From a virus (taxonomy: Duplodnaviria; Caudoviricetes): a DNA stretch of 58,892 nt. The number at the start of each line of letters is the position of its first letter. Position 1 is the stretch's first letter. A model generated the notes under the pieces. That model was not told where the DNA came from and did not search any database. It saw only the letters and a list, made by a program, of their open reading frames with translations. A program made the translations under genes and the position numbers. Location: positions 1 to 58,892 of IMG/VR virus record IMGVR_UViG_3300007516_000020; one strand, 5' to 3'. Below are positions 1 to 58,892 of the stretch, piece by piece.

Positions 1-323
1 CAAATTCGCGAAATTGAAGGATGAAAACACGGCGTTACGTTGCAGGGATGAAGTTTAGATACAAGGGGAGCAAGCAAACATGCCAGTCGTTATATTTCTG
101 ACCATCATTCTTATTACTCTCGCGGTCGTGTTACCCAAAGCAGTGGGTTCTATGACCCGTATTGTGCAGAGGGAGAACCGATAGTGTGTAACAAGGAATT
201 ACATGACGTTCAGATCCTCGTCGAAGATCAAGCCTTGTTGGTGCAGTCACAACTTTTGGTCCCTACCACCTTCAATTGGATGGATGCCGCGCAGATTGCC
301 TTTATTGAAAGCCTAACACGAAC

Positions 324-530
324 ATGAGACAAGTACACTTGACCCCAAAGACGAATAAGGGAAAAACACGGATCGGGAATTCTGGTAACGTGTGGAATGT
401 AGTTGAGGGCGCAGTCGAGTCGCTTACCCCTTCTCCTATCGATTCGCTGATGATACGGTCACTCGATGGTCACGATTTTCGTTGGGTGAAACTCAAGGAT
501 GACGTGAATTTTGTTGTGGAGGTATTATGA
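324..530 (+). CDS. hypothetical phage protein
   Basis: ORF track; overlaps next start (ATGA). Confidence 0.6.
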   Translation: MRQVHLTPKTNKGKTRIGNSGNVWNVVEGAVESLTPSPIDSLMIRSLDGHDFRWVKLKDDVNFVVEVL

Positions 531-823
531 AAACTTCGAAGACAATGGTATGGCATTCAGCAAAGTCTCCAATAGTGGTGTCAAAGACGGCGGCGACGGA
601 GTTGGTCGATCTCATTGTGGCACTTCGAGAAGAAATTGCATCCCTCAAAGAAGAGAATCAGGCTCTTGCTGAGGATTCTACTTCTCTCATTTCCAGGAAC
701 GATCAACTTGAAGATGAATGGGAGACTGAAGTTGACGGAACATATCGAAGTGGACACGCTGCGGGACATGACGAGGGATATGCCAAGGGATTTTCTGATG
801 GGTACGAGTCAGCCAAGAACTAA
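527..823 (+). CDS. coiled-coil protein with GYxxG-repeat C-terminus (paralogue 1)
   Basis: GGAGG RBS; TELVDLIVAL..LKEENQAL shared with 860 and 1093 ORFs. Confidence 0.65.
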   Translation: MKTSKTMVWHSAKSPIVVSKTAATELVDLIVALREEIASLKEENQALAEDSTSLISRNDQLEDEWETEVDGTYRSGHAAGHDEGYAKGFSDGYESAKN

Positions 824-859
824 ATTCAAGAAATTGAAGGATGCAAACAAGGGGACATT

Positions 860-1036
860 ATGAAAACGATTATGACGGAGTTGGTAGAACGCATTTTGGT
901 ACTCGAAGCAGAGATCGCAACCCACAAAGAAGAGAATCGGGCTCTTCAGGCTCTTGTTGATGGGGGATATAATCAGGGATATGGTGATGGGTATGCGAAA
1001 GGCGTTCGGAGATGCTCGACACAATATGAGAACTGA
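860..1036 (+). CDS. 58-aa paralogue 2 (MKTIMTELVERIL...), not in ORF track
   Basis: manual translation; nucleotide similarity to 1093 ORF. Confidence 0.5.
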   Translation: MKTIMTELVERILVLEAEIATHKEENRALQALVDGGYNQGYGDGYAKGVRRCSTQYEN

Positions 1037-1092
1037 TGGCCGAGGTAAGAACTAAATTCAAGAAATTGGAGGATGCAAACAAGGAGGACATT

Positions 1093-1368
1093 ATGAAAAC
1101 GATTATGACGGAGTTGGTAGATCTCATTGTGGCACTTCAAGCAGAAAACGCAACCCTCAAAGAAGAGAATCAGGCTCTTGTTGAGAAGTCAACTTCTCTC
1201 GCTTCTATGCACAAGGGAGTTGAACTTGAAGCTGAATTGAAGCTCCCATTTATCTTCAAGCACGATACGTATCAAAGTGGACACGATGATGGATATGATG
1301 GGGGGTATTTTGTGGGATATGATGTTGGATATGGCATAGGACTCAGAGAGGGTCTAGAGGGTGCGTGA
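1093..1368 (+). CDS. coiled-coil/GYxxG paralogue 3
   Basis: AGGAGG RBS before ATG 1093 within ORF 1036..1368. Confidence 0.6.
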   Translation: MKTIMTELVDLIVALQAENATLKEENQALVEKSTSLASMHKGVELEAELKLPFIFKHDTYQSGHDDGYDGGYFVGYDVGYGIGLREGLEGA

Positions 1369-1783
1369 TCTGATGGCCGAGGTAAAAGTCAAATTCGCGA
1401 AATTGAAGGATGAAAACACGGCGTTACGTTCTCGCCGGCGCCATATCATCGAAGAGTGGTATGGAATGTTGGGGCAACAGATCGTGGACTTAGAACGGAA
1501 CCTGAATTCCGCAGTCGATTCAGACTTTCCACGACCAACCGACGTTGCGGTACTGTGCTACAAGGCCGGGATGAAGTTTAGATACAAGGATACACACGGC
1601 AAAATCGGAGATCAGATCTTTATCCTTGCAAAAACAGAATCCGTGGTCTACAATCTCATTGGCCTGAACGATGGAAACTGTTGGTCGAATGCCCTTATGT
1701 GCGTGGGGGATATTTCAAAGACCGTTTTCGATAAGCATTTCTGTGACGCAGAAGCCGCCGAATGGTTGTTACTAACTTCCTAA
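1361..1783 (+). CDS. hypothetical protein
   Basis: ORF track; pieces duplicated at window positions 1-66. Confidence 0.6.
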   Translation: MRDLMAEVKVKFAKLKDENTALRSRRRHIIEEWYGMLGQQIVDLERNLNSAVDSDFPRPTDVAVLCYKAGMKFRYKDTHGKIGDQIFILAKTESVVYNLIGLNDGNCWSNALMCVGDISKTVFDKHFCDAEAAEWLLLTS

Positions 1784-1968
1784 TACGAGGATACCATGAA
1801 CATTCTGAAATATTTCAAAGGACGTTCGCGAGCCAAACAACTGAAGATTAACGCCCTCACTCTTCTGGCCAAGAGCGGAACACTCCGTAACGGGGATCAT
1901 GCAATTCGTCACGTCATGTCCAAGAGGGAAATGCGGAAACTAATGAGCCCTGAAGGAAGGTCAACTGT

Positions 1969-2178
1969 ATGAGACAACCACATACACCGAACGCGAACCC
2001 CGCGGTCGAAGAGATCATGCAAGCGTATCTGAAAACCTATATGTCTGAACGACAATTCGAAGAGTTGGTTGAGAAAGCTATTCTAGATGCGAAGGCAGAG
2101 GGTGGCGGTGGAAGTACCGTGGAAGCATATGACAAGGGATTTTCTGATGGGTACGATTCAGCCGTGGCGGGAGGCTAA
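1969..2178 (+). CDS. hypothetical protein with KGFSDGY C-terminal motif
   Basis: ORF track; motif shared with 527 ORF. Confidence 0.55.
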   Translation: MRQPHTPNANPAVEEIMQAYLKTYMSERQFEELVEKAILDAKAEGGGGSTVEAYDKGFSDGYDSAVAGG

Positions 2179-2180
2179 CC

Positions 2181-2396
2181 ATGTGTTACGGAGGTTGTGA
2201 TTGTAGACGTTGCGGCGGCGACCCGCCAGTGATCAAGAACGCGGATCGACATAAGGACGAGCCGCCAGTGATCAAGAACGTGTATCGACATAAGAACGAG
2301 GATGAGGATATTGACTGGGACAGCTATAAAAAAGGTGTTTCAGATGGATTTGCGCTAGCGAGGAAACTATTTTCGCACAACTTACCGAGGGAGTGA
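2181..2396 (+). CDS. small protein, Cys-rich N-terminus, internal 13-aa duplication
   Basis: GGAGG RBS; 39-bp tandem repeat. Confidence 0.55.
   Translation: MCYGGCDCRRCGGDPPVIKNADRHKDEPPVIKNVYRHKNEDEDIDWDSYKKGVSDGFALARKLFSHNLPRE
2223..2300 (+). repeat. 39-bp in-frame tandem duplication (PPVIKNxxRHKxE x2)
   Basis: ccgccagtgatcaagaacg... seen twice. Confidence 0.85.
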
Positions 2397-2403
2397 AAAT
2401 AAC

Positions 2404-2607
2404 GTGATCATCTCAGAATTGTTGCTCGCCACTCTTGTTGGCACCACCATCTACTTCCTGGTCAGGAGAACACACTTTAGGAGAACACACTATTGGGTCT
2501 CTCTGGTTGGTTATATCCTGGCATTTTTTATCATCGTTGCCATTGTGTTCGCTTTGGGCTACTTTTGGCATATGTGCGAGTCTGATATTCCCACATATTA
2601 CATGTAA
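2404..2607 (+). CDS. small membrane protein (2 TM)
   Basis: two hydrophobic stretches. Confidence 0.5.
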   Translation: MIISELLLATLVGTTIYFLVRRTHFRRTHYWVSLVGYILAFFIIVAIVFALGYFWHMCESDIPTYYM

Positions 2608-2627
2608 AATCAATGACTTAGAGCTTC

Positions 2628-2655
2628 TTGACATTTTCTCCCACTATGTTATACT
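2628..2655 (+). promoter_or_regulatory. sigma70-type early promoter
   Basis: TTGACA-16-TATACT with TGn. Confidence 0.75.
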
Positions 2656-2691
2656 AATAGTGTAGGGATTGGGGAAAACAAGGAGGATATC

Positions 2692-3111
2692 ATGGCATTT
2701 ATGAATCAGGATCGCAAAAAGGTGTTAGCCGTTCATCTCAAGAAGGCAATGGCAGGTTACAATATCAAGTATACGCTTGGGGTCAACCACCATTCCACTA
2801 TTGTTATGAGGATTACTGAGGGGGATCTTGACATTATTGGAAATGCTCAGGCTGTCAATGATAGTCACCCCAACCCAGATCGCCATAGAAATTCGCGTGG
2901 GAACGGACCAGCCACCCACCTATCAGTGAATAACTATTATATTGATGACCACTACACTGGCGTGGTCAAGGGAATGTTGAGTGCTGCGAATGCTGCCCTG
3001 TCTGTAGGCAACCACGACAGATCGGATATTCAAAGCGATTATTTTGATGTGGGATGGTATATTAGCATCTCAGTGGGGACGTGGGACAAACCCTACAAGT
3101 TGGTGAACTAA
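2692..3111 (+). CDS. conserved phage early hypothetical protein (C-terminal DIQSDYFDVGWY)
   Basis: AGGAGG RBS, promoter upstream. Confidence 0.75.
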   Translation: MAFMNQDRKKVLAVHLKKAMAGYNIKYTLGVNHHSTIVMRITEGDLDIIGNAQAVNDSHPNPDRHRNSRGNGPATHLSVNNYYIDDHYTGVVKGMLSAANAALSVGNHDRSDIQSDYFDVGWYISISVGTWDKPYKLVN

Positions 3112-3112
3112 C

Positions 3113-3301
3113 ATGAAACAGTTGACCGAGAAACAGTGGAGGATCGCGGTCGATCTTCTTATTGATTGTGTGGAGATATCACAGACTCAGATAGCCCAAG
3201 TAATCAATGACCCCGAAAATCCCAAGCACCTTAACGATCTGGCTATACGTTTCAAACTCAGCAAGATGACCGTTGCAGCGGTGAAAAGGTGTATCACATA
3301 A
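3113..3301 (+). CDS. hypothetical protein
   Basis: ORF track, operon spacing. Confidence 0.55.
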   Translation: MKQLTEKQWRIAVDLLIDCVEISQTQIAQVINDPENPKHLNDLAIRFKLSKMTVAAVKRCIT

Positions 3302-3329
3302 ATCTCTATACGGTTCATAGGAGAATGGT

Positions 3330-3746
3330 ATGGCTACTCGCTGTCAAGTAAAAATTACAGGGAAGAATGATGCTACAGAAGCCGTCACCCTCTATCACCA
3401 CTACGATGGATGTCCAACCAGTATGGTCCCACTCATTGCAGACGCCTATGCCGCAGATTGGAAGCACGGCTTTGTGGGGAAGGTTGCTAGCTTTGTGGTC
3501 TCGCGAGACCCCGCAGGATATGATATTGAGGCGGATCATGGGATTCATGGTGACATCGAGTGGTATTATGTTTTGGAAGTAGGATCCGAAACGCATGTCG
3601 AATTCGTCCCAAAATGGTTCCTCACCGTCTATGACGCGAAATCTGCTTATGTTGTTTCTGATATGCGAAAGGTATTCAGTGGTTTGATCCAGGATGCCAT
3701 ACCACTTGCCGAGTCGATGGAACAGTATGAGGGGGAGGACGAATAG
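3330..3746 (+). CDS. phage hypothetical protein (MATR...LYHHYDGCP motif)
   Basis: AGGAG RBS; MxTR..HxDGxP motif common in phage ORFs. Confidence 0.7.
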   Translation: MATRCQVKITGKNDATEAVTLYHHYDGCPTSMVPLIADAYAADWKHGFVGKVASFVVSRDPAGYDIEADHGIHGDIEWYYVLEVGSETHVEFVPKWFLTVYDAKSAYVVSDMRKVFSGLIQDAIPLAESMEQYEGEDE

Positions 3747-3932
3747 TGTTTGCTGGATTATACACAATCCTCGTGAGGAGTGTTCCTGAGATGCCGTTAT
3801 GGTTCGCGGTGAGTTTTTCGGCCACCGCCACCATAATCCTAGGTTTATCAGTGGCTTTAATCATGAAGCGAGGTCGTATCTAAATAACCATTTAGTCAAC
3901 CAAACTTCCAACATATACCACTAGGAGGCCCT

Positions 3933-5390
3933 ATGAAGAAGCTGTTCGCCGCGATAGTATTTGCCATGACATTGGCATGTTTGCCATTGATGGCAGATGC
4001 AAAAGACCTATATGTTCGTGCCCTACCAGCCTGTGCCCTTTCGGGCAATGGATTCGAATATGGCTGTGCAACAGTCGCCGGTGGGGTGGGAGCTATTCGC
4101 GGAACCGCCGCAATCCCATGGGCAACCGTCGTGCCTAATGATAAAGTAATCATTTGTGGTGTACATGAAATCACTAATCCCGCGTTTCGAGTGACCCCTA
4201 CGGTCAGTGGAGCGTTAGGGAAGCCTATCACAATCACTGGTTCATGCGTGAATGATCCTGGTGTACTTGACGGTATGAACCATGCCGCTGGTATCCGTCT
4301 TATCAATCTTGGAAGTGCTGGACCTATCAATCATTTTGTGATTGATGGATTGTGGATCAGAAACGTACCCAATACCACTGACTATGCTCTTTCGGGTCAC
4401 GACAATGCAGCGGGCGGAGTTGTAGATCGTCATATCACAATTGTCAACAATCGATTCACCAACATCGGCTGGATTGGTATGTGGCTATGGGGATCAGAAT
4501 TCACGGTCGTGAATAACACTCTTGATGGTGTCGGCGACGATGCAATTTATGTGAAGGGCGGAAAGAATACTGTCATTGCTGGAAACAAAGTCATAAATGT
4601 CAGTACGAATGGTATTGGGGGAGATTGTATCCAATTCGATTCAGCGGCAACACAGGGCACGATTGGAACAGGTACCGTTATCGTGAGTGATAACCTCTGT
4701 GACAAACGCGGCGGCACGAATGTGAAGTATGGGGTATTAGTGGGACCAGTGACAGGATTGACCGTCATTGAAAATAACAAGATTTACTGCCCAGCACCTT
4801 CCACACTTCAGACAGCGTGTAGCCCAATCTACATCAATGCAGCGGGTACCGCAAAGACCGCACAAGTGATCATCCGAGGCAACTTCGTCTCAATGGGATG
4901 GAGAGGTATCACACTCGCAACCGCGGATAATCCTAATGTGCGCCATCATCTGACAGGTAACGTGATTGAGAAAGCAGGAACATTTGGTGTATGGCTGGAT
5001 GCAAACACCGATAATGTTGATGTCACCAACAATGTATTTGGACAGAATGCTGATGTGGGATTGTATCTTGGTAAAGTGTCAACCACCCATCGCATTGAGA
5101 ATAACATATTCTACGGAAACGCTAAGGGTATCTTCTACTTGAATGCCCCAAGTCGTGGACATAAGTATAATGACTTCTTTCAGAATAGCGTAGCGAATAT
5201 CACAGATTCGTCGGGACCAAAGGCTCTTGATGCAACCGACGTGACTATTGATCCCCAGTTTACATTCACAACGGATTGGAAGCTTCCAGCAGATTCGATC
5301 CTGCGTAATGTTGGACAACCATTGCCCCTTCTCTGTCTCGATAAGGTCTTAGGGTATTGCTGGACACCAGCGAACCTGGGCGCATACTAA
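3933..5390 (+). CDS. exported right-handed parallel beta-helix (pectin-lyase-like) protein
   Basis: Sec-type signal peptide MKKLFAAIVF...ADA; repeated xxNNxx beta-helix rungs; AGGAGG RBS. Confidence 0.75.
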   Translation: MKKLFAAIVFAMTLACLPLMADAKDLYVRALPACALSGNGFEYGCATVAGGVGAIRGTAAIPWATVVPNDKVIICGVHEITNPAFRVTPTVSGALGKPITITGSCVNDPGVLDGMNHAAGIRLINLGSAGPINHFVIDGLWIRNVPNTTDYALSGHDNAAGGVVDRHITIVNNRFTNIGWIGMWLWGSEFTVVNNTLDGVGDDAIYVKGGKNTVIAGNKVINVSTNGIGGDCIQFDSAATQGTIGTGTVIVSDNLCDKRGGTNVKYGVLVGPVTGLTVIENNKIYCPAPSTLQTACSPIYINAAGTAKTAQVIIRGNFVSMGWRGITLATADNPNVRHHLTGNVIEKAGTFGVWLDANTDNVDVTNNVFGQNADVGLYLGKVSTTHRIENNIFYGNAKGIFYLNAPSRGHKYNDFFQNSVANITDSSGPKALDATDVTIDPQFTFTTDWKLPADSILRNVGQPLPLLCLDKVLGYCWTPANLGAY

Positions 5391-5416
5391 GTTCGTCTTT
5401 ATTATGGGGTGATGTG

Positions 5417-5974
5417 ATGTTGCCAGAATTTGAGTCATTCAAGAAAATTCCCAGGCTCAGCCGTGTGTGTACCGTCACAGAAAAGCTGGACGGTACCAAC
5501 GGTCAGATCCTTATCACTGAGGATGGACTGTTATACGCTGGCAGCCATCGCCGCTGGCTCTTGACCCCCGAAGGGTTGGGTGAAGATAACCATGGATTCG
5601 GTCGCTGGGTGCTTGAGCACAAGGACGAACTCCTCCTAGGCCTGGGTATCGGTCGACACTACGGAGAGTGGTGGGGACAAGGTATACAGCGAAAGTATGG
5701 TTTGACTGAGAAACGATTCTCATTGTTCAATACGCATATGTGGGGCGACGAGACTGTCAGACCTGCTTGTTGCTCTGTGGTGCCTGTGTTGTACAAAGGA
5801 ATGTTCGATCAGATCATCATACAGGATTGCCTGAATGGTTTGGGGAAAAATGGAAGTGTGGCCTCCCCAGGATTCATGAAACCAGAGGGTGTTGTGATTT
5901 ACCACGAAGCGGCAAAGACATATTTCAAGAAGACTATCGAAGGGGACGAGAAACCCAAAGGGTCGCAAGAATGA
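5417..5974 (+). CDS. Rnl2-like ATP-dependent RNA ligase (adenylation domain)
   Basis: FxKIPRL, TEKLDGTN (motif I), YGEWWG, EGVVI. Confidence 0.8.
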   Translation: MLPEFESFKKIPRLSRVCTVTEKLDGTNGQILITEDGLLYAGSHRRWLLTPEGLGEDNHGFGRWVLEHKDELLLGLGIGRHYGEWWGQGIQRKYGLTEKRFSLFNTHMWGDETVRPACCSVVPVLYKGMFDQIIIQDCLNGLGKNGSVASPGFMKPEGVVIYHEAAKTYFKKTIEGDEKPKGSQE

Positions 5975-6138
5975 TCAAACACCACATATGGTGCTCTGAG
6001 GCGGCAACTATCATTGAAGGCAGTTGCCGCCAATGTGAGGACCTGGAAAGACAATATCCACCACAAGGCAGTCTGGACTATACAGACATGCTCAATGAAT
6101 ATTTCCTCATTACCGACGAACCCCCAACAGACTCCTAG
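5971..6138 (+). CDS. small hypothetical protein
   Basis: ATGA overlap with ligase stop. Confidence 0.45.
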   Translation: MIKHHIWCSEAATIIEGSCRQCEDLERQYPPQGSLDYTDMLNEYFLITDEPPTDS

Positions 6139-6160
6139 AACCTCCTAAAACGGTCCAGGA
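6133..6160. repeat. 28-bp dispersed repeat, copy 1 (copy 2 at 32000-32027)
   Basis: tcctagaacctcctaaaacgg(t/c)ccagga. Confidence 0.85.
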
Positions 6161-6244
6161 CGGTCGATCCCCCACAACCTCTGCCTTACCATCCATTTAG
6201 ATGTGTGTTTTTAACACACTACCAAAGATGATCGAAAATAGTGC

Positions 6245-6272
6245 TTGACATCTTACCCCAATCTGTTATACT
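6245..6272 (+). promoter_or_regulatory. sigma70-type promoter
   Basis: TTGACA-16-TATACT with TGn. Confidence 0.7.
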
Positions 6273-6327
6273 AAGAGAGTAGAAGCAAGGGAAGATGTGA
6301 GATAACCACTGCATGGGAGAAACGGGA

Positions 6328-6516
6328 ATGAACAAGCCTAAACTGAAATTGATTGGGAAGGATGGGAATGCGTTCATGGTACTCGGTCTTGCCAAGAAAG
6401 CCGCAGACCGAGCGAAGTGGCCCAAGGAGAAGTGGGAAGGTGTTCGTAAAGAGATGTTGGCGGGAAACTACTCCCATCTGTTAGCAGTAGCAAAGGAACA
6501 CTTTGACGTTTCATAA
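6328..6516 (+). CDS. conserved phage hypothetical protein (GxDGNAF motif)
   Basis: LIGKDGNAFMVLG...GNYSHLL. Confidence 0.7.
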   Translation: MNKPKLKLIGKDGNAFMVLGLAKKAADRAKWPKEKWEGVRKEMLAGNYSHLLAVAKEHFDVS

Positions 6517-6737
6517 ACGTGTGTCGTGTCTGTTCGGCGGGATTGGAGAAGTGTACGCAGCAAAGAAGTCTAAATAGATGAATGCACAAAGCTGACACCA
6601 TGGAAATACAACTTCTCAAGCAACTAGAAACGCTGACCGATAGGCATGGCAGTTTCTCGTTGGCTAATCCAGCAGCCCAAGCAAAGATGCGAGCGGTGGT
6701 CATTCAATTTCTTTCGAAGGCTGGTAAAAAATAGTTG

Positions 6738-6766
6738 TTGACAATGACCCGCGGTTGTGTTATCAT
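6738..6766 (+). promoter_or_regulatory. sigma70-type promoter
   Basis: TTGACA-17-TATCAT. Confidence 0.6.
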
Positions 6767-6792
6767 GTGCCTATAACTTGGTAAGGAGTAAC

Positions 6793-7029
6793 ATGGTAAA
6801 GAATGATTCTGACATTATCGAGACTGCCGATCCTCTGTATGGTACGGGCAACATGGTCGTACTCAAGTACATGGCACTAGAGGATCCGTGGACTGTGGAG
6901 AACAGTTCTTGGGATTTTCTTCAGAAGTCGTGGACTTACACAATTTCGAAGCCAGCAATCGGTGCAGAAATTCGCGAAGGCCGGGCATTTGAAAACGATC
7001 TGAGGCTGGTTTCTTTGGGACGAAAGTAA
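6793..7029 (+). CDS. hypothetical protein
   Basis: TAAGGAG RBS before ATG 6793. Confidence 0.6.
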   Translation: MVKNDSDIIETADPLYGTGNMVVLKYMALEDPWTVENSSWDFLQKSWTYTISKPAIGAEIREGRAFENDLRLVSLGRK

Positions 7030-7035
7030 AAGTTG

Positions 7036-7043
7036 TATAAATA
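7036..7043 (+). promoter_or_regulatory. T4-type late promoter upstream of tRNA operon
   Basis: TATAAATA. Confidence 0.6.
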
Positions 7044-7055
7044 GAAAGAAAGTGC

Positions 7056-7084
7056 TTGACATTGAGGAATGGTTGTGTTATACT
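7056..7084 (+). promoter_or_regulatory. sigma70-type promoter of tRNA operon leader
   Basis: TTGACA-17-TATACT with TGn. Confidence 0.8.
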
Positions 7085-7128
7085 CCTCAGTACGATGCAC
7101 AAACGATTTAGCGAAACAATAGGAAGAT

Positions 7129-7242
7129 ATGCAGCAACTAGATTTGACCGATACGAAACTGAATACCCCCGAATGCCCATCACCTGTAAGATATACAGCA
7201 TGGCAGGCGTCTAAGATTCAATTCGGAGGTATGAAAGCCTAA
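7129..7242 (+). CDS. putative 37-aa leader peptide MQQLDLTDTKLNTPECPSPVRYTAWQASKIQFGGMKA
   Basis: AGGA 4 nt before ATG; lies between promoter and terminator. Confidence 0.45.
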   Translation: MQQLDLTDTKLNTPECPSPVRYTAWQASKIQFGGMKA

Positions 7243-7283
7243 GTCCTCGTTACCCATCTCCCGGGTAACTGGGAAAGTCGAAG

Positions 7284-7317
7284 AAAGCCAGGGAGAAATC
7301 TCTGGCTTTTTGTTTTT
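7284..7317 (+). terminator. intrinsic terminator/attenuator immediately before first tRNA
   Basis: 11-bp stem aaagccaggga/tctctggcttt, GAAA loop, U-tract. Confidence 0.8.
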
Positions 7318-7318
7318 C

Positions 7319-7392
7319 GGGGCCATCGTCCAATAGGAAGATAGCTGAATGGCATTCAGCAGACGAGGGGGCGGTACCCTCTGGCTCCACCA
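7319..7392 (+). tRNA. tRNA-Ala(GGC)
   Basis: cloverleaf, G3:U70, CCA; T-loop GGCGGTA. Confidence 0.85.
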
Positions 7393-7399
7393 CAAATAT

Positions 7400-7475
7400 G
7401 CGCTGGTACTCTAACTAGCAAGGGGCCCACCCGATAAGTGGGAATATGTGAGTGCAAATCTCACCCGGCGCACCA
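7400..7475 (+). tRNA. tRNA-Ile(GAT), C33
   Basis: cccac-cc GAT aa-gtggg; CCA. Confidence 0.85.
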
Positions 7476-7482
7476 AGCGTAT

Positions 7483-7556
7483 ATGGGATAAGTGTTACAG
7501 CAGCACAGTAGTCTCCAAAACTACGGGCGCAGGTGCGACTCCTGCATCCCATGCCA
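7483..7556 (+). tRNA. tRNA-Trp(CCA)
   Basis: gtagt-ct CCA aa-actac; G73 CCA. Confidence 0.9.
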
Positions 7557-7574
7557 AAAGAAGAGGAATGTATC

Positions 7575-8102
7575 ATGTTGTCAATGACTTTGTTACTCAA
7601 CACCACCTATGAACCTATCCAGGTCGTTGGTTGGCAGCGAGCGATTACCCTGTTGTTTCAGGGAAAGTGTGAAGTCCTTGAGGAACACGATGAAGAAATC
7701 CATTCGATTTCTTTCACGATGAAGATTCCTTCAGTACTCAGAATGTTGATGCCAGCAAGGATCAAGCGTAAGGTCCCAGTGAAGTTCACCAGGTTGAACA
7801 TCTTTACGCGAGACGGTTGGAAGTGTCAATACTGCGGCGACAAGTTTTCCAGCAATGAATTGACTTTCGACCATGTTGTTCCTGTGACTCAGGGTGGCCG
7901 TAAAAGTTGGGAAAACATCACGACCGCGTGCGTGGACTGTAACTCTCGGAAGGCTGGGCGTACTCCTCAGCAAGCAGGAATGAAGCTCTTGAAGAAGCCC
8001 AAGCAGCCTATGTGGTCACAAGTAATCACTGTTACCGCGGGGCTACGAAAGACCCCTGATAACTGGGCATCATACTTGTACTGGAATGTTGAGCTGACAT
8101 AA
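7575..8102 (+). CDS. HNH endonuclease (McrA-like)
   Basis: RDGWKCQYCG, TFDHVVP, WENITTACVDCNSRK. Confidence 0.9.
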   Translation: MLSMTLLLNTTYEPIQVVGWQRAITLLFQGKCEVLEEHDEEIHSISFTMKIPSVLRMLMPARIKRKVPVKFTRLNIFTRDGWKCQYCGDKFSSNELTFDHVVPVTQGGRKSWENITTACVDCNSRKAGRTPQQAGMKLLKKPKQPMWSQVITVTAGLRKTPDNWASYLYWNVELT

Positions 8103-8107
8103 ATCCT

Positions 8108-8197
8108 GTGGAGTGGTGTAAACACCAAGCACGATAAACGCAGAGGGGAAGACCCTCAAATGCGGGATAAGTAGGAGTCTAGAAATCTCCTCTCCAC
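8108..8197 (+). ncRNA. tRNA-like structured RNA without CCA
   Basis: gtggag/ctccac closing stem plus three hairpins. Confidence 0.45.
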
Positions 8198-8209
8198 TGA
8201 AAATAGTTC

Positions 8210-8238
8210 TTGACAAACGGTTCGGAATTTGTTATAGT
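8210..8238 (+). promoter_or_regulatory. sigma70-type promoter
   Basis: TTGACA-17-TATAGT. Confidence 0.7.
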
Positions 8239-8267
8239 AAGAGAGTGAGATAAGAAATTGAGAGTTT

Positions 8268-8343
8268 GCCGCTGTGAGTCAGATAGTTGATTGCCTCTCT
8301 TGTAAGGAGGATTAGGCTGGTGCAAGTCCAGTCAGCGGCTCCA
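8268..8343 (+). tRNA. tRNA-Thr(TGT)
   Basis: cctct-ct TGT aa-ggagg; CCA. Confidence 0.88.
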
Positions 8344-8560
8344 TTGTTGATAGGCAATCCAACGTAGTGTTGGATGGGACGCCAGGGAAAGTGCCACGTG
8401 CAACTCTTTCCCAGTCAGCGGCTCCATTGTTGATAGGCAATCCAACGTAGTGTTGGATGGGACGCCAGGGAAAGTGCCACGTGCAACTCTTTTCCGGTCA
8501 GCGGCTCCATTGTTGATAGGCAAACCAACGTAGTGTTGGATGGGACGCCAGGGAAAGTGC
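8331..8560 (+). repeat. 83-bp tandem repeat (about 2.8 copies) beginning with the tRNA-Thr 3' end
   Basis: gtcagcggctccattgttgatagg starts at 8331, 8414, 8497. Confidence 0.92.
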
Positions 8561-8653
8561 AACTCTTTCAGACCCTATCGAATAGCGCGGAAATGGGTGT
8601 AGCGCGATACAAATAGCCCGTACATTTTCCTCTTGAGAAACAGAGGATCGATT

Positions 8654-8728
8654 GTGATCGTAGCATAAGTAGTAATGCGCTAGTTTGTGGCACTAGTTAA
8701 GAGGGTGCAAGTCCCTTCGATCACCCCA
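8654..8728 (+). tRNA. tRNA-His(GTG)
   Basis: ctagt-tt GTG gc-actag; C73; -1 base is T. Confidence 0.88.
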
Positions 8729-8758
8729 TAGCCAATCATGACGATTGGCACGAAGCAT

Positions 8759-8808
8759 GATAGCATCCACCTGAGACGTGGACTGTGAGCAACAGGGAAA
8801 CTGCTATC
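8759..8808 (+). ncRNA. unidentified three-way-junction RNA with CTGAGAC loop
   Basis: gatagca/tgctatc, tccac/gtgga, ctgt/acag. Confidence 0.4.
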
Positions 8809-8815
8809 GATATAC

Positions 8816-8891
8816 GGGCCCTTAGCTCATTCAGGAGAGCGCCGCACTTGCAATGCGGAGGTGGTCGGAGCAAAGCCGACAGGGTCCACCA
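8816..8891 (+). tRNA. tRNA-Ala(TGC)
   Basis: ccgca-ct TGC aa-tgcgg; G3:U70. Confidence 0.9.
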
Positions 8892-8950
8892 TAAAGTCCT
8901 GGTAGGGATTTAGAAGGCAGAATATCGGGACCAGAATTTTGAGAAAATAT

Positions 8951-9025
8951 CTAGGTGTGGGTCAATGGCAGACCACTCGGTTTGGGGCCGAGACCATGCA
9001 GGTTCGAGTCCTGTCACCTAGACCA
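8951..9025 (+). tRNA. tRNA-Pro(TGG)
   Basis: ctcgg-tt TGG gg-ccgag; C1:G72. Confidence 0.92.
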
Positions 9026-9097
9026 CTAACTCGGCACAATCGCTATTGTGCGATGCCCCCACGGTTCGGTGGGGTTAGAGTGCCGGCACTAAAATAC

Positions 9098-9172
9098 GCT
9101 CCCATCGAATACTGGCTAGTTCATCTGGCTTTCAACCAGAAAAAGAGAGATCGATACTCTCTGGGAGCACCA
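9098..9172 (+). tRNA. tRNA-Glu(TTC)
   Basis: tctgg-ct TTC aa-ccaga. Confidence 0.88.
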
Positions 9173-9183
9173 TTAGAATAGAC

Positions 9184-9261
9184 GCCGGCGTGAAGGGAAT
9201 TGGTATACCTGTTTGGTCGAGAGCCAGACGCTTGTGGGTTCGACTCCCACCGACGGCACCA
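9184..9261 (+). tRNA. tRNA-Leu(GAG), short variable loop, C33
   Basis: tttgg-tc GAG ag-ccaga; Leu-type D-loop GGTATAC; A73; one acceptor mismatch. Confidence 0.7.
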
Positions 9262-9271
9262 AAAGAATTAT

Positions 9272-9347
9272 AGCGGGTGGATGGGGATAGTTCTCCTATT
9301 GGGCTCATAACCCGATGTCCGTAGTGCAATTCTACGACCCGCAACCA
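9272..9347 (+). tRNA. initiator tRNA-fMet(CAT)
   Basis: three G:C pairs in anticodon stem; 1:72 mismatch. Confidence 0.85.
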
Positions 9348-9355
9348 CATAGTAC

Positions 9356-9429
9356 TGCGGTAAGCACAAGCGTAGCAGAACGATTTCATAAGTCGTTTCT
9401 AGAGGGTGCGACTCCCTCTACCGCAACCA
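9356..9429 (+). tRNA. tRNA-Met(CAT) elongator (Ile2 not excluded)
   Basis: acgat-tt CAT aa-gtcgt; weak D-stem. Confidence 0.75.
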
Positions 9430-9436
9430 ACTTTGT

Positions 9437-9513
9437 GCGCCTGTAGCCCAACGGCAGGAGGCGACGGTCTTAGAAGCCGTACAGTACAGGTTCAAATCCT
9501 GTCAGGCGCACCA
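9437..9513 (+). tRNA. tRNA-Leu(TAG), short variable loop
   Basis: acggt-ct TAG aa-gccgt. Confidence 0.88.
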
Positions 9514-9525
9514 TAATAGAATTAT

Positions 9526-9600
9526 GGGTTGCAAGCTTTCAAAGTGAAGCTCCCGGCTTTTAACCGGAGGAACTCGGCGCGATACCGAGGCGACCCACCA
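9526..9600 (+). tRNA. tRNA-Lys(TTT)
   Basis: ccgg-ct TTT aa-ccgg; T-loop CGCGATA. Confidence 0.85.
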
Positions 9601-9673
9601 ACGAATTGCTCAGTGTACGAGTCAATGGAAGTTGTTTTGATGTCTTTGACTCAGATACGAAGCACGAATTTAG

Positions 9674-9740
9674 CGAGGCTCTACAATTACTGAGACACCG
9701 TAGAGCGTAAAGGGAAATGGAGTTAGTAATTTCCCCCTCG
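9674..9740 (+). ncRNA. unidentified junction RNA with CTGAGAC-containing loop
   Basis: cgag/ctcg, gctctac/gtagagc, gggaaat/atttccc. Confidence 0.4.
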
Positions 9741-9749
9741 TAAAGTCAC

Positions 9750-9839
9750 GCACCCGCGCCTTGATAGGCAGAGGGGCCTTATAAGCCCGTCGCTCTAGAT
9801 CAGAGCCTTGACTGGGTTTGATTCCCAGCGGGTGTACCA
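9750..9839 (+). tRNA. non-canonical long-variable-arm tRNA with UAU anticodon (allo-tRNA-like)
   Basis: gggc-ct TAT aa-gccc; V-arm gctct/agagc; 4-nt D-loop; folds as 7/5 or 8/4; CCA. Confidence 0.75.
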
Positions 9840-9859
9840 TACATATAAAGGGGATGCTC

Positions 9860-10072
9860 ATGAAGGTCAAGGACAGAAACTTAAAAGTTTTGGTCGATGT
9901 AGCCGAGAAAGGTTGTCAGGGGTTCAAGTGCTACTGGCCGCGCCCAGACCCAGGCGTCTTCACTCAAGGCTCTGGATATCGGTCCCGCGACCCATCTGGC
10001 AAAACCAAGCCCGGTTGGTTGTGCGGCACCCGAGAAATACGTGGTTGCCCGGACAATCCTGTACCACGATAG
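9860..10072 (+). CDS. small Cys-containing hypothetical protein
   Basis: AAGGGG RBS; part of ORF 9818..10072. Confidence 0.5.
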   Translation: MKVKDRNLKVLVDVAEKGCQGFKCYWPRPDPGVFTQGSGYRSRDPSGKTKPGWLCGTREIRGCPDNPVPR

Positions 10073-10145
10073 ATGACCCGAAACACAGGGATTCTGGTGT
10101 ACACAAGTGTACACATTAGAATTCTCTAATGTTGAAGAAAAGCCC

Positions 10146-10173
10146 TTGACTTATTTCCTCGTTATGCTATAAT
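10146..10173 (+). promoter_or_regulatory. sigma70-type promoter
   Basis: TTGACT-16-TATAAT with TGn. Confidence 0.7.
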
Positions 10174-10186
10174 TAGAGCATAGGGA

Positions 10187-10402
10187 ATGGAGAACAAGAT
10201 GACTGAGAACAAAAATAGGAACATCATCATTGCCCAGTTCACCAACCACGATGATGCAATGACCGCATTCGTTGTTGAGTCGTTTCTAGGTGGATACGGT
10301 GTCTCCCTTCGCGACGACGACTCCGGCGAGTTCGTCGGATTCGCGATCCACGGCATCAAGAGCTTAGGGACCGCGATTGCTAAGGCGAAGGAAGTGCTTT
10401 AA
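10187..10402 (+). CDS. hypothetical protein
   Basis: promoter upstream; start 10187 or 10199. Confidence 0.65.
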   Translation: MENKMTENKNRNIIIAQFTNHDDAMTAFVVESFLGGYGVSLRDDDSGEFVGFAIHGIKSLGTAIAKAKEVL

Positions 10403-10462
10403 ATAAGGCTTGTATTAGTGATAACGTAGTCTATAGTGTTTTCAACGCAAAGGAGACTTATA

Positions 10463-10738
10463 ATGGAAATGTCAGAGCATGAATTGGTGACGGTCTCGAC
10501 GCCTGGTGGGGACCTACATTATCGCCTGCACGATGGCGAGATTGTTCAACAATGGGTCGAGGGAGAGGGAGAGTGGGTGGATCAAACCAGTAGTGGGCCG
10601 AAAGATGAAGTGGCATTGACCCAACTCTCGGTGACTCCTGGCCATGTATTTTACGCGACGAGGTTCGGGGAACGGTGGCAGTGGGTTCAGACGACAGAAC
10701 AGTGGATGATGGTCACCGGCAAACATATTTCGGCGTGA
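10463..10738 (+). CDS. hypothetical protein
   Basis: AAGGAG RBS. Confidence 0.65.
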   Translation: MEMSEHELVTVSTPGGDLHYRLHDGEIVQQWVEGEGEWVDQTSSGPKDEVALTQLSVTPGHVFYATRFGERWQWVQTTEQWMMVTGKHISA

Positions 10739-10752
10739 AGAGACTCAATAAC

Positions 10753-10836
10753 GGAGGTATAGTCTCGTACGGCGCGAGGGCTGGCTGTAAACCAGTTGTT
10801 AATACCCAGAGGGTTCGATTCCTTCTACCTCCACCA
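10753..10836 (+). tRNA. tRNA-Tyr(GTA)
   Basis: gctgg-ct GTA aa-ccagt. Confidence 0.88.
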
Positions 10837-10845
10837 TAATGCCAA

Positions 10846-10929
10846 TAGTCACTGTGAAGAGACTCAAGAGTAGTAGCATACCGCGGGGAAGGCATGGGGG
10901 AGGACCTGGTTCAATTCCAGGCATGACTA
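10846..10929 (+). ncRNA. tRNA-like RNA or pseudo-tRNA with intact T-arm, no CCA
   Basis: tagtca/tgacta closing stem; cctgg-ttcaatt-ccagg. Confidence 0.45.
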
Positions 10930-11060
10930 CATAAGATCAGATATCTTGTAGGCATATAAGATGTACAGCGTGTAGGCATACAAGCTGTGTGGCGTGTACA
11001 GCCGTGATCGGAGTAGTCATGGAGTATGATGGATTGTATACCCCTGTATTTTGGAGTCAG

Positions 11061-11204
11061 ATGAAAGTTTACAAGAAGAAGCGCCGAAGTTGCCCAATGT
11101 GCAAACCAAATAAGATGGGGATAGAGCCCTGTTGGACAGCGAAGGATCTTGATAGACTGAAGCGAATGGAAAAGGAAGCGAGAGAAATAAAGAGAACAGA
11201 TTAG
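11061..11204 (+). CDS. small basic protein with CxxC (RSCPMCKP)
   Basis: GGAG RBS; 3' part of ORF 10989..11204. Confidence 0.5.
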   Translation: MKVYKKKRRSCPMCKPNKMGIEPCWTAKDLDRLKRMEKEAREIKRTD

Positions 11205-11210
11205 AAATAT

Positions 11211-11286
11211 GCACTCGGAGCCTGTAGGATGGGCGCTTGATTGTCAATCAAGAATAAAGCGGGATCGTTACCCGTCGAGTGCGCCA
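11211..11286 (+). tRNA. tRNA-Asp(GTC)
   Basis: cttga-tt GTC aa-tcaag; G73. Confidence 0.85.
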
Positions 11287-11290
11287 TGAT

Positions 11291-11364
11291 GTCGATGTAG
11301 CCAAGGGGATTGGCACCGGTCTGCAAAACCGTTTACGTTGGTTCGATTCCAACCATCGACTCCA
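11291..11364 (+). tRNA. tRNA-Cys(GCA)
   Basis: cggt-ct GCA aa-accg; U73. Confidence 0.9.
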
Positions 11365-11372
11365 TACAATAC

Positions 11373-11447
11373 GCACTGCAAGCATTAGTGGTGATGCTTC
11401 CGGCTCTTAACCGGAAGAACCGAGTTCGACTCTCGGGCGGTGCACCA
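11373..11447 (+). tRNA. tRNA-Lys(CTT)
   Basis: tccgg-ct CTT aa-ccgga. Confidence 0.9.
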
Positions 11448-11450
11448 TAT

Positions 11451-11524
11451 AGGGATATCGTCTAATAGCAAGACAACAGGCTTTGAACCTGTGAACCTAG
11501 GGGCGGTACCTAGTATCCCTTCCA
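11451..11524 (+). tRNA. tRNA-Gln(TTG)
   Basis: acagg-ct TTG aa-cctgt; T-loop GGCGGTA. Confidence 0.85.
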
Positions 11525-11535
11525 TAGAGGTTATC

Positions 11536-12048
11536 ATGACAGTCTTTTTGACAGCGGATACACATTTCGGCCACGCGGGTATCTGTACATTCTTGAATGC
11601 AGATGGAACGAAAGTGCGACCCTGGACTGATGTTGCCGAGATGGATGAAGAGTTGGTCAAGCGGTGGAATGAAGTCGTAAAGCCAACAGACAAAGTGTAT
11701 CACCTGGGCGATGTGGTGATCAGCCGAAAGGCACTAGCGATCCTGGGTCGTTTGAATGGGGACAAGGTACTTATCAAGGGAAATCATGACATCTTCAAGG
11801 TGTCTGACTATCTGAAGTATTTTCGTGATATCCGTAGTTACCATGTGACGGATAAGCTGATTTTATCGCATATCCCTATTCACCCCGATAGCAAAGGTCG
11901 CTTTCGTGGAAATGTTCATGGACACTTGCATGGGCGAGCATTAGAGGATACGTGGTATCAGTGTGTATGTGTTGAGCATACAGATTATCGACCAATTGCT
12001 TTTGAGGAGATTCAAAGAAGGACTAACAAAGGAATTATTGCGGATTAG
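11536..12048 (+). CDS. calcineurin-like metallophosphoesterase
   Basis: DTHFGH, HLGDV, KGNHD, SHIP, HGHLH; stop lies inside next tRNA. Confidence 0.9.
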   Translation: MTVFLTADTHFGHAGICTFLNADGTKVRPWTDVAEMDEELVKRWNEVVKPTDKVYHLGDVVISRKALAILGRLNGDKVLIKGNHDIFKVSDYLKYFRDIRSYHVTDKLILSHIPIHPDSKGRFRGNVHGHLHGRALEDTWYQCVCVEHTDYRPIAFEEIQRRTNKGIIAD

Positions 12049-12112
12049 CCAAACGGCCAGGCAGTGGACTCTGAATCCACCTAACAAGGTTCGACTCCTT
12101 GATCCGCAACCA
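12039..12112 (+). tRNA. tRNA-Gln(CTG)
   Basis: gtgga-ct CTG aa-tccac; U1:A72. Confidence 0.9.
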
Positions 12113-12129
12113 AATATCGCAGAATGTAT

Positions 12130-12207
12130 TCCGGTCTAGCATTCAGGGTGAGTGCGCTCCGCTGTTAACGGAGAACGAGCCAGGTTCGATCCCTGGGACC
12201 GGAGCCA
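12130..12207 (+). tRNA. tRNA-Asn(GTT)
   Basis: ctccg-ct GTT aa-cggag; G73. Confidence 0.9.
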
Positions 12208-12211
12208 ACAT

Positions 12212-12285
12212 GCTCCTATAGCACAATGGTAGTGCGACCGCCTGAAGAGCGGTACACCGAGGTTCGATTCCTCGTGGGAGCGCCA
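12212..12285 (+). tRNA. tRNA-Phe(GAA)
   Basis: accgc-ct GAA ga-gcggt. Confidence 0.88.
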
Positions 12286-12292
12286 AGAGAAT

Positions 12293-12367
12293 GCGGGTGT
12301 GGCAGAATGGTTTTGCACTTCCTTGCCAAGGAAGACTACGCGGGTTCGATCCCCGCCACCCGCTCCA
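12293..12367 (+). tRNA. tRNA-Gly(GCC)
   Basis: cttcc-tt GCC aa-ggaag; U73. Confidence 0.92.
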
Positions 12368-12544
12368 TTAGAGATCCAGGGCGTAGGAAAGTCGCCCCTC
12401 AAGAAACAATAGAGAAAATTCGACAAGGTGTTTTGAAATATAATGCGGGTTTGGTATAGAAGCTGTGCCTCAGCCTTCCAAGCTGAAGAGGCCGTTGCGA
12501 GTACGGCAACCCGCTCCATTAGAGATCCAGGGCGTAGGAAAGTC
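12358..12544 (+). repeat. 36-bp direct repeat (12358-12393 and 12509-12544): Gly 3' end, spacer, Pro 5' end
   Basis: acccgctccattagagatccagggcgtaggaaagtc twice. Confidence 0.9.
12445..12518 (+). tRNA. tRNA-Gly(TCC)
   Basis: tcagc-ct TCC aa-gctga; U73. Confidence 0.85.
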
Positions 12545-12605
12545 TGGTTGATCCTCTCCCCTCGGAAGGGAGAAATCGGTGGTTCAAATCCACCCGCCCT
12601 GACCA
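12528..12605 (+). tRNA. tRNA-Pro(CGG)
   Basis: ctccc-ct CGG aa-gggag; C1:G72; A37. Confidence 0.9.
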
Positions 12606-12634
12606 AAATGAGTGCTTGACATTGATATACTATT

Positions 12635-12709
12635 GCCCTGTAAGACTAGAAAGCGAGTTGCCTGTTTCGTAAGCAGGAGAGAACGATGCAAGTTCGTTAC
12701 GGGGCTCCA
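12635..12709 (+). tRNA. tRNA-Thr(CGT)
   Basis: cctgt-tt CGT aa-gcagg. Confidence 0.82.
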
Positions 12710-12715
12710 TTATAT

Positions 12716-12792
12716 GCTGGTGTAGACCAAGGGCAGAGTCACCAAACTTAAAATCTGGACAAGTGCAGGTTCGATTCCTGTCACCAGCACCA
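12716..12792 (+). tRNA. tRNA-Leu(TAA), short variable loop
   Basis: ccaaa-ct TAA aa-tctgg. Confidence 0.82.
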
Positions 12793-12796
12793 ATAC

Positions 12797-12873
12797 GCCG
12801 AAGTGATGCAACTGGCAGACATGGCTGATTCAAAACCAGTCTCTTGTGGGTTCGACTCCCACCTTCGGCACCA
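12797..12873 (+). tRNA. tRNA-Leu(CAA), short variable loop
   Basis: gctga-tt CAA aa-ccagt; GGCAGAC D-loop. Confidence 0.82.
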
Positions 12874-12918
12874 ATGCGTAGATTAGAGTAGGTTTTCTCC
12901 GCAAAATAGAAAGGAAAA

Positions 12919-13198
12919 TAGGACAACTAAACCATCACAAGTCTTACGACTTGAGGAACTTCGGGACACCAAGAACAGGACAGTGGCTAACGACCACCCA
13001 GAGTAATCTGAGGATTAGAGCCACAGTGACGATGCCGCGCAAGCGGAGTGAAACGAGCAATCTCTGTCCGGTGCAACTCCAAATAGGCTGGTGTGCTGTT
13101 CGCACAAGACCCAGCGGGTAGGAGGCTTGAGGGTATCAGTAATGATACTCCTAGAGAAATGATGGTTCACGACAGAATCCCGGGTATCGGTTGTCCTA
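12919..13198 (+). ncRNA. rnpB: RNase P RNA, compact bacterial type A
   Basis: P1 taggacaac/gttgtccta; P2 aaccatca/tgatggtt; GAGGAACTTCGGGA pairs with ACAGAATCCCGGGT (P4); GCCACAG; GTGAAACG; CAAATAGG; CGGGTAG; P6 gaaca/tgttc; P18. Confidence 0.92.
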
Positions 13199-13206
13199 CA
13201 ATTTAC

Positions 13207-13281
13207 GCCCTCAAAGAATAGATAGCGATTCGCCACCTTGGTAAGGTGGATAGACCGGCGCAAGTCCGGTTGAGGGCTCCA
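13207..13281 (+). tRNA. tRNA-Thr(GGT)
   Basis: ccacc-tt GGT aa-ggtgg. Confidence 0.87.
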
Positions 13282-13289
13282 TGAAATAC

Positions 13290-13364
13290 GCACCGCGAGC
13301 CGGTTGAATAGGCACCTGCCCTACAAGCAGATTCAAAGAGGTTTGATTCCTCTGCGGTGCACCA
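13290..13364 (+). tRNA. tRNA-Val(TAC), C33
   Basis: ctgc-cc TAC aa-gcag. Confidence 0.82.
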
Positions 13365-13441
13365 TGAGGTTGCAATGACACGCAACCAGACCGAAGTGTT
13401 ACTAGAAGATATGTTTCAGTGCGCGGCCGTAAAGAAATAAT

Positions 13442-13518
13442 GTCCCTGTGGTCCAGATGGAAAAGACGCCTCCCTGCGAAGGAGGAGATCGGTGGTTCAA
13501 GTCCACCCAGGGACACCA
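13442..13518 (+). tRNA. tRNA-Arg(GCG)
   Basis: cctcc-ct GCG aa-ggagg; A20. Confidence 0.88.
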
Positions 13519-13643
13519 TAAGAAAGGAACGTGATTGGACGTTCCTATTTTGATCGGGGATCTATGTTTGCTTTTACATTGCTGTTCTTATATGAGTTTT
13601 TTCTGTTTAGGCAAGCAGCAAAGTACTACGGTATGAAATAGAG

Positions 13644-13731
13644 GGAAGATTGGCAGAGAGGCCTATTGCGCTGGTTTGCTAAACCATGCGGGGTAACACC
13701 CACGAAGGTTCGAATCCTTCATCTTCCGCCA
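13644..13731 (+). tRNA. tRNA-Ser(GCT)
   Basis: long V-arm, G73, tt GCT aa. Confidence 0.92.
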
Positions 13732-13737
13732 TGTTTT

Positions 13738-13825
13738 GGAAGGTTCACCGGACAGGCGCGCCGGGACCGTCTCGAAAGCGGATCGAGGGTAACACCTTGG
13801 GGATCAAGACCTCAGCCTTCCGCCA
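13738..13825 (+). tRNA. tRNA-Ser(CGA)
   Basis: long V-arm, G73, ct CGA aa. Confidence 0.85.
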
Positions 13826-13842
13826 TTGTTATGAAAGGATAT

Positions 13843-14196
13843 ATGTCTCTTTTTGATGTTCTTGGTAATCCTAATAAGACTCCTGTCATATCCGCGGCCG
13901 TGGAATTGTACGCTGAGAGGTTGGAGGAACAAAATCATCGAGTGAAGATATTCGACACACCAAAGGGATTGTGTATGTCGTGTTACATGTCGCACATTTA
14001 TCGGTCACCGAAACTCGAAGGTGGGAACTGGCATATCACTTGTACGGTTCCCAAAGGACCATCACTCATTATGCCCGACGATATCTCTTACTGCAATCGC
14101 TTCGAGAAGAAGGGTGAACAGACACTTGATGATATGAAGCGGGTAGCAAGACTCATTGAAAAAGAAGATGGGAAAAAGGTTGGATTCACGGCATAA
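13843..14196 (+). CDS. hypothetical protein with CxxC (possible Zn-binding)
   Basis: AAGGA RBS; 3' part of ORF 13666..14196. Confidence 0.65.
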   Translation: MSLFDVLGNPNKTPVISAAVELYAERLEEQNHRVKIFDTPKGLCMSCYMSHIYRSPKLEGGNWHITCTVPKGPSLIMPDDISYCNRFEKKGEQTLDDMKRVARLIEKEDGKKVGFTA

Positions 14197-14199
14197 TAT

Positions 14200-14287
14200 G
14201 GAAGAGTGACCGAGAGGCTAATGGTGCTCGCTTGGAAAGCGATGCGGTGTAACAGCCACGCAGGTTCAAATCCTGTCTCTTCCGCCA
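14200..14287 (+). tRNA. tRNA-Ser(GGA)
   Basis: long V-arm, G73, tt GGA aa. Confidence 0.92.
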
Positions 14288-14297
14288 TAATTAGTGC

Positions 14298-14326
14298 TTG
14301 ACATTCTTAGTCAGTTTGTGTATAAT
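14298..14326 (+). promoter_or_regulatory. consensus sigma70 promoter abutting tRNA-Ser(TGA)
   Basis: TTGACA-17-TATAAT. Confidence 0.7.
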
Positions 14327-14327
14327 T

Positions 14328-14417
14328 GGAAGTGTAATCAGGCGAGCGTACTGGGACCGCCTTGAAAGCGGATCGGCGGTGAAAGCCGTTGGGGTGCAAG
14401 TCCTCACACTTCCGCCA
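14328..14417 (+). tRNA. tRNA-Ser(TGA)
   Basis: long V-arm, G73, ct TGA aa. Confidence 0.87.
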
Positions 14418-14750
14418 TTTTATATGAAGGATGTGTTGTGTCTAATCTATTGTGGCTAGCCCTGGGTCTGTTGGTATGGTGTAAGAGGAAACCCATGTTG
14501 AAATTGAAATTTGAATTGTCCGATGAGGACTGGAAAAAGGTTAATCGGTTCATACGAAAACAGGACAAGCTCACTGGCACCGGCGCAAATTATGGAGCGA
14601 TTGGTGGAGGTTATACCTACCAATTTACACCTACCTCGTTGGGGGTCATAGTCAAAGTTGAGAATTGTGTGACAAAGGCATCCATCAATCTGACAGATTT
14701 TGATAGCTGGTAACAGCGTTGGGGTGCAAGTCCTCACACTTCCGCCATTT
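14387..14750 (+). repeat. 34-bp direct repeat of tRNA-Ser 3' end (14387-14420, 14717-14750) flanking one ORF
   Basis: cgttggggtgcaagtcctcacacttccgccattt twice. Confidence 0.92.
14495..14713 (+). CDS. conserved phage hypothetical protein (GAIGGGYTYQFTPTSLG)
   Basis: GAGG RBS; motif common in phage ORFs. Confidence 0.7.
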   Translation: MLKLKFELSDEDWKKVNRFIRKQDKLTGTGANYGAIGGGYTYQFTPTSLGVIVKVENCVTKASINLTDFDSW

Positions 14751-14811
14751 GGATAATTATGGAAGTTGTAGTCACATCGGGGTTGTGGTTTGAGAGATAG
14801 AATCATAATTT

Positions 14812-15155
14812 GGGGGTGAATTAGGTATCGACAGAGGCGTATAGAGAAGAACGGACATGCCGTGGACCAGGACCACGTAAATACTTGGAAAAACCAGAAA
14901 TGCCGAACAAGAGTTTGCATTAGCGGCATAAACGCCGCTCTCTGAAAGACCAAGAGGCTCCTGTAGGTCTGGAAGGGTCATTCATTGGAGGCACAGTGAT
15001 AAAGGCTAGCATGGTAGAGTGTTAGCTGAGTGTCAATCTACCACAGATCATATAAGGTGTCAGTCCCTTATGTGAGCGTTGTAAGACTGACTAGCATGGA
15101 ATATCCACTTTGACGTTGCTTTTGGACCCGGGTGCAACTCCCGGCACCTCCACCA
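14812..15155 (+). ncRNA. ssrA: tmRNA; tag reading frame 14902-14931 encodes AEQEFALAA*
   Basis: GGGGGTG/CACCTCC-ACCA with G3:U; 5' GGTATCGAC; 3' GGACCCGGGTGCAACTCCCGG; ALAA-ending tag. Confidence 0.95.
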
Positions 15156-15238
15156 ATTCATTCGCTCGACTGCCATGTGTAGGAAATGGGCATACGAGAG
15201 GGACCCTCAAGACTTCAGATTGGGGTCCCAGCTTTTAC

Positions 15239-15312
15239 GCTCCCATAGATTATTAGTAGATCGCTGGATTCTCAATCCAGAGAGCCGGGGGCAGTACCCG
15301 GTGGGAGCACCA
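15239..15312 (+). tRNA. tRNA-Glu(CTC)
   Basis: ctgga-tt CTC aa-tccag. Confidence 0.87.
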
Positions 15313-15318
15313 AAATAT

Positions 15319-15394
15319 GTCCCTGTGGGCCAACTGAAAGGTCACCCGCCTTCTAAGCGGGATTATGCGAGTTTGAGTCTCGCCGGGGACACCA
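15319..15394 (+). tRNA. tRNA-Arg(TCT)
   Basis: cccgc-ct TCT aa-gcggg. Confidence 0.87.
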
Positions 15395-15463
15395 AAGTAT
15401 ATTATGAGATTGACAGAAATCAAGCGCGAATTCAGAGGTTCAAACTGGAATGAAAGAATAAAC

Positions 15464-15538
15464 GCCGCTGTAGCCTAGTGTACAGGCACCTGCCTCCTAA
15501 GCGGGATAACGTGGGTTAGATTCCCACCAGTGGCACCA
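15464..15538 (+). tRNA. tRNA-Arg(CCT)
   Basis: cctgc-ct CCT aa-gcggg. Confidence 0.87.
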
Positions 15539-15544
15539 CATAAC

Positions 15545-15622
15545 CTCCCTGTGATGGCAATTGGACGCCGACCGCGCTTCGAACGCGGGATTATGTAGGT
15601 TCGAATCCTATCAGGGAGACCA
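15545..15622 (+). tRNA. tRNA-Arg(TCG)
   Basis: ccgcg-ct TCG aa-cgcgg. Confidence 0.85.
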
Positions 15623-15626
15623 TTAC

Positions 15627-15700
15627 AGACCCTTAGTACATTAGCAGTATCCCGCCCCGACACGGCGGAGAGGACAGGGCAGAACTGTCAGGGTCTACCA
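15627..15700 (+). tRNA. tRNA-Val(GAC), C33
   Basis: ccgcc-cc GAC ac-ggcgg. Confidence 0.82.
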
Positions 15701-15703
15701 TAT

Positions 15704-15780
15704 CGGACCGTAAACTTTAACTAGATGAGTGCCTGGCTTAAGCCAGGAAAACGAGGCGCGCTTCCTCGGCGGTCCGGCCA
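15704..15780 (+). tRNA. aberrant tRNA: 8-bp acceptor stem, 6-nt anticodon loop CTTAAG, CCA end
   Basis: cggaccgt/gcggtccg-G-CCA; cctgg/ccagg; cgagg/cctcg. Confidence 0.6.
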
Positions 15781-15781
15781 A

Positions 15782-16396
15782 TCAATTCGCCAGTTTCGTG
15801 ATACTGAGTGCCACAGATCGTAGTGCAGGTCCACCAGCCAATGTTGTCGCCGCCCGTAACCCCGTTGACCCCGAGGTATTGTTAATTGCCTGAACCAACT
15901 CAATATAGTCATTGGCATTTAACCGTGTCGTGGCGCGCAATGTCATAGGGTACCCCAAGGTTGGTTTGGTAATTGTGGTGCGCGTTGCGGTGCCAATAAT
16001 ATTCACATTATTTTTCCGTAACCAACAGTCGGCAAAGCGTCCGTTCCCCCCGCCACCTGTGCGTAGGTAATTCCCTGTTGCAACAATATGATACCATCCA
16101 TTTGAGAGTACTGAGACACGAGAATTGGCGAGAGCATGGGCTGCACCAATCAAGAGGTCATTGGAATTGAATGTGACGATATACGCAGAAGTATTGGTGG
16201 GCACCTGATCGATGGTGCTAGACACTTGTGCTGTTGAGAGGGCGAACAACGAGGCACCGTTTGCTAAGATGACCACGGCGCCATTGGCATGTTTACAATA
16301 GAGGAGTTGGTCGCCAGCGTTGAGTGCAAGCTCCCCGTTCGCTAACACGACTGGTGTATTTCCAGGATTTGTAGAGTGTTTGACTTTAACGATCAT
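15782..16396 (-). CDS. virion-associated protein: LANGELA N-terminus plus C1q/TNF-like beta C-terminus
   Basis: N-terminus paralogous to next gene; GWYHIVA...LNANDYIEL. Confidence 0.65.
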   Translation of the reverse strand: MIVKVKHSTNPGNTPVVLANGELALNAGDQLLYCKHANGAVVILANGASLFALSTAQVSSTIDQVPTNTSAYIVTFNSNDLLIGAAHALANSRVSVLSNGWYHIVATGNYLRTGGGGNGRFADCWLRKNNVNIIGTATRTTITKPTLGYPMTLRATTRLNANDYIELVQAINNTSGSTGLRAATTLAGGPALRSVALSITKLAN

Positions 16397-16402
16397 GAAA
16401 AA

Positions 16403-16936
16403 TTAGAATGTACCGCCATCAATGTCGGTGACCGCGAAGGTGATTCTATCATTCGCTTGATCAGTCGTAATGTTGATACTTTCTCCCGCAACCAAGGTTA
16501 GAGTGTCCGTATTAGAATCAGCCACAACATTGTTCTGGCCCGCGACATTGAAGATTGAGAATGTGTTTTGTTGCGACCCACTGGCAGCAATAGTGATAAT
16601 AGAATTCTGGGCATCTGTGTTGATAATAATACCAACCCCAGCTTGCAATGTCAGGGTATCATTATTGGAATCCGCTGTAATATTAGACTGTCCTGCTACG
16701 TTGATGGTCGAAAAGGAGAGATTTGCGGCTGCGTTGGCTTTGTCGAATGCTCCATTGGCACGGAGCCGCGCATAATCATCGACCCCAAGCTGTGCGCCAT
16801 TGGCAAGCTGAAGGATGGAACCGTTCGCATGTTTGTAATAGAGAATTTGATCGGCAAAATTGATTGCCAACTCACCATTTGCCAAGGTGACAGGAGCGTT
16901 GCCTGTATTGCCTGAATTTTTGATCTGAATTTGCAT
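16403..16936 (-). CDS. fibre-like structural protein with internal repeat, C-terminal IDGGTF
   Basis: FSxINVAGQxNxxADSNxDTLTLxAG twice. Confidence 0.7.
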   Translation of the reverse strand: MQIQIKNSGNTGNAPVTLANGELAINFADQILYYKHANGSILQLANGAQLGVDDYARLRANGAFDKANAAANLSFSTINVAGQSNITADSNNDTLTLQAGVGIIINTDAQNSIITIAASGSQQNTFSIFNVAGQNNVVADSNTDTLTLVAGESINITTDQANDRITFAVTDIDGGTF

Positions 16937-17133
16937 TAGAAGGTTCCTCCGTTTACGGACGTGATGGTTGCGTTGGCACCTGAGAATATAGTGCCGCCTT
17001 GTGTTACGCCGTCTGAAATTCTGAGGATACCGTCAAAGGGATCATAGAACAACTCACCATAGCTTCCAATGAAGCTGAGGGCGCTTGAACCGCCTAACTT
17101 TTCCACATATGGTCGGTAAATGACATTTGACAT
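16936..17133 (-). CDS. small structural protein (GELFYD..LRISDGVTQGG)
   Basis: motif typical of phage fibre N-termini; late promoter upstream. Confidence 0.65.
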   Translation of the reverse strand: MSNVIYRPYVEKLGGSSALSFIGSYGELFYDPFDGILRISDGVTQGGTIFSGANATITSVNGGTF

Positions 17134-17154
17134 GATTTCCTCAAAGTATAATAC

Positions 17155-17162
17155 TATTTATG
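17155..17162 (-). promoter_or_regulatory. late promoter
   Basis: CATAAATA on minus strand. Confidence 0.7.
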
Positions 17163-17221
17163 GTTAATGTGAGCCCACTCCCACCCCCCACTAATACTAT
17201 ACAATCAATGAGTTATAGGAC

Positions 17222-17250
17222 TTGACAACGTGCCTAGACTCTGTTATACT
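17222..17250 (+). promoter_or_regulatory. sigma70-type promoter
   Basis: TTGACA-17-TATACT with TGn. Confidence 0.75.
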
Positions 17251-17256
17251 TATAAC

Positions 17257-18195
17257 ATGATGAGAACACACATAGTGAATATGGTTTTCGGTTCCCACCT
17301 CTACGGCACGTCAAGCCCTTTGTCCGATAAGGACTACAAGGGCGTCTTTGTGCCTACCACCGACGAAATGCTATTGGGAAGATTCCCTAAGTCTATCAAT
17401 GAGTCCACGAAACTAAACTCAGGCGAAAAGAACACCGCCGCTGACACAGATAAGGAAACGTATTCCCTTCACTACTTCTTGGAATTGGCCAGGAAGGGTG
17501 AGACTGTGGCACTTGATATGCTTCATGCTCCAAAATCAGCGTGGGTGTCGCATAGCTGGCATTGGGAATATCTTGTTGCCAACAGACAAAAATTCTACAC
17601 CAAAAACCTTTCATCCTTGGTTGGTTATGCGCGGAAGCAATCGGCAAAGTATGGGGTGAAGGGAAGTAGACTTGCGGAAGCTAAGACTGTGTTGTCGCTT
17701 CTTGAAGCTACATTCTCAGGGGTCAAGGTGTCTGATATTGTGACACTTCTTCCTGTGGGTGAGCATTGTGGTATGATGACTGGGAATGGGGTCACGTTCT
17801 ATCAAGTGTGTGGAAAGAAATTGACTCTCAATGCCCTTGCTTCTCACTATGTCCCTATGATGGAAAAGTTTGTCAAGGAATATGGGGATCGGGCGAAGCA
17901 AGCAGAGGCGAACATGGGTGTGGACTGGAAAGCTGTGAGCCATGCTTTTCGTGCCGCCTATCAAGTTCGTGCGATCTTGCGAGATGGGGATTTCACCTAT
18001 CCATTATCTGAGACTGAGTTTATTCGTGCGGTGAAGTCGGGTACGCTGAACTTCAAGACTGAAGTGGGACCTAAGCTTGATGAACTGATGGATGAAGTTG
18101 AAAAACTATCCTCAGAATCAACTCTTCCCGAAGAAGTGAGTGGTGAGTTTGTTGATGCGGTGCTGTTGCACCTTGTAAAGAATACGGAGTTATAA
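17257..18195 (+). CDS. Pol-beta-superfamily nucleotidyltransferase (RlaP / T4 NrdC.11-like)
   Basis: FGSHLYGTSSPLSDKDYKG; DWKAVSHAFR. Confidence 0.8.
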   Translation: MMRTHIVNMVFGSHLYGTSSPLSDKDYKGVFVPTTDEMLLGRFPKSINESTKLNSGEKNTAADTDKETYSLHYFLELARKGETVALDMLHAPKSAWVSHSWHWEYLVANRQKFYTKNLSSLVGYARKQSAKYGVKGSRLAEAKTVLSLLEATFSGVKVSDIVTLLPVGEHCGMMTGNGVTFYQVCGKKLTLNALASHYVPMMEKFVKEYGDRAKQAEANMGVDWKAVSHAFRAAYQVRAILRDGDFTYPLSETEFIRAVKSGTLNFKTEVGPKLDELMDEVEKLSSESTLPEEVSGEFVDAVLLHLVKNTEL

Positions 18196-18196
18196 A

Positions 18197-19324
18197 ATGA
18201 GAGAGAAGAAATTTCCTACGTTGTATGGTTTGTCCTCAAGTGGCGTGGTCAAGTCTTGGAAGATTTGGGTCGCCGAATTTCCTCTGGATACGGCGATTTT
18301 TGTCGAACATGGTCAGTTGGATGGCAAGAAACAATTGTCGCCTGAGAAGATCCGTGAGGGAAAGAACCTCGGCAAGGCGAATGAAACCTCGCACTTCGAA
18401 CAGGCTTGCCTTGAGGCAGAATCGAAGTGGAAGAAGAAGCATGACGCAAACTACACCGAGAATAAGCCAGAAACTCAGGAAGCCGCAGCGTCTTCTCCAA
18501 AGCTGTTGCCGATGTTGGCGCAGAAGTACAAGGAACGCAAGCATAAGATTGTCTGGCCTGCGTTTGGGCAACCTAAGCTGAACGGTGTTCGCTGTCTCGT
18601 GGAACGGAAGAATGGGAAGATCACTTACTGGTCAAGGAAAGCCAAGCAGTATAAGAATTTCAATCTGTTCATGGATCAAGAATTCCTGAGTTTCATGAAG
18701 GATGGTGATATCCTTGACGGTGAGATGTACAATCACGGAGATATCACATTCCAAGAATTGATGTCACTGATCAAGGATGAAAAGACTCCTGATATCGAAA
18801 AACTGAAGCGCTATGTGTCTTTTAATTGCTATGATTGTCCTAGTGTGCCGGGTGGGTTCAACACACGTTTCATGAACTGGCCAGCCCCGCTCAACCTACA
18901 GTATTTCGCAAAGGTGGTGTCCTACAAGTTGAATGATGAACTTGAGATGCTGGCCCTTCACAAGAGAGTGACCGAGCAAAATTATGAAGGCACAATGGTG
19001 CGGTCAGGTGGAGATGAAGCATACAATTTCCAGTATCGTGACAATCAATTGCAGAAGTACAAGGATTTCTTAGATGATGAATTCAAGATCGTGGGCTGCA
19101 AAGAAGGCACAGGGAAGGATGAAGGTAAGGCGATTTTCCGCTGCATAATTAAGAGTGGAAAGGAATTCGATGTTCGTTGTAAGGGTGCCGATGAAGTCAG
19201 AATCGAGCAATGGCAGAATCGGAAGTCCTACATGGGTAAGGAATTGACGGTTCGCTATCAGACTCTCAGCGATGATGGAATTCCAATTTTCCCCGTTGGT
19301 ATCACTGTGCGAGACTATGAATAG
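18197..19324 (+). CDS. ATP-dependent DNA ligase
   Basis: PMLA, QPKLNGVR, LDGEMY, YEGTMVR, KYKDF, OB-domain GIPIFP. Confidence 0.9.
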   Translation: MREKKFPTLYGLSSSGVVKSWKIWVAEFPLDTAIFVEHGQLDGKKQLSPEKIREGKNLGKANETSHFEQACLEAESKWKKKHDANYTENKPETQEAAASSPKLLPMLAQKYKERKHKIVWPAFGQPKLNGVRCLVERKNGKITYWSRKAKQYKNFNLFMDQEFLSFMKDGDILDGEMYNHGDITFQELMSLIKDEKTPDIEKLKRYVSFNCYDCPSVPGGFNTRFMNWPAPLNLQYFAKVVSYKLNDELEMLALHKRVTEQNYEGTMVRSGGDEAYNFQYRDNQLQKYKDFLDDEFKIVGCKEGTGKDEGKAIFRCIIKSGKEFDVRCKGADEVRIEQWQNRKSYMGKELTVRYQTLSDDGIPIFPVGITVRDYE

Positions 19325-19334
19325 GAGCTATGAT

Positions 19335-19526
19335 ATGCAAGAGTCAATTTCTGATTTGGATTTAAAGCTTGAATGGAGTCGAACTGGGGAAGATCTGAGG
19401 GTCACCAATAAGGGTAAGGTTCTTTATAGTAGTGTGAGTGGTCTGGTGTCCCCCTCTCTTTCACCGAGACAAGTCAGGTGGATTACAGAGGACTATGAGA
19501 GGAAGAGAAAACAATATGCTTACTAA
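19335..19526 (+). CDS. hypothetical protein
   Basis: AGGAG RBS. Confidence 0.5.
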   Translation: MQESISDLDLKLEWSRTGEDLRVTNKGKVLYSSVSGLVSPSLSPRQVRWITEDYERKRKQYAY

Positions 19527-19728
19527 AAGTTACTTCCCCATTCCCTTTGACCGATGGTATACCGAGAATCTGCCTGATATTCGTCGTGAGTTTAGCAAAG
19601 ATGGTCTGGATAAATTGAGGAATAGTCCAGAAAAGTTTGCTGCCTTGTTATACACTCTCAGGGTGGAGCACGATCAGAAGCGATGGACCAATTACTTGCA
19701 GTTTGTTGAGGATAATTATGTCGTATAA
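19516..19728 (+). CDS. hypothetical protein
   Basis: overlapping operon spacing. Confidence 0.55.
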   Translation: MLTKSYFPIPFDRWYTENLPDIRREFSKDGLDKLRNSPEKFAALLYTLRVEHDQKRWTNYLQFVEDNYVV

Positions 19729-20908
19729 CATCTTACAGTCGGGGCATACTCCAATCAAGGTCTGGGCGCCCCTTCACGAAGTCGAGTCGGGAGCTATCTC
19801 TCAGTTACACAACGCCGCTTCGTTGCCATTCATCTTCAAGCACGGTATGGCAGTTATGCCCGACGTGCACCAGGGCTACGGTGTCACTGTAGGTTCCGTT
19901 ATGCCTACGGTCAAGTCTATTGTGCCTGGTGGTGTGGGGGTCGACATTGGCTGTGGAATGGGTGCTAAGAGGATGCCGTTCAAGTCAAATCGTTTGCCTG
20001 ATAACTTGCGGGGTTTGTACGATGCAATCTGCAAGGCCGTGCCTGTGGGTCAAGGTATGCATTCCTATGACTCAGCCGTAAGACATGATCTAACCATTGA
20101 TGAAGGCTACAAGACCCTTCCTGAAGCCTTACAAGACGATCCTGGACGTGTCTGGAAGCAGGTAGGAACGCTCGGTGGTGGAAACCACTTCATCGAAATT
20201 TGTCTCGATACCGAAGACAATGTGTGGGTGATGTTACATTCTGGTTCGCGCGGTATCGGAAACAGGATTGGTAACTACTACATCGACGAAGCCAAGAAGA
20301 TCATGGACATTCAGGAAATCAAGTTGCGGGACCCCGATCTTGCTTACTTGACTGAAGGGACCACGATATTTGATGACTACTGGCGCGACTTGCAGTGGGC
20401 CCAGCACTATGCACTCAAGAACCGCGAAGTGATGATGTCATTAGTCATGTCCTGTATCTCTGAAGTGATTTTCGGTGACAAGCGAACTGTGGTGTCTCCT
20501 ACGTTCTCAGTGAACTGTCACCACAACTATGCAGAGCGCGAAGATCACTTTGGTGAAAACATCATTGTGACCCGTAAGGGAGCGGTGCGAGCACGAGTGG
20601 GTGACTATGGTATCATCCCTGGGTCGATGGGTACCCGCTCATATATCGTAGAAGGATTGGGAAACGTGGATTCCTATTGTTCGTGTTCACATGGCGCAGG
20701 TCGTGTGTTGTCACGAGGAAAGGCAAAGAAGAAGTTTACCTTAGCGGACATCGAATCACAGACCGCGGGTATCATGTGTCGAAAGGATGAAGGTATCCTT
20801 GACGAATTGCCAGGCGCCTATAAGCCCATCGACCAGGTGATGGAGCACCAAAAGGACTTGGTAAAGGTGTTTGCTACACTCAAGCAAGTCTTGTGTGTGA
20901 AGGGATGA
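19718..20908 (+). CDS. rtcB: RtcB RNA ligase (3'-phosphate/5'-OH)
   Basis: MPDVH, GVDIGCG, GTLGGGNHF, HSGSRG, HHNY, PGSMG, SHGAGR, YKPI. Confidence 0.97.
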   Translation: MSYNILQSGHTPIKVWAPLHEVESGAISQLHNAASLPFIFKHGMAVMPDVHQGYGVTVGSVMPTVKSIVPGGVGVDIGCGMGAKRMPFKSNRLPDNLRGLYDAICKAVPVGQGMHSYDSAVRHDLTIDEGYKTLPEALQDDPGRVWKQVGTLGGGNHFIEICLDTEDNVWVMLHSGSRGIGNRIGNYYIDEAKKIMDIQEIKLRDPDLAYLTEGTTIFDDYWRDLQWAQHYALKNREVMMSLVMSCISEVIFGDKRTVVSPTFSVNCHHNYAEREDHFGENIIVTRKGAVRARVGDYGIIPGSMGTRSYIVEGLGNVDSYCSCSHGAGRVLSRGKAKKKFTLADIESQTAGIMCRKDEGILDELPGAYKPIDQVMEHQKDLVKVFATLKQVLCVKG

Positions 20909-21149
20909 TCAATCCACGAACAGTTGCAGAGGAAGTTACCAGGGGCCATTTCTACTCGATGACTCCTGGTACTCCTGCCCCCTTGCCCATGAGGTGCCAG
21001 AGGGCATCTGTAATTGTGAATTGTAAGAGGTGATAGAGAGGTCCCGCAAGGTGCTTGAGCGAATCTATAAGGCTGGGTTGTGTTGTGAACCCATAAAGGA
21101 ACATCATGGAACCGTTTAGTGAAGGCATACTTGAAGGCATACTGATAGG

Positions 21150-21226
21150 ATTGATAGTGGGCATGATAACTATCATGCTCATATGGAATTGATAGTGGGC
21201 ATGATAACTATCATGCTCATATGGAA
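21150..21226. repeat. 38-bp tandem duplication with internal palindrome
   Basis: attgatagtgggcatgataactatcatgctcatatgga x2. Confidence 0.85.
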
Positions 21227-21293
21227 CAGATAGTCATGTGGCATATTGTAGTCATAAGGATGATGAAGTGATCCACCGATCTGATATTTGTGC

Positions 21294-21322
21294 TTGCTTT
21301 TTCTGTGTGTCTGTGTTATGCT
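21294..21322 (+). promoter_or_regulatory. sigma70-type promoter
   Basis: TTGCTT-17-TATGCT. Confidence 0.5.
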
Positions 21323-21356
21323 GTTGCTAAATAGCAGTATCACTGGAAAGGGTACG

Positions 21357-22451
21357 ATGAAAATCAAACGACAAACTACAGATTCGCGAGTCAAAGCACT
21401 TCTCTCCAAAGATGAGCCTACCTACGGGTTCATGGAATTGTCAGGGACAGAATTGACCCTGGCACTCAATTGGTATTCTCAGAACAAAGAGAAGGAAACT
21501 GCATTCAAGTATATGGCAGAGTACTGTAAGGCTAAGGGAATTTCTGCCAAGACAGAACAGATCGAACAAACAGTCAGTACAGTTGGATTTGTGTGTAGGA
21601 TGATCACCCGCGGTGCAATACTTGATAGCAAATCCCTCAAATGGCTTGCTGAACATCTGAAGGCCATGACCCTCATTCCTGTCGAGTATAATGCTCCAGT
21701 CGCGGTAGCCCCAGTCAAGGTCGTCTCCATTCAGGATCGTATCAAGGCAAAATCCAGTGAAAGCATCGGTCTCCTGGAAGGATTGGTTGACGAGTTTATC
21801 CTGTCAGATTTCAAAAAGATCCCCAATATTCTGCAACGCATGAGAGACAGTGAAGTGAAGGCATCTCATGGCCCCCATATTGTCAACTTCTTCAAGAAGT
21901 ATCGTGACGAGATCAGACTAGCACTCGCGAAGACTGACAGCCAGATTTCAGAAGGCTATAGCAATTATAGCACTCATGAATTGAGGAAGATGGATAGTCT
22001 CTACGACCAGATCATCTCAGATACACTCTCCATCATGGGCGAAGCGAATGTCGAAAAGTCACCCCGAAAAAAGAAAATCAAGTCTCCTGAAAAGCAAGTC
22101 CATTCCCTGAAGTATTGTGTGGAAGATACCGCACTCAAGATCAAGTCCATTCCCCCCACTCGCATGATTGGTGCAGAGGGTGTCTGGGTCTACAATCGAA
22201 AGAACAGAATGCTGTCATGTTATATGGCCGACGATGCATCGGGGTTGGGAGTAAAAGGTTGTGCGTTTCAGAATACCTCCAAGACAAAATGCCAATCAAA
22301 GAAGCTTCGCAAGCCCGAAGAGACGCTAGCTAAGGTGATGACTGGTGGGAAGGTTGCACTGAAGAATTTGTTTGAAAGCCTTTCAACCAAGGATGCCAAG
22401 CCAACAGGACGAACCAACAAAGAAACCCTATTGCTACGAGTAATCGTATAG
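21357..22451 (+). CDS. conserved T4-like hypothetical protein upstream of rnh
   Basis: ALNWY, SIQDRI, KKLRKPEE, GRTNKETLLL; synteny. Confidence 0.75.
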   Translation: MKIKRQTTDSRVKALLSKDEPTYGFMELSGTELTLALNWYSQNKEKETAFKYMAEYCKAKGISAKTEQIEQTVSTVGFVCRMITRGAILDSKSLKWLAEHLKAMTLIPVEYNAPVAVAPVKVVSIQDRIKAKSSESIGLLEGLVDEFILSDFKKIPNILQRMRDSEVKASHGPHIVNFFKKYRDEIRLALAKTDSQISEGYSNYSTHELRKMDSLYDQIISDTLSIMGEANVEKSPRKKKIKSPEKQVHSLKYCVEDTALKIKSIPPTRMIGAEGVWVYNRKNRMLSCYMADDASGLGVKGCAFQNTSKTKCQSKKLRKPEETLAKVMTGGKVALKNLFESLSTKDAKPTGRTNKETLLLRVIV

Positions 22452-22475
22452 AATCAAATTGAAAGTGACTATATT

Positions 22476-23327
22476 ATGATCATTGTGGACTTTTCACAGA
22501 TATCTTACGCTTGCATCCTCGATCACCTCGCTTCTACCAAGACAGTGAGCCCAGACATCAAACTGGTGCGATACATCATTTTGAATTCTCTCAGGTCACA
22601 TGTCAAGAGATTCAAAGCTGAGTATGGCGAAGTGGTCATTGCGTTTGATGATAAGTCCTATTGGCGAACAGACTACTTCCCCCACTATAAAGCCAACCGC
22701 AAAAAGAGCCGAGCGAAATCCCCCTTCGATTGGAATTCAATCTTCCTCTGTATGGATGCATTGAAGAAAGAACTTCGCGAAAATCTCATGTACAAAATCA
22801 TTCAGGTTGACAAATGTGAGGCGGACGATATCATTGGACTCTTGACACAGGTGAATGCCCCTAGTCAGAAGATTATGATTGTGTCGGGGGACAAGGACTT
22901 CAATCAACTCCAAACCAACTCCAATGTGCGCCAATATTCCCCATTGCTCAAGAAACAGATCATTGAGCAGTTTCCTCAAGCCTCACTTCGTCAATTGATT
23001 ATCCGCGGTGACACGAGTGATGGGGTACCCAACATCCTCTCACCGGATGATGTCTTCGTGAGTGGGGGCCGACAGAGGCCCATCATGGAGAAGAAGATTA
23101 TTACATGGATAAATACACCTGTTGAGATGTTTTGCACAAACGAAGAAATGCTCAGGAACTTCAGACGCAACGAGAAGTTGATTGATTTGAGGCAGATTCC
23201 TGCCGATATCAATACCAAGATTGCAGAGGCTTACGAGGGTGCCACCGCACATAGTCGTGGACATTTCTTGAAGTACCTCATTACCTCTGGATTGCGTGAA
23301 CTGACATCTTCGGTATCGGATTTCTAA
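22476..23327 (+). CDS. rnh: T4-type RNase H / 5'-3' exonuclease
   Basis: IVDFSQ, YWR..FPHYKANR, EADDII, SGDKDF.QL, GDTSDGVPNILS. Confidence 0.95.
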   Translation: MIIVDFSQISYACILDHLASTKTVSPDIKLVRYIILNSLRSHVKRFKAEYGEVVIAFDDKSYWRTDYFPHYKANRKKSRAKSPFDWNSIFLCMDALKKELRENLMYKIIQVDKCEADDIIGLLTQVNAPSQKIMIVSGDKDFNQLQTNSNVRQYSPLLKKQIIEQFPQASLRQLIIRGDTSDGVPNILSPDDVFVSGGRQRPIMEKKIITWINTPVEMFCTNEEMLRNFRRNEKLIDLRQIPADINTKIAEAYEGATAHSRGHFLKYLITSGLRELTSSVSDF

Positions 23328-23335
23328 CCAATGAG

Positions 23336-23920
23336 GTGACTATGAATTACTCAAGTGTTTTGTTCAATGAGATTTTCGCTGAATTTGATCTATGTAAGAA
23401 TCGCGAAACCCGCCTGGCCGTCCTGCAAAAGTACGGGCGGAATATCTGGTTCAAGGAATTCTTGAACTACGCATTCAATCCAAAGATCCAATTCGACATC
23501 TCTCAAATTCCTAACTACAAGCCAGCCGTCGAGCCAGCAGGGGTCTGCTATTCAAACCTCAGCAATGAGATGCGTAGGTTATATATCTTCATCGTCGGAC
23601 ACCCAAAGCGTACTGTCAAATTGCCAGCAGTGAAGGAAGCACGAATCCTCAATGCCTTACTCGGCGCAATCCACAAGGAAGAAGCCGAATTATTGGTCAA
23701 GTGTTTCAAGAAGGACCTGGAAATTCGCTACCTCACCGCACGACTCGTGAAAGAAGCTTTCCCTGGTCTTCCATTTGAATTGCCAGAACAGGTGGTTCAA
23801 AAGGATGAAGAAGTGAAGACGATCAAAAAGGATGAAGAAGTGAAGACGATCAAGAAGGATGAAGAAGTGAAGACGATCAAGATCAAAATCAAAACAACGG
23901 GCGCAACCGTAAAGGTGTAA
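23336..23920 (+). CDS. conserved T4-like hypothetical protein
   Basis: ORF after rnh; C-terminal VKEAFPGL and repeats. Confidence 0.75.
   Translation: MTMNYSSVLFNEIFAEFDLCKNRETRLAVLQKYGRNIWFKEFLNYAFNPKIQFDISQIPNYKPAVEPAGVCYSNLSNEMRRLYIFIVGHPKRTVKLPAVKEARILNALLGAIHKEEAELLVKCFKKDLEIRYLTARLVKEAFPGLPFELPEQVVQKDEEVKTIKKDEEVKTIKKDEEVKTIKIKIKTTGATVKV
23801..23881 (+). repeat. 27-bp in-frame tandem repeat x3 (KDEEVKTIK)
   Basis: aaggatgaagaagtgaagacgatcaa(a/g). Confidence 0.9.
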
Positions 23921-23922
23921 CT

Positions 23923-24108
23923 ATGGACACAGTTGAAGTGAAATTGTTAGTTGCTGATGATGGTACGCTGATCCTCAAGTACCCAAAGACTGAACCTCTT
24001 TGGAATATGGAAGGATACTATTTCCTTTCGTCGATGCCTGGATTCAATGGAGCTATGGCGAAGTTGAGTGATGAGCAGGTGGCAGAATACGGACTCGATT
24101 CAAAATGA
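23923..24108 (+). CDS. hypothetical protein
   Basis: ORF track, operon spacing. Confidence 0.6.
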   Translation: MDTVEVKLLVADDGTLILKYPKTEPLWNMEGYYFLSSMPGFNGAMAKLSDEQVAEYGLDSK

Positions 24109-24887
24109 AATCCTTTGCTGTAATCACCCCAACAATCGGCTCATTTCATCTGAGGCAGAATATCCTCTCGCTTCGTGGTCAAAACTGTACACACTATATT
24201 GTGGTGGATGGGAAGGAATACTTAGCAGAGGTAAATAAGATTCTCCTGGGTGTCGGTCTAACAGAGCAGGAGAAGATTATCTCCTTGGAACACAACATCG
24301 GTAAGGGGTGGTATGGACATCGGGTCTATGCGGCAGCATCGTTTCTGGTGAATGAAGATGTGCTATGTTACCTTGATGAAGATAACTATGTACAACCCAA
24401 TTTTATCAATGGGTTCCAAGAGGTCTTCGAAGATCCTAAATATGCATGGGCATACACGCTCAGGAACATCATCGGACCAAAGGGGCAGTATATTGGCCAG
24501 GATAATTGTGAAAGTTTAGGACACTGGCCAGTCTCATTTAGTGCTGACAGGAGAGAGCATATCGACACGGGTTGCTTTGCTGTGCCGCGGGATCTTGCTG
24601 TAAGGGTAGGTCATGCTTGGTACGCACAATGGGGTGCAGATCGACAATTCTTTGCCGCACTGAAAGCAGTCGCACCAGAATTTGGATGCACCACACAGCA
24701 CACACTGAATTATAGAATGGGCAGTGAGACAAATCGTGCAACGGTAGATATGTTTATAGATGGGAACAAACTCTCCGAACAAGCTTATGTAAGCGAAAGG
24801 TATTACCCTTGGCACGAACAAAGAAGCCCGAAAAAGCAACTCCCGACCCAGTGGACGTATCAAACCACACAGGCGAGACAACCATAA
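24105..24887 (+). CDS. GT-A (family 2-like) glycosyltransferase
   Basis: AVITPTIG, YIVVDG, CYLDED (DxD), WGADR. Confidence 0.85.
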   Translation: MKSFAVITPTIGSFHLRQNILSLRGQNCTHYIVVDGKEYLAEVNKILLGVGLTEQEKIISLEHNIGKGWYGHRVYAAASFLVNEDVLCYLDEDNYVQPNFINGFQEVFEDPKYAWAYTLRNIIGPKGQYIGQDNCESLGHWPVSFSADRREHIDTGCFAVPRDLAVRVGHAWYAQWGADRQFFAALKAVAPEFGCTTQHTLNYRMGSETNRATVDMFIDGNKLSEQAYVSERYYPWHEQRSPKKQLPTQWTYQTTQARQP

Positions 24888-25456
24888 TTCTACAAGAGCC
24901 CATGGCTGATGCAGATGTGGTTGGCCAAGGATTGTTGGGCCATCACACACATTTTCTTACAGGAGAAATCAGCTACGAGAATACCAACAGAGCGATTCAG
25001 TGGATTGTGTTTGAACACACGGCCGCAGATAGGCCTGATCATCTCACGATCTATATCAATTCGGGAGGAGGTGACTTGTACAACGCATTCGCCCTTGCAG
25101 ACATCATGAAGTTGTCGAAGATCCCTGTGTACACAGTAGGCATCGGAAACATCATGTCAGCCGCCGCGTTGATTTTTGCTTGTGGTGCCCCAGGACGTAG
25201 ATATATCGCTAAGCACACAGGTATTATGATGCATGAATTTTCTTCTGACATGGAAGGAAAAGAGCACGAACTCAAAGCAGGAATGGTCGAACTGGGTTAT
25301 TGCAGGGCCCGTGTCAACGATTTGTTGACCTCGCATTGTGGTATCACTGAGAAGAAGATCAAGCAGAAGTTGTTACAACCTTCCGACGTGTGGCTAACTG
25401 CGGAGGAGGCAATCAAGTACAGACTAGCCGATCAAATACTCACCCAAATCCTTTAG
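24809..25456 (+). CDS. clpP: ClpP-family serine protease subunit (start uncertain)
   Basis: IYINSGGG, IMSAAA (Ser), IMMHE (His), SDVWLTAEEA (Asp). Confidence 0.9.
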   Translation: MARTKKPEKATPDPVDVSNHTGETTIILQEPMADADVVGQGLLGHHTHFLTGEISYENTNRAIQWIVFEHTAADRPDHLTIYINSGGGDLYNAFALADIMKLSKIPVYTVGIGNIMSAAALIFACGAPGRRYIAKHTGIMMHEFSSDMEGKEHELKAGMVELGYCRARVNDLLTSHCGITEKKIKQKLLQPSDVWLTAEEAIKYRLADQILTQIL

Positions 25457-25465
25457 GAGGATACA

Positions 25466-25621
25466 ATGTTTCAGTCGAGACAGATAGAGAAGCCCACGAC
25501 CAAGACGAAATTCCGCAAGCAGCCAGAAGAAGAGATTACTGCCAAGCAGAGAAAAAAGCAGCAACAAAAGCAGATGTCACAGAAACGCAGCTTTGATATG
25601 TGGGAGGATGAAAATGAGTAG
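25466..25621 (+). CDS. 51-aa basic protein, not in ORF track
   Basis: AGGAGG RBS; manual translation MFQSRQIEKP... Confidence 0.55.
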   Translation: MFQSRQIEKPTTKTKFRKQPEEEITAKQRKKQQQKQMSQKRSFDMWEDENE

Positions 25622-25796
25622 CGATGAAGCTTTCGAAGCAATGATTCGTAATGCCAAGGACGAGCTGAAAGATGCAGAGTCTGGCGTGAAGCATAAGCGG
25701 GAGTGGTTGCGGGGCTTGGAAGATGAATACGCCCAGTCCAAGCGTCGAAAAGTCTCTGAAGAACACAAGGACACCCGGACCCTTCTCAATGACTAA
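25614..25796 (+). CDS. small coiled-coil hypothetical protein
   Basis: GGAGG RBS; part of ORF 25593..25796. Confidence 0.5.
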   Translation: MSSDEAFEAMIRNAKDELKDAESGVKHKREWLRGLEDEYAQSKRRKVSEEHKDTRTLLND

Positions 25797-26025
25797 TCCA
25801 GGAGTGTTGGTTGTGGATTGCAGGGGGCTTGAATGCCCCATGCCCATCCTACAAGTTCGCCTTGCCTTGAATGTCTCCAAGAAGGATGACATTCTAATCG
25901 TGTATGCTGATGACTCCACTTTTGAGAGTGAATTTGCCCGATTCTGCTACCTCGCGGACATCAAACTCCTCAATAAACACCACCGTGATACCTTCCAAGA
26001 GTATGAAGTTCAAGTTATCAAATAA
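25789..26025 (+). CDS. tusA: TusA/SirA-family sulfur carrier
   Basis: VDCRGLECPMPIL (CPxP), ILIVYADD, 78 aa. Confidence 0.85.
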   Translation: MTNPGVLVVDCRGLECPMPILQVRLALNVSKKDDILIVYADDSTFESEFARFCYLADIKLLNKHHRDTFQEYEVQVIK

Positions 26026-26043
26026 ATCAACAACTTACACACC

Positions 26044-26173
26044 AAAATAGTCCTTGCTTTTTCCTGTGGGTATGATATACTCATAGTATGGTTGTTTATA
26101 CCCAATACGCATTTGACGTTGTTGTACCGAAAAATAGTCCTTGCTTTTTCCTGTGGGTATGATATACTCATAG
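26044..26173 (+). repeat. duplicated 43-bp promoter block (26044-26086, 26131-26173)
   Basis: aaaatagtccTTGCTTtttcctgtgggtatgaTATACTcatag twice. Confidence 0.85.
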
Positions 26174-26197
26174 AGTGGTTAACATCACGGAGGACCA

Positions 26198-26386
26198 ATG
26201 GTAAAGAAGATTAGGAAGGCATCCAAGAAAGCTCAACATCCTGAGAAGGATACTGAGTTGCCCGAAGAAATCACCTTAGTTGAGGAGGGCGACGAATTAG
26301 ATTCTTTGTATAGCTTGTTCGGTGTGGGAGAGGATACTGATATCGGGGCAGTGATGGACGGCAGAGTAGAATCTGAAGAGTGGTAA
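26198..26386 (+). CDS. small protein, basic N-terminus and acidic C-terminus
   Basis: GGAGG RBS. Confidence 0.65.
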   Translation: MVKKIRKASKKAQHPEKDTELPEEITLVEEGDELDSLYSLFGVGEDTDIGAVMDGRVESEEW

Positions 26387-26408
26387 AGTAAACAATTTGG
26401 AGAACATA

Positions 26409-26621
26409 ATGACACAAACACAGCAAGGAACACGAGCGGTATTTTCGTCATGGCTGTCTACAAAAAAGAGCATGACATACACAAAATATTGTGGTTTACC
26501 AACAGACAAGAAGCTGGCAATTCAGAAGGAATATTCCGGCCGAGGAAGGGAGTCAAACCGTGAGCCTGGACAAAGCAATTCGACACAAGAAGGAACAGCG
26601 GGAGCCGTATCGAAAGTCTAA
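26409..26621 (+). CDS. hypothetical protein
   Basis: GGAG RBS. Confidence 0.55.
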   Translation: MTQTQQGTRAVFSSWLSTKKSMTYTKYCGLPTDKKLAIQKEYSGRGRESNREPGQSNSTQEGTAGAVSKV

Positions 26622-26748
26622 GTCATTCGATAGTAGTTGCCGCAATCATGGGCGTTGCTCATGGTGCGTAAGTAACAGAACGGTTCACGACCAAAAGGCC
26701 GAATCATCTGCCAATGAAAGAGGAGAATTAGATTATGTCGATGAATAA
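26560..26748 (+). CDS. conserved phage protein (SLDKAI...SCRNHGRCSWC)
   Basis: GGGAG RBS, GTG start, Cys/His motif. Confidence 0.6.
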   Translation: MSLDKAIRHKKEQREPYRKSKSFDSSCRNHGRCSWCVSNRTVHDQKAESSANERGELDYVDE

Positions 26749-26962
26749 GGAAATGCTTGCACCCAAGGAATTGACCTCCAAGGAACTCCAGGTGTTGGTC
26801 GATGAATATGTTGCCAACGGTGGCGTCATTACTCAGTGTGACCCGGGCGTGGCCCTCAATTTCAGGACTCCCGAAATCCCCAAGGTGAGCCGACCGAAGC
26901 ATCTCAGGAAACCTGTGAAGAAGACCAAAAAGCCTGTCAAGAAGACGAAAGCGAAGCGATAA
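26735..26962 (+). CDS. small basic hypothetical protein
   Basis: AGGAG RBS; Lys-rich tail. Confidence 0.6.
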   Translation: MSMNKEMLAPKELTSKELQVLVDEYVANGGVITQCDPGVALNFRTPEIPKVSRPKHLRKPVKKTKKPVKKTKAKR

Positions 26963-26979
26963 TAAAAGACTTGACAAGC

Positions 26980-27009
26980 TTGACAAGTCAGTCAGAATTG
27001 TGTTATAAT
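26980..27009 (+). promoter_or_regulatory. sigma70-type promoter
   Basis: TTGACA-18-TATAAT with TGn. Confidence 0.65.
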
Positions 27010-27014
27010 TCATC

Positions 27015-27344
27015 ATGGAGAATATTATGGTACGTGGTAAGAATAAGAAATCGGGACAGCCAGAAAAACTTTTGCTTGTGTTGTTGGATGGGCGGGAAGT
27101 TCCCGTTGGGGAAATCGAAGCCCTTCTCGGTTCACAAGTTGTGCTTGCTCGCCTCTCTACCTACTTTTGGGAACTCCGAAAGAAGTTTGGTGCCCAGATC
27201 AAGACTAACAGGGTAGGTCGTAAGATCGTGTCCCATCAGCTTATCAATGTCGATGAAATGACCACCTACGCAAGGGAACGCAAACTCATTGCTCCGTTGC
27301 CTGTCGTGCTGACCGCCGATGATCTCATGGTTGCCGCAGGGTAA
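27015..27344 (+). CDS. putative winged-helix DNA-binding protein
   Basis: helix pattern LSTYFWELRKK plus beta wing; start may be 27027. Confidence 0.55.
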   Translation: MENIMVRGKNKKSGQPEKLLLVLLDGREVPVGEIEALLGSQVVLARLSTYFWELRKKFGAQIKTNRVGRKIVSHQLINVDEMTTYARERKLIAPLPVVLTADDLMVAAG

Positions 27345-27346
27345 AT

Positions 27347-28006
27347 ATGGGACTGAGAATTGTCGCCCTCAGCGATACTCACGGGTATCATACTAGGCTC
27401 AAGGTTCCCGATGGAGATGTATTGATCCATGCGGGTGACTTTTCAATGCGAGCACAGCGAAGCCATGTCAGGGAGTTTGCTCATTGGTTCAAACAGCAAC
27501 CCCACAAGCACAAAATCATTGTGCCGGGCAACCATGATGTGGCGTGTGACGGGCATCGTCTTTGGGCAGCAGAGGAATTCAATCCAGTCCAATACTTGGA
27601 TCATGAGTCCTGTCTGATAGAAGGCTACACGGTGTTTGGTTCGCCATACACTTCTTCAATACAAGAGCCTTCGTATTGGTCCTTTGATTATCCTCGCTAT
27701 GGGGCCCAGGCAAAGCATTTGTGGGGAACGGTGCCTGATCATGTGGATATCCTCGTGACGCACGGCCCCCCACACAAAATCATGGATCGTGTGCCATGCG
27801 CTGCCCCTGGGGAAGATCCGAATGTAGGTGACCCCTATCTCATGAGTCGAATCGAACAGATTCTTCCGCGTGTTCATATTTTTGGACACATTCACGAGGG
27901 GTATGGTTCCTTCTCAACCCCGGGGTTGACAACAAAGTTCTACAATGTCTGTGTCTGTGATGGTTACTACACGCCATCTAATCCTATCACTGTTATTGAT
28001 CTATAA
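27347..28006 (+). CDS. metallophosphoesterase
   Basis: SDTHG, HAGD, GNHD, THGPP, FGHIHE. Confidence 0.9.
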   Translation: MGLRIVALSDTHGYHTRLKVPDGDVLIHAGDFSMRAQRSHVREFAHWFKQQPHKHKIIVPGNHDVACDGHRLWAAEEFNPVQYLDHESCLIEGYTVFGSPYTSSIQEPSYWSFDYPRYGAQAKHLWGTVPDHVDILVTHGPPHKIMDRVPCAAPGEDPNVGDPYLMSRIEQILPRVHIFGHIHEGYGSFSTPGLTTKFYNVCVCDGYYTPSNPITVIDL

Positions 28007-28015
28007 GGGGGTCCT

Positions 28016-28162
28016 ATGCCATTCTATGTTGTTGAGAATACTGAAACCAAGGTCGTGAGTGATCTTCCACAGATGTCTTTTGTGGAATTACAGAAGTTCC
28101 TCACCGACAATCCAACCTATTCGCACGTTATTACACCGCCCGCGTTCGTCAAGGTGAACTAA
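28016..28162 (+). CDS. 48-aa paralogue of next gene, not in ORF track
   Basis: MPFYVVENTET...MSFVELQKFLTDNP resembles next ORF. Confidence 0.55.
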   Translation: MPFYVVENTETKVVSDLPQMSFVELQKFLTDNPTYSHVITPPAFVKVN

Positions 28163-28422
28163 TGCGCTACGACATGAAGAACAAAGAGACAGGGGAAATT
28201 ACTGAGTCGGCAATGCCTTACGCTGATCTTGAAGGATTCTTGGTGAGCCACCCAGAACTTGAAGTGGTGTTTTTGTCCATGAACATCGGCGACCCTGTGA
28301 TCTTGGGTGTCCAGCGGCCGCCGGCGGATTTCACGAACCATGTACTCGCTCCAATCGAACGTCGTTACAATAGCGGCAAACAGCGCGAGACTCGATTCGG
28401 TCGCAAGGCCCAGCAACTATAA
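28162..28422 (+). CDS. conserved T4-like small protein (FmdB-like N-terminus)
   Basis: YDMKNKETGEI...FLVSHPEL; precedes exonuclease. Confidence 0.65.
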   Translation: MRYDMKNKETGEITESAMPYADLEGFLVSHPELEVVFLSMNIGDPVILGVQRPPADFTNHVLAPIERRYNSGKQRETRFGRKAQQL

Positions 28423-29105
28423 TGGAATTCAAGCACACTACCATCGCCGGGTTAGCCTATCAGTTACCTGCAAAGACCAGTATGACTGGGCGATGGTACA
28501 CCACACCCGAGGGTAAAAGCTATCCCTCTGCTTCATCCGTTGCTGGTCTTCTAAACCGTGATGCGATTGCAAAGTGGAGAGCTAAGGTGGGTGCTGAGGA
28601 AGCTGACAGGAAGACGAAGAAGGGTGCCGACCGCGGTACCTATATCCACCTTCTCTGTGAGCAATACCTCCTCAATACCATGACACTACAGACCCGCCTG
28701 GGTATGATGCCATTCATGAAGGAATTATTCCTCCAATTGAAGAAAGAATTCGACAAGCATATCACCGAAATTTACTGCATTGAACAGGCCCTCTACTCAG
28801 ATCGTTTGTGCATAGCAGGTCGGTGTGACGCTATCGTGATGTGGGATGAAATTCCTGTGGTCCTCGATATTAAGACCGCGGGGTATATCAAGCCCGAGGC
28901 GTGGATTCTCAACTACTTTGTTCAAACCACTGCCTATGCGGAGATGTTCGAAGAACGCACAGGAATTCAGATCAACCACGTTCTACTCGCCACGGCTGTT
29001 GAAGGTGAGATGTTTCCCACAATCACCCTGAAGAAGAAGGATGCCTATCTGCCCGTCCTGGATGATTGTATTGCGCGGTACTACTTGGAGCAAGACACAA
29101 AATGA
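28422..29105 (+). CDS. PD-(D/E)XK exonuclease
   Basis: YPSASSV, RGTYIH, IEQALYS, AGRCD, DIKT, QTTAYA. Confidence 0.88.
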   Translation: MEFKHTTIAGLAYQLPAKTSMTGRWYTTPEGKSYPSASSVAGLLNRDAIAKWRAKVGAEEADRKTKKGADRGTYIHLLCEQYLLNTMTLQTRLGMMPFMKELFLQLKKEFDKHITEIYCIEQALYSDRLCIAGRCDAIVMWDEIPVVLDIKTAGYIKPEAWILNYFVQTTAYAEMFEERTGIQINHVLLATAVEGEMFPTITLKKKDAYLPVLDDCIARYYLEQDTK

Positions 29106-29650
29106 AGAAATTTATGATTTTGCCATTCCTCTTCGCCCTACTACTTCCCCTCTTTCCTCTCTTGGAGATTGCAGAAGAGTTTGCCGAGTTGGTTGACCTT
29201 TCTCGTTCTGAGTATGTGATTCGTGACTTCAAGGTCGAACACACACTCCGTGAAGAGAGGTGTTTGACTGAAGCCATCTACTACGAGGCTGGAAACCAAT
29301 CAGAAATCGGCAAAGAAGCGGTAGCCCTGGTGATTATGAATCGTGTGGTCCAATCCAACAGACCCAACACAGTCTGTGGAGTGATTACCCAAGCACGCAC
29401 TGTCAATGATCGCAAGATTTGCCAATTCTCATTCTGGTGTGAGACGAAGTATAAGCCCAACAAAGTTCGTTGGGAAGAATCGAGAAATATCGCTCGTAGG
29501 TCATTGACAAATTACTGGAAACGTGATATCATATCACAATACGAAACGGCGACTTACTTTCACGCTGACTATGTAAAGCCAAAGTGGCACAAGCACAAGG
29601 AATACCTTGGCAAGATCGATAACCATTTATTCTATGGAGACAAACATTGA
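29102..29650 (+). CDS. SleB/CwlJ-type cell wall hydrolase with N-terminal signal/anchor
   Basis: CLTEAIYYEA, VIMNRV, CQFSFWC, FHADYVKPKW. Confidence 0.9.
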   Translation: MKKFMILPFLFALLLPLFPLLEIAEEFAELVDLSRSEYVIRDFKVEHTLREERCLTEAIYYEAGNQSEIGKEAVALVIMNRVVQSNRPNTVCGVITQARTVNDRKICQFSFWCETKYKPNKVRWEESRNIARRSLTNYWKRDIISQYETATYFHADYVKPKWHKHKEYLGKIDNHLFYGDKH

Positions 29651-29792
29651 GGACCGATCCTGAAAGCGTGACATACATGGTGGTGATCGCCGTCGGCGAT
29701 ATCGCCCTGGCTGTAACCTTCGTATTGTTAGTGTTGACCAAGACTGTGACGTTCGGCATTTCAATCTTCAACCTTATAATGGGAGAATAATC

Positions 29793-30062
29793 ATGGCAGA
29801 AAAAACAAATCCAGTTGCAAACTTGACAGAAGAACAGCGCACCATTCTGATGAAGACCTTCAAGGACTTCTCAGACAGCCATTTCCGCTCTGAGGCGGAG
29901 AGTGAATTTGTTCGTGAGTTGATCAAGAAGACCGCTGAGGACTTGACTATTCCCAAGAAGTTGATCGGCGTCATGGCGATGGTCTATCACAAGCAGAACT
30001 TCGATGAAGTGGTCGAAGAACATAAGCAGTTCGAACTGCTTTACAAGACCGTGGTCAAATAA
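29793..30062 (+). CDS. dsbA: T4 DsbA-like dsDNA-binding protein
   Basis: YHKQNF...ELLY; directly upstream of gp33. Confidence 0.75.
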   Translation: MAEKTNPVANLTEEQRTILMKTFKDFSDSHFRSEAESEFVRELIKKTAEDLTIPKKLIGVMAMVYHKQNFDEVVEEHKQFELLYKTVVK

Positions 30063-30295
30063 TGCCCACCAAAGATGAAATACGAAACTTCTCACTGATG
30101 TTGCGGGAATATGCTGAACGCAACAAACTGGGGTTGTGGGATGCCCTAAACCTTTATTGTGAGACATTCAATGTGGAGTCTGAAGTTGCTGCAAGTCAAC
30201 TATCACGTGATATCCTCGCAGACCTCACAATAGAGGTTAGTGATTTGAACCTTCTCAAAGAACGAGGCAAGAAATCGGGTCGTTTAGAATTCTAA
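30062..30295 (+). CDS. 33: late transcription coactivator gp33
   Basis: FS...DA...YCE..E.E....LNLL; synteny. Confidence 0.8.
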   Translation: MPTKDEIRNFSLMLREYAERNKLGLWDALNLYCETFNVESEVAASQLSRDILADLTIEVSDLNLLKERGKKSGRLEF

Positions 30296-30296
30296 T

Positions 30297-30938
30297 ATGC
30301 GATATACAGGTCCCATGACGGGCTATGAAACATGTGTGATGTACATGGCCCTCAAACATCATTTTGATCCCTCCTCCTCATACGATTTTTTCAAGTATGA
30401 GGGGAGGCTCCGCTGGCTTACCCCTCAGAAGTACGAACTGCGCCCCGACAAGTGGTTTTGTCATGGTCTCTCGAAATTATATCCCGATAACGCAACTTGC
30501 TTATTCTTTCTCGCCTCAAACTTCTTTGAGGGGAACACCACCTGGGTTCGCGACCTTCTAAGTGAGGAGTCAAAGATAATTTTCCAAGACAAACTCAAGA
30601 TCAAAGAATCACTTGAGTACGAAGTAACCCAGGATCTCAACATTGCTCTTGCTGGTCCTGACGGTACCCTTACGACCCAGGCACTCAAGGATGCTCTACG
30701 AGTGGTCAAGGGTCGGCATCCCACCTTGCTCACCGGAGCACTTCAGGGATCGATCCGCAAAGAAACACTCATCGTCCTCAATTCCTTGATAGGATTCCTA
30801 CCGGTTTGGGAAAAGAAAATCTCCGACACAATCCTCTTTCCACCCTTCAAACACAAGTGTGTGTCCTATGAACCTTTCCTCTGTATCGACAAAAAGAAAT
30901 TTCAACAATCCTTCAGAATGAGATTGACAAATACCTAA
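30297..30938 (+). CDS. 59: helicase loader gp59
   Basis: YMALKHHF, YDFFKYEG, ETLIVL; synteny. Confidence 0.88.
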   Translation: MRYTGPMTGYETCVMYMALKHHFDPSSSYDFFKYEGRLRWLTPQKYELRPDKWFCHGLSKLYPDNATCLFFLASNFFEGNTTWVRDLLSEESKIIFQDKLKIKESLEYEVTQDLNIALAGPDGTLTTQALKDALRVVKGRHPTLLTGALQGSIRKETLIVLNSLIGFLPVWEKKISDTILFPPFKHKCVSYEPFLCIDKKKFQQSFRMRLTNT

Positions 30939-30952
30939 ATATATGTTACAAT
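30924..30952 (+). promoter_or_regulatory. sigma70-type promoter for gene 32
   Basis: TTGACA-17-TACAAT with TGn. Confidence 0.65.
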
Positions 30953-31040
30953 GAATCCGTTATCCTGGATTTATTGATACACTAACGAATCCGTTATCCT
31001 GGATTCAATCTTTACACACTATCAACAGGAGGTTTAGTTT

Positions 31041-31931
31041 ATGCCCACACCTACAAGTTTTTCCGCCCTCAAGAGGTCACGCGGCTCGGTCGCGCAGTTG
31101 ACCCAAGCCATTCAGGCATCAACCCAAGCCAAGAAAGAAGATGAGCGTTTTTGGGAATTGTCGGTCGACAAGGCTGGCAATGGACATGCCGTTCTTCGTT
31201 TTCTTCCCGCTCCACCACAGGATGGAGAGGATGGCCTTCCGTGGATTCGTACTTACTCACATGGATTCAAGGGACCAGGCGGCTGGCTGATCGATTTGTG
31301 TTTGACCACTATCGATCAAAAGTGCCCAGTTTGTGAAGCCAACAGTCTGTTGTGGAACACTGGCATCGAAGCGAACAAGACCGTGGCCCGTGACCGCAAG
31401 CGTAAGTTGTCGTACACAGCGAACGTGTTGATTGTGGCAGATCCTTCCGCACCAGAGAACGAAGGTAAGGTGAAGCTGTTCAGGTTTGGTAAGAAGATTT
31501 TCGATAAGGTATTTGAGAAGATGCATCCAGACCCAGCGTTTGGAGAAACAGCAATCAACCCATTCGATTTGTGGGAAGGTGCAAACTTCAAGCTGAGAGC
31601 CCGTAAGGTTGCCGACTATCGCAACTACGATTCCAGCGAGTTTGCTGCACCAAGTCCAGTGAGTGGTGACGATGCGAAGTTGGAAGAGATTTGGAAGTCT
31701 GAATCCTCTTTGGCAGAGTTTACTGCACCAAAGAACTTCAAGTCCCACGAACAGACCAAGAACCGTCTTGGAAAGGTGTTGGGAACAAGTGTCTTGGCAG
31801 CAACCGCAGATCAAGCACCAGCACAGAACTTCGAAGATCCCGACAATGGGGTCAAAACGGTAGACGTGGGTGGAAGTGATGAAGAACCTGAAGATATGCA
31901 GTTCTTCGCAAAGTTGGCCGAAGACAACTAA
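31041..31931 (+). CDS. 32: ssDNA-binding protein gp32
   Basis: DKAGNG.AVLRFLP, HGFKGPGGW, CLTT..CPVC, FGKKIFDK, acidic tail. Confidence 0.97.
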   Translation: MPTPTSFSALKRSRGSVAQLTQAIQASTQAKKEDERFWELSVDKAGNGHAVLRFLPAPPQDGEDGLPWIRTYSHGFKGPGGWLIDLCLTTIDQKCPVCEANSLLWNTGIEANKTVARDRKRKLSYTANVLIVADPSAPENEGKVKLFRFGKKIFDKVFEKMHPDPAFGETAINPFDLWEGANFKLRARKVADYRNYDSSEFAAPSPVSGDDAKLEEIWKSESSLAEFTAPKNFKSHEQTKNRLGKVLGTSVLAATADQAPAQNFEDPDNGVKTVDVGGSDEEPEDMQFFAKLAEDN

Positions 31932-31953
31932 ATATCGGTTTGCAGTGTAGTTT

Positions 31954-31997
31954 GGGGTGCCATGAAGGTTTATAAACCTCTGTGGCACCCTTTTTTA
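31954..31997 (+). terminator. intrinsic terminator after gene 32
   Basis: gggtgcca/tggcaccc stem plus T-tract. Confidence 0.8.
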
Positions 31998-31999
31998 TG

Positions 32000-32027
32000 T
32001 CCTAGAACCTCCTAAAACGGCCCAGGA
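32000..32027. repeat. 28-bp dispersed repeat, copy 2
   Basis: 27/28 identical to 6133-6160. Confidence 0.85.
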
Positions 32028-32071
32028 GGGCTTATTCTTGGCTGGATGACTCAGGATAGAGGGAACAGCTA

Positions 32072-33919
32072 TTAGGAAGAGGAAAAGCCTCTATCTAAAG
32101 AGCGGAGATAGCTGGTTTCCCCACTTCTAGGATCAGGCATACTTTGTTGCAGGTTCGTGATGTTGGAATGACTGTTTTTGACATTGTTGATGACCATCCC
32201 ACCACTTCCGCCTGTTCCTACCATTTGATTAGACATTGCAGCAGCCCTCTGGAAGTCTGAAGCCTGGGCAAGACTCAATCCTGTCTGAGGATCAACAGGC
32301 GCCAATTCAGTAGGACTCATGAGAGACCCCACCGTTGGGGGTGTAGAACTACTCACCGCCGTTGGAGGCGTTGACGTAGATAATGTCATTCCGAGAGTCT
32401 TGGTAGCCTCTCTGACCATACTTGGTACTCTCTTAGCCGCAAGCTCTGGATCATCGGTTCTTGGAGTAAGTGGGTTACCTTGTTTATCCTTGAAGACTTC
32501 TCCATAGGACTTGGAAACTAACTGTGTGACTGCACCTATGGTTGCCCTCTCTTGAGGTGTTCCGACAGGGGCAGTTCGTCCCAAGAGTGACGCACTCGCC
32601 GCGGCATCGTACTGGCCACTCTTCAATCCTTCGGCCGCACTACTTTTCGCTTCAGTAGGAATCTTGCTCGCAAAGCTTTGTGCAAACTTGGCAATGGCAG
32701 AGGAATTCTCATTGGGTGTCGCCACCTTCTCATCATTCAACGACTGGAGCTTTCGCTGTGCGCGTTCGGCATCGGGCCCCTCTCCCTTTGCGGTCTCTGA
32801 TAACTTCATCATTCGTTCTTCAGGAGTCGCCGCTTTCTTTCCAGCTTTCCCGAAACTAATGGTATAGAGCAGGTCTTGCACATACTCAACGATGGTATCA
32901 AACATATCTTTGACCACATCAAGGAACTGGGTTGCCTTGTTGGATATCCAACTACCAGCATCACTGAAGGCTCGCTTGACACCCTCCCACATCCCAACCG
33001 CAGACTCTTTGAGTAACGTGAACGACAGCTTGAGTTTATCCCATTGCTCTATGAGCATACCAGCGGCGACTCCCAATAAGGCAAACGCGCCGACCAGGCC
33101 TAGTTTGAAGTTACCTATGAGGTCTTTGATAAAGTCGAATGCTGTGTTGGATACTTCCTTGACCTTCTCTTTTACTCCTCCAAGACGGCTAGGCTTTCTG
33201 CTTGCACCAGCTAGAGCGCCAGCATCCCTTTCGGCGTCTATTTGTTGCTGTGAGAGTTTCGCAGATAGCCTTTGGATGGTTTCAATGTTCGTGAGACGTG
33301 CGAGCATTTGTGAGAGGGTGCTCGCCATCTTCGTGAGGATGGGGGCACTGTCTCCGCCACGACCACTACTGCGCTCCATTGATGGACTCCCCATACCTCT
33401 ACCAAAGAACGGCGTAGGCAAATCCATTCCAGGTGCGAGGTCAGCAAACGAACGAACCGATTTCTCAGAGCGTCCCATGACTTTACCCGCTAGGGCTGTC
33501 AACAATCTGGAACCCCCAGTGACTTTCTTGACGATGTTGAGAGGATCGAACTTGTGTTTCAGTTGTGCGACCTTGAGCCCCATTGCGGCTTTTGCAGCAC
33601 CACCAATTCCACCACCGCCGGCGAGGTGCTCGGCTGCAACATCACCCATAGTTGCACCCTGCTCCATCTGAGTCCTGCGGAGTTGACCTTGCATCGCCTT
33701 TAGAGTTTCTTTATTTGCCTTTGCAAGTTCCTTTAGTGTCTCTTTTCCCAGTTCTACCTTTGGGCCTCGTGCAGTAGGTCTATGGTCATGGGAAATTTGC
33801 GCCCGGGCAACCTTCGCCACAGGTTTCTGAGCCTCGACAAGCTTGTCAAGACTTTCGTGCATTTCCTTGAATTGATCCTTTAAATCCTTGAACTCCTCGT
33901 TGTGTTTATCTTCAGCCAT
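32072..33919 (-). CDS. tape-measure / gp29-like hub protein
   Basis: 615 aa, helical Ala/Gly-rich with W-spaced segment and hydrophobic stretch; follows gp26/gp51. Confidence 0.6.
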   Translation of the reverse strand: MAEDKHNEEFKDLKDQFKEMHESLDKLVEAQKPVAKVARAQISHDHRPTARGPKVELGKETLKELAKANKETLKAMQGQLRRTQMEQGATMGDVAAEHLAGGGGIGGAAKAAMGLKVAQLKHKFDPLNIVKKVTGGSRLLTALAGKVMGRSEKSVRSFADLAPGMDLPTPFFGRGMGSPSMERSSGRGGDSAPILTKMASTLSQMLARLTNIETIQRLSAKLSQQQIDAERDAGALAGASRKPSRLGGVKEKVKEVSNTAFDFIKDLIGNFKLGLVGAFALLGVAAGMLIEQWDKLKLSFTLLKESAVGMWEGVKRAFSDAGSWISNKATQFLDVVKDMFDTIVEYVQDLLYTISFGKAGKKAATPEERMMKLSETAKGEGPDAERAQRKLQSLNDEKVATPNENSSAIAKFAQSFASKIPTEAKSSAAEGLKSGQYDAAASASLLGRTAPVGTPQERATIGAVTQLVSKSYGEVFKDKQGNPLTPRTDDPELAAKRVPSMVREATKTLGMTLSTSTPPTAVSSSTPPTVGSLMSPTELAPVDPQTGLSLAQASDFQRAAAMSNQMVGTGGSGGMVINNVKNSHSNITNLQQSMPDPRSGETSYLRSLDRGFSSS

Positions 33920-34136
33920 GTTTTGTCCTTGCTCGTGAAGCGTTTGCTGCGTTGAGTGCCTTGATTCGTTCGTTCTCTCGTTCGACTCGTTGCTGGACCA
34001 GGGTCAAGTAAATCAACTTCTCCCAGGGTATCATGTCTTCAAGTTCTGAGATAGAAAATTTATGATCCTGAACCAAAGCGAAAGTAGTTGTATAATAGTT
34101 CGCTAGATTATCATGGCTCAGGATTAGACGAAAAAA
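33912..34136 (-). CDS. 51: gp51-like baseplate hub assembly frame without canonical start (probable -1 frameshift extension of gp26)
   Basis: LSHDNLANYYTTTFALVQDHKFSISELEDMIPWEKLIY; slippery T TTT TTC at 34136-34130. Confidence 0.8.
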   Translation of the reverse strand, partial: FFRLILSHDNLANYYTTTFALVQDHKFSISELEDMIPWEKLIYLTLVQQRVERENERIKALNAANASRARTKHG

Positions 34137-34864
34137 TTCTCAAGTCCCTTTATCATGATCTCTTCTTGGTATGCACACTTTGGACAGTTGAACTGGATAG
34201 GATGCTGGATCTTCGGCATTGTATCAAAGAACACATCCATTTTTTCCACTTGCTGTTTCGTCATATCATCCACAAACTCTTGAACGTCAGATGGTGTCAC
34301 GTCCTTGGTGTAGGTCACATTGTCGGCATCGTGGATCGATTCAATACAATCGATCAGGAATGCAAACGCTTCATCCGCTGGAAGATCCTTCCTGGAAATG
34401 GTACGGAAGGACTTGAATGTAGGATAACGGAACGTAAGACCCACGTCACCAGTCAATTGCACAACTTTCGAGTGACCCGGCGCAAAGCCTGGCTTGATAT
34501 CCAACAGATTGACCTCGTAGCTCGATACTGCACCGCATATTACAGATACTCCATTAGCATCCGTGACATTCTGGTTGCAACGATAGTCCAGCTTGACTAC
34601 TTCGCCGATACTGCGGGCCCTGAGATTCAGGAATAAAAATTCAACATCAAACAAGGGAAGCTTGTCGATATCTATTCCTGAGATAACCCCAACACAGTTA
34701 TCTAGGACCATCTTTGCTGAATTCAGGATGGTCGCAGTTTCATCCGACTGCATCGCGGTGATTAGCATCTTCTCTTCTTTCACGAGGAACGGTCGAAAAG
34801 ACACTTTCAATCCAGACGGACATACCACATCATAGAGGGTGATAGGTAGTTTCGGTAATGCCAT
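34124..34864 (-). CDS. 26: baseplate hub assembly protein gp26
   Basis: MALPKL, FRPFLVKEEK, FDVEFLFLNLRARSIGE, FFDTMPK, CPKC, GLENFF. Confidence 0.92.
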   Translation of the reverse strand: MALPKLPITLYDVVCPSGLKVSFRPFLVKEEKMLITAMQSDETATILNSAKMVLDNCVGVISGIDIDKLPLFDVEFLFLNLRARSIGEVVKLDYRCNQNVTDANGVSVICGAVSSYEVNLLDIKPGFAPGHSKVVQLTGDVGLTFRYPTFKSFRTISRKDLPADEAFAFLIDCIESIHDADNVTYTKDVTPSDVQEFVDDMTKQQVEKMDVFFDTMPKIQHPIQFNCPKCAYQEEIMIKGLENFFV

Positions 34865-34884
34865 AATAATACTCCATTCTTAGA

Positions 34885-35532
34885 TTATGATTGACTGCTT
34901 CCCTTTGGAGGAACCGGAGCGGACCCTGATGGTGGTTGTGCGAGTTTCACGACACCTACGGTGCCTAGGGTATACCATTCATACGCAAGTGTTACAGAGA
35001 CACGATGCAACCCATCTTCCGACCAAGCCACAGGCATTTGATTGATCGCGGTGGGAAAGGCCTTGTGCATGGTCCAGACGGCAATTGCGGCAAGTCCTTC
35101 ACCTCGCACTTGTGGCTTGGCAACAGAGAACCCGGGTGCGGTATCTGTCACATCATATTGTGTGAGTGTGACAGGGTAACGATATGCCTGTGGGTATTGG
35201 AGAATGTTGTTCTCAGGATTATAGATGCTACTCATCCATGATTCAAAGAACCCGCGAATCACAAATGATCCTGTTTCCAAGAAGTTGAGTGTGATTTCCT
35301 GATAGACAGATTGGTAAGGGGTCTTGTACGTTGGTCCATAGGTACGTGAATCATTTGAGACGATCTGTCGACCTGGCAATTCTGTTGCCTCACAGCGCAA
35401 CCCCAAGACCCTCTGAATATCGGAGAATTTCTCATCATTCGACAAGACAGGAATAGAGACAAGATAATGAGAAGTCTTAGAAACACCATAACGACTGATC
35501 GATGATAGGAAGTCTCTGAGTTGACCCGCCAT
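34885..35532 (-). CDS. gp19/gp54-family tail tube initiator
   Basis: LRCEATELPG, FFESWM, AFPTAI, SVTLAYEWY. Confidence 0.75.
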   Translation of the reverse strand: MAGQLRDFLSSISRYGVSKTSHYLVSIPVLSNDEKFSDIQRVLGLRCEATELPGRQIVSNDSRTYGPTYKTPYQSVYQEITLNFLETGSFVIRGFFESWMSSIYNPENNILQYPQAYRYPVTLTQYDVTDTAPGFSVAKPQVRGEGLAAIAVWTMHKAFPTAINQMPVAWSEDGLHRVSVTLAYEWYTLGTVGVVKLAQPPSGSAPVPPKGSSQS

Positions 35533-35533
35533 G

Positions 35534-36190
35534 TTAGTATTTCTCCTTGCTGTCTTTCCAAACTTGTTCTTTGTGAACGCTCGATCCGCGAGCCTTGCGA
35601 GTTTGTGAGTCTTCGTTCATGGCCGCGCGTTGTGTCTTCTGTAGCTGTGCTCTAAAATCTTGCACTGGCAATGTGGCAGCGATATCCCATTCCTCTGGGG
35701 GGATTTCGATATACCTGGACATCACATGACCAGCAAGGTAACGCTTCACACACGGTGTGGCTCGATATAACTGTGACATCGCGGAAAGGATCGGGTAACT
35801 CATCTTCAATCGTGTGTGTTCATCATTTGGGGACCCTGTAGCGAAGCGTCTAAGCTGCGTCAAGAGGATCATCCTATCCCTGGGGTAAATGTAGTGTAGA
35901 TTCAATCCCAAGAACCCATCTGGGTAGCGTTGCAGAGGGATAACCAACGGGAAACGATCCCAGTAGGGCAAGTCTTCCTTGGTCTTGGCACTATACATAA
36001 AAAAGTAGAATCGGCCGATCATCGTCCTGGTACGCTGTTGTTCACGATCCTTGATGATCTCCATACGGTCTTTGGCCGTAGGATTCAGCTTGGCCATCTT
36101 TTGGAGTAGCCAAGACCTTCCAAAAGCCGAGGACGTATCCACGTTCTTCTGTACAACCTGTTCTCTGATGCGAGTGATAATAGTGCCCAT
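35534..36190 (-). CDS. 2: DNA end protector gp2
   Basis: KEDLPYWDRFPL, GFLGLNLHY, CVKRYL; start reset to ATG 36190 after late promoter. Confidence 0.9.
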   Translation of the reverse strand: MGTIITRIREQVVQKNVDTSSAFGRSWLLQKMAKLNPTAKDRMEIIKDREQQRTRTMIGRFYFFMYSAKTKEDLPYWDRFPLVIPLQRYPDGFLGLNLHYIYPRDRMILLTQLRRFATGSPNDEHTRLKMSYPILSAMSQLYRATPCVKRYLAGHVMSRYIEIPPEEWDIAATLPVQDFRAQLQKTQRAAMNEDSQTRKARGSSVHKEQVWKDSKEKY

Positions 36191-36195
36191 GGTCC

Positions 36196-36203
36196 TATTT
36201 ATG
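36196..36203 (-). promoter_or_regulatory. late promoter for gp2
   Basis: CATAAATA on minus strand. Confidence 0.65.
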
Positions 36204-36206
36204 CAT

Positions 36207-36656
36207 TCAGAAAGAGAAATTCTTCTCTGTGATGACCTGGAAGTTCCAGCCCTGTTTTTTAGCGAACTCGACGGCTGCGTTCCATTTGGCATGGTTGGTA
36301 GCCACATCGCGAACTTCTTGGAGATATTGCCTACTGGTACGCTTCGGGGCTGTTCGAAGGTTAGTTTGGTAGTCGGGTTTGATTTCAATGATGGTGACCG
36401 TTATTTCTCCTGTACGAGTGAGGGCTCTTACCAGGAAATCGGGGAAATAGCGTCGGATTCGGTTAGAGACAGGATCAAAGTATTTTATCACCAGTTCCTC
36501 ACTCGCCCACGACAAGACTTTCTCATTTTGATCTAACTGATGCATGAATTTCAATTCCCAGGAGGAGCGATAGACGATGTTGTTTGCGTTCCCCACATAT
36601 TTGTTGGGAAACTTTGGTGTGAAAATTCCTTTATGTGATGTTCTCCTGGTTCCCAT
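36207..36656 (-). CDS. 4: head completion nuclease gp4
   Basis: KYVGN..NIVYRSSWE, WASEE, RYFPDF, IEIKP, NHAKW. Confidence 0.92.
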   Translation of the reverse strand: MGTRRTSHKGIFTPKFPNKYVGNANNIVYRSSWELKFMHQLDQNEKVLSWASEELVIKYFDPVSNRIRRYFPDFLVRALTRTGEITVTIIEIKPDYQTNLRTAPKRTSRQYLQEVRDVATNHAKWNAAVEFAKKQGWNFQVITEKNFSF

Positions 36657-36672
36657 GCGTCTCCTAAGGTGA

Positions 36673-36710
36673 CATAAATAGACTTGGACATTCATTGGAG
36701 GTTATTTATG
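36673..36710. promoter_or_regulatory. facing pair of late promoters between divergent gp4 and gp48 genes
   Basis: CATAAATA + at 36673-36680 and - at 36703-36710. Confidence 0.65.
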
Positions 36711-37802
36711 CCAGAGCCGGGGTTCATAGAAACACTAAAAAACGGAGCACAAGCTGTTGGTGATGCCGTGGGTACAGTGTTCAACAAGCTAGAAGCGGTT
36801 GCTGGCACAGAAACCAAGGAACAAGGTATAGCCCGGCGCAAAGATCAGACCGATTTCAGCTACACTCATCTAATATATCCTAGTGATTTATCGCCTACGT
36901 CACGCAATCCATATTGGATAACCTTCTATATCAATAAGCAACTCTTGTCCTCGTTCAATAATGGTAGTAGTGAGGGAGCGTTTGCGAAGCTTGCCAACGG
37001 AAGAAAAGGATCACCCATACAATCGACAGCACAGATCAACGCTAACCAATCTCGCAACCTTCAACGGAACTTCAAAGGTTCAAACGTCGGATTCGGTCGA
37101 AAGACACAGCGCACTAAAATGGCCATCCGATTGTTCATGCCCGATGGACTAAGCTGGAGCTATTCTAACGGTTACAAGGATGCGAGTATTTCGGGTATCA
37201 ATGGAATGGGTATTGCCTCTTCCCTCTCTACCATCGCCCCTCTCTATCGTTCTTCAGCGGAAGCCGCAAAGAAAGGTGGAATCGAGGGGGTCATGGCAAG
37301 CTTACAGTCTAATGAACTGAAGGCGGCTGCCGGCCCTGCATTTGAGGTTTTTGGAGATGCAACTGGACAGGGCTCCGAATTTGGGGCCGCCTTCCTTGGT
37401 CTTGCTGTGAACCCACAGGTTGACGTGATCTACATCTCCCCCGAACTTCGCCAGTTCACGTTTGACTTTTTATTTGCTCCCCAGACTGCTAGAGACGCCG
37501 GCGTCGTGCAAGAGATTATCAAGCAGTTCAAATTTCACTCAGCACCAGAAATGTTCGGTGGTAAAGAGGGTACAGGTATTGGAATTGGTCGTTACTATGT
37601 TCCTCCCGCCGAGTTTGACATCGAATTCTCTGTTAACACGATGGGAAGAATCTCAACCTGTGTCCTTCAGAACATTACTCTGGACTATGCGCCTTCAGGC
37701 ACCGCGTTTTATGTAGACGGAAAACCTGTCAATATTCGTATGACACTGCAATTCAAGGAATTGGAGTTTATCACCAAGGCACTTGTTGAGAAGGGGTTCT
37801 AA
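36708..37802 (+). CDS. 48: baseplate tail-tube cap gp48
   Basis: LIYPSDL, LFMP, AVNP, RQFTFDFLFAP, LQFKELE. Confidence 0.85.
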   Translation: MPEPGFIETLKNGAQAVGDAVGTVFNKLEAVAGTETKEQGIARRKDQTDFSYTHLIYPSDLSPTSRNPYWITFYINKQLLSSFNNGSSEGAFAKLANGRKGSPIQSTAQINANQSRNLQRNFKGSNVGFGRKTQRTKMAIRLFMPDGLSWSYSNGYKDASISGINGMGIASSLSTIAPLYRSSAEAAKKGGIEGVMASLQSNELKAAAGPAFEVFGDATGQGSEFGAAFLGLAVNPQVDVIYISPELRQFTFDFLFAPQTARDAGVVQEIIKQFKFHSAPEMFGGKEGTGIGIGRYYVPPAEFDIEFSVNTMGRISTCVLQNITLDYAPSGTAFYVDGKPVNIRMTLQFKELEFITKALVEKGF

Positions 37803-38423
37803 ATGCCAGGATCTTATTTTTCGAATTTCCCGTACATTGGTTACTCACTGAATTCCTCAGCCCAACCAGGCGAACTGCAATGGGTGACGGATATCTTTCG
37901 TCGTGTTGCACCTATCAGAAACCTTCTGAAGAACACAGAGATATTCTATTCCTATCAGGTCGTCGAAGGGGAAACCCCTGAGATGTTAGCAGATCGAATT
38001 TATGGCAGTCCTAAGTATCATTGGGTTATCACACTGATCAATAATATCCTGGACCCTCAACTGGACTGGCCAAAGGACTATGCCTACTTGGTGCGTTTTA
38101 TCATTGACAAGTATGGTTCGGTTGCAGCCGCGAGTGGATCGATCCACCACTACACGATGACGCTATCCAAGGTCGATTCTATCGGAAACTCAAGTCAGGA
38201 GACGTTCATCATCGATGTAGAGAAGTATACCTCATTGACCAGTCTCGTGCCAGTGGTTACAACCTTCAATAGTGGCGCAACAGTCACCGTCACAACTACT
38301 CGTGGAATCGTGGACAACTTTACCTATGAGACAGATCTCAACGAAGAGAAGAGGAACATTCAACTCCTCCAAGAATCCTTCCTTCCACAGATCGTCGCCG
38401 AACTTGAGAGATTACTAGCATAA
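37803..38423 (+). CDS. 53: baseplate wedge gp53
   Basis: YFSNFP, GETPEMLADRIYG, WVITLIN.I.DPQLDWP, NEEKRNI. Confidence 0.9.
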   Translation: MPGSYFSNFPYIGYSLNSSAQPGELQWVTDIFRRVAPIRNLLKNTEIFYSYQVVEGETPEMLADRIYGSPKYHWVITLINNILDPQLDWPKDYAYLVRFIIDKYGSVAAASGSIHHYTMTLSKVDSIGNSSQETFIIDVEKYTSLTSLVPVVTTFNSGATVTVTTTRGIVDNFTYETDLNEEKRNIQLLQESFLPQIVAELERLLA

Positions 38424-39736
38424 TGCCTATTCAAGATGGTCTTGGACAATCAACAGATTTCGATCTCGCTAGCCTAACCATAGTCAGTGCGGGAGGTCAG
38501 AGAGTCGATCTCCGTGAGGTCATGCGAGAGCTGAGTCTCTATGAGGATCTGTTCGGTAATGTCATGACGGGCAGTGTGTTCATTAGTGACACGCAAAATC
38601 TCATCAATATCCTCCCAATCGTCGGTGGGGAATTCCTTTTGGTGACTCTCAAGAAGCCCTCCGCCCTTCTGAAGATCGAGAAGGTGTTTCGTGTCTACAA
38701 GATCACCAATCGTCGAAAAGCTTCTCCTAGCTCGGAAGATTATATTCTACACTTCTGTTCTGAGGAATTGGCGATCAATGAATCCACACGAGTTTCAAAC
38801 TCCTATAAACAACTGACCATCTCTGCCATCGTGAGGGATATCACAACCAATTATCTCAAGATTGATTCTAAGAAGTTACCATTCCAGGAAATCACCCAGA
38901 CTGTTGGGAATTTTGATATCGTGATTCCCTACTGGTCGCCGTTCCACGCCATCAATTGGTTGTGCCGCATGGCGAGAACCAGCACGGCGCCTGGATGCTC
39001 ATTTGTGTTCTTTGAGGATACTACCGGTTTTCACTTCACCTCCATCGAATTACTCTCACAGCAAGAGCCTATCCAGATCATCAATTTCATGCCTCTCAAT
39101 CTTGCGGGGCAGACACGAGAGAAAAGCGAAAAGTCTGATACCCAGATGCGTATGGAGTCAGCGGAAGATTATGAACTTACCAACTCTCCTGATTTACTAC
39201 GCAGCATCACCACTGGTGCCTATGCGAGTAAGCTGGTGCGCGTGAATACTCTCGACCAACAGGTCAAGTTCTCTACCCTAGACGGAATTGATTTTTTCGG
39301 TAGGACGAAACATACCAACGACAGCACGTTCATGCAAGCACGACAGGATAGAATGCATGTACCTCAAAATCAGCGTCATGATGCACACTATAGAGTGGCG
39401 GTCGACACGCTGAAGGTGGAAACATGGATGCTGCAACGCAATGCCTATTTGTCCAGCCTACACGGATTCCAATTGAAGATCTCAATTGCAGGTAACATGA
39501 ACATGAGGGTCGGGCTCGTCGTAGTCCTCAACCTTCCCGCGGCGTCGATAGGACTCACAGAAGGTAAACCTATGGACATATTATATTCTGGAAACTATTT
39601 GATCACTGCGATCCAGCACAAAATTGACCGCAATAAGTATGTGTGTATTCTTGAGTTATCAAAGGATTCTATCAATACACCACTACCATTCAGCCTTGAG
39701 GGAAGCCCCTTTATGAATAGATTGAGGAGTGCATAA
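38423..39736 (+). CDS. baseplate hub protein (gp27-like)
   Basis: YEDLFG..MTG, PFHAINW, FVFFE, SGNYLITAIQH; between gp53 and gp5. Confidence 0.7.
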   Translation: MPIQDGLGQSTDFDLASLTIVSAGGQRVDLREVMRELSLYEDLFGNVMTGSVFISDTQNLINILPIVGGEFLLVTLKKPSALLKIEKVFRVYKITNRRKASPSSEDYILHFCSEELAINESTRVSNSYKQLTISAIVRDITTNYLKIDSKKLPFQEITQTVGNFDIVIPYWSPFHAINWLCRMARTSTAPGCSFVFFEDTTGFHFTSIELLSQQEPIQIINFMPLNLAGQTREKSEKSDTQMRMESAEDYELTNSPDLLRSITTGAYASKLVRVNTLDQQVKFSTLDGIDFFGRTKHTNDSTFMQARQDRMHVPQNQRHDAHYRVAVDTLKVETWMLQRNAYLSSLHGFQLKISIAGNMNMRVGLVVVLNLPAASIGLTEGKPMDILYSGNYLITAIQHKIDRNKYVCILELSKDSINTPLPFSLEGSPFMNRLRSA

Positions 39737-39737
39737 G

Positions 39738-40706
39738 ATGAACCAATCTGACTTGGGGGATCAGTTCATATGGTGGACAGGTGTGGTGGAAAGCCGACAG
39801 GACCCCTTGAAGGTAGGTCGTTGCCAGGTGCGTATTGCGGGTTCCCATACAGAAGTCAAATCGATCATTCCCACAAATTTCCTTCCATGGGCACAGGTCA
39901 TTCTTCCACCGAATGATAGTGCCTCACTTCAGATCAAGGAAGGTGACTATGTGGTGGGATTTTACTTGGATGGATCAGATCGACAGGTGCCTATCATCAT
40001 GGGTATCCTTCCTGGTATTCCCGTTGCACAAGGATCAATCACCACAGGATTTAGTGATCCTCGCACAGGACCAGAATTGTCTAGCGCACCACGCAAACCA
40101 GGCGCAAGTCCATCACGACACCCTATTCGTTTGAATGAACCGACATTCTCACGCTTGTCTCGCAATGAAAAGATTACTGATACCCCCGTAGCATCAAAGA
40201 AGATTGGTGTGAAGGTTGCAGTACCAGAAGCAGGTGGCGGAGTATGGAATGAACCCCCGACCCCATATGGTACAGTGTATCCTTATAATCGAGTCATGGA
40301 AACAGAGTCAGGTCACATTCTTGAGTTTGACGATACACCTGGCGCAGAACGAATTCATATTTACCATCGCTCAGGAACATTTGAAGAAGTGCACCCAGAC
40401 GGCACCAAGGTCACCCATATTGAGGAGAGTGCCTACGAGATTGTCTTGTCAGACAAGAAAGTCTTCATCAAGGGTGATCTTTCCATCACGACTGGTGGGA
40501 ATCTCAACCTAAAAGCTGGTCAAAGTGTAAACATTGAAGCCGGTCTAAATATTGTCTTGAATTCACTCGGTAGTGTGGTCACTCAGGCAGCTTTAGGTAT
40601 CTTCACCACGACTGTTGGCCCCATGGCATTTAATGGACTCCCTATCAATTGGAACGGTCCTCCTGTGGTTGTCCTTCCACCTCCGATTCCTGTGAGTGGA
40701 GTTTAA
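39738..40706 (+). CDS. 5: baseplate spike gp5 (OB-fold plus beta-helix, no lysozyme domain)
   Basis: WWTGVVE.RQDP..GRC.VRI.G.H, YPYNRV.ETESGH..EFDDTPG.ERI. Confidence 0.92.
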   Translation: MNQSDLGDQFIWWTGVVESRQDPLKVGRCQVRIAGSHTEVKSIIPTNFLPWAQVILPPNDSASLQIKEGDYVVGFYLDGSDRQVPIIMGILPGIPVAQGSITTGFSDPRTGPELSSAPRKPGASPSRHPIRLNEPTFSRLSRNEKITDTPVASKKIGVKVAVPEAGGGVWNEPPTPYGTVYPYNRVMETESGHILEFDDTPGAERIHIYHRSGTFEEVHPDGTKVTHIEESAYEIVLSDKKVFIKGDLSITTGGNLNLKAGQSVNIEAGLNIVLNSLGSVVTQAALGIFTTTVGPMAFNGLPINWNGPPVVVLPPPIPVSGV

Positions 40707-40707
40707 C

Positions 40708-41019
40708 ATGCCAATCGCACTTCCTGTCGTTCGTATGGGTGTGGATATGTGTAGCGGTCACCCGGCAGGACCGACATATTTTCCACCAAGACCGTCATTG
40801 ACAGGATCAACAGATGTTTTTGTAGAAGGGCTGCCCCTTGTTCGATCCTCCATCGATACCTGGACGCCCCACACAAATCTCATTAGTGTGCATCCTAGTA
40901 TGGGTGTAGGTGGTTCTCAGACTGTGTTCTGTAATGGAGTCCCTGTCATGCGCGTGGGCGATCCTCTTGATTGCGGATCAGTTGCCGCAATGGGTTCATC
41001 AACAGTCTTTTGTGGATAA
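40708..41019 (+). CDS. PAAR spike-tip protein (gp5.4)
   Basis: D.CSGH, RVGDPLDCGS..AMGSSTVF. Confidence 0.92.
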   Translation: MPIALPVVRMGVDMCSGHPAGPTYFPPRPSLTGSTDVFVEGLPLVRSSIDTWTPHTNLISVHPSMGVGGSQTVFCNGVPVMRVGDPLDCGSVAAMGSSTVFCG

Positions 41020-41028
41020 GGAGTTTTT

Positions 41029-41814
41029 GTGGCTTTTGATTTTGACTTCTCCCATATACCAGGAGGGCTAAGCCTTCCCGTACTACCAGAATCATCTACA
41101 GGCATCACTAATGTCTCCAGGAGTCTTGTGGACAAGATCACCACAGACCCAGGTAGCCTCTTCTCCAATCCTATGATCAACTCTGTCAACTTTCTTGGAG
41201 ATGGGGTATCTCGCTTGGAAACCAAGATGACGGGTATCTCAACGGGTGCTGAATTTAGTCCTAGCATCACCCAGGCAGATGCCGCGCAATATCTCTCAGA
41301 CGATCCTCTACAAGATATCCGATCCTCTATGGGAAATTTCATGATGCACACAGACCGTCTTTCGGGATTGCTCAAGAGTCAAGGGGTCCAGGCGCCTGGG
41401 TTGCAACAAATCTTGTCGATTGGTACACAGATGCAGAATATGGCAACACTCCTACAAGCTGGCAGTGGGTGCCTTCCTCTGATCGGTGGGGCCACAGGAC
41501 TATTCTCGCAAGATGCATTCAATGGGTTCCTAGGAACCGTGGAAGGATTACTTTCAAGGATTGAGCGCGGTGCGGCTACCATTGCAGATGTTGTGGACAC
41601 CATGGCGGGGTTGGCAAATCTCATTCGCGGTATCGCAAGCAAGGACAGCCAATTCCTCCAAAATGCCATCAATCAGTTACAAGCCGCTTCTGTGGGATTG
41701 ATCCTAGAGGCACTGAATTCCAATCCCTGTGCTGCGTTTGTGTTTCAGACCATTTCAAATACGAATCCAGGTGGATTGTTGAACGTCTTGAGTCAACCCA
41801 TCGACAGACAATAA
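41029..41814 (+). CDS. hypothetical helical protein
   Basis: AGGAG RBS; 261 aa between PAAR and gp25. Confidence 0.75.
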   Translation: MAFDFDFSHIPGGLSLPVLPESSTGITNVSRSLVDKITTDPGSLFSNPMINSVNFLGDGVSRLETKMTGISTGAEFSPSITQADAAQYLSDDPLQDIRSSMGNFMMHTDRLSGLLKSQGVQAPGLQQILSIGTQMQNMATLLQAGSGCLPLIGGATGLFSQDAFNGFLGTVEGLLSRIERGAATIADVVDTMAGLANLIRGIASKDSQFLQNAINQLQAASVGLILEALNSNPCAAFVFQTISNTNPGGLLNVLSQPIDRQ

Positions 41815-41816
41815 CA

Positions 41817-41824
41817 CATAAATA
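41817..41824 (+). promoter_or_regulatory. late promoter
   Basis: CATAAATA. Confidence 0.7.
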
Positions 41825-41832
41825 CGAGGACT

Positions 41833-42222
41833 ATGGCTAGACCAATCGTTTATCAAGACTTTCCGTTAGACTTCACTATTCATCCTATCCGAAAGGATCT
41901 GGTGCTGTTGTCTAATGAGGACTCGGTGGTTAGGGCCGTCAAGAATTTGCTCCAACTGAATCACTACGAGGTTCCATTCCATCCTGAGATCGGATCAAAT
42001 ATCCGAAAATTGTTATTTGAGAACGTGAGTGACTTTACCGCGCAGGACTTGTCGCGGTTTATTGAAGAGACGATTACAAACTTTGAGCCGCGGGTCACCA
42101 TCCAATCCTTGGTTGTGAGCCCCAACGAAGATCAGAACTCGTATGCCGTCAAACTTAGAGTGATCATCAATGCATCCTCAAAACCGTTGACCGTAGACTT
42201 CATCCTGGAAAGGGTCAGATAA
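41833..42222 (+). CDS. 25: baseplate wedge gp25
   Basis: EVPFHPEIGS, LLFE, NFEPRV, LERVR. Confidence 0.93.
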   Translation: MARPIVYQDFPLDFTIHPIRKDLVLLSNEDSVVRAVKNLLQLNHYEVPFHPEIGSNIRKLLFENVSDFTAQDLSRFIEETITNFEPRVTIQSLVVSPNEDQNSYAVKLRVIINASSKPLTVDFILERVR

Positions 42223-42223
42223 C

Positions 42224-44263
42224 ATGCCTGAGAAATTAGTGGTCACAGACTTAGAGTTTGAAACCATCAAACAAAACCTCAAGACCTTTCTGGGTACCCA
42301 GCAAACCTTCTTGGATTACAACTTCGAAGGTTCGGCGCTGGCAATCCTCATCAATCTCTTGGCGTACAACACCTATTACAACTCGTTCTACACCAACATG
42401 GCTGCGAATGAATTGTTTATCGATTCGGCGCAAATACGCAACTCACTTTTGTCCCACGCAAAATCATTGAATTACACACCTGTCAGTCGCCGTGCACCGA
42501 CAGCCATGTTGAATGTGGTCGTGACACCTCCTGGTGGCAATGGACAGTCACTTTTGACCATTGATCGTTTCACAGAATTCCAGTCACAAGCTATCGATGG
42601 TGTCAACCATACGTTCGTCACAGTCGCCGCGGCATCCGTGTACAAGGAAGTGGGAGTGTTCACATTCCCTTCACTTCAGGTCAAAGGTGGTACCCCACAA
42701 GTCGCAACATTCTCCTATGACGCAATCACCAATCCAGCAGCACGTTTCGAACTACCCAACGATGATATCGACACCAGCACATTGCTAGTGACTGTGCAAG
42801 CCTCCACGGTCAACACAGCATCGGAGGTGTTCACACTTTCCACCGACATCACCGAATCAACATCTCGAAGTGCGGTCTTCTACCTCAGCACCTCAACAAG
42901 CAACAAATATCAATTGTCGTTTGGAGATGGGGAAATCTCGCGAGCCTTGGCAAACGGAAATATTATCATTGCAAGCTACCTCTCCACTTTGGGGGCGGAT
43001 GCCAACAAAGCCAACTCATTTGCCACAGGTTCAATTCAGGGATTTTCCAACGTCTCAGTCCTTCCTGTTTCATCGGCGGCAGGTGGTGCAGATCGTGAAT
43101 CGGACGATTCTATTCGTGTTCACGCCCCTCTCAGCTACACCTCACAAGGTCGTGCGGTTACCCAAAAGGATTATGAAGCACTGTTGAAGCAGCTCTATCC
43201 AGACATTCAAAGCATTTTCGTATGGGGCGGTGAAGATAATGTTCCCCCAGTCTACGGGAAAGTGTTCATCTCCATTGCACCAAAGTCTGGTGTAATTATC
43301 AACATCGCCGAGAAGATTCGAATCGCAACAGAGATTCTTGGTCCTATCTCCATTCTCACAATCACTCCTGAGTTAGTCGATCCAGATTATGTGTACCTCA
43401 AGTTTGAATCTACTGCCGAGGTTGATGGTAAATTGACACTCCTCACCACCTCACAAATTGCTGAAGTGGTGCGTACGGCCATTATCAACTATTCAAATCA
43501 AATATTCAACCAATTCGGCGCAATCTTCGTCATTTCAAAGTTTGGTCGCGCCATCGACGATTCACTCCCAGCAATCATTGGATCTGATACGGTCGTGCGT
43601 CTTGAAAAGCGTTTCATCCCCAACTTCAACATACGCTCAACCTACGTGGTCAGCTTCGCTACAGGATTGAAGAATGCACCAATTCAAAGCGCACTCAAGT
43701 CAACAGCTTTCAAGGTGTATGATGGTTCAAACGTACTGCGAACAGCCTACATCGAAGAAACCTTCAACTCCTCAACGGGTGTAGACTCGATCACCATCAC
43801 GAACCCAGGCTACGGCTACACAGAACCTCCAACAGTTACCATCACAGGAGATGGAACGGGGGTGCGGGCAGAAGCAACTATCGTGAATGGTCGTATCGAA
43901 ACCATTACCGTCACTAAGCGAGGAACATCTTACACTTCAGGTCTTGTCGCAATCACAGGGGGTGGAGGACAAGCAGGTGCAGCCTCAGCGGTTGTACAGT
44001 CAAAGTTTGGCACCTTGCGGTTGTACTACTTCAACAGCAACTCAGAGAAAGTGGTCATCAACCCCGAACTGGGAACCATAGACTACTTTTTGGGTGAATT
44101 GGTGATTAGAGATTTGACCGTGGTAGAGTCGTTGACGGATACGAACGATATTAGAATCAGCGTAGAACCTGACGCCTCCATCATTGAGACCCAACAGAAC
44201 CAACTACTCCTTCTTGATTCAGATGATCCAAGTGCTATCAACATCTCTGTGTTCATCAGGTAA
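42224..44263 (+). CDS. 6: baseplate wedge gp6
   Basis: DYNFEGS, LLAYNTYY, NELFIDSA, FGDG, RAVT..DY, WGGEDN.PPVYGKVFI. Confidence 0.95.
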   Translation: MPEKLVVTDLEFETIKQNLKTFLGTQQTFLDYNFEGSALAILINLLAYNTYYNSFYTNMAANELFIDSAQIRNSLLSHAKSLNYTPVSRRAPTAMLNVVVTPPGGNGQSLLTIDRFTEFQSQAIDGVNHTFVTVAAASVYKEVGVFTFPSLQVKGGTPQVATFSYDAITNPAARFELPNDDIDTSTLLVTVQASTVNTASEVFTLSTDITESTSRSAVFYLSTSTSNKYQLSFGDGEISRALANGNIIIASYLSTLGADANKANSFATGSIQGFSNVSVLPVSSAAGGADRESDDSIRVHAPLSYTSQGRAVTQKDYEALLKQLYPDIQSIFVWGGEDNVPPVYGKVFISIAPKSGVIINIAEKIRIATEILGPISILTITPELVDPDYVYLKFESTAEVDGKLTLLTTSQIAEVVRTAIINYSNQIFNQFGAIFVISKFGRAIDDSLPAIIGSDTVVRLEKRFIPNFNIRSTYVVSFATGLKNAPIQSALKSTAFKVYDGSNVLRTAYIEETFNSSTGVDSITITNPGYGYTEPPTVTITGDGTGVRAEATIVNGRIETITVTKRGTSYTSGLVAITGGGGQAGAASAVVQSKFGTLRLYYFNSNSEKVVINPELGTIDYFLGELVIRDLTVVESLTDTNDIRISVEPDASIIETQQNQLLLLDSDDPSAINISVFIR

Positions 44264-44268
44264 ACACT

Positions 44269-46617
44269 ATGTCCAACACCGTTTCTCTATTAGTACGATC
44301 ACAACTGCCAGAATTTATCCGTAGCGATTACGATACCTTTGTCTCATTCGTTGCAGCATACTACGAATGGATGGATCAAACAGGTAATGCCATTGATCTA
44401 AGCAAAAACATTCCTGTGTACATGGACCTTGATACGACTTTAGATGATTTCACTGAATACTTCATGAAGCAGTTTGTGCCGCTATTCCCACCAGATCGTT
44501 TGAGCAATCCTACGTTCTTCATTCAACATGCCAAGGAATTCTATCGTTCAAGGGGTACCGCCAAAGCCGTGAAGTTATTTTTCCGTCTGTTGTACGGGCA
44601 AGACATTGAGATTTTCTATCCGAAAGTTAGTGTGCTCCGCGCGTCCTCTAGTGGATGGACTGAGATACCTTCGCTACGCCTTGACCCAACCATGTGGACA
44701 ATCCAGTATGGTGACGGTGTAACAACACGCTTTCGCGCATTAGATACTTCATTGGGTACAACTCCTAGTGTGTTTCTGAATGATGCGCTTCAAGTCAGTG
44801 GATTCCGACATTCCCCCAATGAACCGTATTTGATTTTTGATACCGCCCCAGTATTAGGTGTGGAATTGAAAGTTACCTATCCAGGCGAAGAACTCACTGA
44901 CCTTTTCGGTACGAATCGTATTGTGGTACGCATGGTCGGACAAACTTCGGGCGCCACTGCGGTGTCCGAAACACTTCAAGAGGTTATTGCTGATACGATC
45001 ACACAATTAGATTTGGGAGTATCCTCACCGCGGGGCACGTTCACACAGTTTGAAATCGTCAAAGGACGATGGGTATACGATACAGCTACCCAAGCCTATG
45101 TGGACATTTACGGAAGACTTGTTTCCTACCTGGCCTCAATCAGATTGACAGACGGTGGATTAGGATACAATGTTGGTGATCCTGTGATTGTCTCGGGTGG
45201 ATTTCCAGCGAATGCAGCCACCGCAGTAGTAGACTCCATCTTCTCAGCCCTCATTTCAAACATCACGGTCATTTCTGGTGGTGCAGGATATCAGCCTGGG
45301 CAAGCCGCCTACATTACTTCAACGCCTAACACAGGTTTGAATGTGTATGTGTTGTCAGTGGATACCTCTGAAGCTGTGCATCCAAATTCCTATCACATGA
45401 ACCAAGATGTCATGACCCTATGGGCAAACACAGTCATGTCTTCCCCTGATTTCTATTTCACTCCAGGTCTCTCAGAGAACGTGAACACCATCATGTCTCT
45501 TGCCCTCACTGATACGATCTTTGGGAAACAACCGAGCGAACGGTTGGGTCCAGTTTCAACTGTCACAATCACCACAAGCGCAGCGGTCTTCAATCCTGCC
45601 CCCACGCTCGCCATCGATGCACCCACATTGGTTGTCACAGGGATCAACGCAAATAGCAATGTCGCCACAGCTACAGTCTCGCTTGCCTACTTTGGTATTC
45701 TTGGCAAGATGAATGTTCGGAATGGCGGATCGAACTACCAAGTGGGAGATGAAGTGACCTTTGAGAATATCCCAGGTGTGGGGCTCGGCATTGGTGCGGC
45801 CGCTGAAGTGACAAGCCTTCACTTGGCAAATTCTGGTATCAGGACTGTCAACTTCAGACCTTCACGAGTCACAGGCACAGTCAATGTCAATCCTAGTATA
45901 TCCAATACAGAAGTCGTGGGTACAGGAACATTCTTCACCACGGAACTTATGGCAAATGACCGTATTGAAATCAACAGTGAATCGAGCTACGTCTCCACGA
46001 TCATCAACGCCACACACTTCATTGTCAATACTGCCTTCACTCGTACCTCAACCGCACGACGAATGGGTATCTATGGACGTTATTTTATCGGAGGCATGAA
46101 CTACAGTCAAAACAGCCTTCCGACAGTGATTGTGTTTTCTAATAATCCTGTAGCAATAGGGGCGAACATCGCAGCCGAATTAGTCCTCTCAGGCGGGGCG
46201 TCATTCCTCTTAGAGTCCCAAACTGAGGAGCCTGTGGGTAAGATTAGAACTATTCGTATCACGAATCACGGCTATGGCTACCAGTCTAGACCTACAATTG
46301 ATTTGTCGGGTAGCGGTAACGGAAAAGCTAATGCGGTAGCAATCATGCTGAGTAACCTGCTTAAGGGTGCAGGACGATATCAGACCACCGAGGGATTCCT
46401 CAGTTCAGATCAACGTCTACAGGATGAGAGTTATTACACCACATTCTCTTACGTCATACGATCTCAAACTGAACTTGCTAAGTATAAAATGGTCCTCAAG
46501 AACCTTGTGCACCCCGCAGGCGTATCGCTATGGGGAGAGTATGTGATTGAGAACGAGATTCCTGGGGAAACAAGTCTAGCGGCAAATGTCGCCAACACTT
46601 TCCAAGCGACCAGTTGA
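44269..46617 (+). CDS. 7: baseplate wedge initiator gp7-like
   Basis: QLPEFIR, KEFYRSRGT, LQDESYYTTFSYVIRS, LVHPAG. Confidence 0.85.
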   Translation: MSNTVSLLVRSQLPEFIRSDYDTFVSFVAAYYEWMDQTGNAIDLSKNIPVYMDLDTTLDDFTEYFMKQFVPLFPPDRLSNPTFFIQHAKEFYRSRGTAKAVKLFFRLLYGQDIEIFYPKVSVLRASSSGWTEIPSLRLDPTMWTIQYGDGVTTRFRALDTSLGTTPSVFLNDALQVSGFRHSPNEPYLIFDTAPVLGVELKVTYPGEELTDLFGTNRIVVRMVGQTSGATAVSETLQEVIADTITQLDLGVSSPRGTFTQFEIVKGRWVYDTATQAYVDIYGRLVSYLASIRLTDGGLGYNVGDPVIVSGGFPANAATAVVDSIFSALISNITVISGGAGYQPGQAAYITSTPNTGLNVYVLSVDTSEAVHPNSYHMNQDVMTLWANTVMSSPDFYFTPGLSENVNTIMSLALTDTIFGKQPSERLGPVSTVTITTSAAVFNPAPTLAIDAPTLVVTGINANSNVATATVSLAYFGILGKMNVRNGGSNYQVGDEVTFENIPGVGLGIGAAAEVTSLHLANSGIRTVNFRPSRVTGTVNVNPSISNTEVVGTGTFFTTELMANDRIEINSESSYVSTIINATHFIVNTAFTRTSTARRMGIYGRYFIGGMNYSQNSLPTVIVFSNNPVAIGANIAAELVLSGGASFLLESQTEEPVGKIRTIRITNHGYGYQSRPTIDLSGSGNGKANAVAIMLSNLLKGAGRYQTTEGFLSSDQRLQDESYYTTFSYVIRSQTELAKYKMVLKNLVHPAGVSLWGEYVIENEIPGETSLAANVANTFQATS

Positions 46618-46621
46618 AACA

Positions 46622-46629
46622 CATAAATA
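46622..46629 (+). promoter_or_regulatory. late promoter
   Basis: CATAAATA. Confidence 0.7.
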
Positions 46630-46650
46630 GGACAATGGATAAGGAACTTT

Positions 46651-47991
46651 ATGGCGAATAACTTTTCTAGTGTCTCCAGACGCCTCGGCTACGAGCGAGC
46701 ACTCACATTTTATGATAGCTTTGTCACGTCCGCAAACGATGCAGCCGTAGGCTATATCATGATCGGACGCAGCATCACCTGGAATGCGGGCGATGTCCCT
46801 CAGCCAATCTACGACACAGAAAAGTCACTCTTCGATACCTTCAATGACTTTCTTGGTGGAAAGAAGATCACAGGCAATGATGTATTCCCTGTTATCCCGC
46901 GACACAACTGGGTAGCCAATACTATTTGGACACCGTACGACGACGAAAGCAACACACAATTCTCCTCAACCAACTCCATGTTTGTCTACGCAAGCGGCGG
47001 CAATGTCTACAAGTGCTTGAATAATGCCAACGGTGCCTACTCAACCATTGAACCAGCGAATAACTATAGTAGCGCAAACGGATTCACCAGCCCAGGAGAT
47101 GGATACACCTGGAAGTATATGTACAAGGTGCCTAGCGGAAGCAAATTCTTGACTACAACTTGGATGCCTGTTCCACTAACTCAGAGTGGTGCCTATTTTG
47201 GATTTGCCAACAACCTGCTTTCAGGAACGATTTCACGAGTTATTCTCACGACAGGGGGAAATGGTTACTCAAATACCAATACAACGATCTCTGTTACAGG
47301 TTCAGGTCAGGGTGCCAATGTCACAGCGAATGTCAATGCCGCAGGGAACATTCAATCCGTCACTTTAGATGCTCGCGGCGCCGGATACACCAGACACAAC
47401 ACACGAGTGACTATCGTAGGCTCAGGAGCGAATGCCGCGATCCGCACGATTCTTTCACCATACGGCGGTCATGGCTTCAATCCCGCACGAGAACTGGGTG
47501 CCAACTCAGTCATGATCTCCGTGCGAGTGGGAGAAGTAGACTCTACAGAAGGTGGAACAATCACAGCCAATAACGATTTCAGACAGATAGGGGTGCTCAT
47601 GCGCCCACATCGTTACGGAGAAAGTGTCGCAGTAGCTACTGCCAATGCGAACGTGGCAATCAGCATGGTCAGTCAGATCCTTTTGACCTCTGGTTCATCC
47701 TATCTCAAGGATGAATTGGTCTATCAGGGTAGCAATGTTGCCTTCTCATCGTTCTCTGCGAACGTGTCGGACGTGTTCACAAATGCTGTGGAAACCACAC
47801 ACATGCGTGGAGGAATCACCACTGGACAACTCCTTATCGGGAACACATCAGGTATTTCTCGTACTGTTGTGGCATTTACGAACCCAGACCTTGAAGAAGA
47901 GACTGGAGATCTTGTATATACCGAAAATCGCTCACCAGTCACTAGAAGTGTGGGACAGGCCGAGTGGATAAAGATTGTGTTGAATTTCTAA
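46651..47991 (+). CDS. 8: baseplate wedge gp8
   Basis: VYKCLNN, DGYTWKYMY, GGHG, NDFRQIG, YTENRSPVTR. Confidence 0.9.
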   Translation: MANNFSSVSRRLGYERALTFYDSFVTSANDAAVGYIMIGRSITWNAGDVPQPIYDTEKSLFDTFNDFLGGKKITGNDVFPVIPRHNWVANTIWTPYDDESNTQFSSTNSMFVYASGGNVYKCLNNANGAYSTIEPANNYSSANGFTSPGDGYTWKYMYKVPSGSKFLTTTWMPVPLTQSGAYFGFANNLLSGTISRVILTTGGNGYSNTNTTISVTGSGQGANVTANVNAAGNIQSVTLDARGAGYTRHNTRVTIVGSGANAAIRTILSPYGGHGFNPARELGANSVMISVRVGEVDSTEGGTITANNDFRQIGVLMRPHRYGESVAVATANANVAISMVSQILLTSGSSYLKDELVYQGSNVAFSSFSANVSDVFTNAVETTHMRGGITTGQLLIGNTSGISRTVVAFTNPDLEEETGDLVYTENRSPVTRSVGQAEWIKIVLNF

Positions 47992-48000
47992 ACAATGTCT

Positions 48001-48008
48001 TATAAATA
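48001..48008 (+). promoter_or_regulatory. late promoter
   Basis: TATAAATA. Confidence 0.75.
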
Positions 48009-48030
48009 GATCATAACCTGGAGAGATTAC

Positions 48031-51000
48031 ATGGCTATCGATTTGACGCAAGACCCGTATTATGATGATTTTGACGACACAAAGAACTTCCACAAGATTT
48101 TGTTTCGCCCCAGCTTTGCTGTGCAGGCGCGTGAACTCACACAATCTCAGACGATTCTCCAAGATCAAATCAAGAAGTTTGGCAACAACATCTTCCAGAA
48201 CGGCTCTATTGTTACTGGGGGATTGACCACACTTGAATCTCAGGGTACCAAGTATGTCTGTGTTGAAGCCACCGATCCAACGGGCGCCGTTGTTGATGTA
48301 GCGAATTTTATTGGGAAGTTCATTGTTGACGGCGACGATCAAGGCATTCGTGCGTATGTTATCGCCGGCGCTGAAGCCACACTCACGTCCCCAACCGTAC
48401 TCATTGTCAAGTACACCTCTGGACAAGTCTTCAATACCTCACTCACACAGCCTATCACCACAGATGGTGGGGCATACTCTGTTGCGATCATTGCCAGCCT
48501 CAGCACTCCTGTCAACTTCACTGATGTTGTCAGTGGTCTGAAGTTTGGTAGTGCATCTATTTGCAGTATCAATGAGGGTGTCTTTTTCGTTAGTGGATAC
48601 TTCGTGCAAGTATCCCCACAGACCACCATTCTTGATGCCTTCAGCAACACACCAACCTATCGCATAGGACTTGAGATTGAAGAAATCTTAGTTGATGCAA
48701 CAATGGATGCGTCCTTGCTTGACCCCGCACAAGCTGCGACGAACTTCCAAGCACCAGGAGCAGACCGATACCAGATCAACCTAACATTAGTAAAGCGATC
48801 ACTCACCTCTGAGGATGATAGTAAGTTCATTGAGTTGCTTCGCGTGACTGATGGAGTGCTTACCAAGAAAGTTGTGTACCCACTCTATTCAAACCTTGAA
48901 GACACACTCGCTCGGCGTACCAACGATGAATCAGGATCATACACTGTTCGTGCATTCAAGATTGCTACACTGGATCACCCAACACACGCCAATGCCTTCA
49001 ATATCGTTATAGAGCCTGGTAAAGCGTATGTGCAGGGGTATGAATTTGAAACAATTGCTCCAACAGCCATAAAGACAGAACGGGCCCGCGCTGCGGCGAA
49101 CGTCACAAATTATAACACCACCATTGACTTCCAGAATTGGATTGAAGTCACCAACATGGTTGGTCCAATTCCATTCAAGACGCTACAACCCGCAGTCCTC
49201 CATTGTGTGGGCACTGCAAACGTCGCCCTCGCAAACGCAGCGGCCGCTGCGAATACCTCAATGGGCACGCTTCGTGTCCGCGCACTTGATTATCAGAGTG
49301 GTGCGAATGGTACGTCAATCAGCACGGCAGTTTGGAGAGCCTATGCCTTCGATAGTAACATCGGCGAAAGCATCACCGCAAACTGCGCGGCCGCTGGTAG
49401 TGCGAACACCATCTTCCTTGCTCCTAACTTCTCCTCTGTAGCTAATGCCTATGTGGGAGTCAAGTTTACTGTCGTTTCCCATGCGGGTGTGTCACTTTCT
49501 GAAACGCACACGATTGGAAGATACGACGGACCCAACAATCAAGTGTTCTTGCAAGGTACAGAAACCTTTGCCTTTGGTACACCTTCAACAGCGACACGCT
49601 ACAGACTTGACTATGAAGCGAAGGATATTGAATCCATTGTCTATGCGAACACCAGCGTCAACCAACACCTCTTCTCAACGAGTATGGATATTAGCACATC
49701 CAGTAAGGAAGCGTTTCTCATTGACCGATACGAGGGTACATACTTCACTGATACCAGTTTCAATTCATCCATCATTGGACTGCCATATTCCCCTATTGCC
49801 GATCAGACAGTCGTGGGCGGTTCACCGCTAACCAACACTGAATACTTCGGACGTAAAGCCTTCACGGGTCAGAGTTTCACACAAAACGTCACGACAATTA
49901 CGAGTGCTGCGGGTATCACAAGTGCTGTGAACGGAACATTGTCTGGTTCTGATGCCGTAGACAACATCCTTGTCGTGGTAAGAAATGGTACTGGTACGCC
50001 TATTAGTAACAACCAAGTCATCAACTTTTCGTCGGGCAACCCAGGCGGAAACACCGTGGTTGTTACGACAGTTAGCAACACGTCTACTTGGACCATCACG
50101 GTTCCTGATATGAATAGTGCCTCAGCCGCAGACGTGTATGTCAAGGTCAAGCTGCCATACGCTCATGCGCTTGGAAACTTGCTCAAAAGCAAGACAGCGA
50201 GAATTGCTAACGTCCAAAGTGGATTGAATTCAGGTGGTATCCAGATTGCCGACCCAACAGGATTGGTGCAATGGTTCTCACAGGGTTCGGGTACACTAGG
50301 TGCTCAAATCACGATCTATTCTAACTCAGCCGCCTGGTTGAACCTCAAAGATCCAAGCAAGGCGCAGTCACTCTATACCTCAGACGTGATAACACTTCGT
50401 AAGGTCATCGATGTAGGATCAAACTTCATTGAAGATGGTAACGTGGGTATTGCTGCGGATATCACGAGCCGTTACACGCTTGATACAGGACAGCGTGATA
50501 ACTCTTACGATCACGCTTCAATCACACTGAAACCAAACTCTCCGGGTCCATCAGGCAACGTCGTCATCTATGTTGACTATCTCACTCACTCTGGTTTGGG
50601 ATACCTCACCGTGGATTCCTATGCCTCAGCGAACATTGGGTATGCTAATATCCCAACCTATACCTCAGCCACATCGGGAGAGGTGTACAGCTTAGCCGAC
50701 AGTATTGACTTCCGCCCACGCCGACAGGATGCGGATTACAACGGTGTATATGATGAACTGGTATTTGGAATTTCAGGACTCACCTTTGAGACCGATTTCT
50801 CCTACTACCTCCCACGTATTGATAAGGTCATCCTCACACGAGATCGTGTGTTTGAAGTCTTGACAGGCATTCCTTCGTTGGCTCCGGTTCCGCCATCCGA
50901 CAAAGAAAATGCCATGACTTTGTACACCTTGACGCTGCCGGCATATACAGCTTCAACCAAGGATATTCGTCAACGCTACAACGACAACAGACGCTACACG

Positions 51001-54000
51001 ATGCGTGACATTGGTACGTTGGAAAAGCGTATCACGAACTTGGAATACTACACGTCATTGAACTTGCTTGAGCAATCAGCAAAGAGTCTTGAAATCACAG
51101 ACGATACTGGGGCGAATCGTTTCAAGAATGGTATCCTCGTTGATCCATTCAGAGGACACTCTATTGGAGACGTATTGAATCCAGATCATCGTTGTGCGAT
51201 GGACAGAGTGAACGGCGAAATGCGTCCTCCATTCCTCATCAAGAGTCTTGGACTTGCGGTGACCGAAACCAATTCGGCCCACTTTGCCCGTCTCGGCGGT
51301 TTCGTCACGCTACCATATACTGTGGTCACATTTGTCGATCAGTCTCTTGCATCCTTTGCAATCAATGTGAACCCATTCAACACAGTTGCATTCATCGGGC
51401 AATTGAAACTTGATCCTTCCTCAGATACCTGGGTGGACAAGAACCAAGCACCTGACGTGAATGTGAACATTGCTGGTGACTCAGACGCATGGGAAGCCCT
51501 GGCATTCCAGGTCAACAAAGTATCAGCCAACCAGACCTTCGGTGCGACAACTTTTGGAACAATGTGGGATGATTGGGAAACAGATAACTTCGGGGTCACA
51601 CAAAAGAGAAATATTATCAGACCACGACGGGAAGGCAACTCGGGGGCAGCAGCGTTGCCACGATTTAGAAACATTCTCAGCCGTCAGACGGTCACGACTA
51701 CACAGAGCCAGAGCCGTGAGGGCATCAGGAGTGAATTTGGAACAGAAGCAGTCACCGAGTCACTTGGTAACAGGGTGATCGACGTGTCTGTCATTCCTTA
51801 CATGCGCTCAACAGGCGTCTTGTTTGTCGGAAAGATGTTCTCCCCTAACACGAACCTCTATGCCTTCTTTGACGAAACCGCAGTCACGAATTACTGCTTG
51901 CGCTCAAGCGTGGTCAAACTCGCTGGCACAACCTCTGTGTACAGCGACGAGTACCAAAATCCAGAATCAGTGCGTGTATGGGACCCAGCAGGTAACAAGA
52001 ATACCGCCCATGCTATCGTAGTTACGTCCCGTACTCAGTCGGATCACACGAATGTTAGCATCGTGCGTATCACAGGCGGAGACGATGGAAACGTAGCCAA
52101 TGCGTACTTCATGCACACAACCAATTCAACTTTCTTGATTGGTGAAACGAGCGGAGCCAACTCGCGTATCTCAGGCTACTACCATAACTTTGGATTCTGC
52201 GAAAACCCAAATACCTCTAGCATCCTCTTGCAGAGCGACGTAAGGAATTCAAACGTAGCATTTTCCAACACCTTCCTTGTCGGGAAGACCATTCACTTTG
52301 CGACCTCTCAGGGTCTTGGACAATCATCTGTGATTACGTCCTACAATGCGAACACTCGCAACGTGGCATTCAGTCCAGCATTGTCAATCGCACCAAGCAC
52401 CTCCACCGCGTATTCTATCGGTCAGTTCAAAACGGATTATCGCGGAGAAGTGTCTGGTGTGTTTGTTATTCCATCTACAGCCGATGTCCGATTCCGCACA
52501 GGCGAACGACAGTTCACACTTGTTGACTCCTTCTCGGGAACCCTTGAAGGATCAGCTACAAACGGATCAGTCAAGTACACTGCGTCGGGTATGTTGCAGA
52601 CCTCAGAGAATACTCTACTTACCACGAGACAGCCTGTGATTCAGCGTACTGATTTGACTGATGCGCGAACAGTTGTCACCTCAAAGGTAACAGATACCGT
52701 TATCGGTCGCCAGGTAGTCGGGTGGTATGATCCTCTTGCACAGACATTCCTAGTCGATCAGACATTCCACCCATCAGGTGTTATGTTGACGGGTATTCGT
52801 TTGTTGGTCAAGACTTCAGATCCTAACATTCCATTGGCCATACAGCTACGTCCGGTGGTCAACGGATTCCCTCACTCTTCGCAAGTCATCCCTGGTTCAG
52901 ATATCGTCTTGAATGCAAGCGACATCAACCTATGCAGCGAGGAGACTCTAGCCGCAAAGTATGCAGCAGGACTCAATCCATTGGATGATGCGACACTCTA
53001 TACACAAGCCAACTTCAGTGGACCTGTGTTCTTACAGCAAGGCGCAGAATATTGCGTGGTCCTTTTGGCGAACTCTGTGTTGTACCAGGTCTATGTGGTC
53101 CGCATGGGATCAACGATTTTGGGTACCTCGCGAATCAGTTCCGATCAGCCATACCTTGGAGTCTTGTTCAAGTCTCAGAACTCTACAACATGGACCCCAG
53201 TTCAGGAAGAGGACTTGACCTTCCGATTGCTCCGAGCAGAGTTTGACATCAGTGCCCAGGCGAACGTGGAATTTCAGTTATTGGGAAGTGATATCACCGC
53301 CAACGTGCCAATGGATACATTCTTTGTGTCCTCTGGTAACTTGTTGCTCCCAAATACCTCTATTAGTGCATTGACCGCTACAACGACCTCAACAGGATTC
53401 AAAGAAGGAAATGGTTCTATTGAATTGAACGAGAACGTCTACTTTGATGATACGCTTGGTCGTCGTGTAGCGACAACCACAACATCATCATTCAAATTGC
53501 GATTGCTCTTGAATTCATTTGATAGAAAAATTTCCCCGATTGTGGACTTGGACAGACTCTCATTGATTGCTATTGAGAACCTTGCCAATAACCTTGAGCT
53601 AGGTAACTCATCACTTGTCGTGGTCAGTTCTAGCAACAATTGGTTCAATGCAGATGGATTGACTGTTACAATCTCAGGTGGTGGTGGAAGTGGCGCAAAT
53701 GCGTACATTGCCAACACTCAGATTGACAGTAACAACCGTGTTTTGGCTAATGTGGTGGTGGATGCAACGGGCAGCGGATATACCTCTGCACCAACTGTGA
53801 CTATCACAGGAAACAACAGCATCACCGCGAACGTGCAAGTTGTAGGTGAAAATCGTTCTTCAGGTGGACCAGCATTTGCGAAGTACATTACACGTAAGGT
53901 CACACTCGCTGACGGATTAGACGCAGGAGATTTCCGTGTCTACTTTGCAGCCTACAAACCATCAACCGCGAACATCTATGTGTACTACAAGATCCTCTCA

Positions 54001-54267
54001 TCGGATGATGCAGACGTGTTTGATAACAAGGGATACCAGCTCATGACCGTGATCCAGGGTGCCAATAACCTTTCACTCAACCAAAATGACGTGAAGGACT
54101 TTGTGTACGCTCCTGGCACTGACAATGTTGCTGACAACAAGGTGCAGTATGGTTCGTTCACAAGCTTCAAGTATTTCGCAATCAAGGTGGTCCTCACATC
54201 AACGGACCCAACCAAAGTACCACGAGTTAGAGATTTCCGAGTTGTAGCCCTGCCATCTCTTTCATAA
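48031..54267 (+). CDS. VrlC/DUF4815-like large virion structural protein
   Basis: PYYDDFD, LFRP..AVQARELTQ.Q, APGADR, YTMRDIG.LEKRI..LEYYTSL, DPLAQTF. Confidence 0.88.
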   Translation: MAIDLTQDPYYDDFDDTKNFHKILFRPSFAVQARELTQSQTILQDQIKKFGNNIFQNGSIVTGGLTTLESQGTKYVCVEATDPTGAVVDVANFIGKFIVDGDDQGIRAYVIAGAEATLTSPTVLIVKYTSGQVFNTSLTQPITTDGGAYSVAIIASLSTPVNFTDVVSGLKFGSASICSINEGVFFVSGYFVQVSPQTTILDAFSNTPTYRIGLEIEEILVDATMDASLLDPAQAATNFQAPGADRYQINLTLVKRSLTSEDDSKFIELLRVTDGVLTKKVVYPLYSNLEDTLARRTNDESGSYTVRAFKIATLDHPTHANAFNIVIEPGKAYVQGYEFETIAPTAIKTERARAAANVTNYNTTIDFQNWIEVTNMVGPIPFKTLQPAVLHCVGTANVALANAAAAANTSMGTLRVRALDYQSGANGTSISTAVWRAYAFDSNIGESITANCAAAGSANTIFLAPNFSSVANAYVGVKFTVVSHAGVSLSETHTIGRYDGPNNQVFLQGTETFAFGTPSTATRYRLDYEAKDIESIVYANTSVNQHLFSTSMDISTSSKEAFLIDRYEGTYFTDTSFNSSIIGLPYSPIADQTVVGGSPLTNTEYFGRKAFTGQSFTQNVTTITSAAGITSAVNGTLSGSDAVDNILVVVRNGTGTPISNNQVINFSSGNPGGNTVVVTTVSNTSTWTITVPDMNSASAADVYVKVKLPYAHALGNLLKSKTARIANVQSGLNSGGIQIADPTGLVQWFSQGSGTLGAQITIYSNSAAWLNLKDPSKAQSLYTSDVITLRKVIDVGSNFIEDGNVGIAADITSRYTLDTGQRDNSYDHASITLKPNSPGPSGNVVIYVDYLTHSGLGYLTVDSYASANIGYANIPTYTSATSGEVYSLADSIDFRPRRQDADYNGVYDELVFGISGLTFETDFSYYLPRIDKVILTRDRVFEVLTGIPSLAPVPPSDKENAMTLYTLTLPAYTASTKDIRQRYNDNRRYTMRDIGTLEKRITNLEYYTSLNLLEQSAKSLEITDDTGANRFKNGILVDPFRGHSIGDVLNPDHRCAMDRVNGEMRPPFLIKSLGLAVTETNSAHFARLGGFVTLPYTVVTFVDQSLASFAINVNPFNTVAFIGQLKLDPSSDTWVDKNQAPDVNVNIAGDSDAWEALAFQVNKVSANQTFGATTFGTMWDDWETDNFGVTQKRNIIRPRREGNSGAAALPRFRNILSRQTVTTTQSQSREGIRSEFGTEAVTESLGNRVIDVSVIPYMRSTGVLFVGKMFSPNTNLYAFFDETAVTNYCLRSSVVKLAGTTSVYSDEYQNPESVRVWDPAGNKNTAHAIVVTSRTQSDHTNVSIVRITGGDDGNVANAYFMHTTNSTFLIGETSGANSRISGYYHNFGFCENPNTSSILLQSDVRNSNVAFSNTFLVGKTIHFATSQGLGQSSVITSYNANTRNVAFSPALSIAPSTSTAYSIGQFKTDYRGEVSGVFVIPSTADVRFRTGERQFTLVDSFSGTLEGSATNGSVKYTASGMLQTSENTLLTTRQPVIQRTDLTDARTVVTSKVTDTVIGRQVVGWYDPLAQTFLVDQTFHPSGVMLTGIRLLVKTSDPNIPLAIQLRPVVNGFPHSSQVIPGSDIVLNASDINLCSEETLAAKYAAGLNPLDDATLYTQANFSGPVFLQQGAEYCVVLLANSVLYQVYVVRMGSTILGTSRISSDQPYLGVLFKSQNSTTWTPVQEEDLTFRLLRAEFDISAQANVEFQLLGSDITANVPMDTFFVSSGNLLLPNTSISALTATTTSTGFKEGNGSIELNENVYFDDTLGRRVATTTTSSFKLRLLLNSFDRKISPIVDLDRLSLIAIENLANNLELGNSSLVVVSSSNNWFNADGLTVTISGGGGSGANAYIANTQIDSNNRVLANVVVDATGSGYTSAPTVTITGNNSITANVQVVGENRSSGGPAFAKYITRKVTLADGLDAGDFRVYFAAYKPSTANIYVYYKILSSDDADVFDNKGYQLMTVIQGANNLSLNQNDVKDFVYAPGTDNVADNKVQYGSFTSFKYFAIKVVLTSTDPTKVPRVRDFRVVALPSLS

Positions 54268-54278
54268 TAAGGAACAAT

Positions 54279-54521
54279 ATGTCTACACTAAATACTGTCC
54301 AGATTGAAAACAATCCTGATTTGGTTCGTGATATGGATTCCAAAGCGGTATTGAGTATTGATGCAGCAGGGCTGAATCGTTACAAGGATCAACGTCGAAG
54401 AAGTCTCAGGCAAACCAAAGAGAGTCAAGAAACCAAGGCAAGGCTTGAGATGATGGAAATAGAAATGGCAAGCTTGAAGAAGATTGTGGGTGAATTGTCC
54501 AGCTTGAGGAGTCGCAGATAA
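54279..54521 (+). CDS. small coiled-coil protein
   Basis: LVRD..SKAV motif; follows VrlC-like gene. Confidence 0.75.
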   Translation: MSTLNTVQIENNPDLVRDMDSKAVLSIDAAGLNRYKDQRRRSLRQTKESQETKARLEMMEIEMASLKKIVGELSSLRSRR

Positions 54522-56834
54522 ATGTCTATCAACCAGATCAGTACAGCAAACACATTTGGTCAACTGATTACCGCCGTCGCGGCGATGATTGCGGTGTCAA
54601 ACAACTTGACCGATGGTCCACAAGTGACCTCCAATTCCGCATGGACGTTTACCAACCCAGGAGTAGGTGTCAACGTCTCTGGTGGATTGATCGCCACAAG
54701 GGCCACCATCGACACACTCAACACCTCTCATGCAAACGTCACCAATGAGACGGTGGTTCGGTCAAATGTCTCAACAGCGAACATCACCACCGCCAACATC
54801 GTTGGGGCGACCATCACGAACATCAACAGCACAGGTCATGCAACGGCCAATGTGAACGTGAGTGTGCTGCTTCAGGTTAGTGGTCGCGCAAATATCTTCT
54901 CAGCCAACATTGAATCCGCCAACGTCGGTACATTGATCATCACTTCATTGTCGGCTGCATCGTTGACTGTTCCTGTCCTCAATGCGTCCTTTGCCAATGT
55001 CACCACACTTTCCGTAACAGGTACCTCACAACACACGGCACTCGTTGCAGTCTTGACAACCACGGATAATGCAAACGTAAAAATACTGAATACTTCCTCA
55101 GCAAATATCTCAAACTTAACTGCGGCTACACTGAATGCGTCTTTTGCCAACATCACAACTATGACTGTTGGTACATTGAATTCAACCTCAGCGAACTTAT
55201 CACAAATCACAGTGCCTATCCTCAATGCGTCTTTTGCCAACATCACTTCATCGAATATCGTATCAACGAATGTGTCTACGGCTAACATTTCAAACTTGAC
55301 AGTCACCACATTGAATGTGTCTTTTGCGAATTTGACCACTGGCACAATGGCTTCAAACCCAACTACCAACCTAGGTATTTCTACAAAGAATTATGCCGAC
55401 ACTGGTGCGGGTGGAAATGTGGTATGGAAAAATACCTTCAGTGCCAAGGGTGATTTGCCTGTCGGAAGCGGCGTCAATACCTTTTCGATCATTAGTAGTT
55501 CTGGCAGTAATGGTCAGGTATTGTTGGTGGATACTCAAACCGCTTCTGGATTGCGTTATTCGAACCGGGCATCACAAACATTCCGCGGTTTAGTAATCGG
55601 CACCTCAGTGAAGGATAAGGTCGCTAATGGTACCCAATTGACCGTAACGGCTCTTGATGAGGTTGTTATGGATGATGGAGAAGTAGTTGGAGGATGGACT
55701 GTTCCCGCCACGATTGACATCAGCTCAAGTGGAAACGCTGCTTTACTCGATACTGGGGCTGCTATCGCCAATACTTGGTATGAAGTATATGCTATTCGTA
55801 AACGATCCGATGGAACTAAGAATTTCATTTTACATAGAGCATTAGATCGATTGGCCAACCAAAACACATTTACTACGTCGTATCCGCTTCAGACCTTCTT
55901 GGCCGCAGGCCTCGCGGCTAACAATACATCCAACTTGTATATTAGACTAGCACAGAGTTTTACACCGAATATTGCAGGTCCGTTGACCAGCATCGAAATT
56001 CGTGCATTCAGGACAAGTACACCGACTGGAAATATGTGGCTAACACTTGAAGCGAATACGGCGGGTGCACCAAGTGGTACAACCCTTGCAACAAGCAGAA
56101 GAATGGATGTAGCTAGGTTGCCACTTACAAATCCAGCGAATCTGCGATTTGTTTTTGACTCGACTGCCAACGTAGAGCTTTCAACATCATATTTTTGGAT
56201 TTTCAATTCAGATTATGCTGGTAGCGGCACTGCATTTGTCAACGTAGCCTTTTCCCTTGCCAATACCAATATCGGTGCAAACGGAGTCAATAGAGGATTA
56301 CCATACGGAAACACAGGCAGTACATGGGATCAATTGACCAGCGTAGGAACATTTATTTACAAAACATATGTGGAAGCAAACAGCACCCCACTAACTCTTC
56401 CCGCCGGATTCGATCAAAGATGTTTGATAAGTTATGCTGCAACAGATGTCAACACCAGACTTAAAGAGTATCATCAAAAAGATCGTACTATTACTGCATA
56501 CCCTACTGCACAGTGGGCGGTTCATACTTTACAAATAGCAAATCCAGAAGTCATAGACCTTGGCGTTTTTGCTACTATTCCTCCTGTGCCATGTGTGGTG
56601 TCATTCTTTGCAACCGGGACCAGTCTTAATACCTATGGAATCGGAAGATTACATGCACTCGATTTACCAAGTGCCGCGTCCACGTCTGATATACCTGGCG
56701 GAGCGGTTATTGGACAAATCAGTTTCAGTACCACCGCTTCGGCCAGTGCACCGGTATTGGTTGCGGCGCAAGCGGTACTTGTAAAATCTGGACTAGCAAA
56801 CTTCAAACTTTTTCCAGTATCGATCACGTTCTAA
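54522..56834 (+). CDS. tail-fibre-like protein, paralogue A (LNASFAN repeats)
   Basis: Asn/Thr-rich repeats, TKNYAD, AKGDL; C-terminal half similar to next gene. Confidence 0.7.
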   Translation: MSINQISTANTFGQLITAVAAMIAVSNNLTDGPQVTSNSAWTFTNPGVGVNVSGGLIATRATIDTLNTSHANVTNETVVRSNVSTANITTANIVGATITNINSTGHATANVNVSVLLQVSGRANIFSANIESANVGTLIITSLSAASLTVPVLNASFANVTTLSVTGTSQHTALVAVLTTTDNANVKILNTSSANISNLTAATLNASFANITTMTVGTLNSTSANLSQITVPILNASFANITSSNIVSTNVSTANISNLTVTTLNVSFANLTTGTMASNPTTNLGISTKNYADTGAGGNVVWKNTFSAKGDLPVGSGVNTFSIISSSGSNGQVLLVDTQTASGLRYSNRASQTFRGLVIGTSVKDKVANGTQLTVTALDEVVMDDGEVVGGWTVPATIDISSSGNAALLDTGAAIANTWYEVYAIRKRSDGTKNFILHRALDRLANQNTFTTSYPLQTFLAAGLAANNTSNLYIRLAQSFTPNIAGPLTSIEIRAFRTSTPTGNMWLTLEANTAGAPSGTTLATSRRMDVARLPLTNPANLRFVFDSTANVELSTSYFWIFNSDYAGSGTAFVNVAFSLANTNIGANGVNRGLPYGNTGSTWDQLTSVGTFIYKTYVEANSTPLTLPAGFDQRCLISYAATDVNTRLKEYHQKDRTITAYPTAQWAVHTLQIANPEVIDLGVFATIPPVPCVVSFFATGTSLNTYGIGRLHALDLPSAASTSDIPGGAVIGQISFSTTASASAPVLVAAQAVLVKSGLANFKLFPVSITF

Positions 56835-56842
56835 TAGTGACT

Positions 56843-56850
56843 CATAAATA
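56843..56850 (+). promoter_or_regulatory. late promoter
   Basis: CATAAATA. Confidence 0.7.
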
Positions 56851-56858
56851 CCTTCACT

Positions 56859-58769
56859 ATGGCATTTATATGGAACACCGACCCCAACATTCCTCCTCTC
56901 GTACCCTCACCGGTCATAGGACCAAATGAGGTTTCCACCCAGGTGCACGTTGTCGCCAATACCGTCAACGTGCATGGTCTTGTTGTGGGATCAGTCTCCT
57001 ATAATACCGCCAACAAGGGGTATGATGTTATCTACGAACTCCCCTCATTGAACATTCAGAACGTATACGCCCGCACTCTACTCGCCCGCAATGCTTCAAT
57101 CGGCAATGCTTTCATCAATGTGGCAACAATCAATACTGTTACCATCAATACAGCAAATATTACTAGCGCCACTATTTTTAGTGGTATCATGGGGGTTCAC
57201 CCTGTTCAAAATCTTCAAATCGCCACCAAGGAATATGTTGACACTCGTGTAGCAAATTCAATTCCTCTCGGTGGAAATCTTCAATTACTCATTAGATCAA
57301 CGGGGGATCTACTTGCGGGCGTAGCAGATAATACTGCGGCTCGATTCCCAATTTCACCAACACAACGATCAATTCTTGTTGCTGGCAATACTAGCAACGC
57401 TATAGGTATTCAATGGAAGCAACCTATTCCATCTGGATATGCTGGAACATTTCGAGCATTATCGATGGGCACTGACCTCGACAGATCATCTAGAAGGACT
57501 CAAGTTAAAATAGTCTCTGTTGCTGAAATTGTTATGAATGATGGGCAGCGTATATCTAGCGGGTGGAATGGGTTGACAGCAAGCACCACTGCAAACGGGG
57601 GACCTGGATTTTTAGACACAGGAGTGGTAACCCCGAACACATGGTATGAAGTGTATGCAATCCGCAACAGCACCACCAATACTAATGCATTACTATTGCA
57701 TCGTGCGGTGGATCGTCAACTAGATGTCATAACAAATAGTGGTGTTGACCCCCTTCCTTCATTTGAAAGAAGAGTGTTATTTACAGCCACCGGGTCTCAT
57801 CCGATAAATGTGGTCAATATTTCCCAAAGTTTTATTGCTACGAAGAGTGGACCTTTTGTCGCTGTCGATGTGTCATTGGTGCGAGTTGGGCAGCCAGTGG
57901 GTAATTGTTGGATCACACTTCAGAATAATGTAAATGGAAACGCTTCAGGCACTCCATTATCCACAAGTAGGAGGCTCGATCTAACTAGACTACCTATATC
58001 GAATATGACGTTTACCCTTTGTAGGTTTATATTTGATGCAAAGGCTAATGTAGTATCGGGGAATTCATATCATTGTGTGTATCATGTGGACCACACCCCT
58101 GCCGGTCTCGCCTCCCCGCATTACAGTATACTGAGAGGGTTTAGCAATCTAATCGCTGGCACATATACCAGTGGGGAAAGTAAAAACTTCAGCGCAAACA
58201 CCAACTCATGGGAGGTGTCAAATAGTGGGGCCGGCTATAATAGCCCAGTGGGTCCTGGGGATCTATATATAAAAACGTATGTTGAAGCAAACGACACTCC
58301 TTTATCATTACCTACTGGTTATGATCAACGCTGTTTGATCAGTTACACTTGCACAGATCAATTTTCACAATTGAAAATATATACACAACAGCAACGTAGG
58401 ATGGTTATGCCACTCCTGAATGAATGGAGAGAAACCAGCTTTGGTCGAGGTGAAAGAACAGGTGATAGATACCAGATAGCTGTACACTTACACCAAGTCG
58501 TTCCCCCTGTTGTGTGTATTGTGCAATTTTCGACGACGGGATGGAGTGTCATTGCGCTTCCAGGAGGAATAGGTCAAGTATCTTGCACTGATGTTGGGGG
58601 GAATGGCCCCAGTCTTGGACCACTCGTACATGAGACTGAGGGGGTGTCATATGCAAGCGCCGGCGTCCCCGGTATCACAACTTTTGTGCCCGTGTTGGTC
58701 GAAACTCAATCGGTGATTGTGCATTTGGGAGTTGCAGCAAATGTATATGTAACTTCAGTGGATTTCTAA
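56859..58769 (+). CDS. tail-fibre-like protein, paralogue B
   Basis: ATKEYVD, NTWYEVYAIR, KTYVEAN..P..LP.G.DQRCLISY shared with A. Confidence 0.7.
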   Translation: MAFIWNTDPNIPPLVPSPVIGPNEVSTQVHVVANTVNVHGLVVGSVSYNTANKGYDVIYELPSLNIQNVYARTLLARNASIGNAFINVATINTVTINTANITSATIFSGIMGVHPVQNLQIATKEYVDTRVANSIPLGGNLQLLIRSTGDLLAGVADNTAARFPISPTQRSILVAGNTSNAIGIQWKQPIPSGYAGTFRALSMGTDLDRSSRRTQVKIVSVAEIVMNDGQRISSGWNGLTASTTANGGPGFLDTGVVTPNTWYEVYAIRNSTTNTNALLLHRAVDRQLDVITNSGVDPLPSFERRVLFTATGSHPINVVNISQSFIATKSGPFVAVDVSLVRVGQPVGNCWITLQNNVNGNASGTPLSTSRRLDLTRLPISNMTFTLCRFIFDAKANVVSGNSYHCVYHVDHTPAGLASPHYSILRGFSNLIAGTYTSGESKNFSANTNSWEVSNSGAGYNSPVGPGDLYIKTYVEANDTPLSLPTGYDQRCLISYTCTDQFSQLKIYTQQQRRMVMPLLNEWRETSFGRGERTGDRYQIAVHLHQVVPPVVCIVQFSTTGWSVIALPGGIGQVSCTDVGGNGPSLGPLVHETEGVSYASAGVPGITTFVPVLVETQSVIVHLGVAANVYVTSVDF

Positions 58770-58770
58770 T

Positions 58771-58892
58771 ATGGCATTTATATGGCAAGATACCCCAAGC
58801 AGTCCTCCTGTACCACTGCCAGTTCCGGTGGGAGCAGATAAGATCACGTTCAAAGTGCATGAGGTCGCCAATACCGTCAATGCTGGCGGTCA
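58771..58892 (+). CDS. start of a third paralogue (MAFIWQDTP...), truncated by window end
   Basis: N-terminus similar to 56859 ORF (MAFIW...VH.VANTVN). Confidence 0.7.
   Translation, partial: MAFIWQDTPSSPPVPLPVPVGADKITFKVHEVANTVNAGG

What the first reader, a model, noticed from the sequence alone, without database searches (positions are those of the whole stretch)
12919..13198. Phage-encoded minimal RNase P ribozyme with compensatory change in catalytic P4
Seen: about 280 nt with P1-P12, P15-P18 and the P6 pseudoknot (gaaca/tgttc), apparently lacking P13, P14 and P19. The conserved GAGGAAAGUCC/CCCGGCUU is replaced by GAGGAACUUCGGGA/UCCCGGGU, retaining pairing and the bulged U. J11/12 reads AGAGCCACAGUGACG versus the usual AGUGCCACAGAAA. 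No RnpA gene lies in the window. Known: J11/12 and J12/13 T-loops contact the tRNA elbow. Inference: a ribozyme co-adapted to the altered elbows of the surrounding tRNAs, borrowing or sequestering host RnpA.
Basis: partly seen in the sequence, partly recalled or inferred. Interest (0 to 1): 0.8.

Follow-up and report, generated by a model that had tools for sequence, protein, structure and literature searches.

The report
Phage-encoded RNase P ribozyme gene
A large freshwater bacteriophage carries its own copy of the RNase P ribozyme, the RNA enzyme that trims transfer RNAs, set inside its cluster of about 30 tRNA genes, and related copies occur in other large phages, which matters because this enzyme was thought to be supplied only by cells.

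Summary
Observation confirmed. Window 12919-13202 (+) is a full-length bacterial type A RNase P RNA (Rfam RF00010, 180.7 bits, cut-off 100). It sits in a T4-like myovirus fragment, inside an array of about 30 tRNA genes plus a tmRNA. It is not a host remnant. Nine distinct relatives keep 98.3% of paired cells and show two-sided changes at 40 of 83 pairs, including P4 and P6. Two relatives are complete 168-kb phage genomes with terminal repeats. No RnpA gene was found in the window or in 11 other whole viral records searched. Nine further IMG/VR contigs, eight in tRNA arrays, also carry rnpB. The missing P13/P14 is not a phage invention: bacteria of one order ('Burkholderiales'-titled) have the same short S-domain and are the nearest relatives in the tree. 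The phage-specific feature is a U.G wobble beside the bulged catalytic U in P4: 13 of 18 phage rows, 0 of 129 other rows, 0 of 401 genomes. Co-adaptation to odd tRNA elbows is not supported. No published report was found. Expression and activity are untested.

The parts
12919..13202 (+). rnpB: phage-encoded bacterial type A RNase P RNA, 284 nt (P1 ends at 13198)
   Evidence: RF00010 at 180.7 bits, model positions 1-367. Covariation across 9 distinct relatives. MFE z-score -3.5.
12958..12966 (+). P4 5' strand ACUUCGGGA; bulged U at 12961; U at 12960 forms the U.G wobble (E. coli position 68, numbering recalled)
   Evidence: 8 pairs, 100% paired in 9 distinct sequences, 4 pairs covary. The U.G is restricted to phage copies.
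13178..13185 (+). P4 3' strand UCCCGGGU, preceded by the conserved ACAGAA (13172-13177)
12973..12977 (+). P6 5' strand GAACA; pairs with the L17 loop UGUUC at 13097-13101
   Evidence: GAACA/UGUUC versus GAGCA/UGCUC in relatives.
13017..13055 (+). Reduced specificity-domain core: J11/12 (AGAGCCACAGUGACGA), a 12-nt P12 hairpin (13035-13046), and AGUGAAACG. P13 and P14 are absent.
   Evidence: 81 model positions against 23 nt. The same layout occurs in bacterial L378-L395.
13115..13121 (+). L15 CGGGUAG with the GGU that pairs with the tRNA 3'-RCCA
   Evidence: Invariant in 12 of 12 aligned phage sequences. Role taken from a passage of PMC11143913. All 27 window tRNAs encode CCA.
13131..13150 (+). 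P18 with a GUAA tetraloop
   Evidence: one C-G to G-C compensatory pair in relatives.
12797..12873 (+). tRNA-Leu(CAA), 45 nt upstream of rnpB; conserved neighbour
13207..13281 (+). tRNA-Thr(GGU)-like gene with T-loop CGCAAGU and encoded CCA, 8 nt after P1. An RNase P cut at its 5' end would make the 3' end of rnpB.
   Evidence: Cloverleaf MFE. Present with covarying acceptor stems in 9 of 10 related loci. Missed by ARAGORN and Rfam.
13290..13364 (+). tRNA-Val(UAC) with a U56/A19 elbow
   Evidence: ARAGORN at lowered threshold.
7319..15622 (+). tRNA array (about 30 tRNA genes) holding rnpB and the tmRNA (14812-15155)
10146..10173 (+). Sigma-70-like promoter (11 of 12, extended -10). It is the nearest one upstream of rnpB on the + strand, so it is the putative start of the polycistronic tRNA-rnpB transcript.
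   Evidence: consensus match only. No other + strand site before 14298.
13525..13546 (+). Terminator-like hairpin after tRNA-Arg(GCG)
   Evidence: consensus match only; the number of terminator-like sites is not above shuffles.

Best explanation
The element is a working phage-borne rnpB gene: the catalytic RNA subunit of RNase P.

How it is made. It is transcribed as one cistron of the phage's polycistronic tRNA transcript. The tRNA-processing machinery then cuts it out: 3' processing of tRNA-Leu upstream, and an RNase P cut at the 5' end of tRNA-Thr 8 nt downstream.

How it works. It folds into the type A core and most likely assembles with the host's RnpA protein, since the phage encodes none. 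It then cleaves the 5' leaders of the phage's roughly 30 CCA-encoding pre-tRNAs and the tmRNA. This raises or secures RNase P capacity during infection.

Where it came from. The gene was captured from a bacterium whose RNase P RNA naturally lacks P13/P14, and the nearest bacterial rows belong to a 'Burkholderiales'-titled order. It has since diverged inside phages, including changes in P4.

Shown: identity, phage location, conservation and covariation, absence of RnpA, and synteny with tRNAs. Inferred: expression, the maturation route, use of host RnpA, catalytic activity, and the benefit to the phage.
For: Identity. RF00010 matches at 180.7 bits over the whole model.

Phage location.
- The window has T4-like baseplate and tail genes, RNase H and RtcB.
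- Relatives G001 (168,076 b) and G002 (168,789 b) have direct terminal repeats and 100% CheckV completeness, and each holds one rnpB. G001 has a terminase.
- The same DNA lies in contigs of further freshwater runs: X2 covers rnpB in pieces, apart from a 10-base gap at 12957-12966, and X3 covers its first 117 nt, both with 0 differences.

Selection on structure. In 9 distinct sequences 98.3% of cells are paired, against 34-44% when partners are slid. Two-sided changes occur at 40 of 83 pairs, against 4-7 when slid. P4 is 100% paired with 4 covarying pairs, and P6 covaries.

Functional residues kept.
- The bulged U, the J3/4 GAGGAA, the GCAA of J5/15, the L15 GGU and the ACAGAA are invariant in 12 of 12 aligned phage sequences.
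- The AA bulge in the P10/11 3' strand and the bulged A in P9 are also kept.
- The roles of these residues come from passages of PMC11143913 and PMC9433436.
- All 27 window tRNAs encode CCA, which matches a CCA-reading L15.

No RnpA. There were 0 PF00825 matches over the cut-off in the window and in 11 other whole viral records searched, four of them rated 100% complete.

Synteny.
- tRNA-Leu - rnpB - tRNA-Thr is found in 9 of 10 related loci.
- In jumbo-type contigs the neighbouring tRNA lies 4-6 nt from rnpB: both sides in L403, the upstream side in L404 and L406.
- No promoter-like site lies between 10173 and 14298 on the + strand.

Context. The array is flanked by RNA-repair genes: RNA ligase, RlaP, RtcB.

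Origin. The phage rows form one clade (support 89/94) beside L384 (89/94), then L385, L395 and two Pseudomonadota MAGs (99/91). These share the S-domain layout.
Against: - There is no expression or activity evidence of any kind.
- The U.G wobble and the C-G pair replace the two base pairs next to the bulged catalytic U in a helix described as well conserved (PMC11143913 passage). This could lower or alter catalysis.
- Use of host RnpA rests only on the absence of a recognisable phage RnpA. The host is unknown, so compatibility cannot be judged. An unrecognised phage protein cofactor is not excluded.
- The window itself is only 35% of a genome.
- Promoter and terminator calls are consensus matches only, and terminator-like sites are not enriched.
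- The tRNA-Thr-like gene that would define the 3' end is not called by ARAGORN or Rfam, and its fold z-score is only -1.73.
Confidence: 0.72

Rival explanations
1. One reading: the ribozyme's J11/12 and J12/13 T-loops are co-adapted to the A18/G55 elbows of the surrounding phage tRNAs, which the host enzyme would handle poorly.
For: - Of 27 window tRNAs, 6 (plus the tRNA-Thr-like gene) have G55 with A18, and two or three have covarying 19-56 pairs.
- The window and the L117 group have ACAGUGA in J11/12, which was seen in 0 of the 90 bacterial rows where the motif could be read.
- G55 tRNAs occur in several members of the 168-kb clade.
Against: - In the window 19 of 27 tRNAs are canonical.
- L089 has the J11/12 form ACAGAGA, which 20 of 94 bacterial rows share, yet it carries 4 G55 tRNAs among 30 plus the G55 tRNA-Thr.
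- Six jumbo-type contigs with phage-type rnpB have 81 of 81 canonical T-loops.
- The S-domain stacks on the outer G19-C56 pair without reading sequence (PMC4919913 and PMC9433436 passages), and the A18/G55 tRNAs keep G19 and C56.
- The contact residues (the CA of J11/12 in the window, the AA bulge, the bulged A of P9) are unchanged.
Confidence: 0.06
2. Decoy: the RNA is catalytically weak or dead. Its job would be to soak up host RnpA, or pre-tRNAs, and so shut down host tRNA maturation.
For: - The phage has no RnpA of its own.
- P4 deviates next to the catalytic U.
- The protein-binding core (J18/2, ACAGAA) is strongly conserved.
Against: - A decoy would not need the L15 GGU, the P6 pseudoknot, the S-domain T-loop strands or the bulged U. 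Yet L15, the bulged U and most of the T-loop strands are invariant, and P6 and the helices covary, across divergent phages.
- The phage's own ~30 tRNAs need RNase P, so blocking the enzyme would hurt the phage.
Confidence: 0.07
3. The RNA works without host RnpA, either as an RNA-alone ribozyme or with an unrecognised phage-encoded protein. The P4 U.G change would adapt it to that mode.
For: - No PF00825 match over the cut-off was found in any of the 12 whole viral records searched, the window's included.
- The U.G wobble is confined to phage copies: 13 of 18 phage rows against 0 of 129 others.
- Many phage ORFs near the arrays have no family.
Against: - Nothing points to a specific phage cofactor.
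- The regions that bind RnpA in bacterial holoenzymes are as conserved as in bacteria (binding site from a PMC9433436 passage).
- Five of 18 phage rows keep G-C at this pair.
Confidence: 0.12
4. Passenger or artefact: a host rnpB fragment carried along by mis-assembly or provirus boundary error, or a decaying pseudogene.
For: IMG/VR does contain such cases. Of 15 loci scanned, 12 hold host-like rnpB (11 at 316-335 bits, 1 truncated), most of them at contig ends beside a single tRNA.
Against: - The window copy lies 12.9 kb from one contig end and 45.7 kb from the other, among phage genes on both sides.
- Relatives lie inside complete terminal-repeat genomes.
- Covariation shows selection on the fold.
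- The locus is recovered in other runs.
Confidence: 0.02

Closest known systems
Bacterial type A RNase P RNA (Rfam RF00010), specifically the short P13/P14-less form in genomes of the order of G004 (record title 'Burkholderiales bacterium' MAG), e.g. L384, L385, L378
   Same: - Full type A core.
- The same S-domain layout: a short P12, ACAGAGACGAG and GUGAAACG.
- Similar length: 291-326 nt against 284-332 nt.
- Some of the same P4 variants occur: the 71-356 flip and A74-U353 in L384, and G67-C359 in L390 and L392-L394.
- Nearest rows in the tree.
   Different: - Encoded by a virus inside a tRNA array, not as a single chromosomal gene.
- Shorter P3.
- A U.G wobble at the pair next to the bulged U, seen in 0 of 129 non-phage rows and 0 of 401 genomes of that phylum.
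- No rnpA partner gene in the same genome.
tRNA arrays and tmRNA genes of large and huge phages (Al-Shayeb et al. 2020, PMC7162821; megaphages in PMC8172020)
   Same: Large phages that bring translation-related RNAs (many tRNAs and a tmRNA) clustered together. The window has both.
   Different: The passages read of those papers list tRNAs, tmRNA and protein factors but no RNase P RNA. PMC8172020 section 11 states that Rfam found only tRNAs and a tmRNA in its megaphages. Their supplements were not seen.
Phage T4 tRNA cluster processed by host RNase P (reviewed in PMC11143913)
   Same: A T4-like phage with closely spaced polycistronic tRNA genes that depend on RNase P cleavage. Spacers are short, a few nucleotides.
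   Different: T4 relies wholly on the host enzyme, and several of its tRNAs lack encoded CCA (passage). Here the phage supplies the catalytic RNA, and all 27 tRNAs encode CCA.
Organelle-encoded rnpB genes (plastid/cyanelle and mitochondrial) - recalled; only a search listing of PMC6330054 was seen
   Same: A reduced genome keeps the RNA subunit, while the protein partner is encoded elsewhere. In mitochondria the transcript is punctuated by tRNAs.
   Different: Organelles descend from cells that always had the gene. Here a virus acquired it. The comparison rests on recall and was not tested.

Membership tests
Bacterial RNase P RNA class A (Rfam RF00010) | Covariance-model score above the curated gathering score over the full model | tested here: met
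   180.7 bits against 100, model positions 1-367, E 8.8e-57. All 21 related phage loci scanned scored 118-255 bits.
Bacterial RNase P RNA class A (Rfam RF00010) | P4 long-range helix with a bulged U, flanked by GAGGAA (J3/4) and ACAGAA (J2/4) | tested here: met
   8 pairs plus the bulged U. 100% paired in 9 distinct sequences, with 4 covarying pairs. The base identities at two pairs differ from the consensus.
Bacterial RNase P RNA class A (Rfam RF00010) | P6 pseudoknot between J5/7 and L17 (type A, not type B) | tested here: met
   GAACA/UGUUC, with GAGCA/UGCUC in relatives.
Bacterial RNase P RNA class A (Rfam RF00010) | L15 internal loop with the GGU that pairs with the 3'-RCCA | tested here: met
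   CGGGUAGG is invariant in 12 of 12 aligned phage sequences. All 27 window tRNAs encode CCA.
Bacterial RNase P RNA class A (Rfam RF00010) | Stacked P13 and P14 helices in the S-domain (named as the type A hallmark in PMC1874661, passage) | tested here: not met
   43-46 model positions are deleted in all members of the 168-kb clade, and 81 are replaced by 23 nt in the window. But chromosomal rnpB genes of one bacterial order lack them too, so this feature does not exclude membership.
Bacterial RNase P RNA class A (Rfam RF00010) | S-domain T-loop strands (J11/12, J12/13), the bulged A of P9 and the AA bulge that bind the tRNA T-arm and elbow | tested here: met
   ACAG..ACGA, GUGAAACG, UCUG-A-G and GCAAUC are all present in the window. 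Their roles come from passages of PMC9433436 and PMC11143913.
Bacterial RNase P RNA class A (Rfam RF00010) | Endonucleolytic 5' maturation of pre-tRNA; assembly with RnpA | not testable with these tools
   No RNA data: no RNA holder was listed.
Phage auxiliary translation-RNA module (tRNA array + tmRNA) | Location inside a bona fide phage genome, among tRNA genes on the same strand | tested here: met

The most novel reading that the evidence does not exclude
Large phages carry a distinct, phage-adapted lineage of RNase P ribozymes. Its hallmark, a U.G wobble directly beside the bulged catalytic U of P4, would be an adaptive retuning of the active-site metal pocket or of holoenzyme assembly. 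This would give the phage an RNase P activity that works under infection conditions, or escapes a host control, when the host enzyme does not. The change appears in the 168-kb group, in the jumbo group, and in a jumbo phage (L400) whose rnpB groups with Bacteroidota-type RNAs and keeps P13/P14. That spread would make it recurrent rather than inherited.
Probability: 0.25. Interest if true: 0.9.

Novelty: new variant of a known kind. Interest (0 to 1): 0.8.

Why it matters
RNase P is one of the two universal ribozymes and is treated as a strictly cellular or organellar enzyme. In every paper I could read, phages appear only as a source of substrates. A virus-encoded catalytic subunit, conserved in complete phage genomes and lacking its protein partner, would have several consequences.

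- It extends the known reach of viral takeover of translation from tRNAs, tmRNA and ribosomal proteins to tRNA maturation itself.
- It offers natural hybrid holoenzymes (phage RNA with host protein) for studying how RNA and protein subunits fit together.
- It provides a set of natural P4 variants at the two base pairs next to the catalytic metal site, positions that are almost invariant in cells. This turns a long-studied question, how far the base identity of P4 matters for catalysis, into a direct comparative and biochemical experiment.
- The short S-domain and tRNA-punctuated layout also give a compact ribozyme of 284 nt.

Tried and rejected
Steps that led nowhere or were dropped:

1. An exact scan of IMG/VR for the window's P4 5' 15-mer gave 84 stretches. 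None was RNase P-like by blastn, so they are chance hits.

2. blastn of the window rnpB and of L101's rnpB against 50,697 GenBank phage records found no match. The tmRNA matched only 35 nt of an Alcaligenes phage. Divergent copies would escape blastn.

3. Expression. The look-up of sequencing runs listed no RNA holder, so nothing can be said either way.

4. Origin.
   - The first quick tree placed the clade beside Bdellovibrionota and Bacteriovoracaceae rows, with a long-branch warning. I dropped this after adding nine more phage rows and running a careful search.
   - I considered an independent capture of L400's rnpB from a Bacteroidota-type donor. The careful tree favours it (99/81). But the AU test does not reject a single clade of all 18 phage rows (lnL 21.2 lower, p 0.238).
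   - On the quick tree the constrained topology was actually better by 54.8 lnL. The quick trees should therefore not be trusted, and the number of captures is open.

5. Terminase PF03237 was found in G001 only, not in four jumbo-type records. Their viral nature rests on IMG/VR's class, terminal repeats (G091), CheckV figures and a few PHROG hits near rnpB.

6. The tRNA-Thr-like gene got no ARAGORN call even at the lowered threshold, and no Rfam tRNA match at E <= 1. I keep it on fold plus conservation.

7. I did not build my own covariance model, because a ~300-position model exceeds the stated calibration limit. I did not use the structure or complex predictors, since they handle proteins only.

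9. Literature. Searches found no report of a phage- or virus-encoded RNase P RNA. I read passages of PMC11143913, PMC8172020 (section 11 in full), PMC7162821, PMC10690425, PMC1874661, PMC2996960, PMC4919913 and PMC9433436. Supplementary tables, for example those of PMC7162821 and PMC10690425, were not seen and could list such hits. Subscription papers are outside the library.

10. The counts of phage copies come from four sequence patterns, not from a full covariance-model scan of IMG/VR, so they are lower bounds. The bacterial comparison set is biased: rows share the J15/18-J18/2 pattern, or come from one order or one phylum.
Full report
**What is there.** Rfam's bacterial class A RNase P model (RF00010) matches window 12919-13202 on the + strand. 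The match covers the whole model (positions 1-367) at 180.7 bits, against a gathering score of 100, with E 8.8e-57. The same scan finds a tmRNA at 14812-15155 (119.3 bits) and 25 tRNAs. ARAGORN finds 27 tRNAs plus the tmRNA, all on the + strand between 7400 and 15622.
- P1 and P2 close the molecule.
- P3 is a 6-bp hairpin.
- P5, P7, P8, P9 (GUAA loop with a bulged A) and P10/11 are present.
- P12 is reduced to CCGC-GCAA-GCGG.
- P13 and P14 are missing: 81 model positions are replaced by 23 nt.
- P15-P17 and P18 (GUAA loop) are present.
- There is no insert at the P19 site.
- The 284-nt RNA folds better than all 200 shuffles (z -3.5).

**It lies in a phage.** The window is an entire IMG/VR virus record, linear, with a CheckV estimate of 35% complete.
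- It encodes T4-type baseplate wedge and tail proteins and RtcB.
- It also encodes T4 RNase H, a Clp protease, an RNA ligase, an RlaP-family nucleotidyltransferase and an ATP-dependent ligase.
- Its gp6-like protein hits 2,421 GenBank phage records, all below 60% identity. The best is Pelagibacter phage HTVC008M at 40.3%.
- The locus 11200-15700 is held by three freshwater metagenome runs of 2017, one of which may be the source. Contigs of X2 cover rnpB in pieces with no differences, apart from a 10-base gap (12957-12966) that falls on the P4 5' strand. A contig of X3 covers its first 117 nt, also with no differences.

**Relatives and selection.** Four pattern scans recovered related copies.
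- A pattern from the P15-P18 region found 16 IMG/VR stretches. All 15 that were scanned hold RF00010. Eleven score 316-335 bits and one is truncated; these look like host genes at provirus or contig edges. Three score 191-208 bits, are 312-330 nt long, and lie inside tRNA arrays with a tmRNA: L089, L090 and L101.
- The one metagenome scan added eight more loci of this kind, all at 176-194 bits.
- L090 and L101 lie in records of 168,076 and 168,789 bases with direct terminal repeats and 100% completeness. Each has exactly one rnpB and no PF00825 (RnpA) match at E <= 10.

I wrote the window's helices, including the P4 and P6 pseudoknots, onto the 12-sequence alignment (9 distinct rows).
- 98.3% of 746 cells form standard pairs, against 34-44% when partners are slid by 1-3 columns.
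- 40 of 83 pairs show changes on both sides, against 4-7 when slid.
- 0 of 500 shuffles reach the observed values.

This is the signature of an RNA kept under selection for the RNase P fold. It rules out a decaying passenger.

**P4.** The numbering below is E. coli numbering, recalled.

| Source | 5' strand (66-74) | 3' strand (353-360) |
|---|---|---|
| Rfam consensus and most bacterial rows | AAGUCCGGG | CCCGGCUU |
| Window | ACUUCGGGA | UCCCGGGU |

The window keeps A-U at 66-360 and the bulged U. It has C-G in place of A-U at 67-359, U.G in place of G-C at 68-358, a flipped G-C at 71-356, and A-U at 74-353. Across the clade the pairs 67-359, 68-358, 73-354 and 74-353 all vary with pairing kept in every sequence.

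Part of this variation also occurs in bacteria.
- The 71-356 flip with A74-U353 is common in gut- and rumen-type metagenome rows and in Bacteroidales-titled MAGs.
- The same variant occurs in L384.
- G67-C359 occurs in 4 of 18 fetched genomes of one order.

What I found only in phage copies is U at position 68.
- 13 of 18 phage rows have it.
- 0 of 129 other rows have it.
- 0 of 401 genomes of the phylum of G004 match a pattern that requires it. The same pattern finds 4 of 4 phage records.

The helix is described as well conserved, and the bulged U as binding the catalytic metal (passage of PMC11143913).

**The 'minimal' S-domain is inherited.** Two 'Burkholderiales bacterium' MAGs have 326-nt rnpB genes in which the 43 model positions of P13/P14 are replaced by 1 nt. 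Their J11/12 reads ACAGAGACGAG.
- In a sample of 81 genomes of that order, 78 have a match, and 14 of those hits are 291-326 nt long. One counted genome, G033, is unpublished and was not used further.
- 18 rnpB genes were fetched from that sample (291-355 nt): 13 of the short ones plus five of 344-355 nt. Sixteen matched the ACAGAGACGAG motif. L384 and L395 show AACAGAGACGAG and AGCAGAGACGAG in the alignment. Seventeen of the 18 matched GUGAAACG; L384 reads UUGAAACG. The six shown in the alignment have a P12 as short as the window's.
- In the careful IQ-TREE of 149 rows, the 17 phage rows other than L400 form one clade (UFBoot/SH-aLRT 89/94). The next row is L384 (89/94), followed by L385, L395 and two Pseudomonadota MAGs (99/91).

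So the gene was most likely captured from a bacterium of this kind. A freshwater habitat fits, but the host is not identified.

**Wider occurrence.** Two further IMG/VR scans found nine more contigs with RF00010 at 118-255 bits.
- Eight lie inside tRNA arrays: L396, L397, L400, L401 and L403-L406. L399 has no tRNA nearby.
- Their records are 58-360 kb. G091 (299,875 b) has terminal repeats and is rated complete.
- None has RnpA over the cut-off.
- L400 keeps P13/P14, groups with Bacteroidota-type rows (99/81) and still has the U.G wobble. However, a single clade of all 18 phage rows is not rejected (p-AU 0.238), so the number of captures is open.
- I did not verify the viral nature of these jumbo-type contigs beyond IMG/VR's class, CheckV and a few PHROG hits.

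**How it is probably made and used.** rnpB has no promoter-like site of its own. The nearest sites on the + strand are at 10146-10173 and 14298-14326 (consensus matches only).
- tRNA-Leu(CAA) ends 45 nt upstream of rnpB.
- A cloverleaf with anticodon GGU and an encoded CCA starts 8 nt after P1, at 13207-13281. It is conserved with covarying acceptor stems in 9 of 10 related loci. ARAGORN and Rfam do not call it.
- In three jumbo-type loci the neighbouring tRNA sits 4-6 nt from rnpB: on both sides in L403 and on the upstream side in L404 and L406.

The simplest model is therefore a tRNA-punctuated precursor in which RNase P itself creates the 3' end of its own RNA.

All 27 window tRNAs encode CCA, and the L15 GGU that reads CCA is invariant. 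The T-arm and elbow contact residues are kept. With no rnpA in complete relatives, assembly with host RnpA is the most economical inference. Neighbouring RNA-repair genes (RNA ligase, RlaP, RtcB) suggest a phage that defends and supplies its own tRNA pool. Expression, activity and the cofactor are all untested.

**The elbow hypothesis.** Six of 27 tRNAs have G55 with A18, and two Arg tRNAs and tRNA-Val have covarying 19-56 pairs. The link to rnpB does not hold, for four reasons.
- Most tRNAs in the array are canonical.
- Clade members with a J11/12 form that is common in bacteria also carry G55 tRNAs.
- Six jumbo-type arrays with phage-type rnpB have 81 of 81 canonical T-loops.
- Structural papers describe elbow recognition as stacking on G19-C56 that is not sequence specific.

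**Novelty.** Nine full-text searches and passages of eight papers, including a 2024 RNase P review and two huge-phage papers, gave no report of a virus-encoded RNase P RNA. One paper states that Rfam found only tRNAs and a tmRNA in its megaphages. Supplements and subscription journals were not visible. I rate this a new variant of a known kind: a known ribozyme family in a new carrier, with a phage-restricted change in its catalytic helix.

Noticed in passing
window 7400-15622 (e.g. tRNA-Ile 7400-7475, Trp 7483-7556, His 8654-8728, Ala 8816-8891, Met 9272-9347, Gly-UCC 12445-12518): Six of 27 phage tRNAs replace the G18-U55 tertiary pair by A18 with G55 (T-loops UGCxAxx). tRNA-Arg(UCU) at 15319-15394 has U56 with A19, and tRNA-Arg(CCU) at 15464-15538 has A56 with U19, so the outer elbow pair covaries. 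Similar tRNAs occur in related phages.
   Followed up: partly
window 13207-13281: A conserved tRNA-Thr(GGU)-like cloverleaf with T-loop CGCAAGU and encoded CCA. ARAGORN (even at lowered threshold) and Rfam (E <= 1) both miss it. It is present in 9 of 10 related loci with compensatory acceptor-stem changes.
   Followed up: partly
window 13290-13364; 9526-9600; 11451-11524; 13738-13825; 7319-7389: Extra tRNA genes seen only at a lowered ARAGORN threshold or only by Rfam: Val-UAC, Lys-UUU, Gln-UUG, Ser-CGA, and an unnamed Rfam tRNA at 7319-7389. The array probably holds more than 30 tRNAs.
   Followed up: no
window 12909-12915: A GAAAGGA motif 3-8 nt upstream of the rnpB 5' end is conserved in all ten related loci. 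It looks like a Shine-Dalgarno sequence, but no ORF follows. It may be a processing or protein-binding signal.
   Followed up: no
window 5357-5974, 17230-18195, 18197-19324, 19637-20908: An RNA-repair gene set flanks the array: RNA ligase (PF09414), RlaP nucleotidyltransferase (PF10127), ATP-dependent ligase, and RtcB (404.7 bits). It may be a counter to tRNA-cleaving host defences.
   Followed up: partly
window 14298-14326 and 14812-15155: A perfect 12-of-12 sigma-70-like promoter lies about 490 nt upstream of the phage tmRNA, whose tag peptide is AEQEFALAA.
   Followed up: no
window 7533-8102: An HNH endonuclease ORF sits between tRNA genes inside the array. Homing-endonuclease-like ORFs also lie near rnpB in the jumbo-type locus L405.
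   Followed up: no
L405 11470-12119 (IMG/VR record of 359,890 b): The RF00010 match here spans 650 nt at only 118 bits, which implies a large insertion inside this phage rnpB. It could be an intron or an expansion, but it was not examined.
   Followed up: no
L400 10022-10397 (IMG/VR record of 299,875 b, terminal repeats): A jumbo-phage rnpB with a full P13/P14 S-domain (255 bits) groups with Bacteroidota-type RNAs. Yet it has the same P4 as L090 (AGUUCGGGG/CCCCGGCU).
   Followed up: partly
L086-L100 (IMG/VR): Twelve IMG/VR records (plus L100, not Rfam-scanned) carry canonical rnpB genes at 316-335 bits, most of them at a contig end next to one tRNA. These are probably host DNA at provirus borders, and they are a trap for any census of viral rnpB.
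   Followed up: partly
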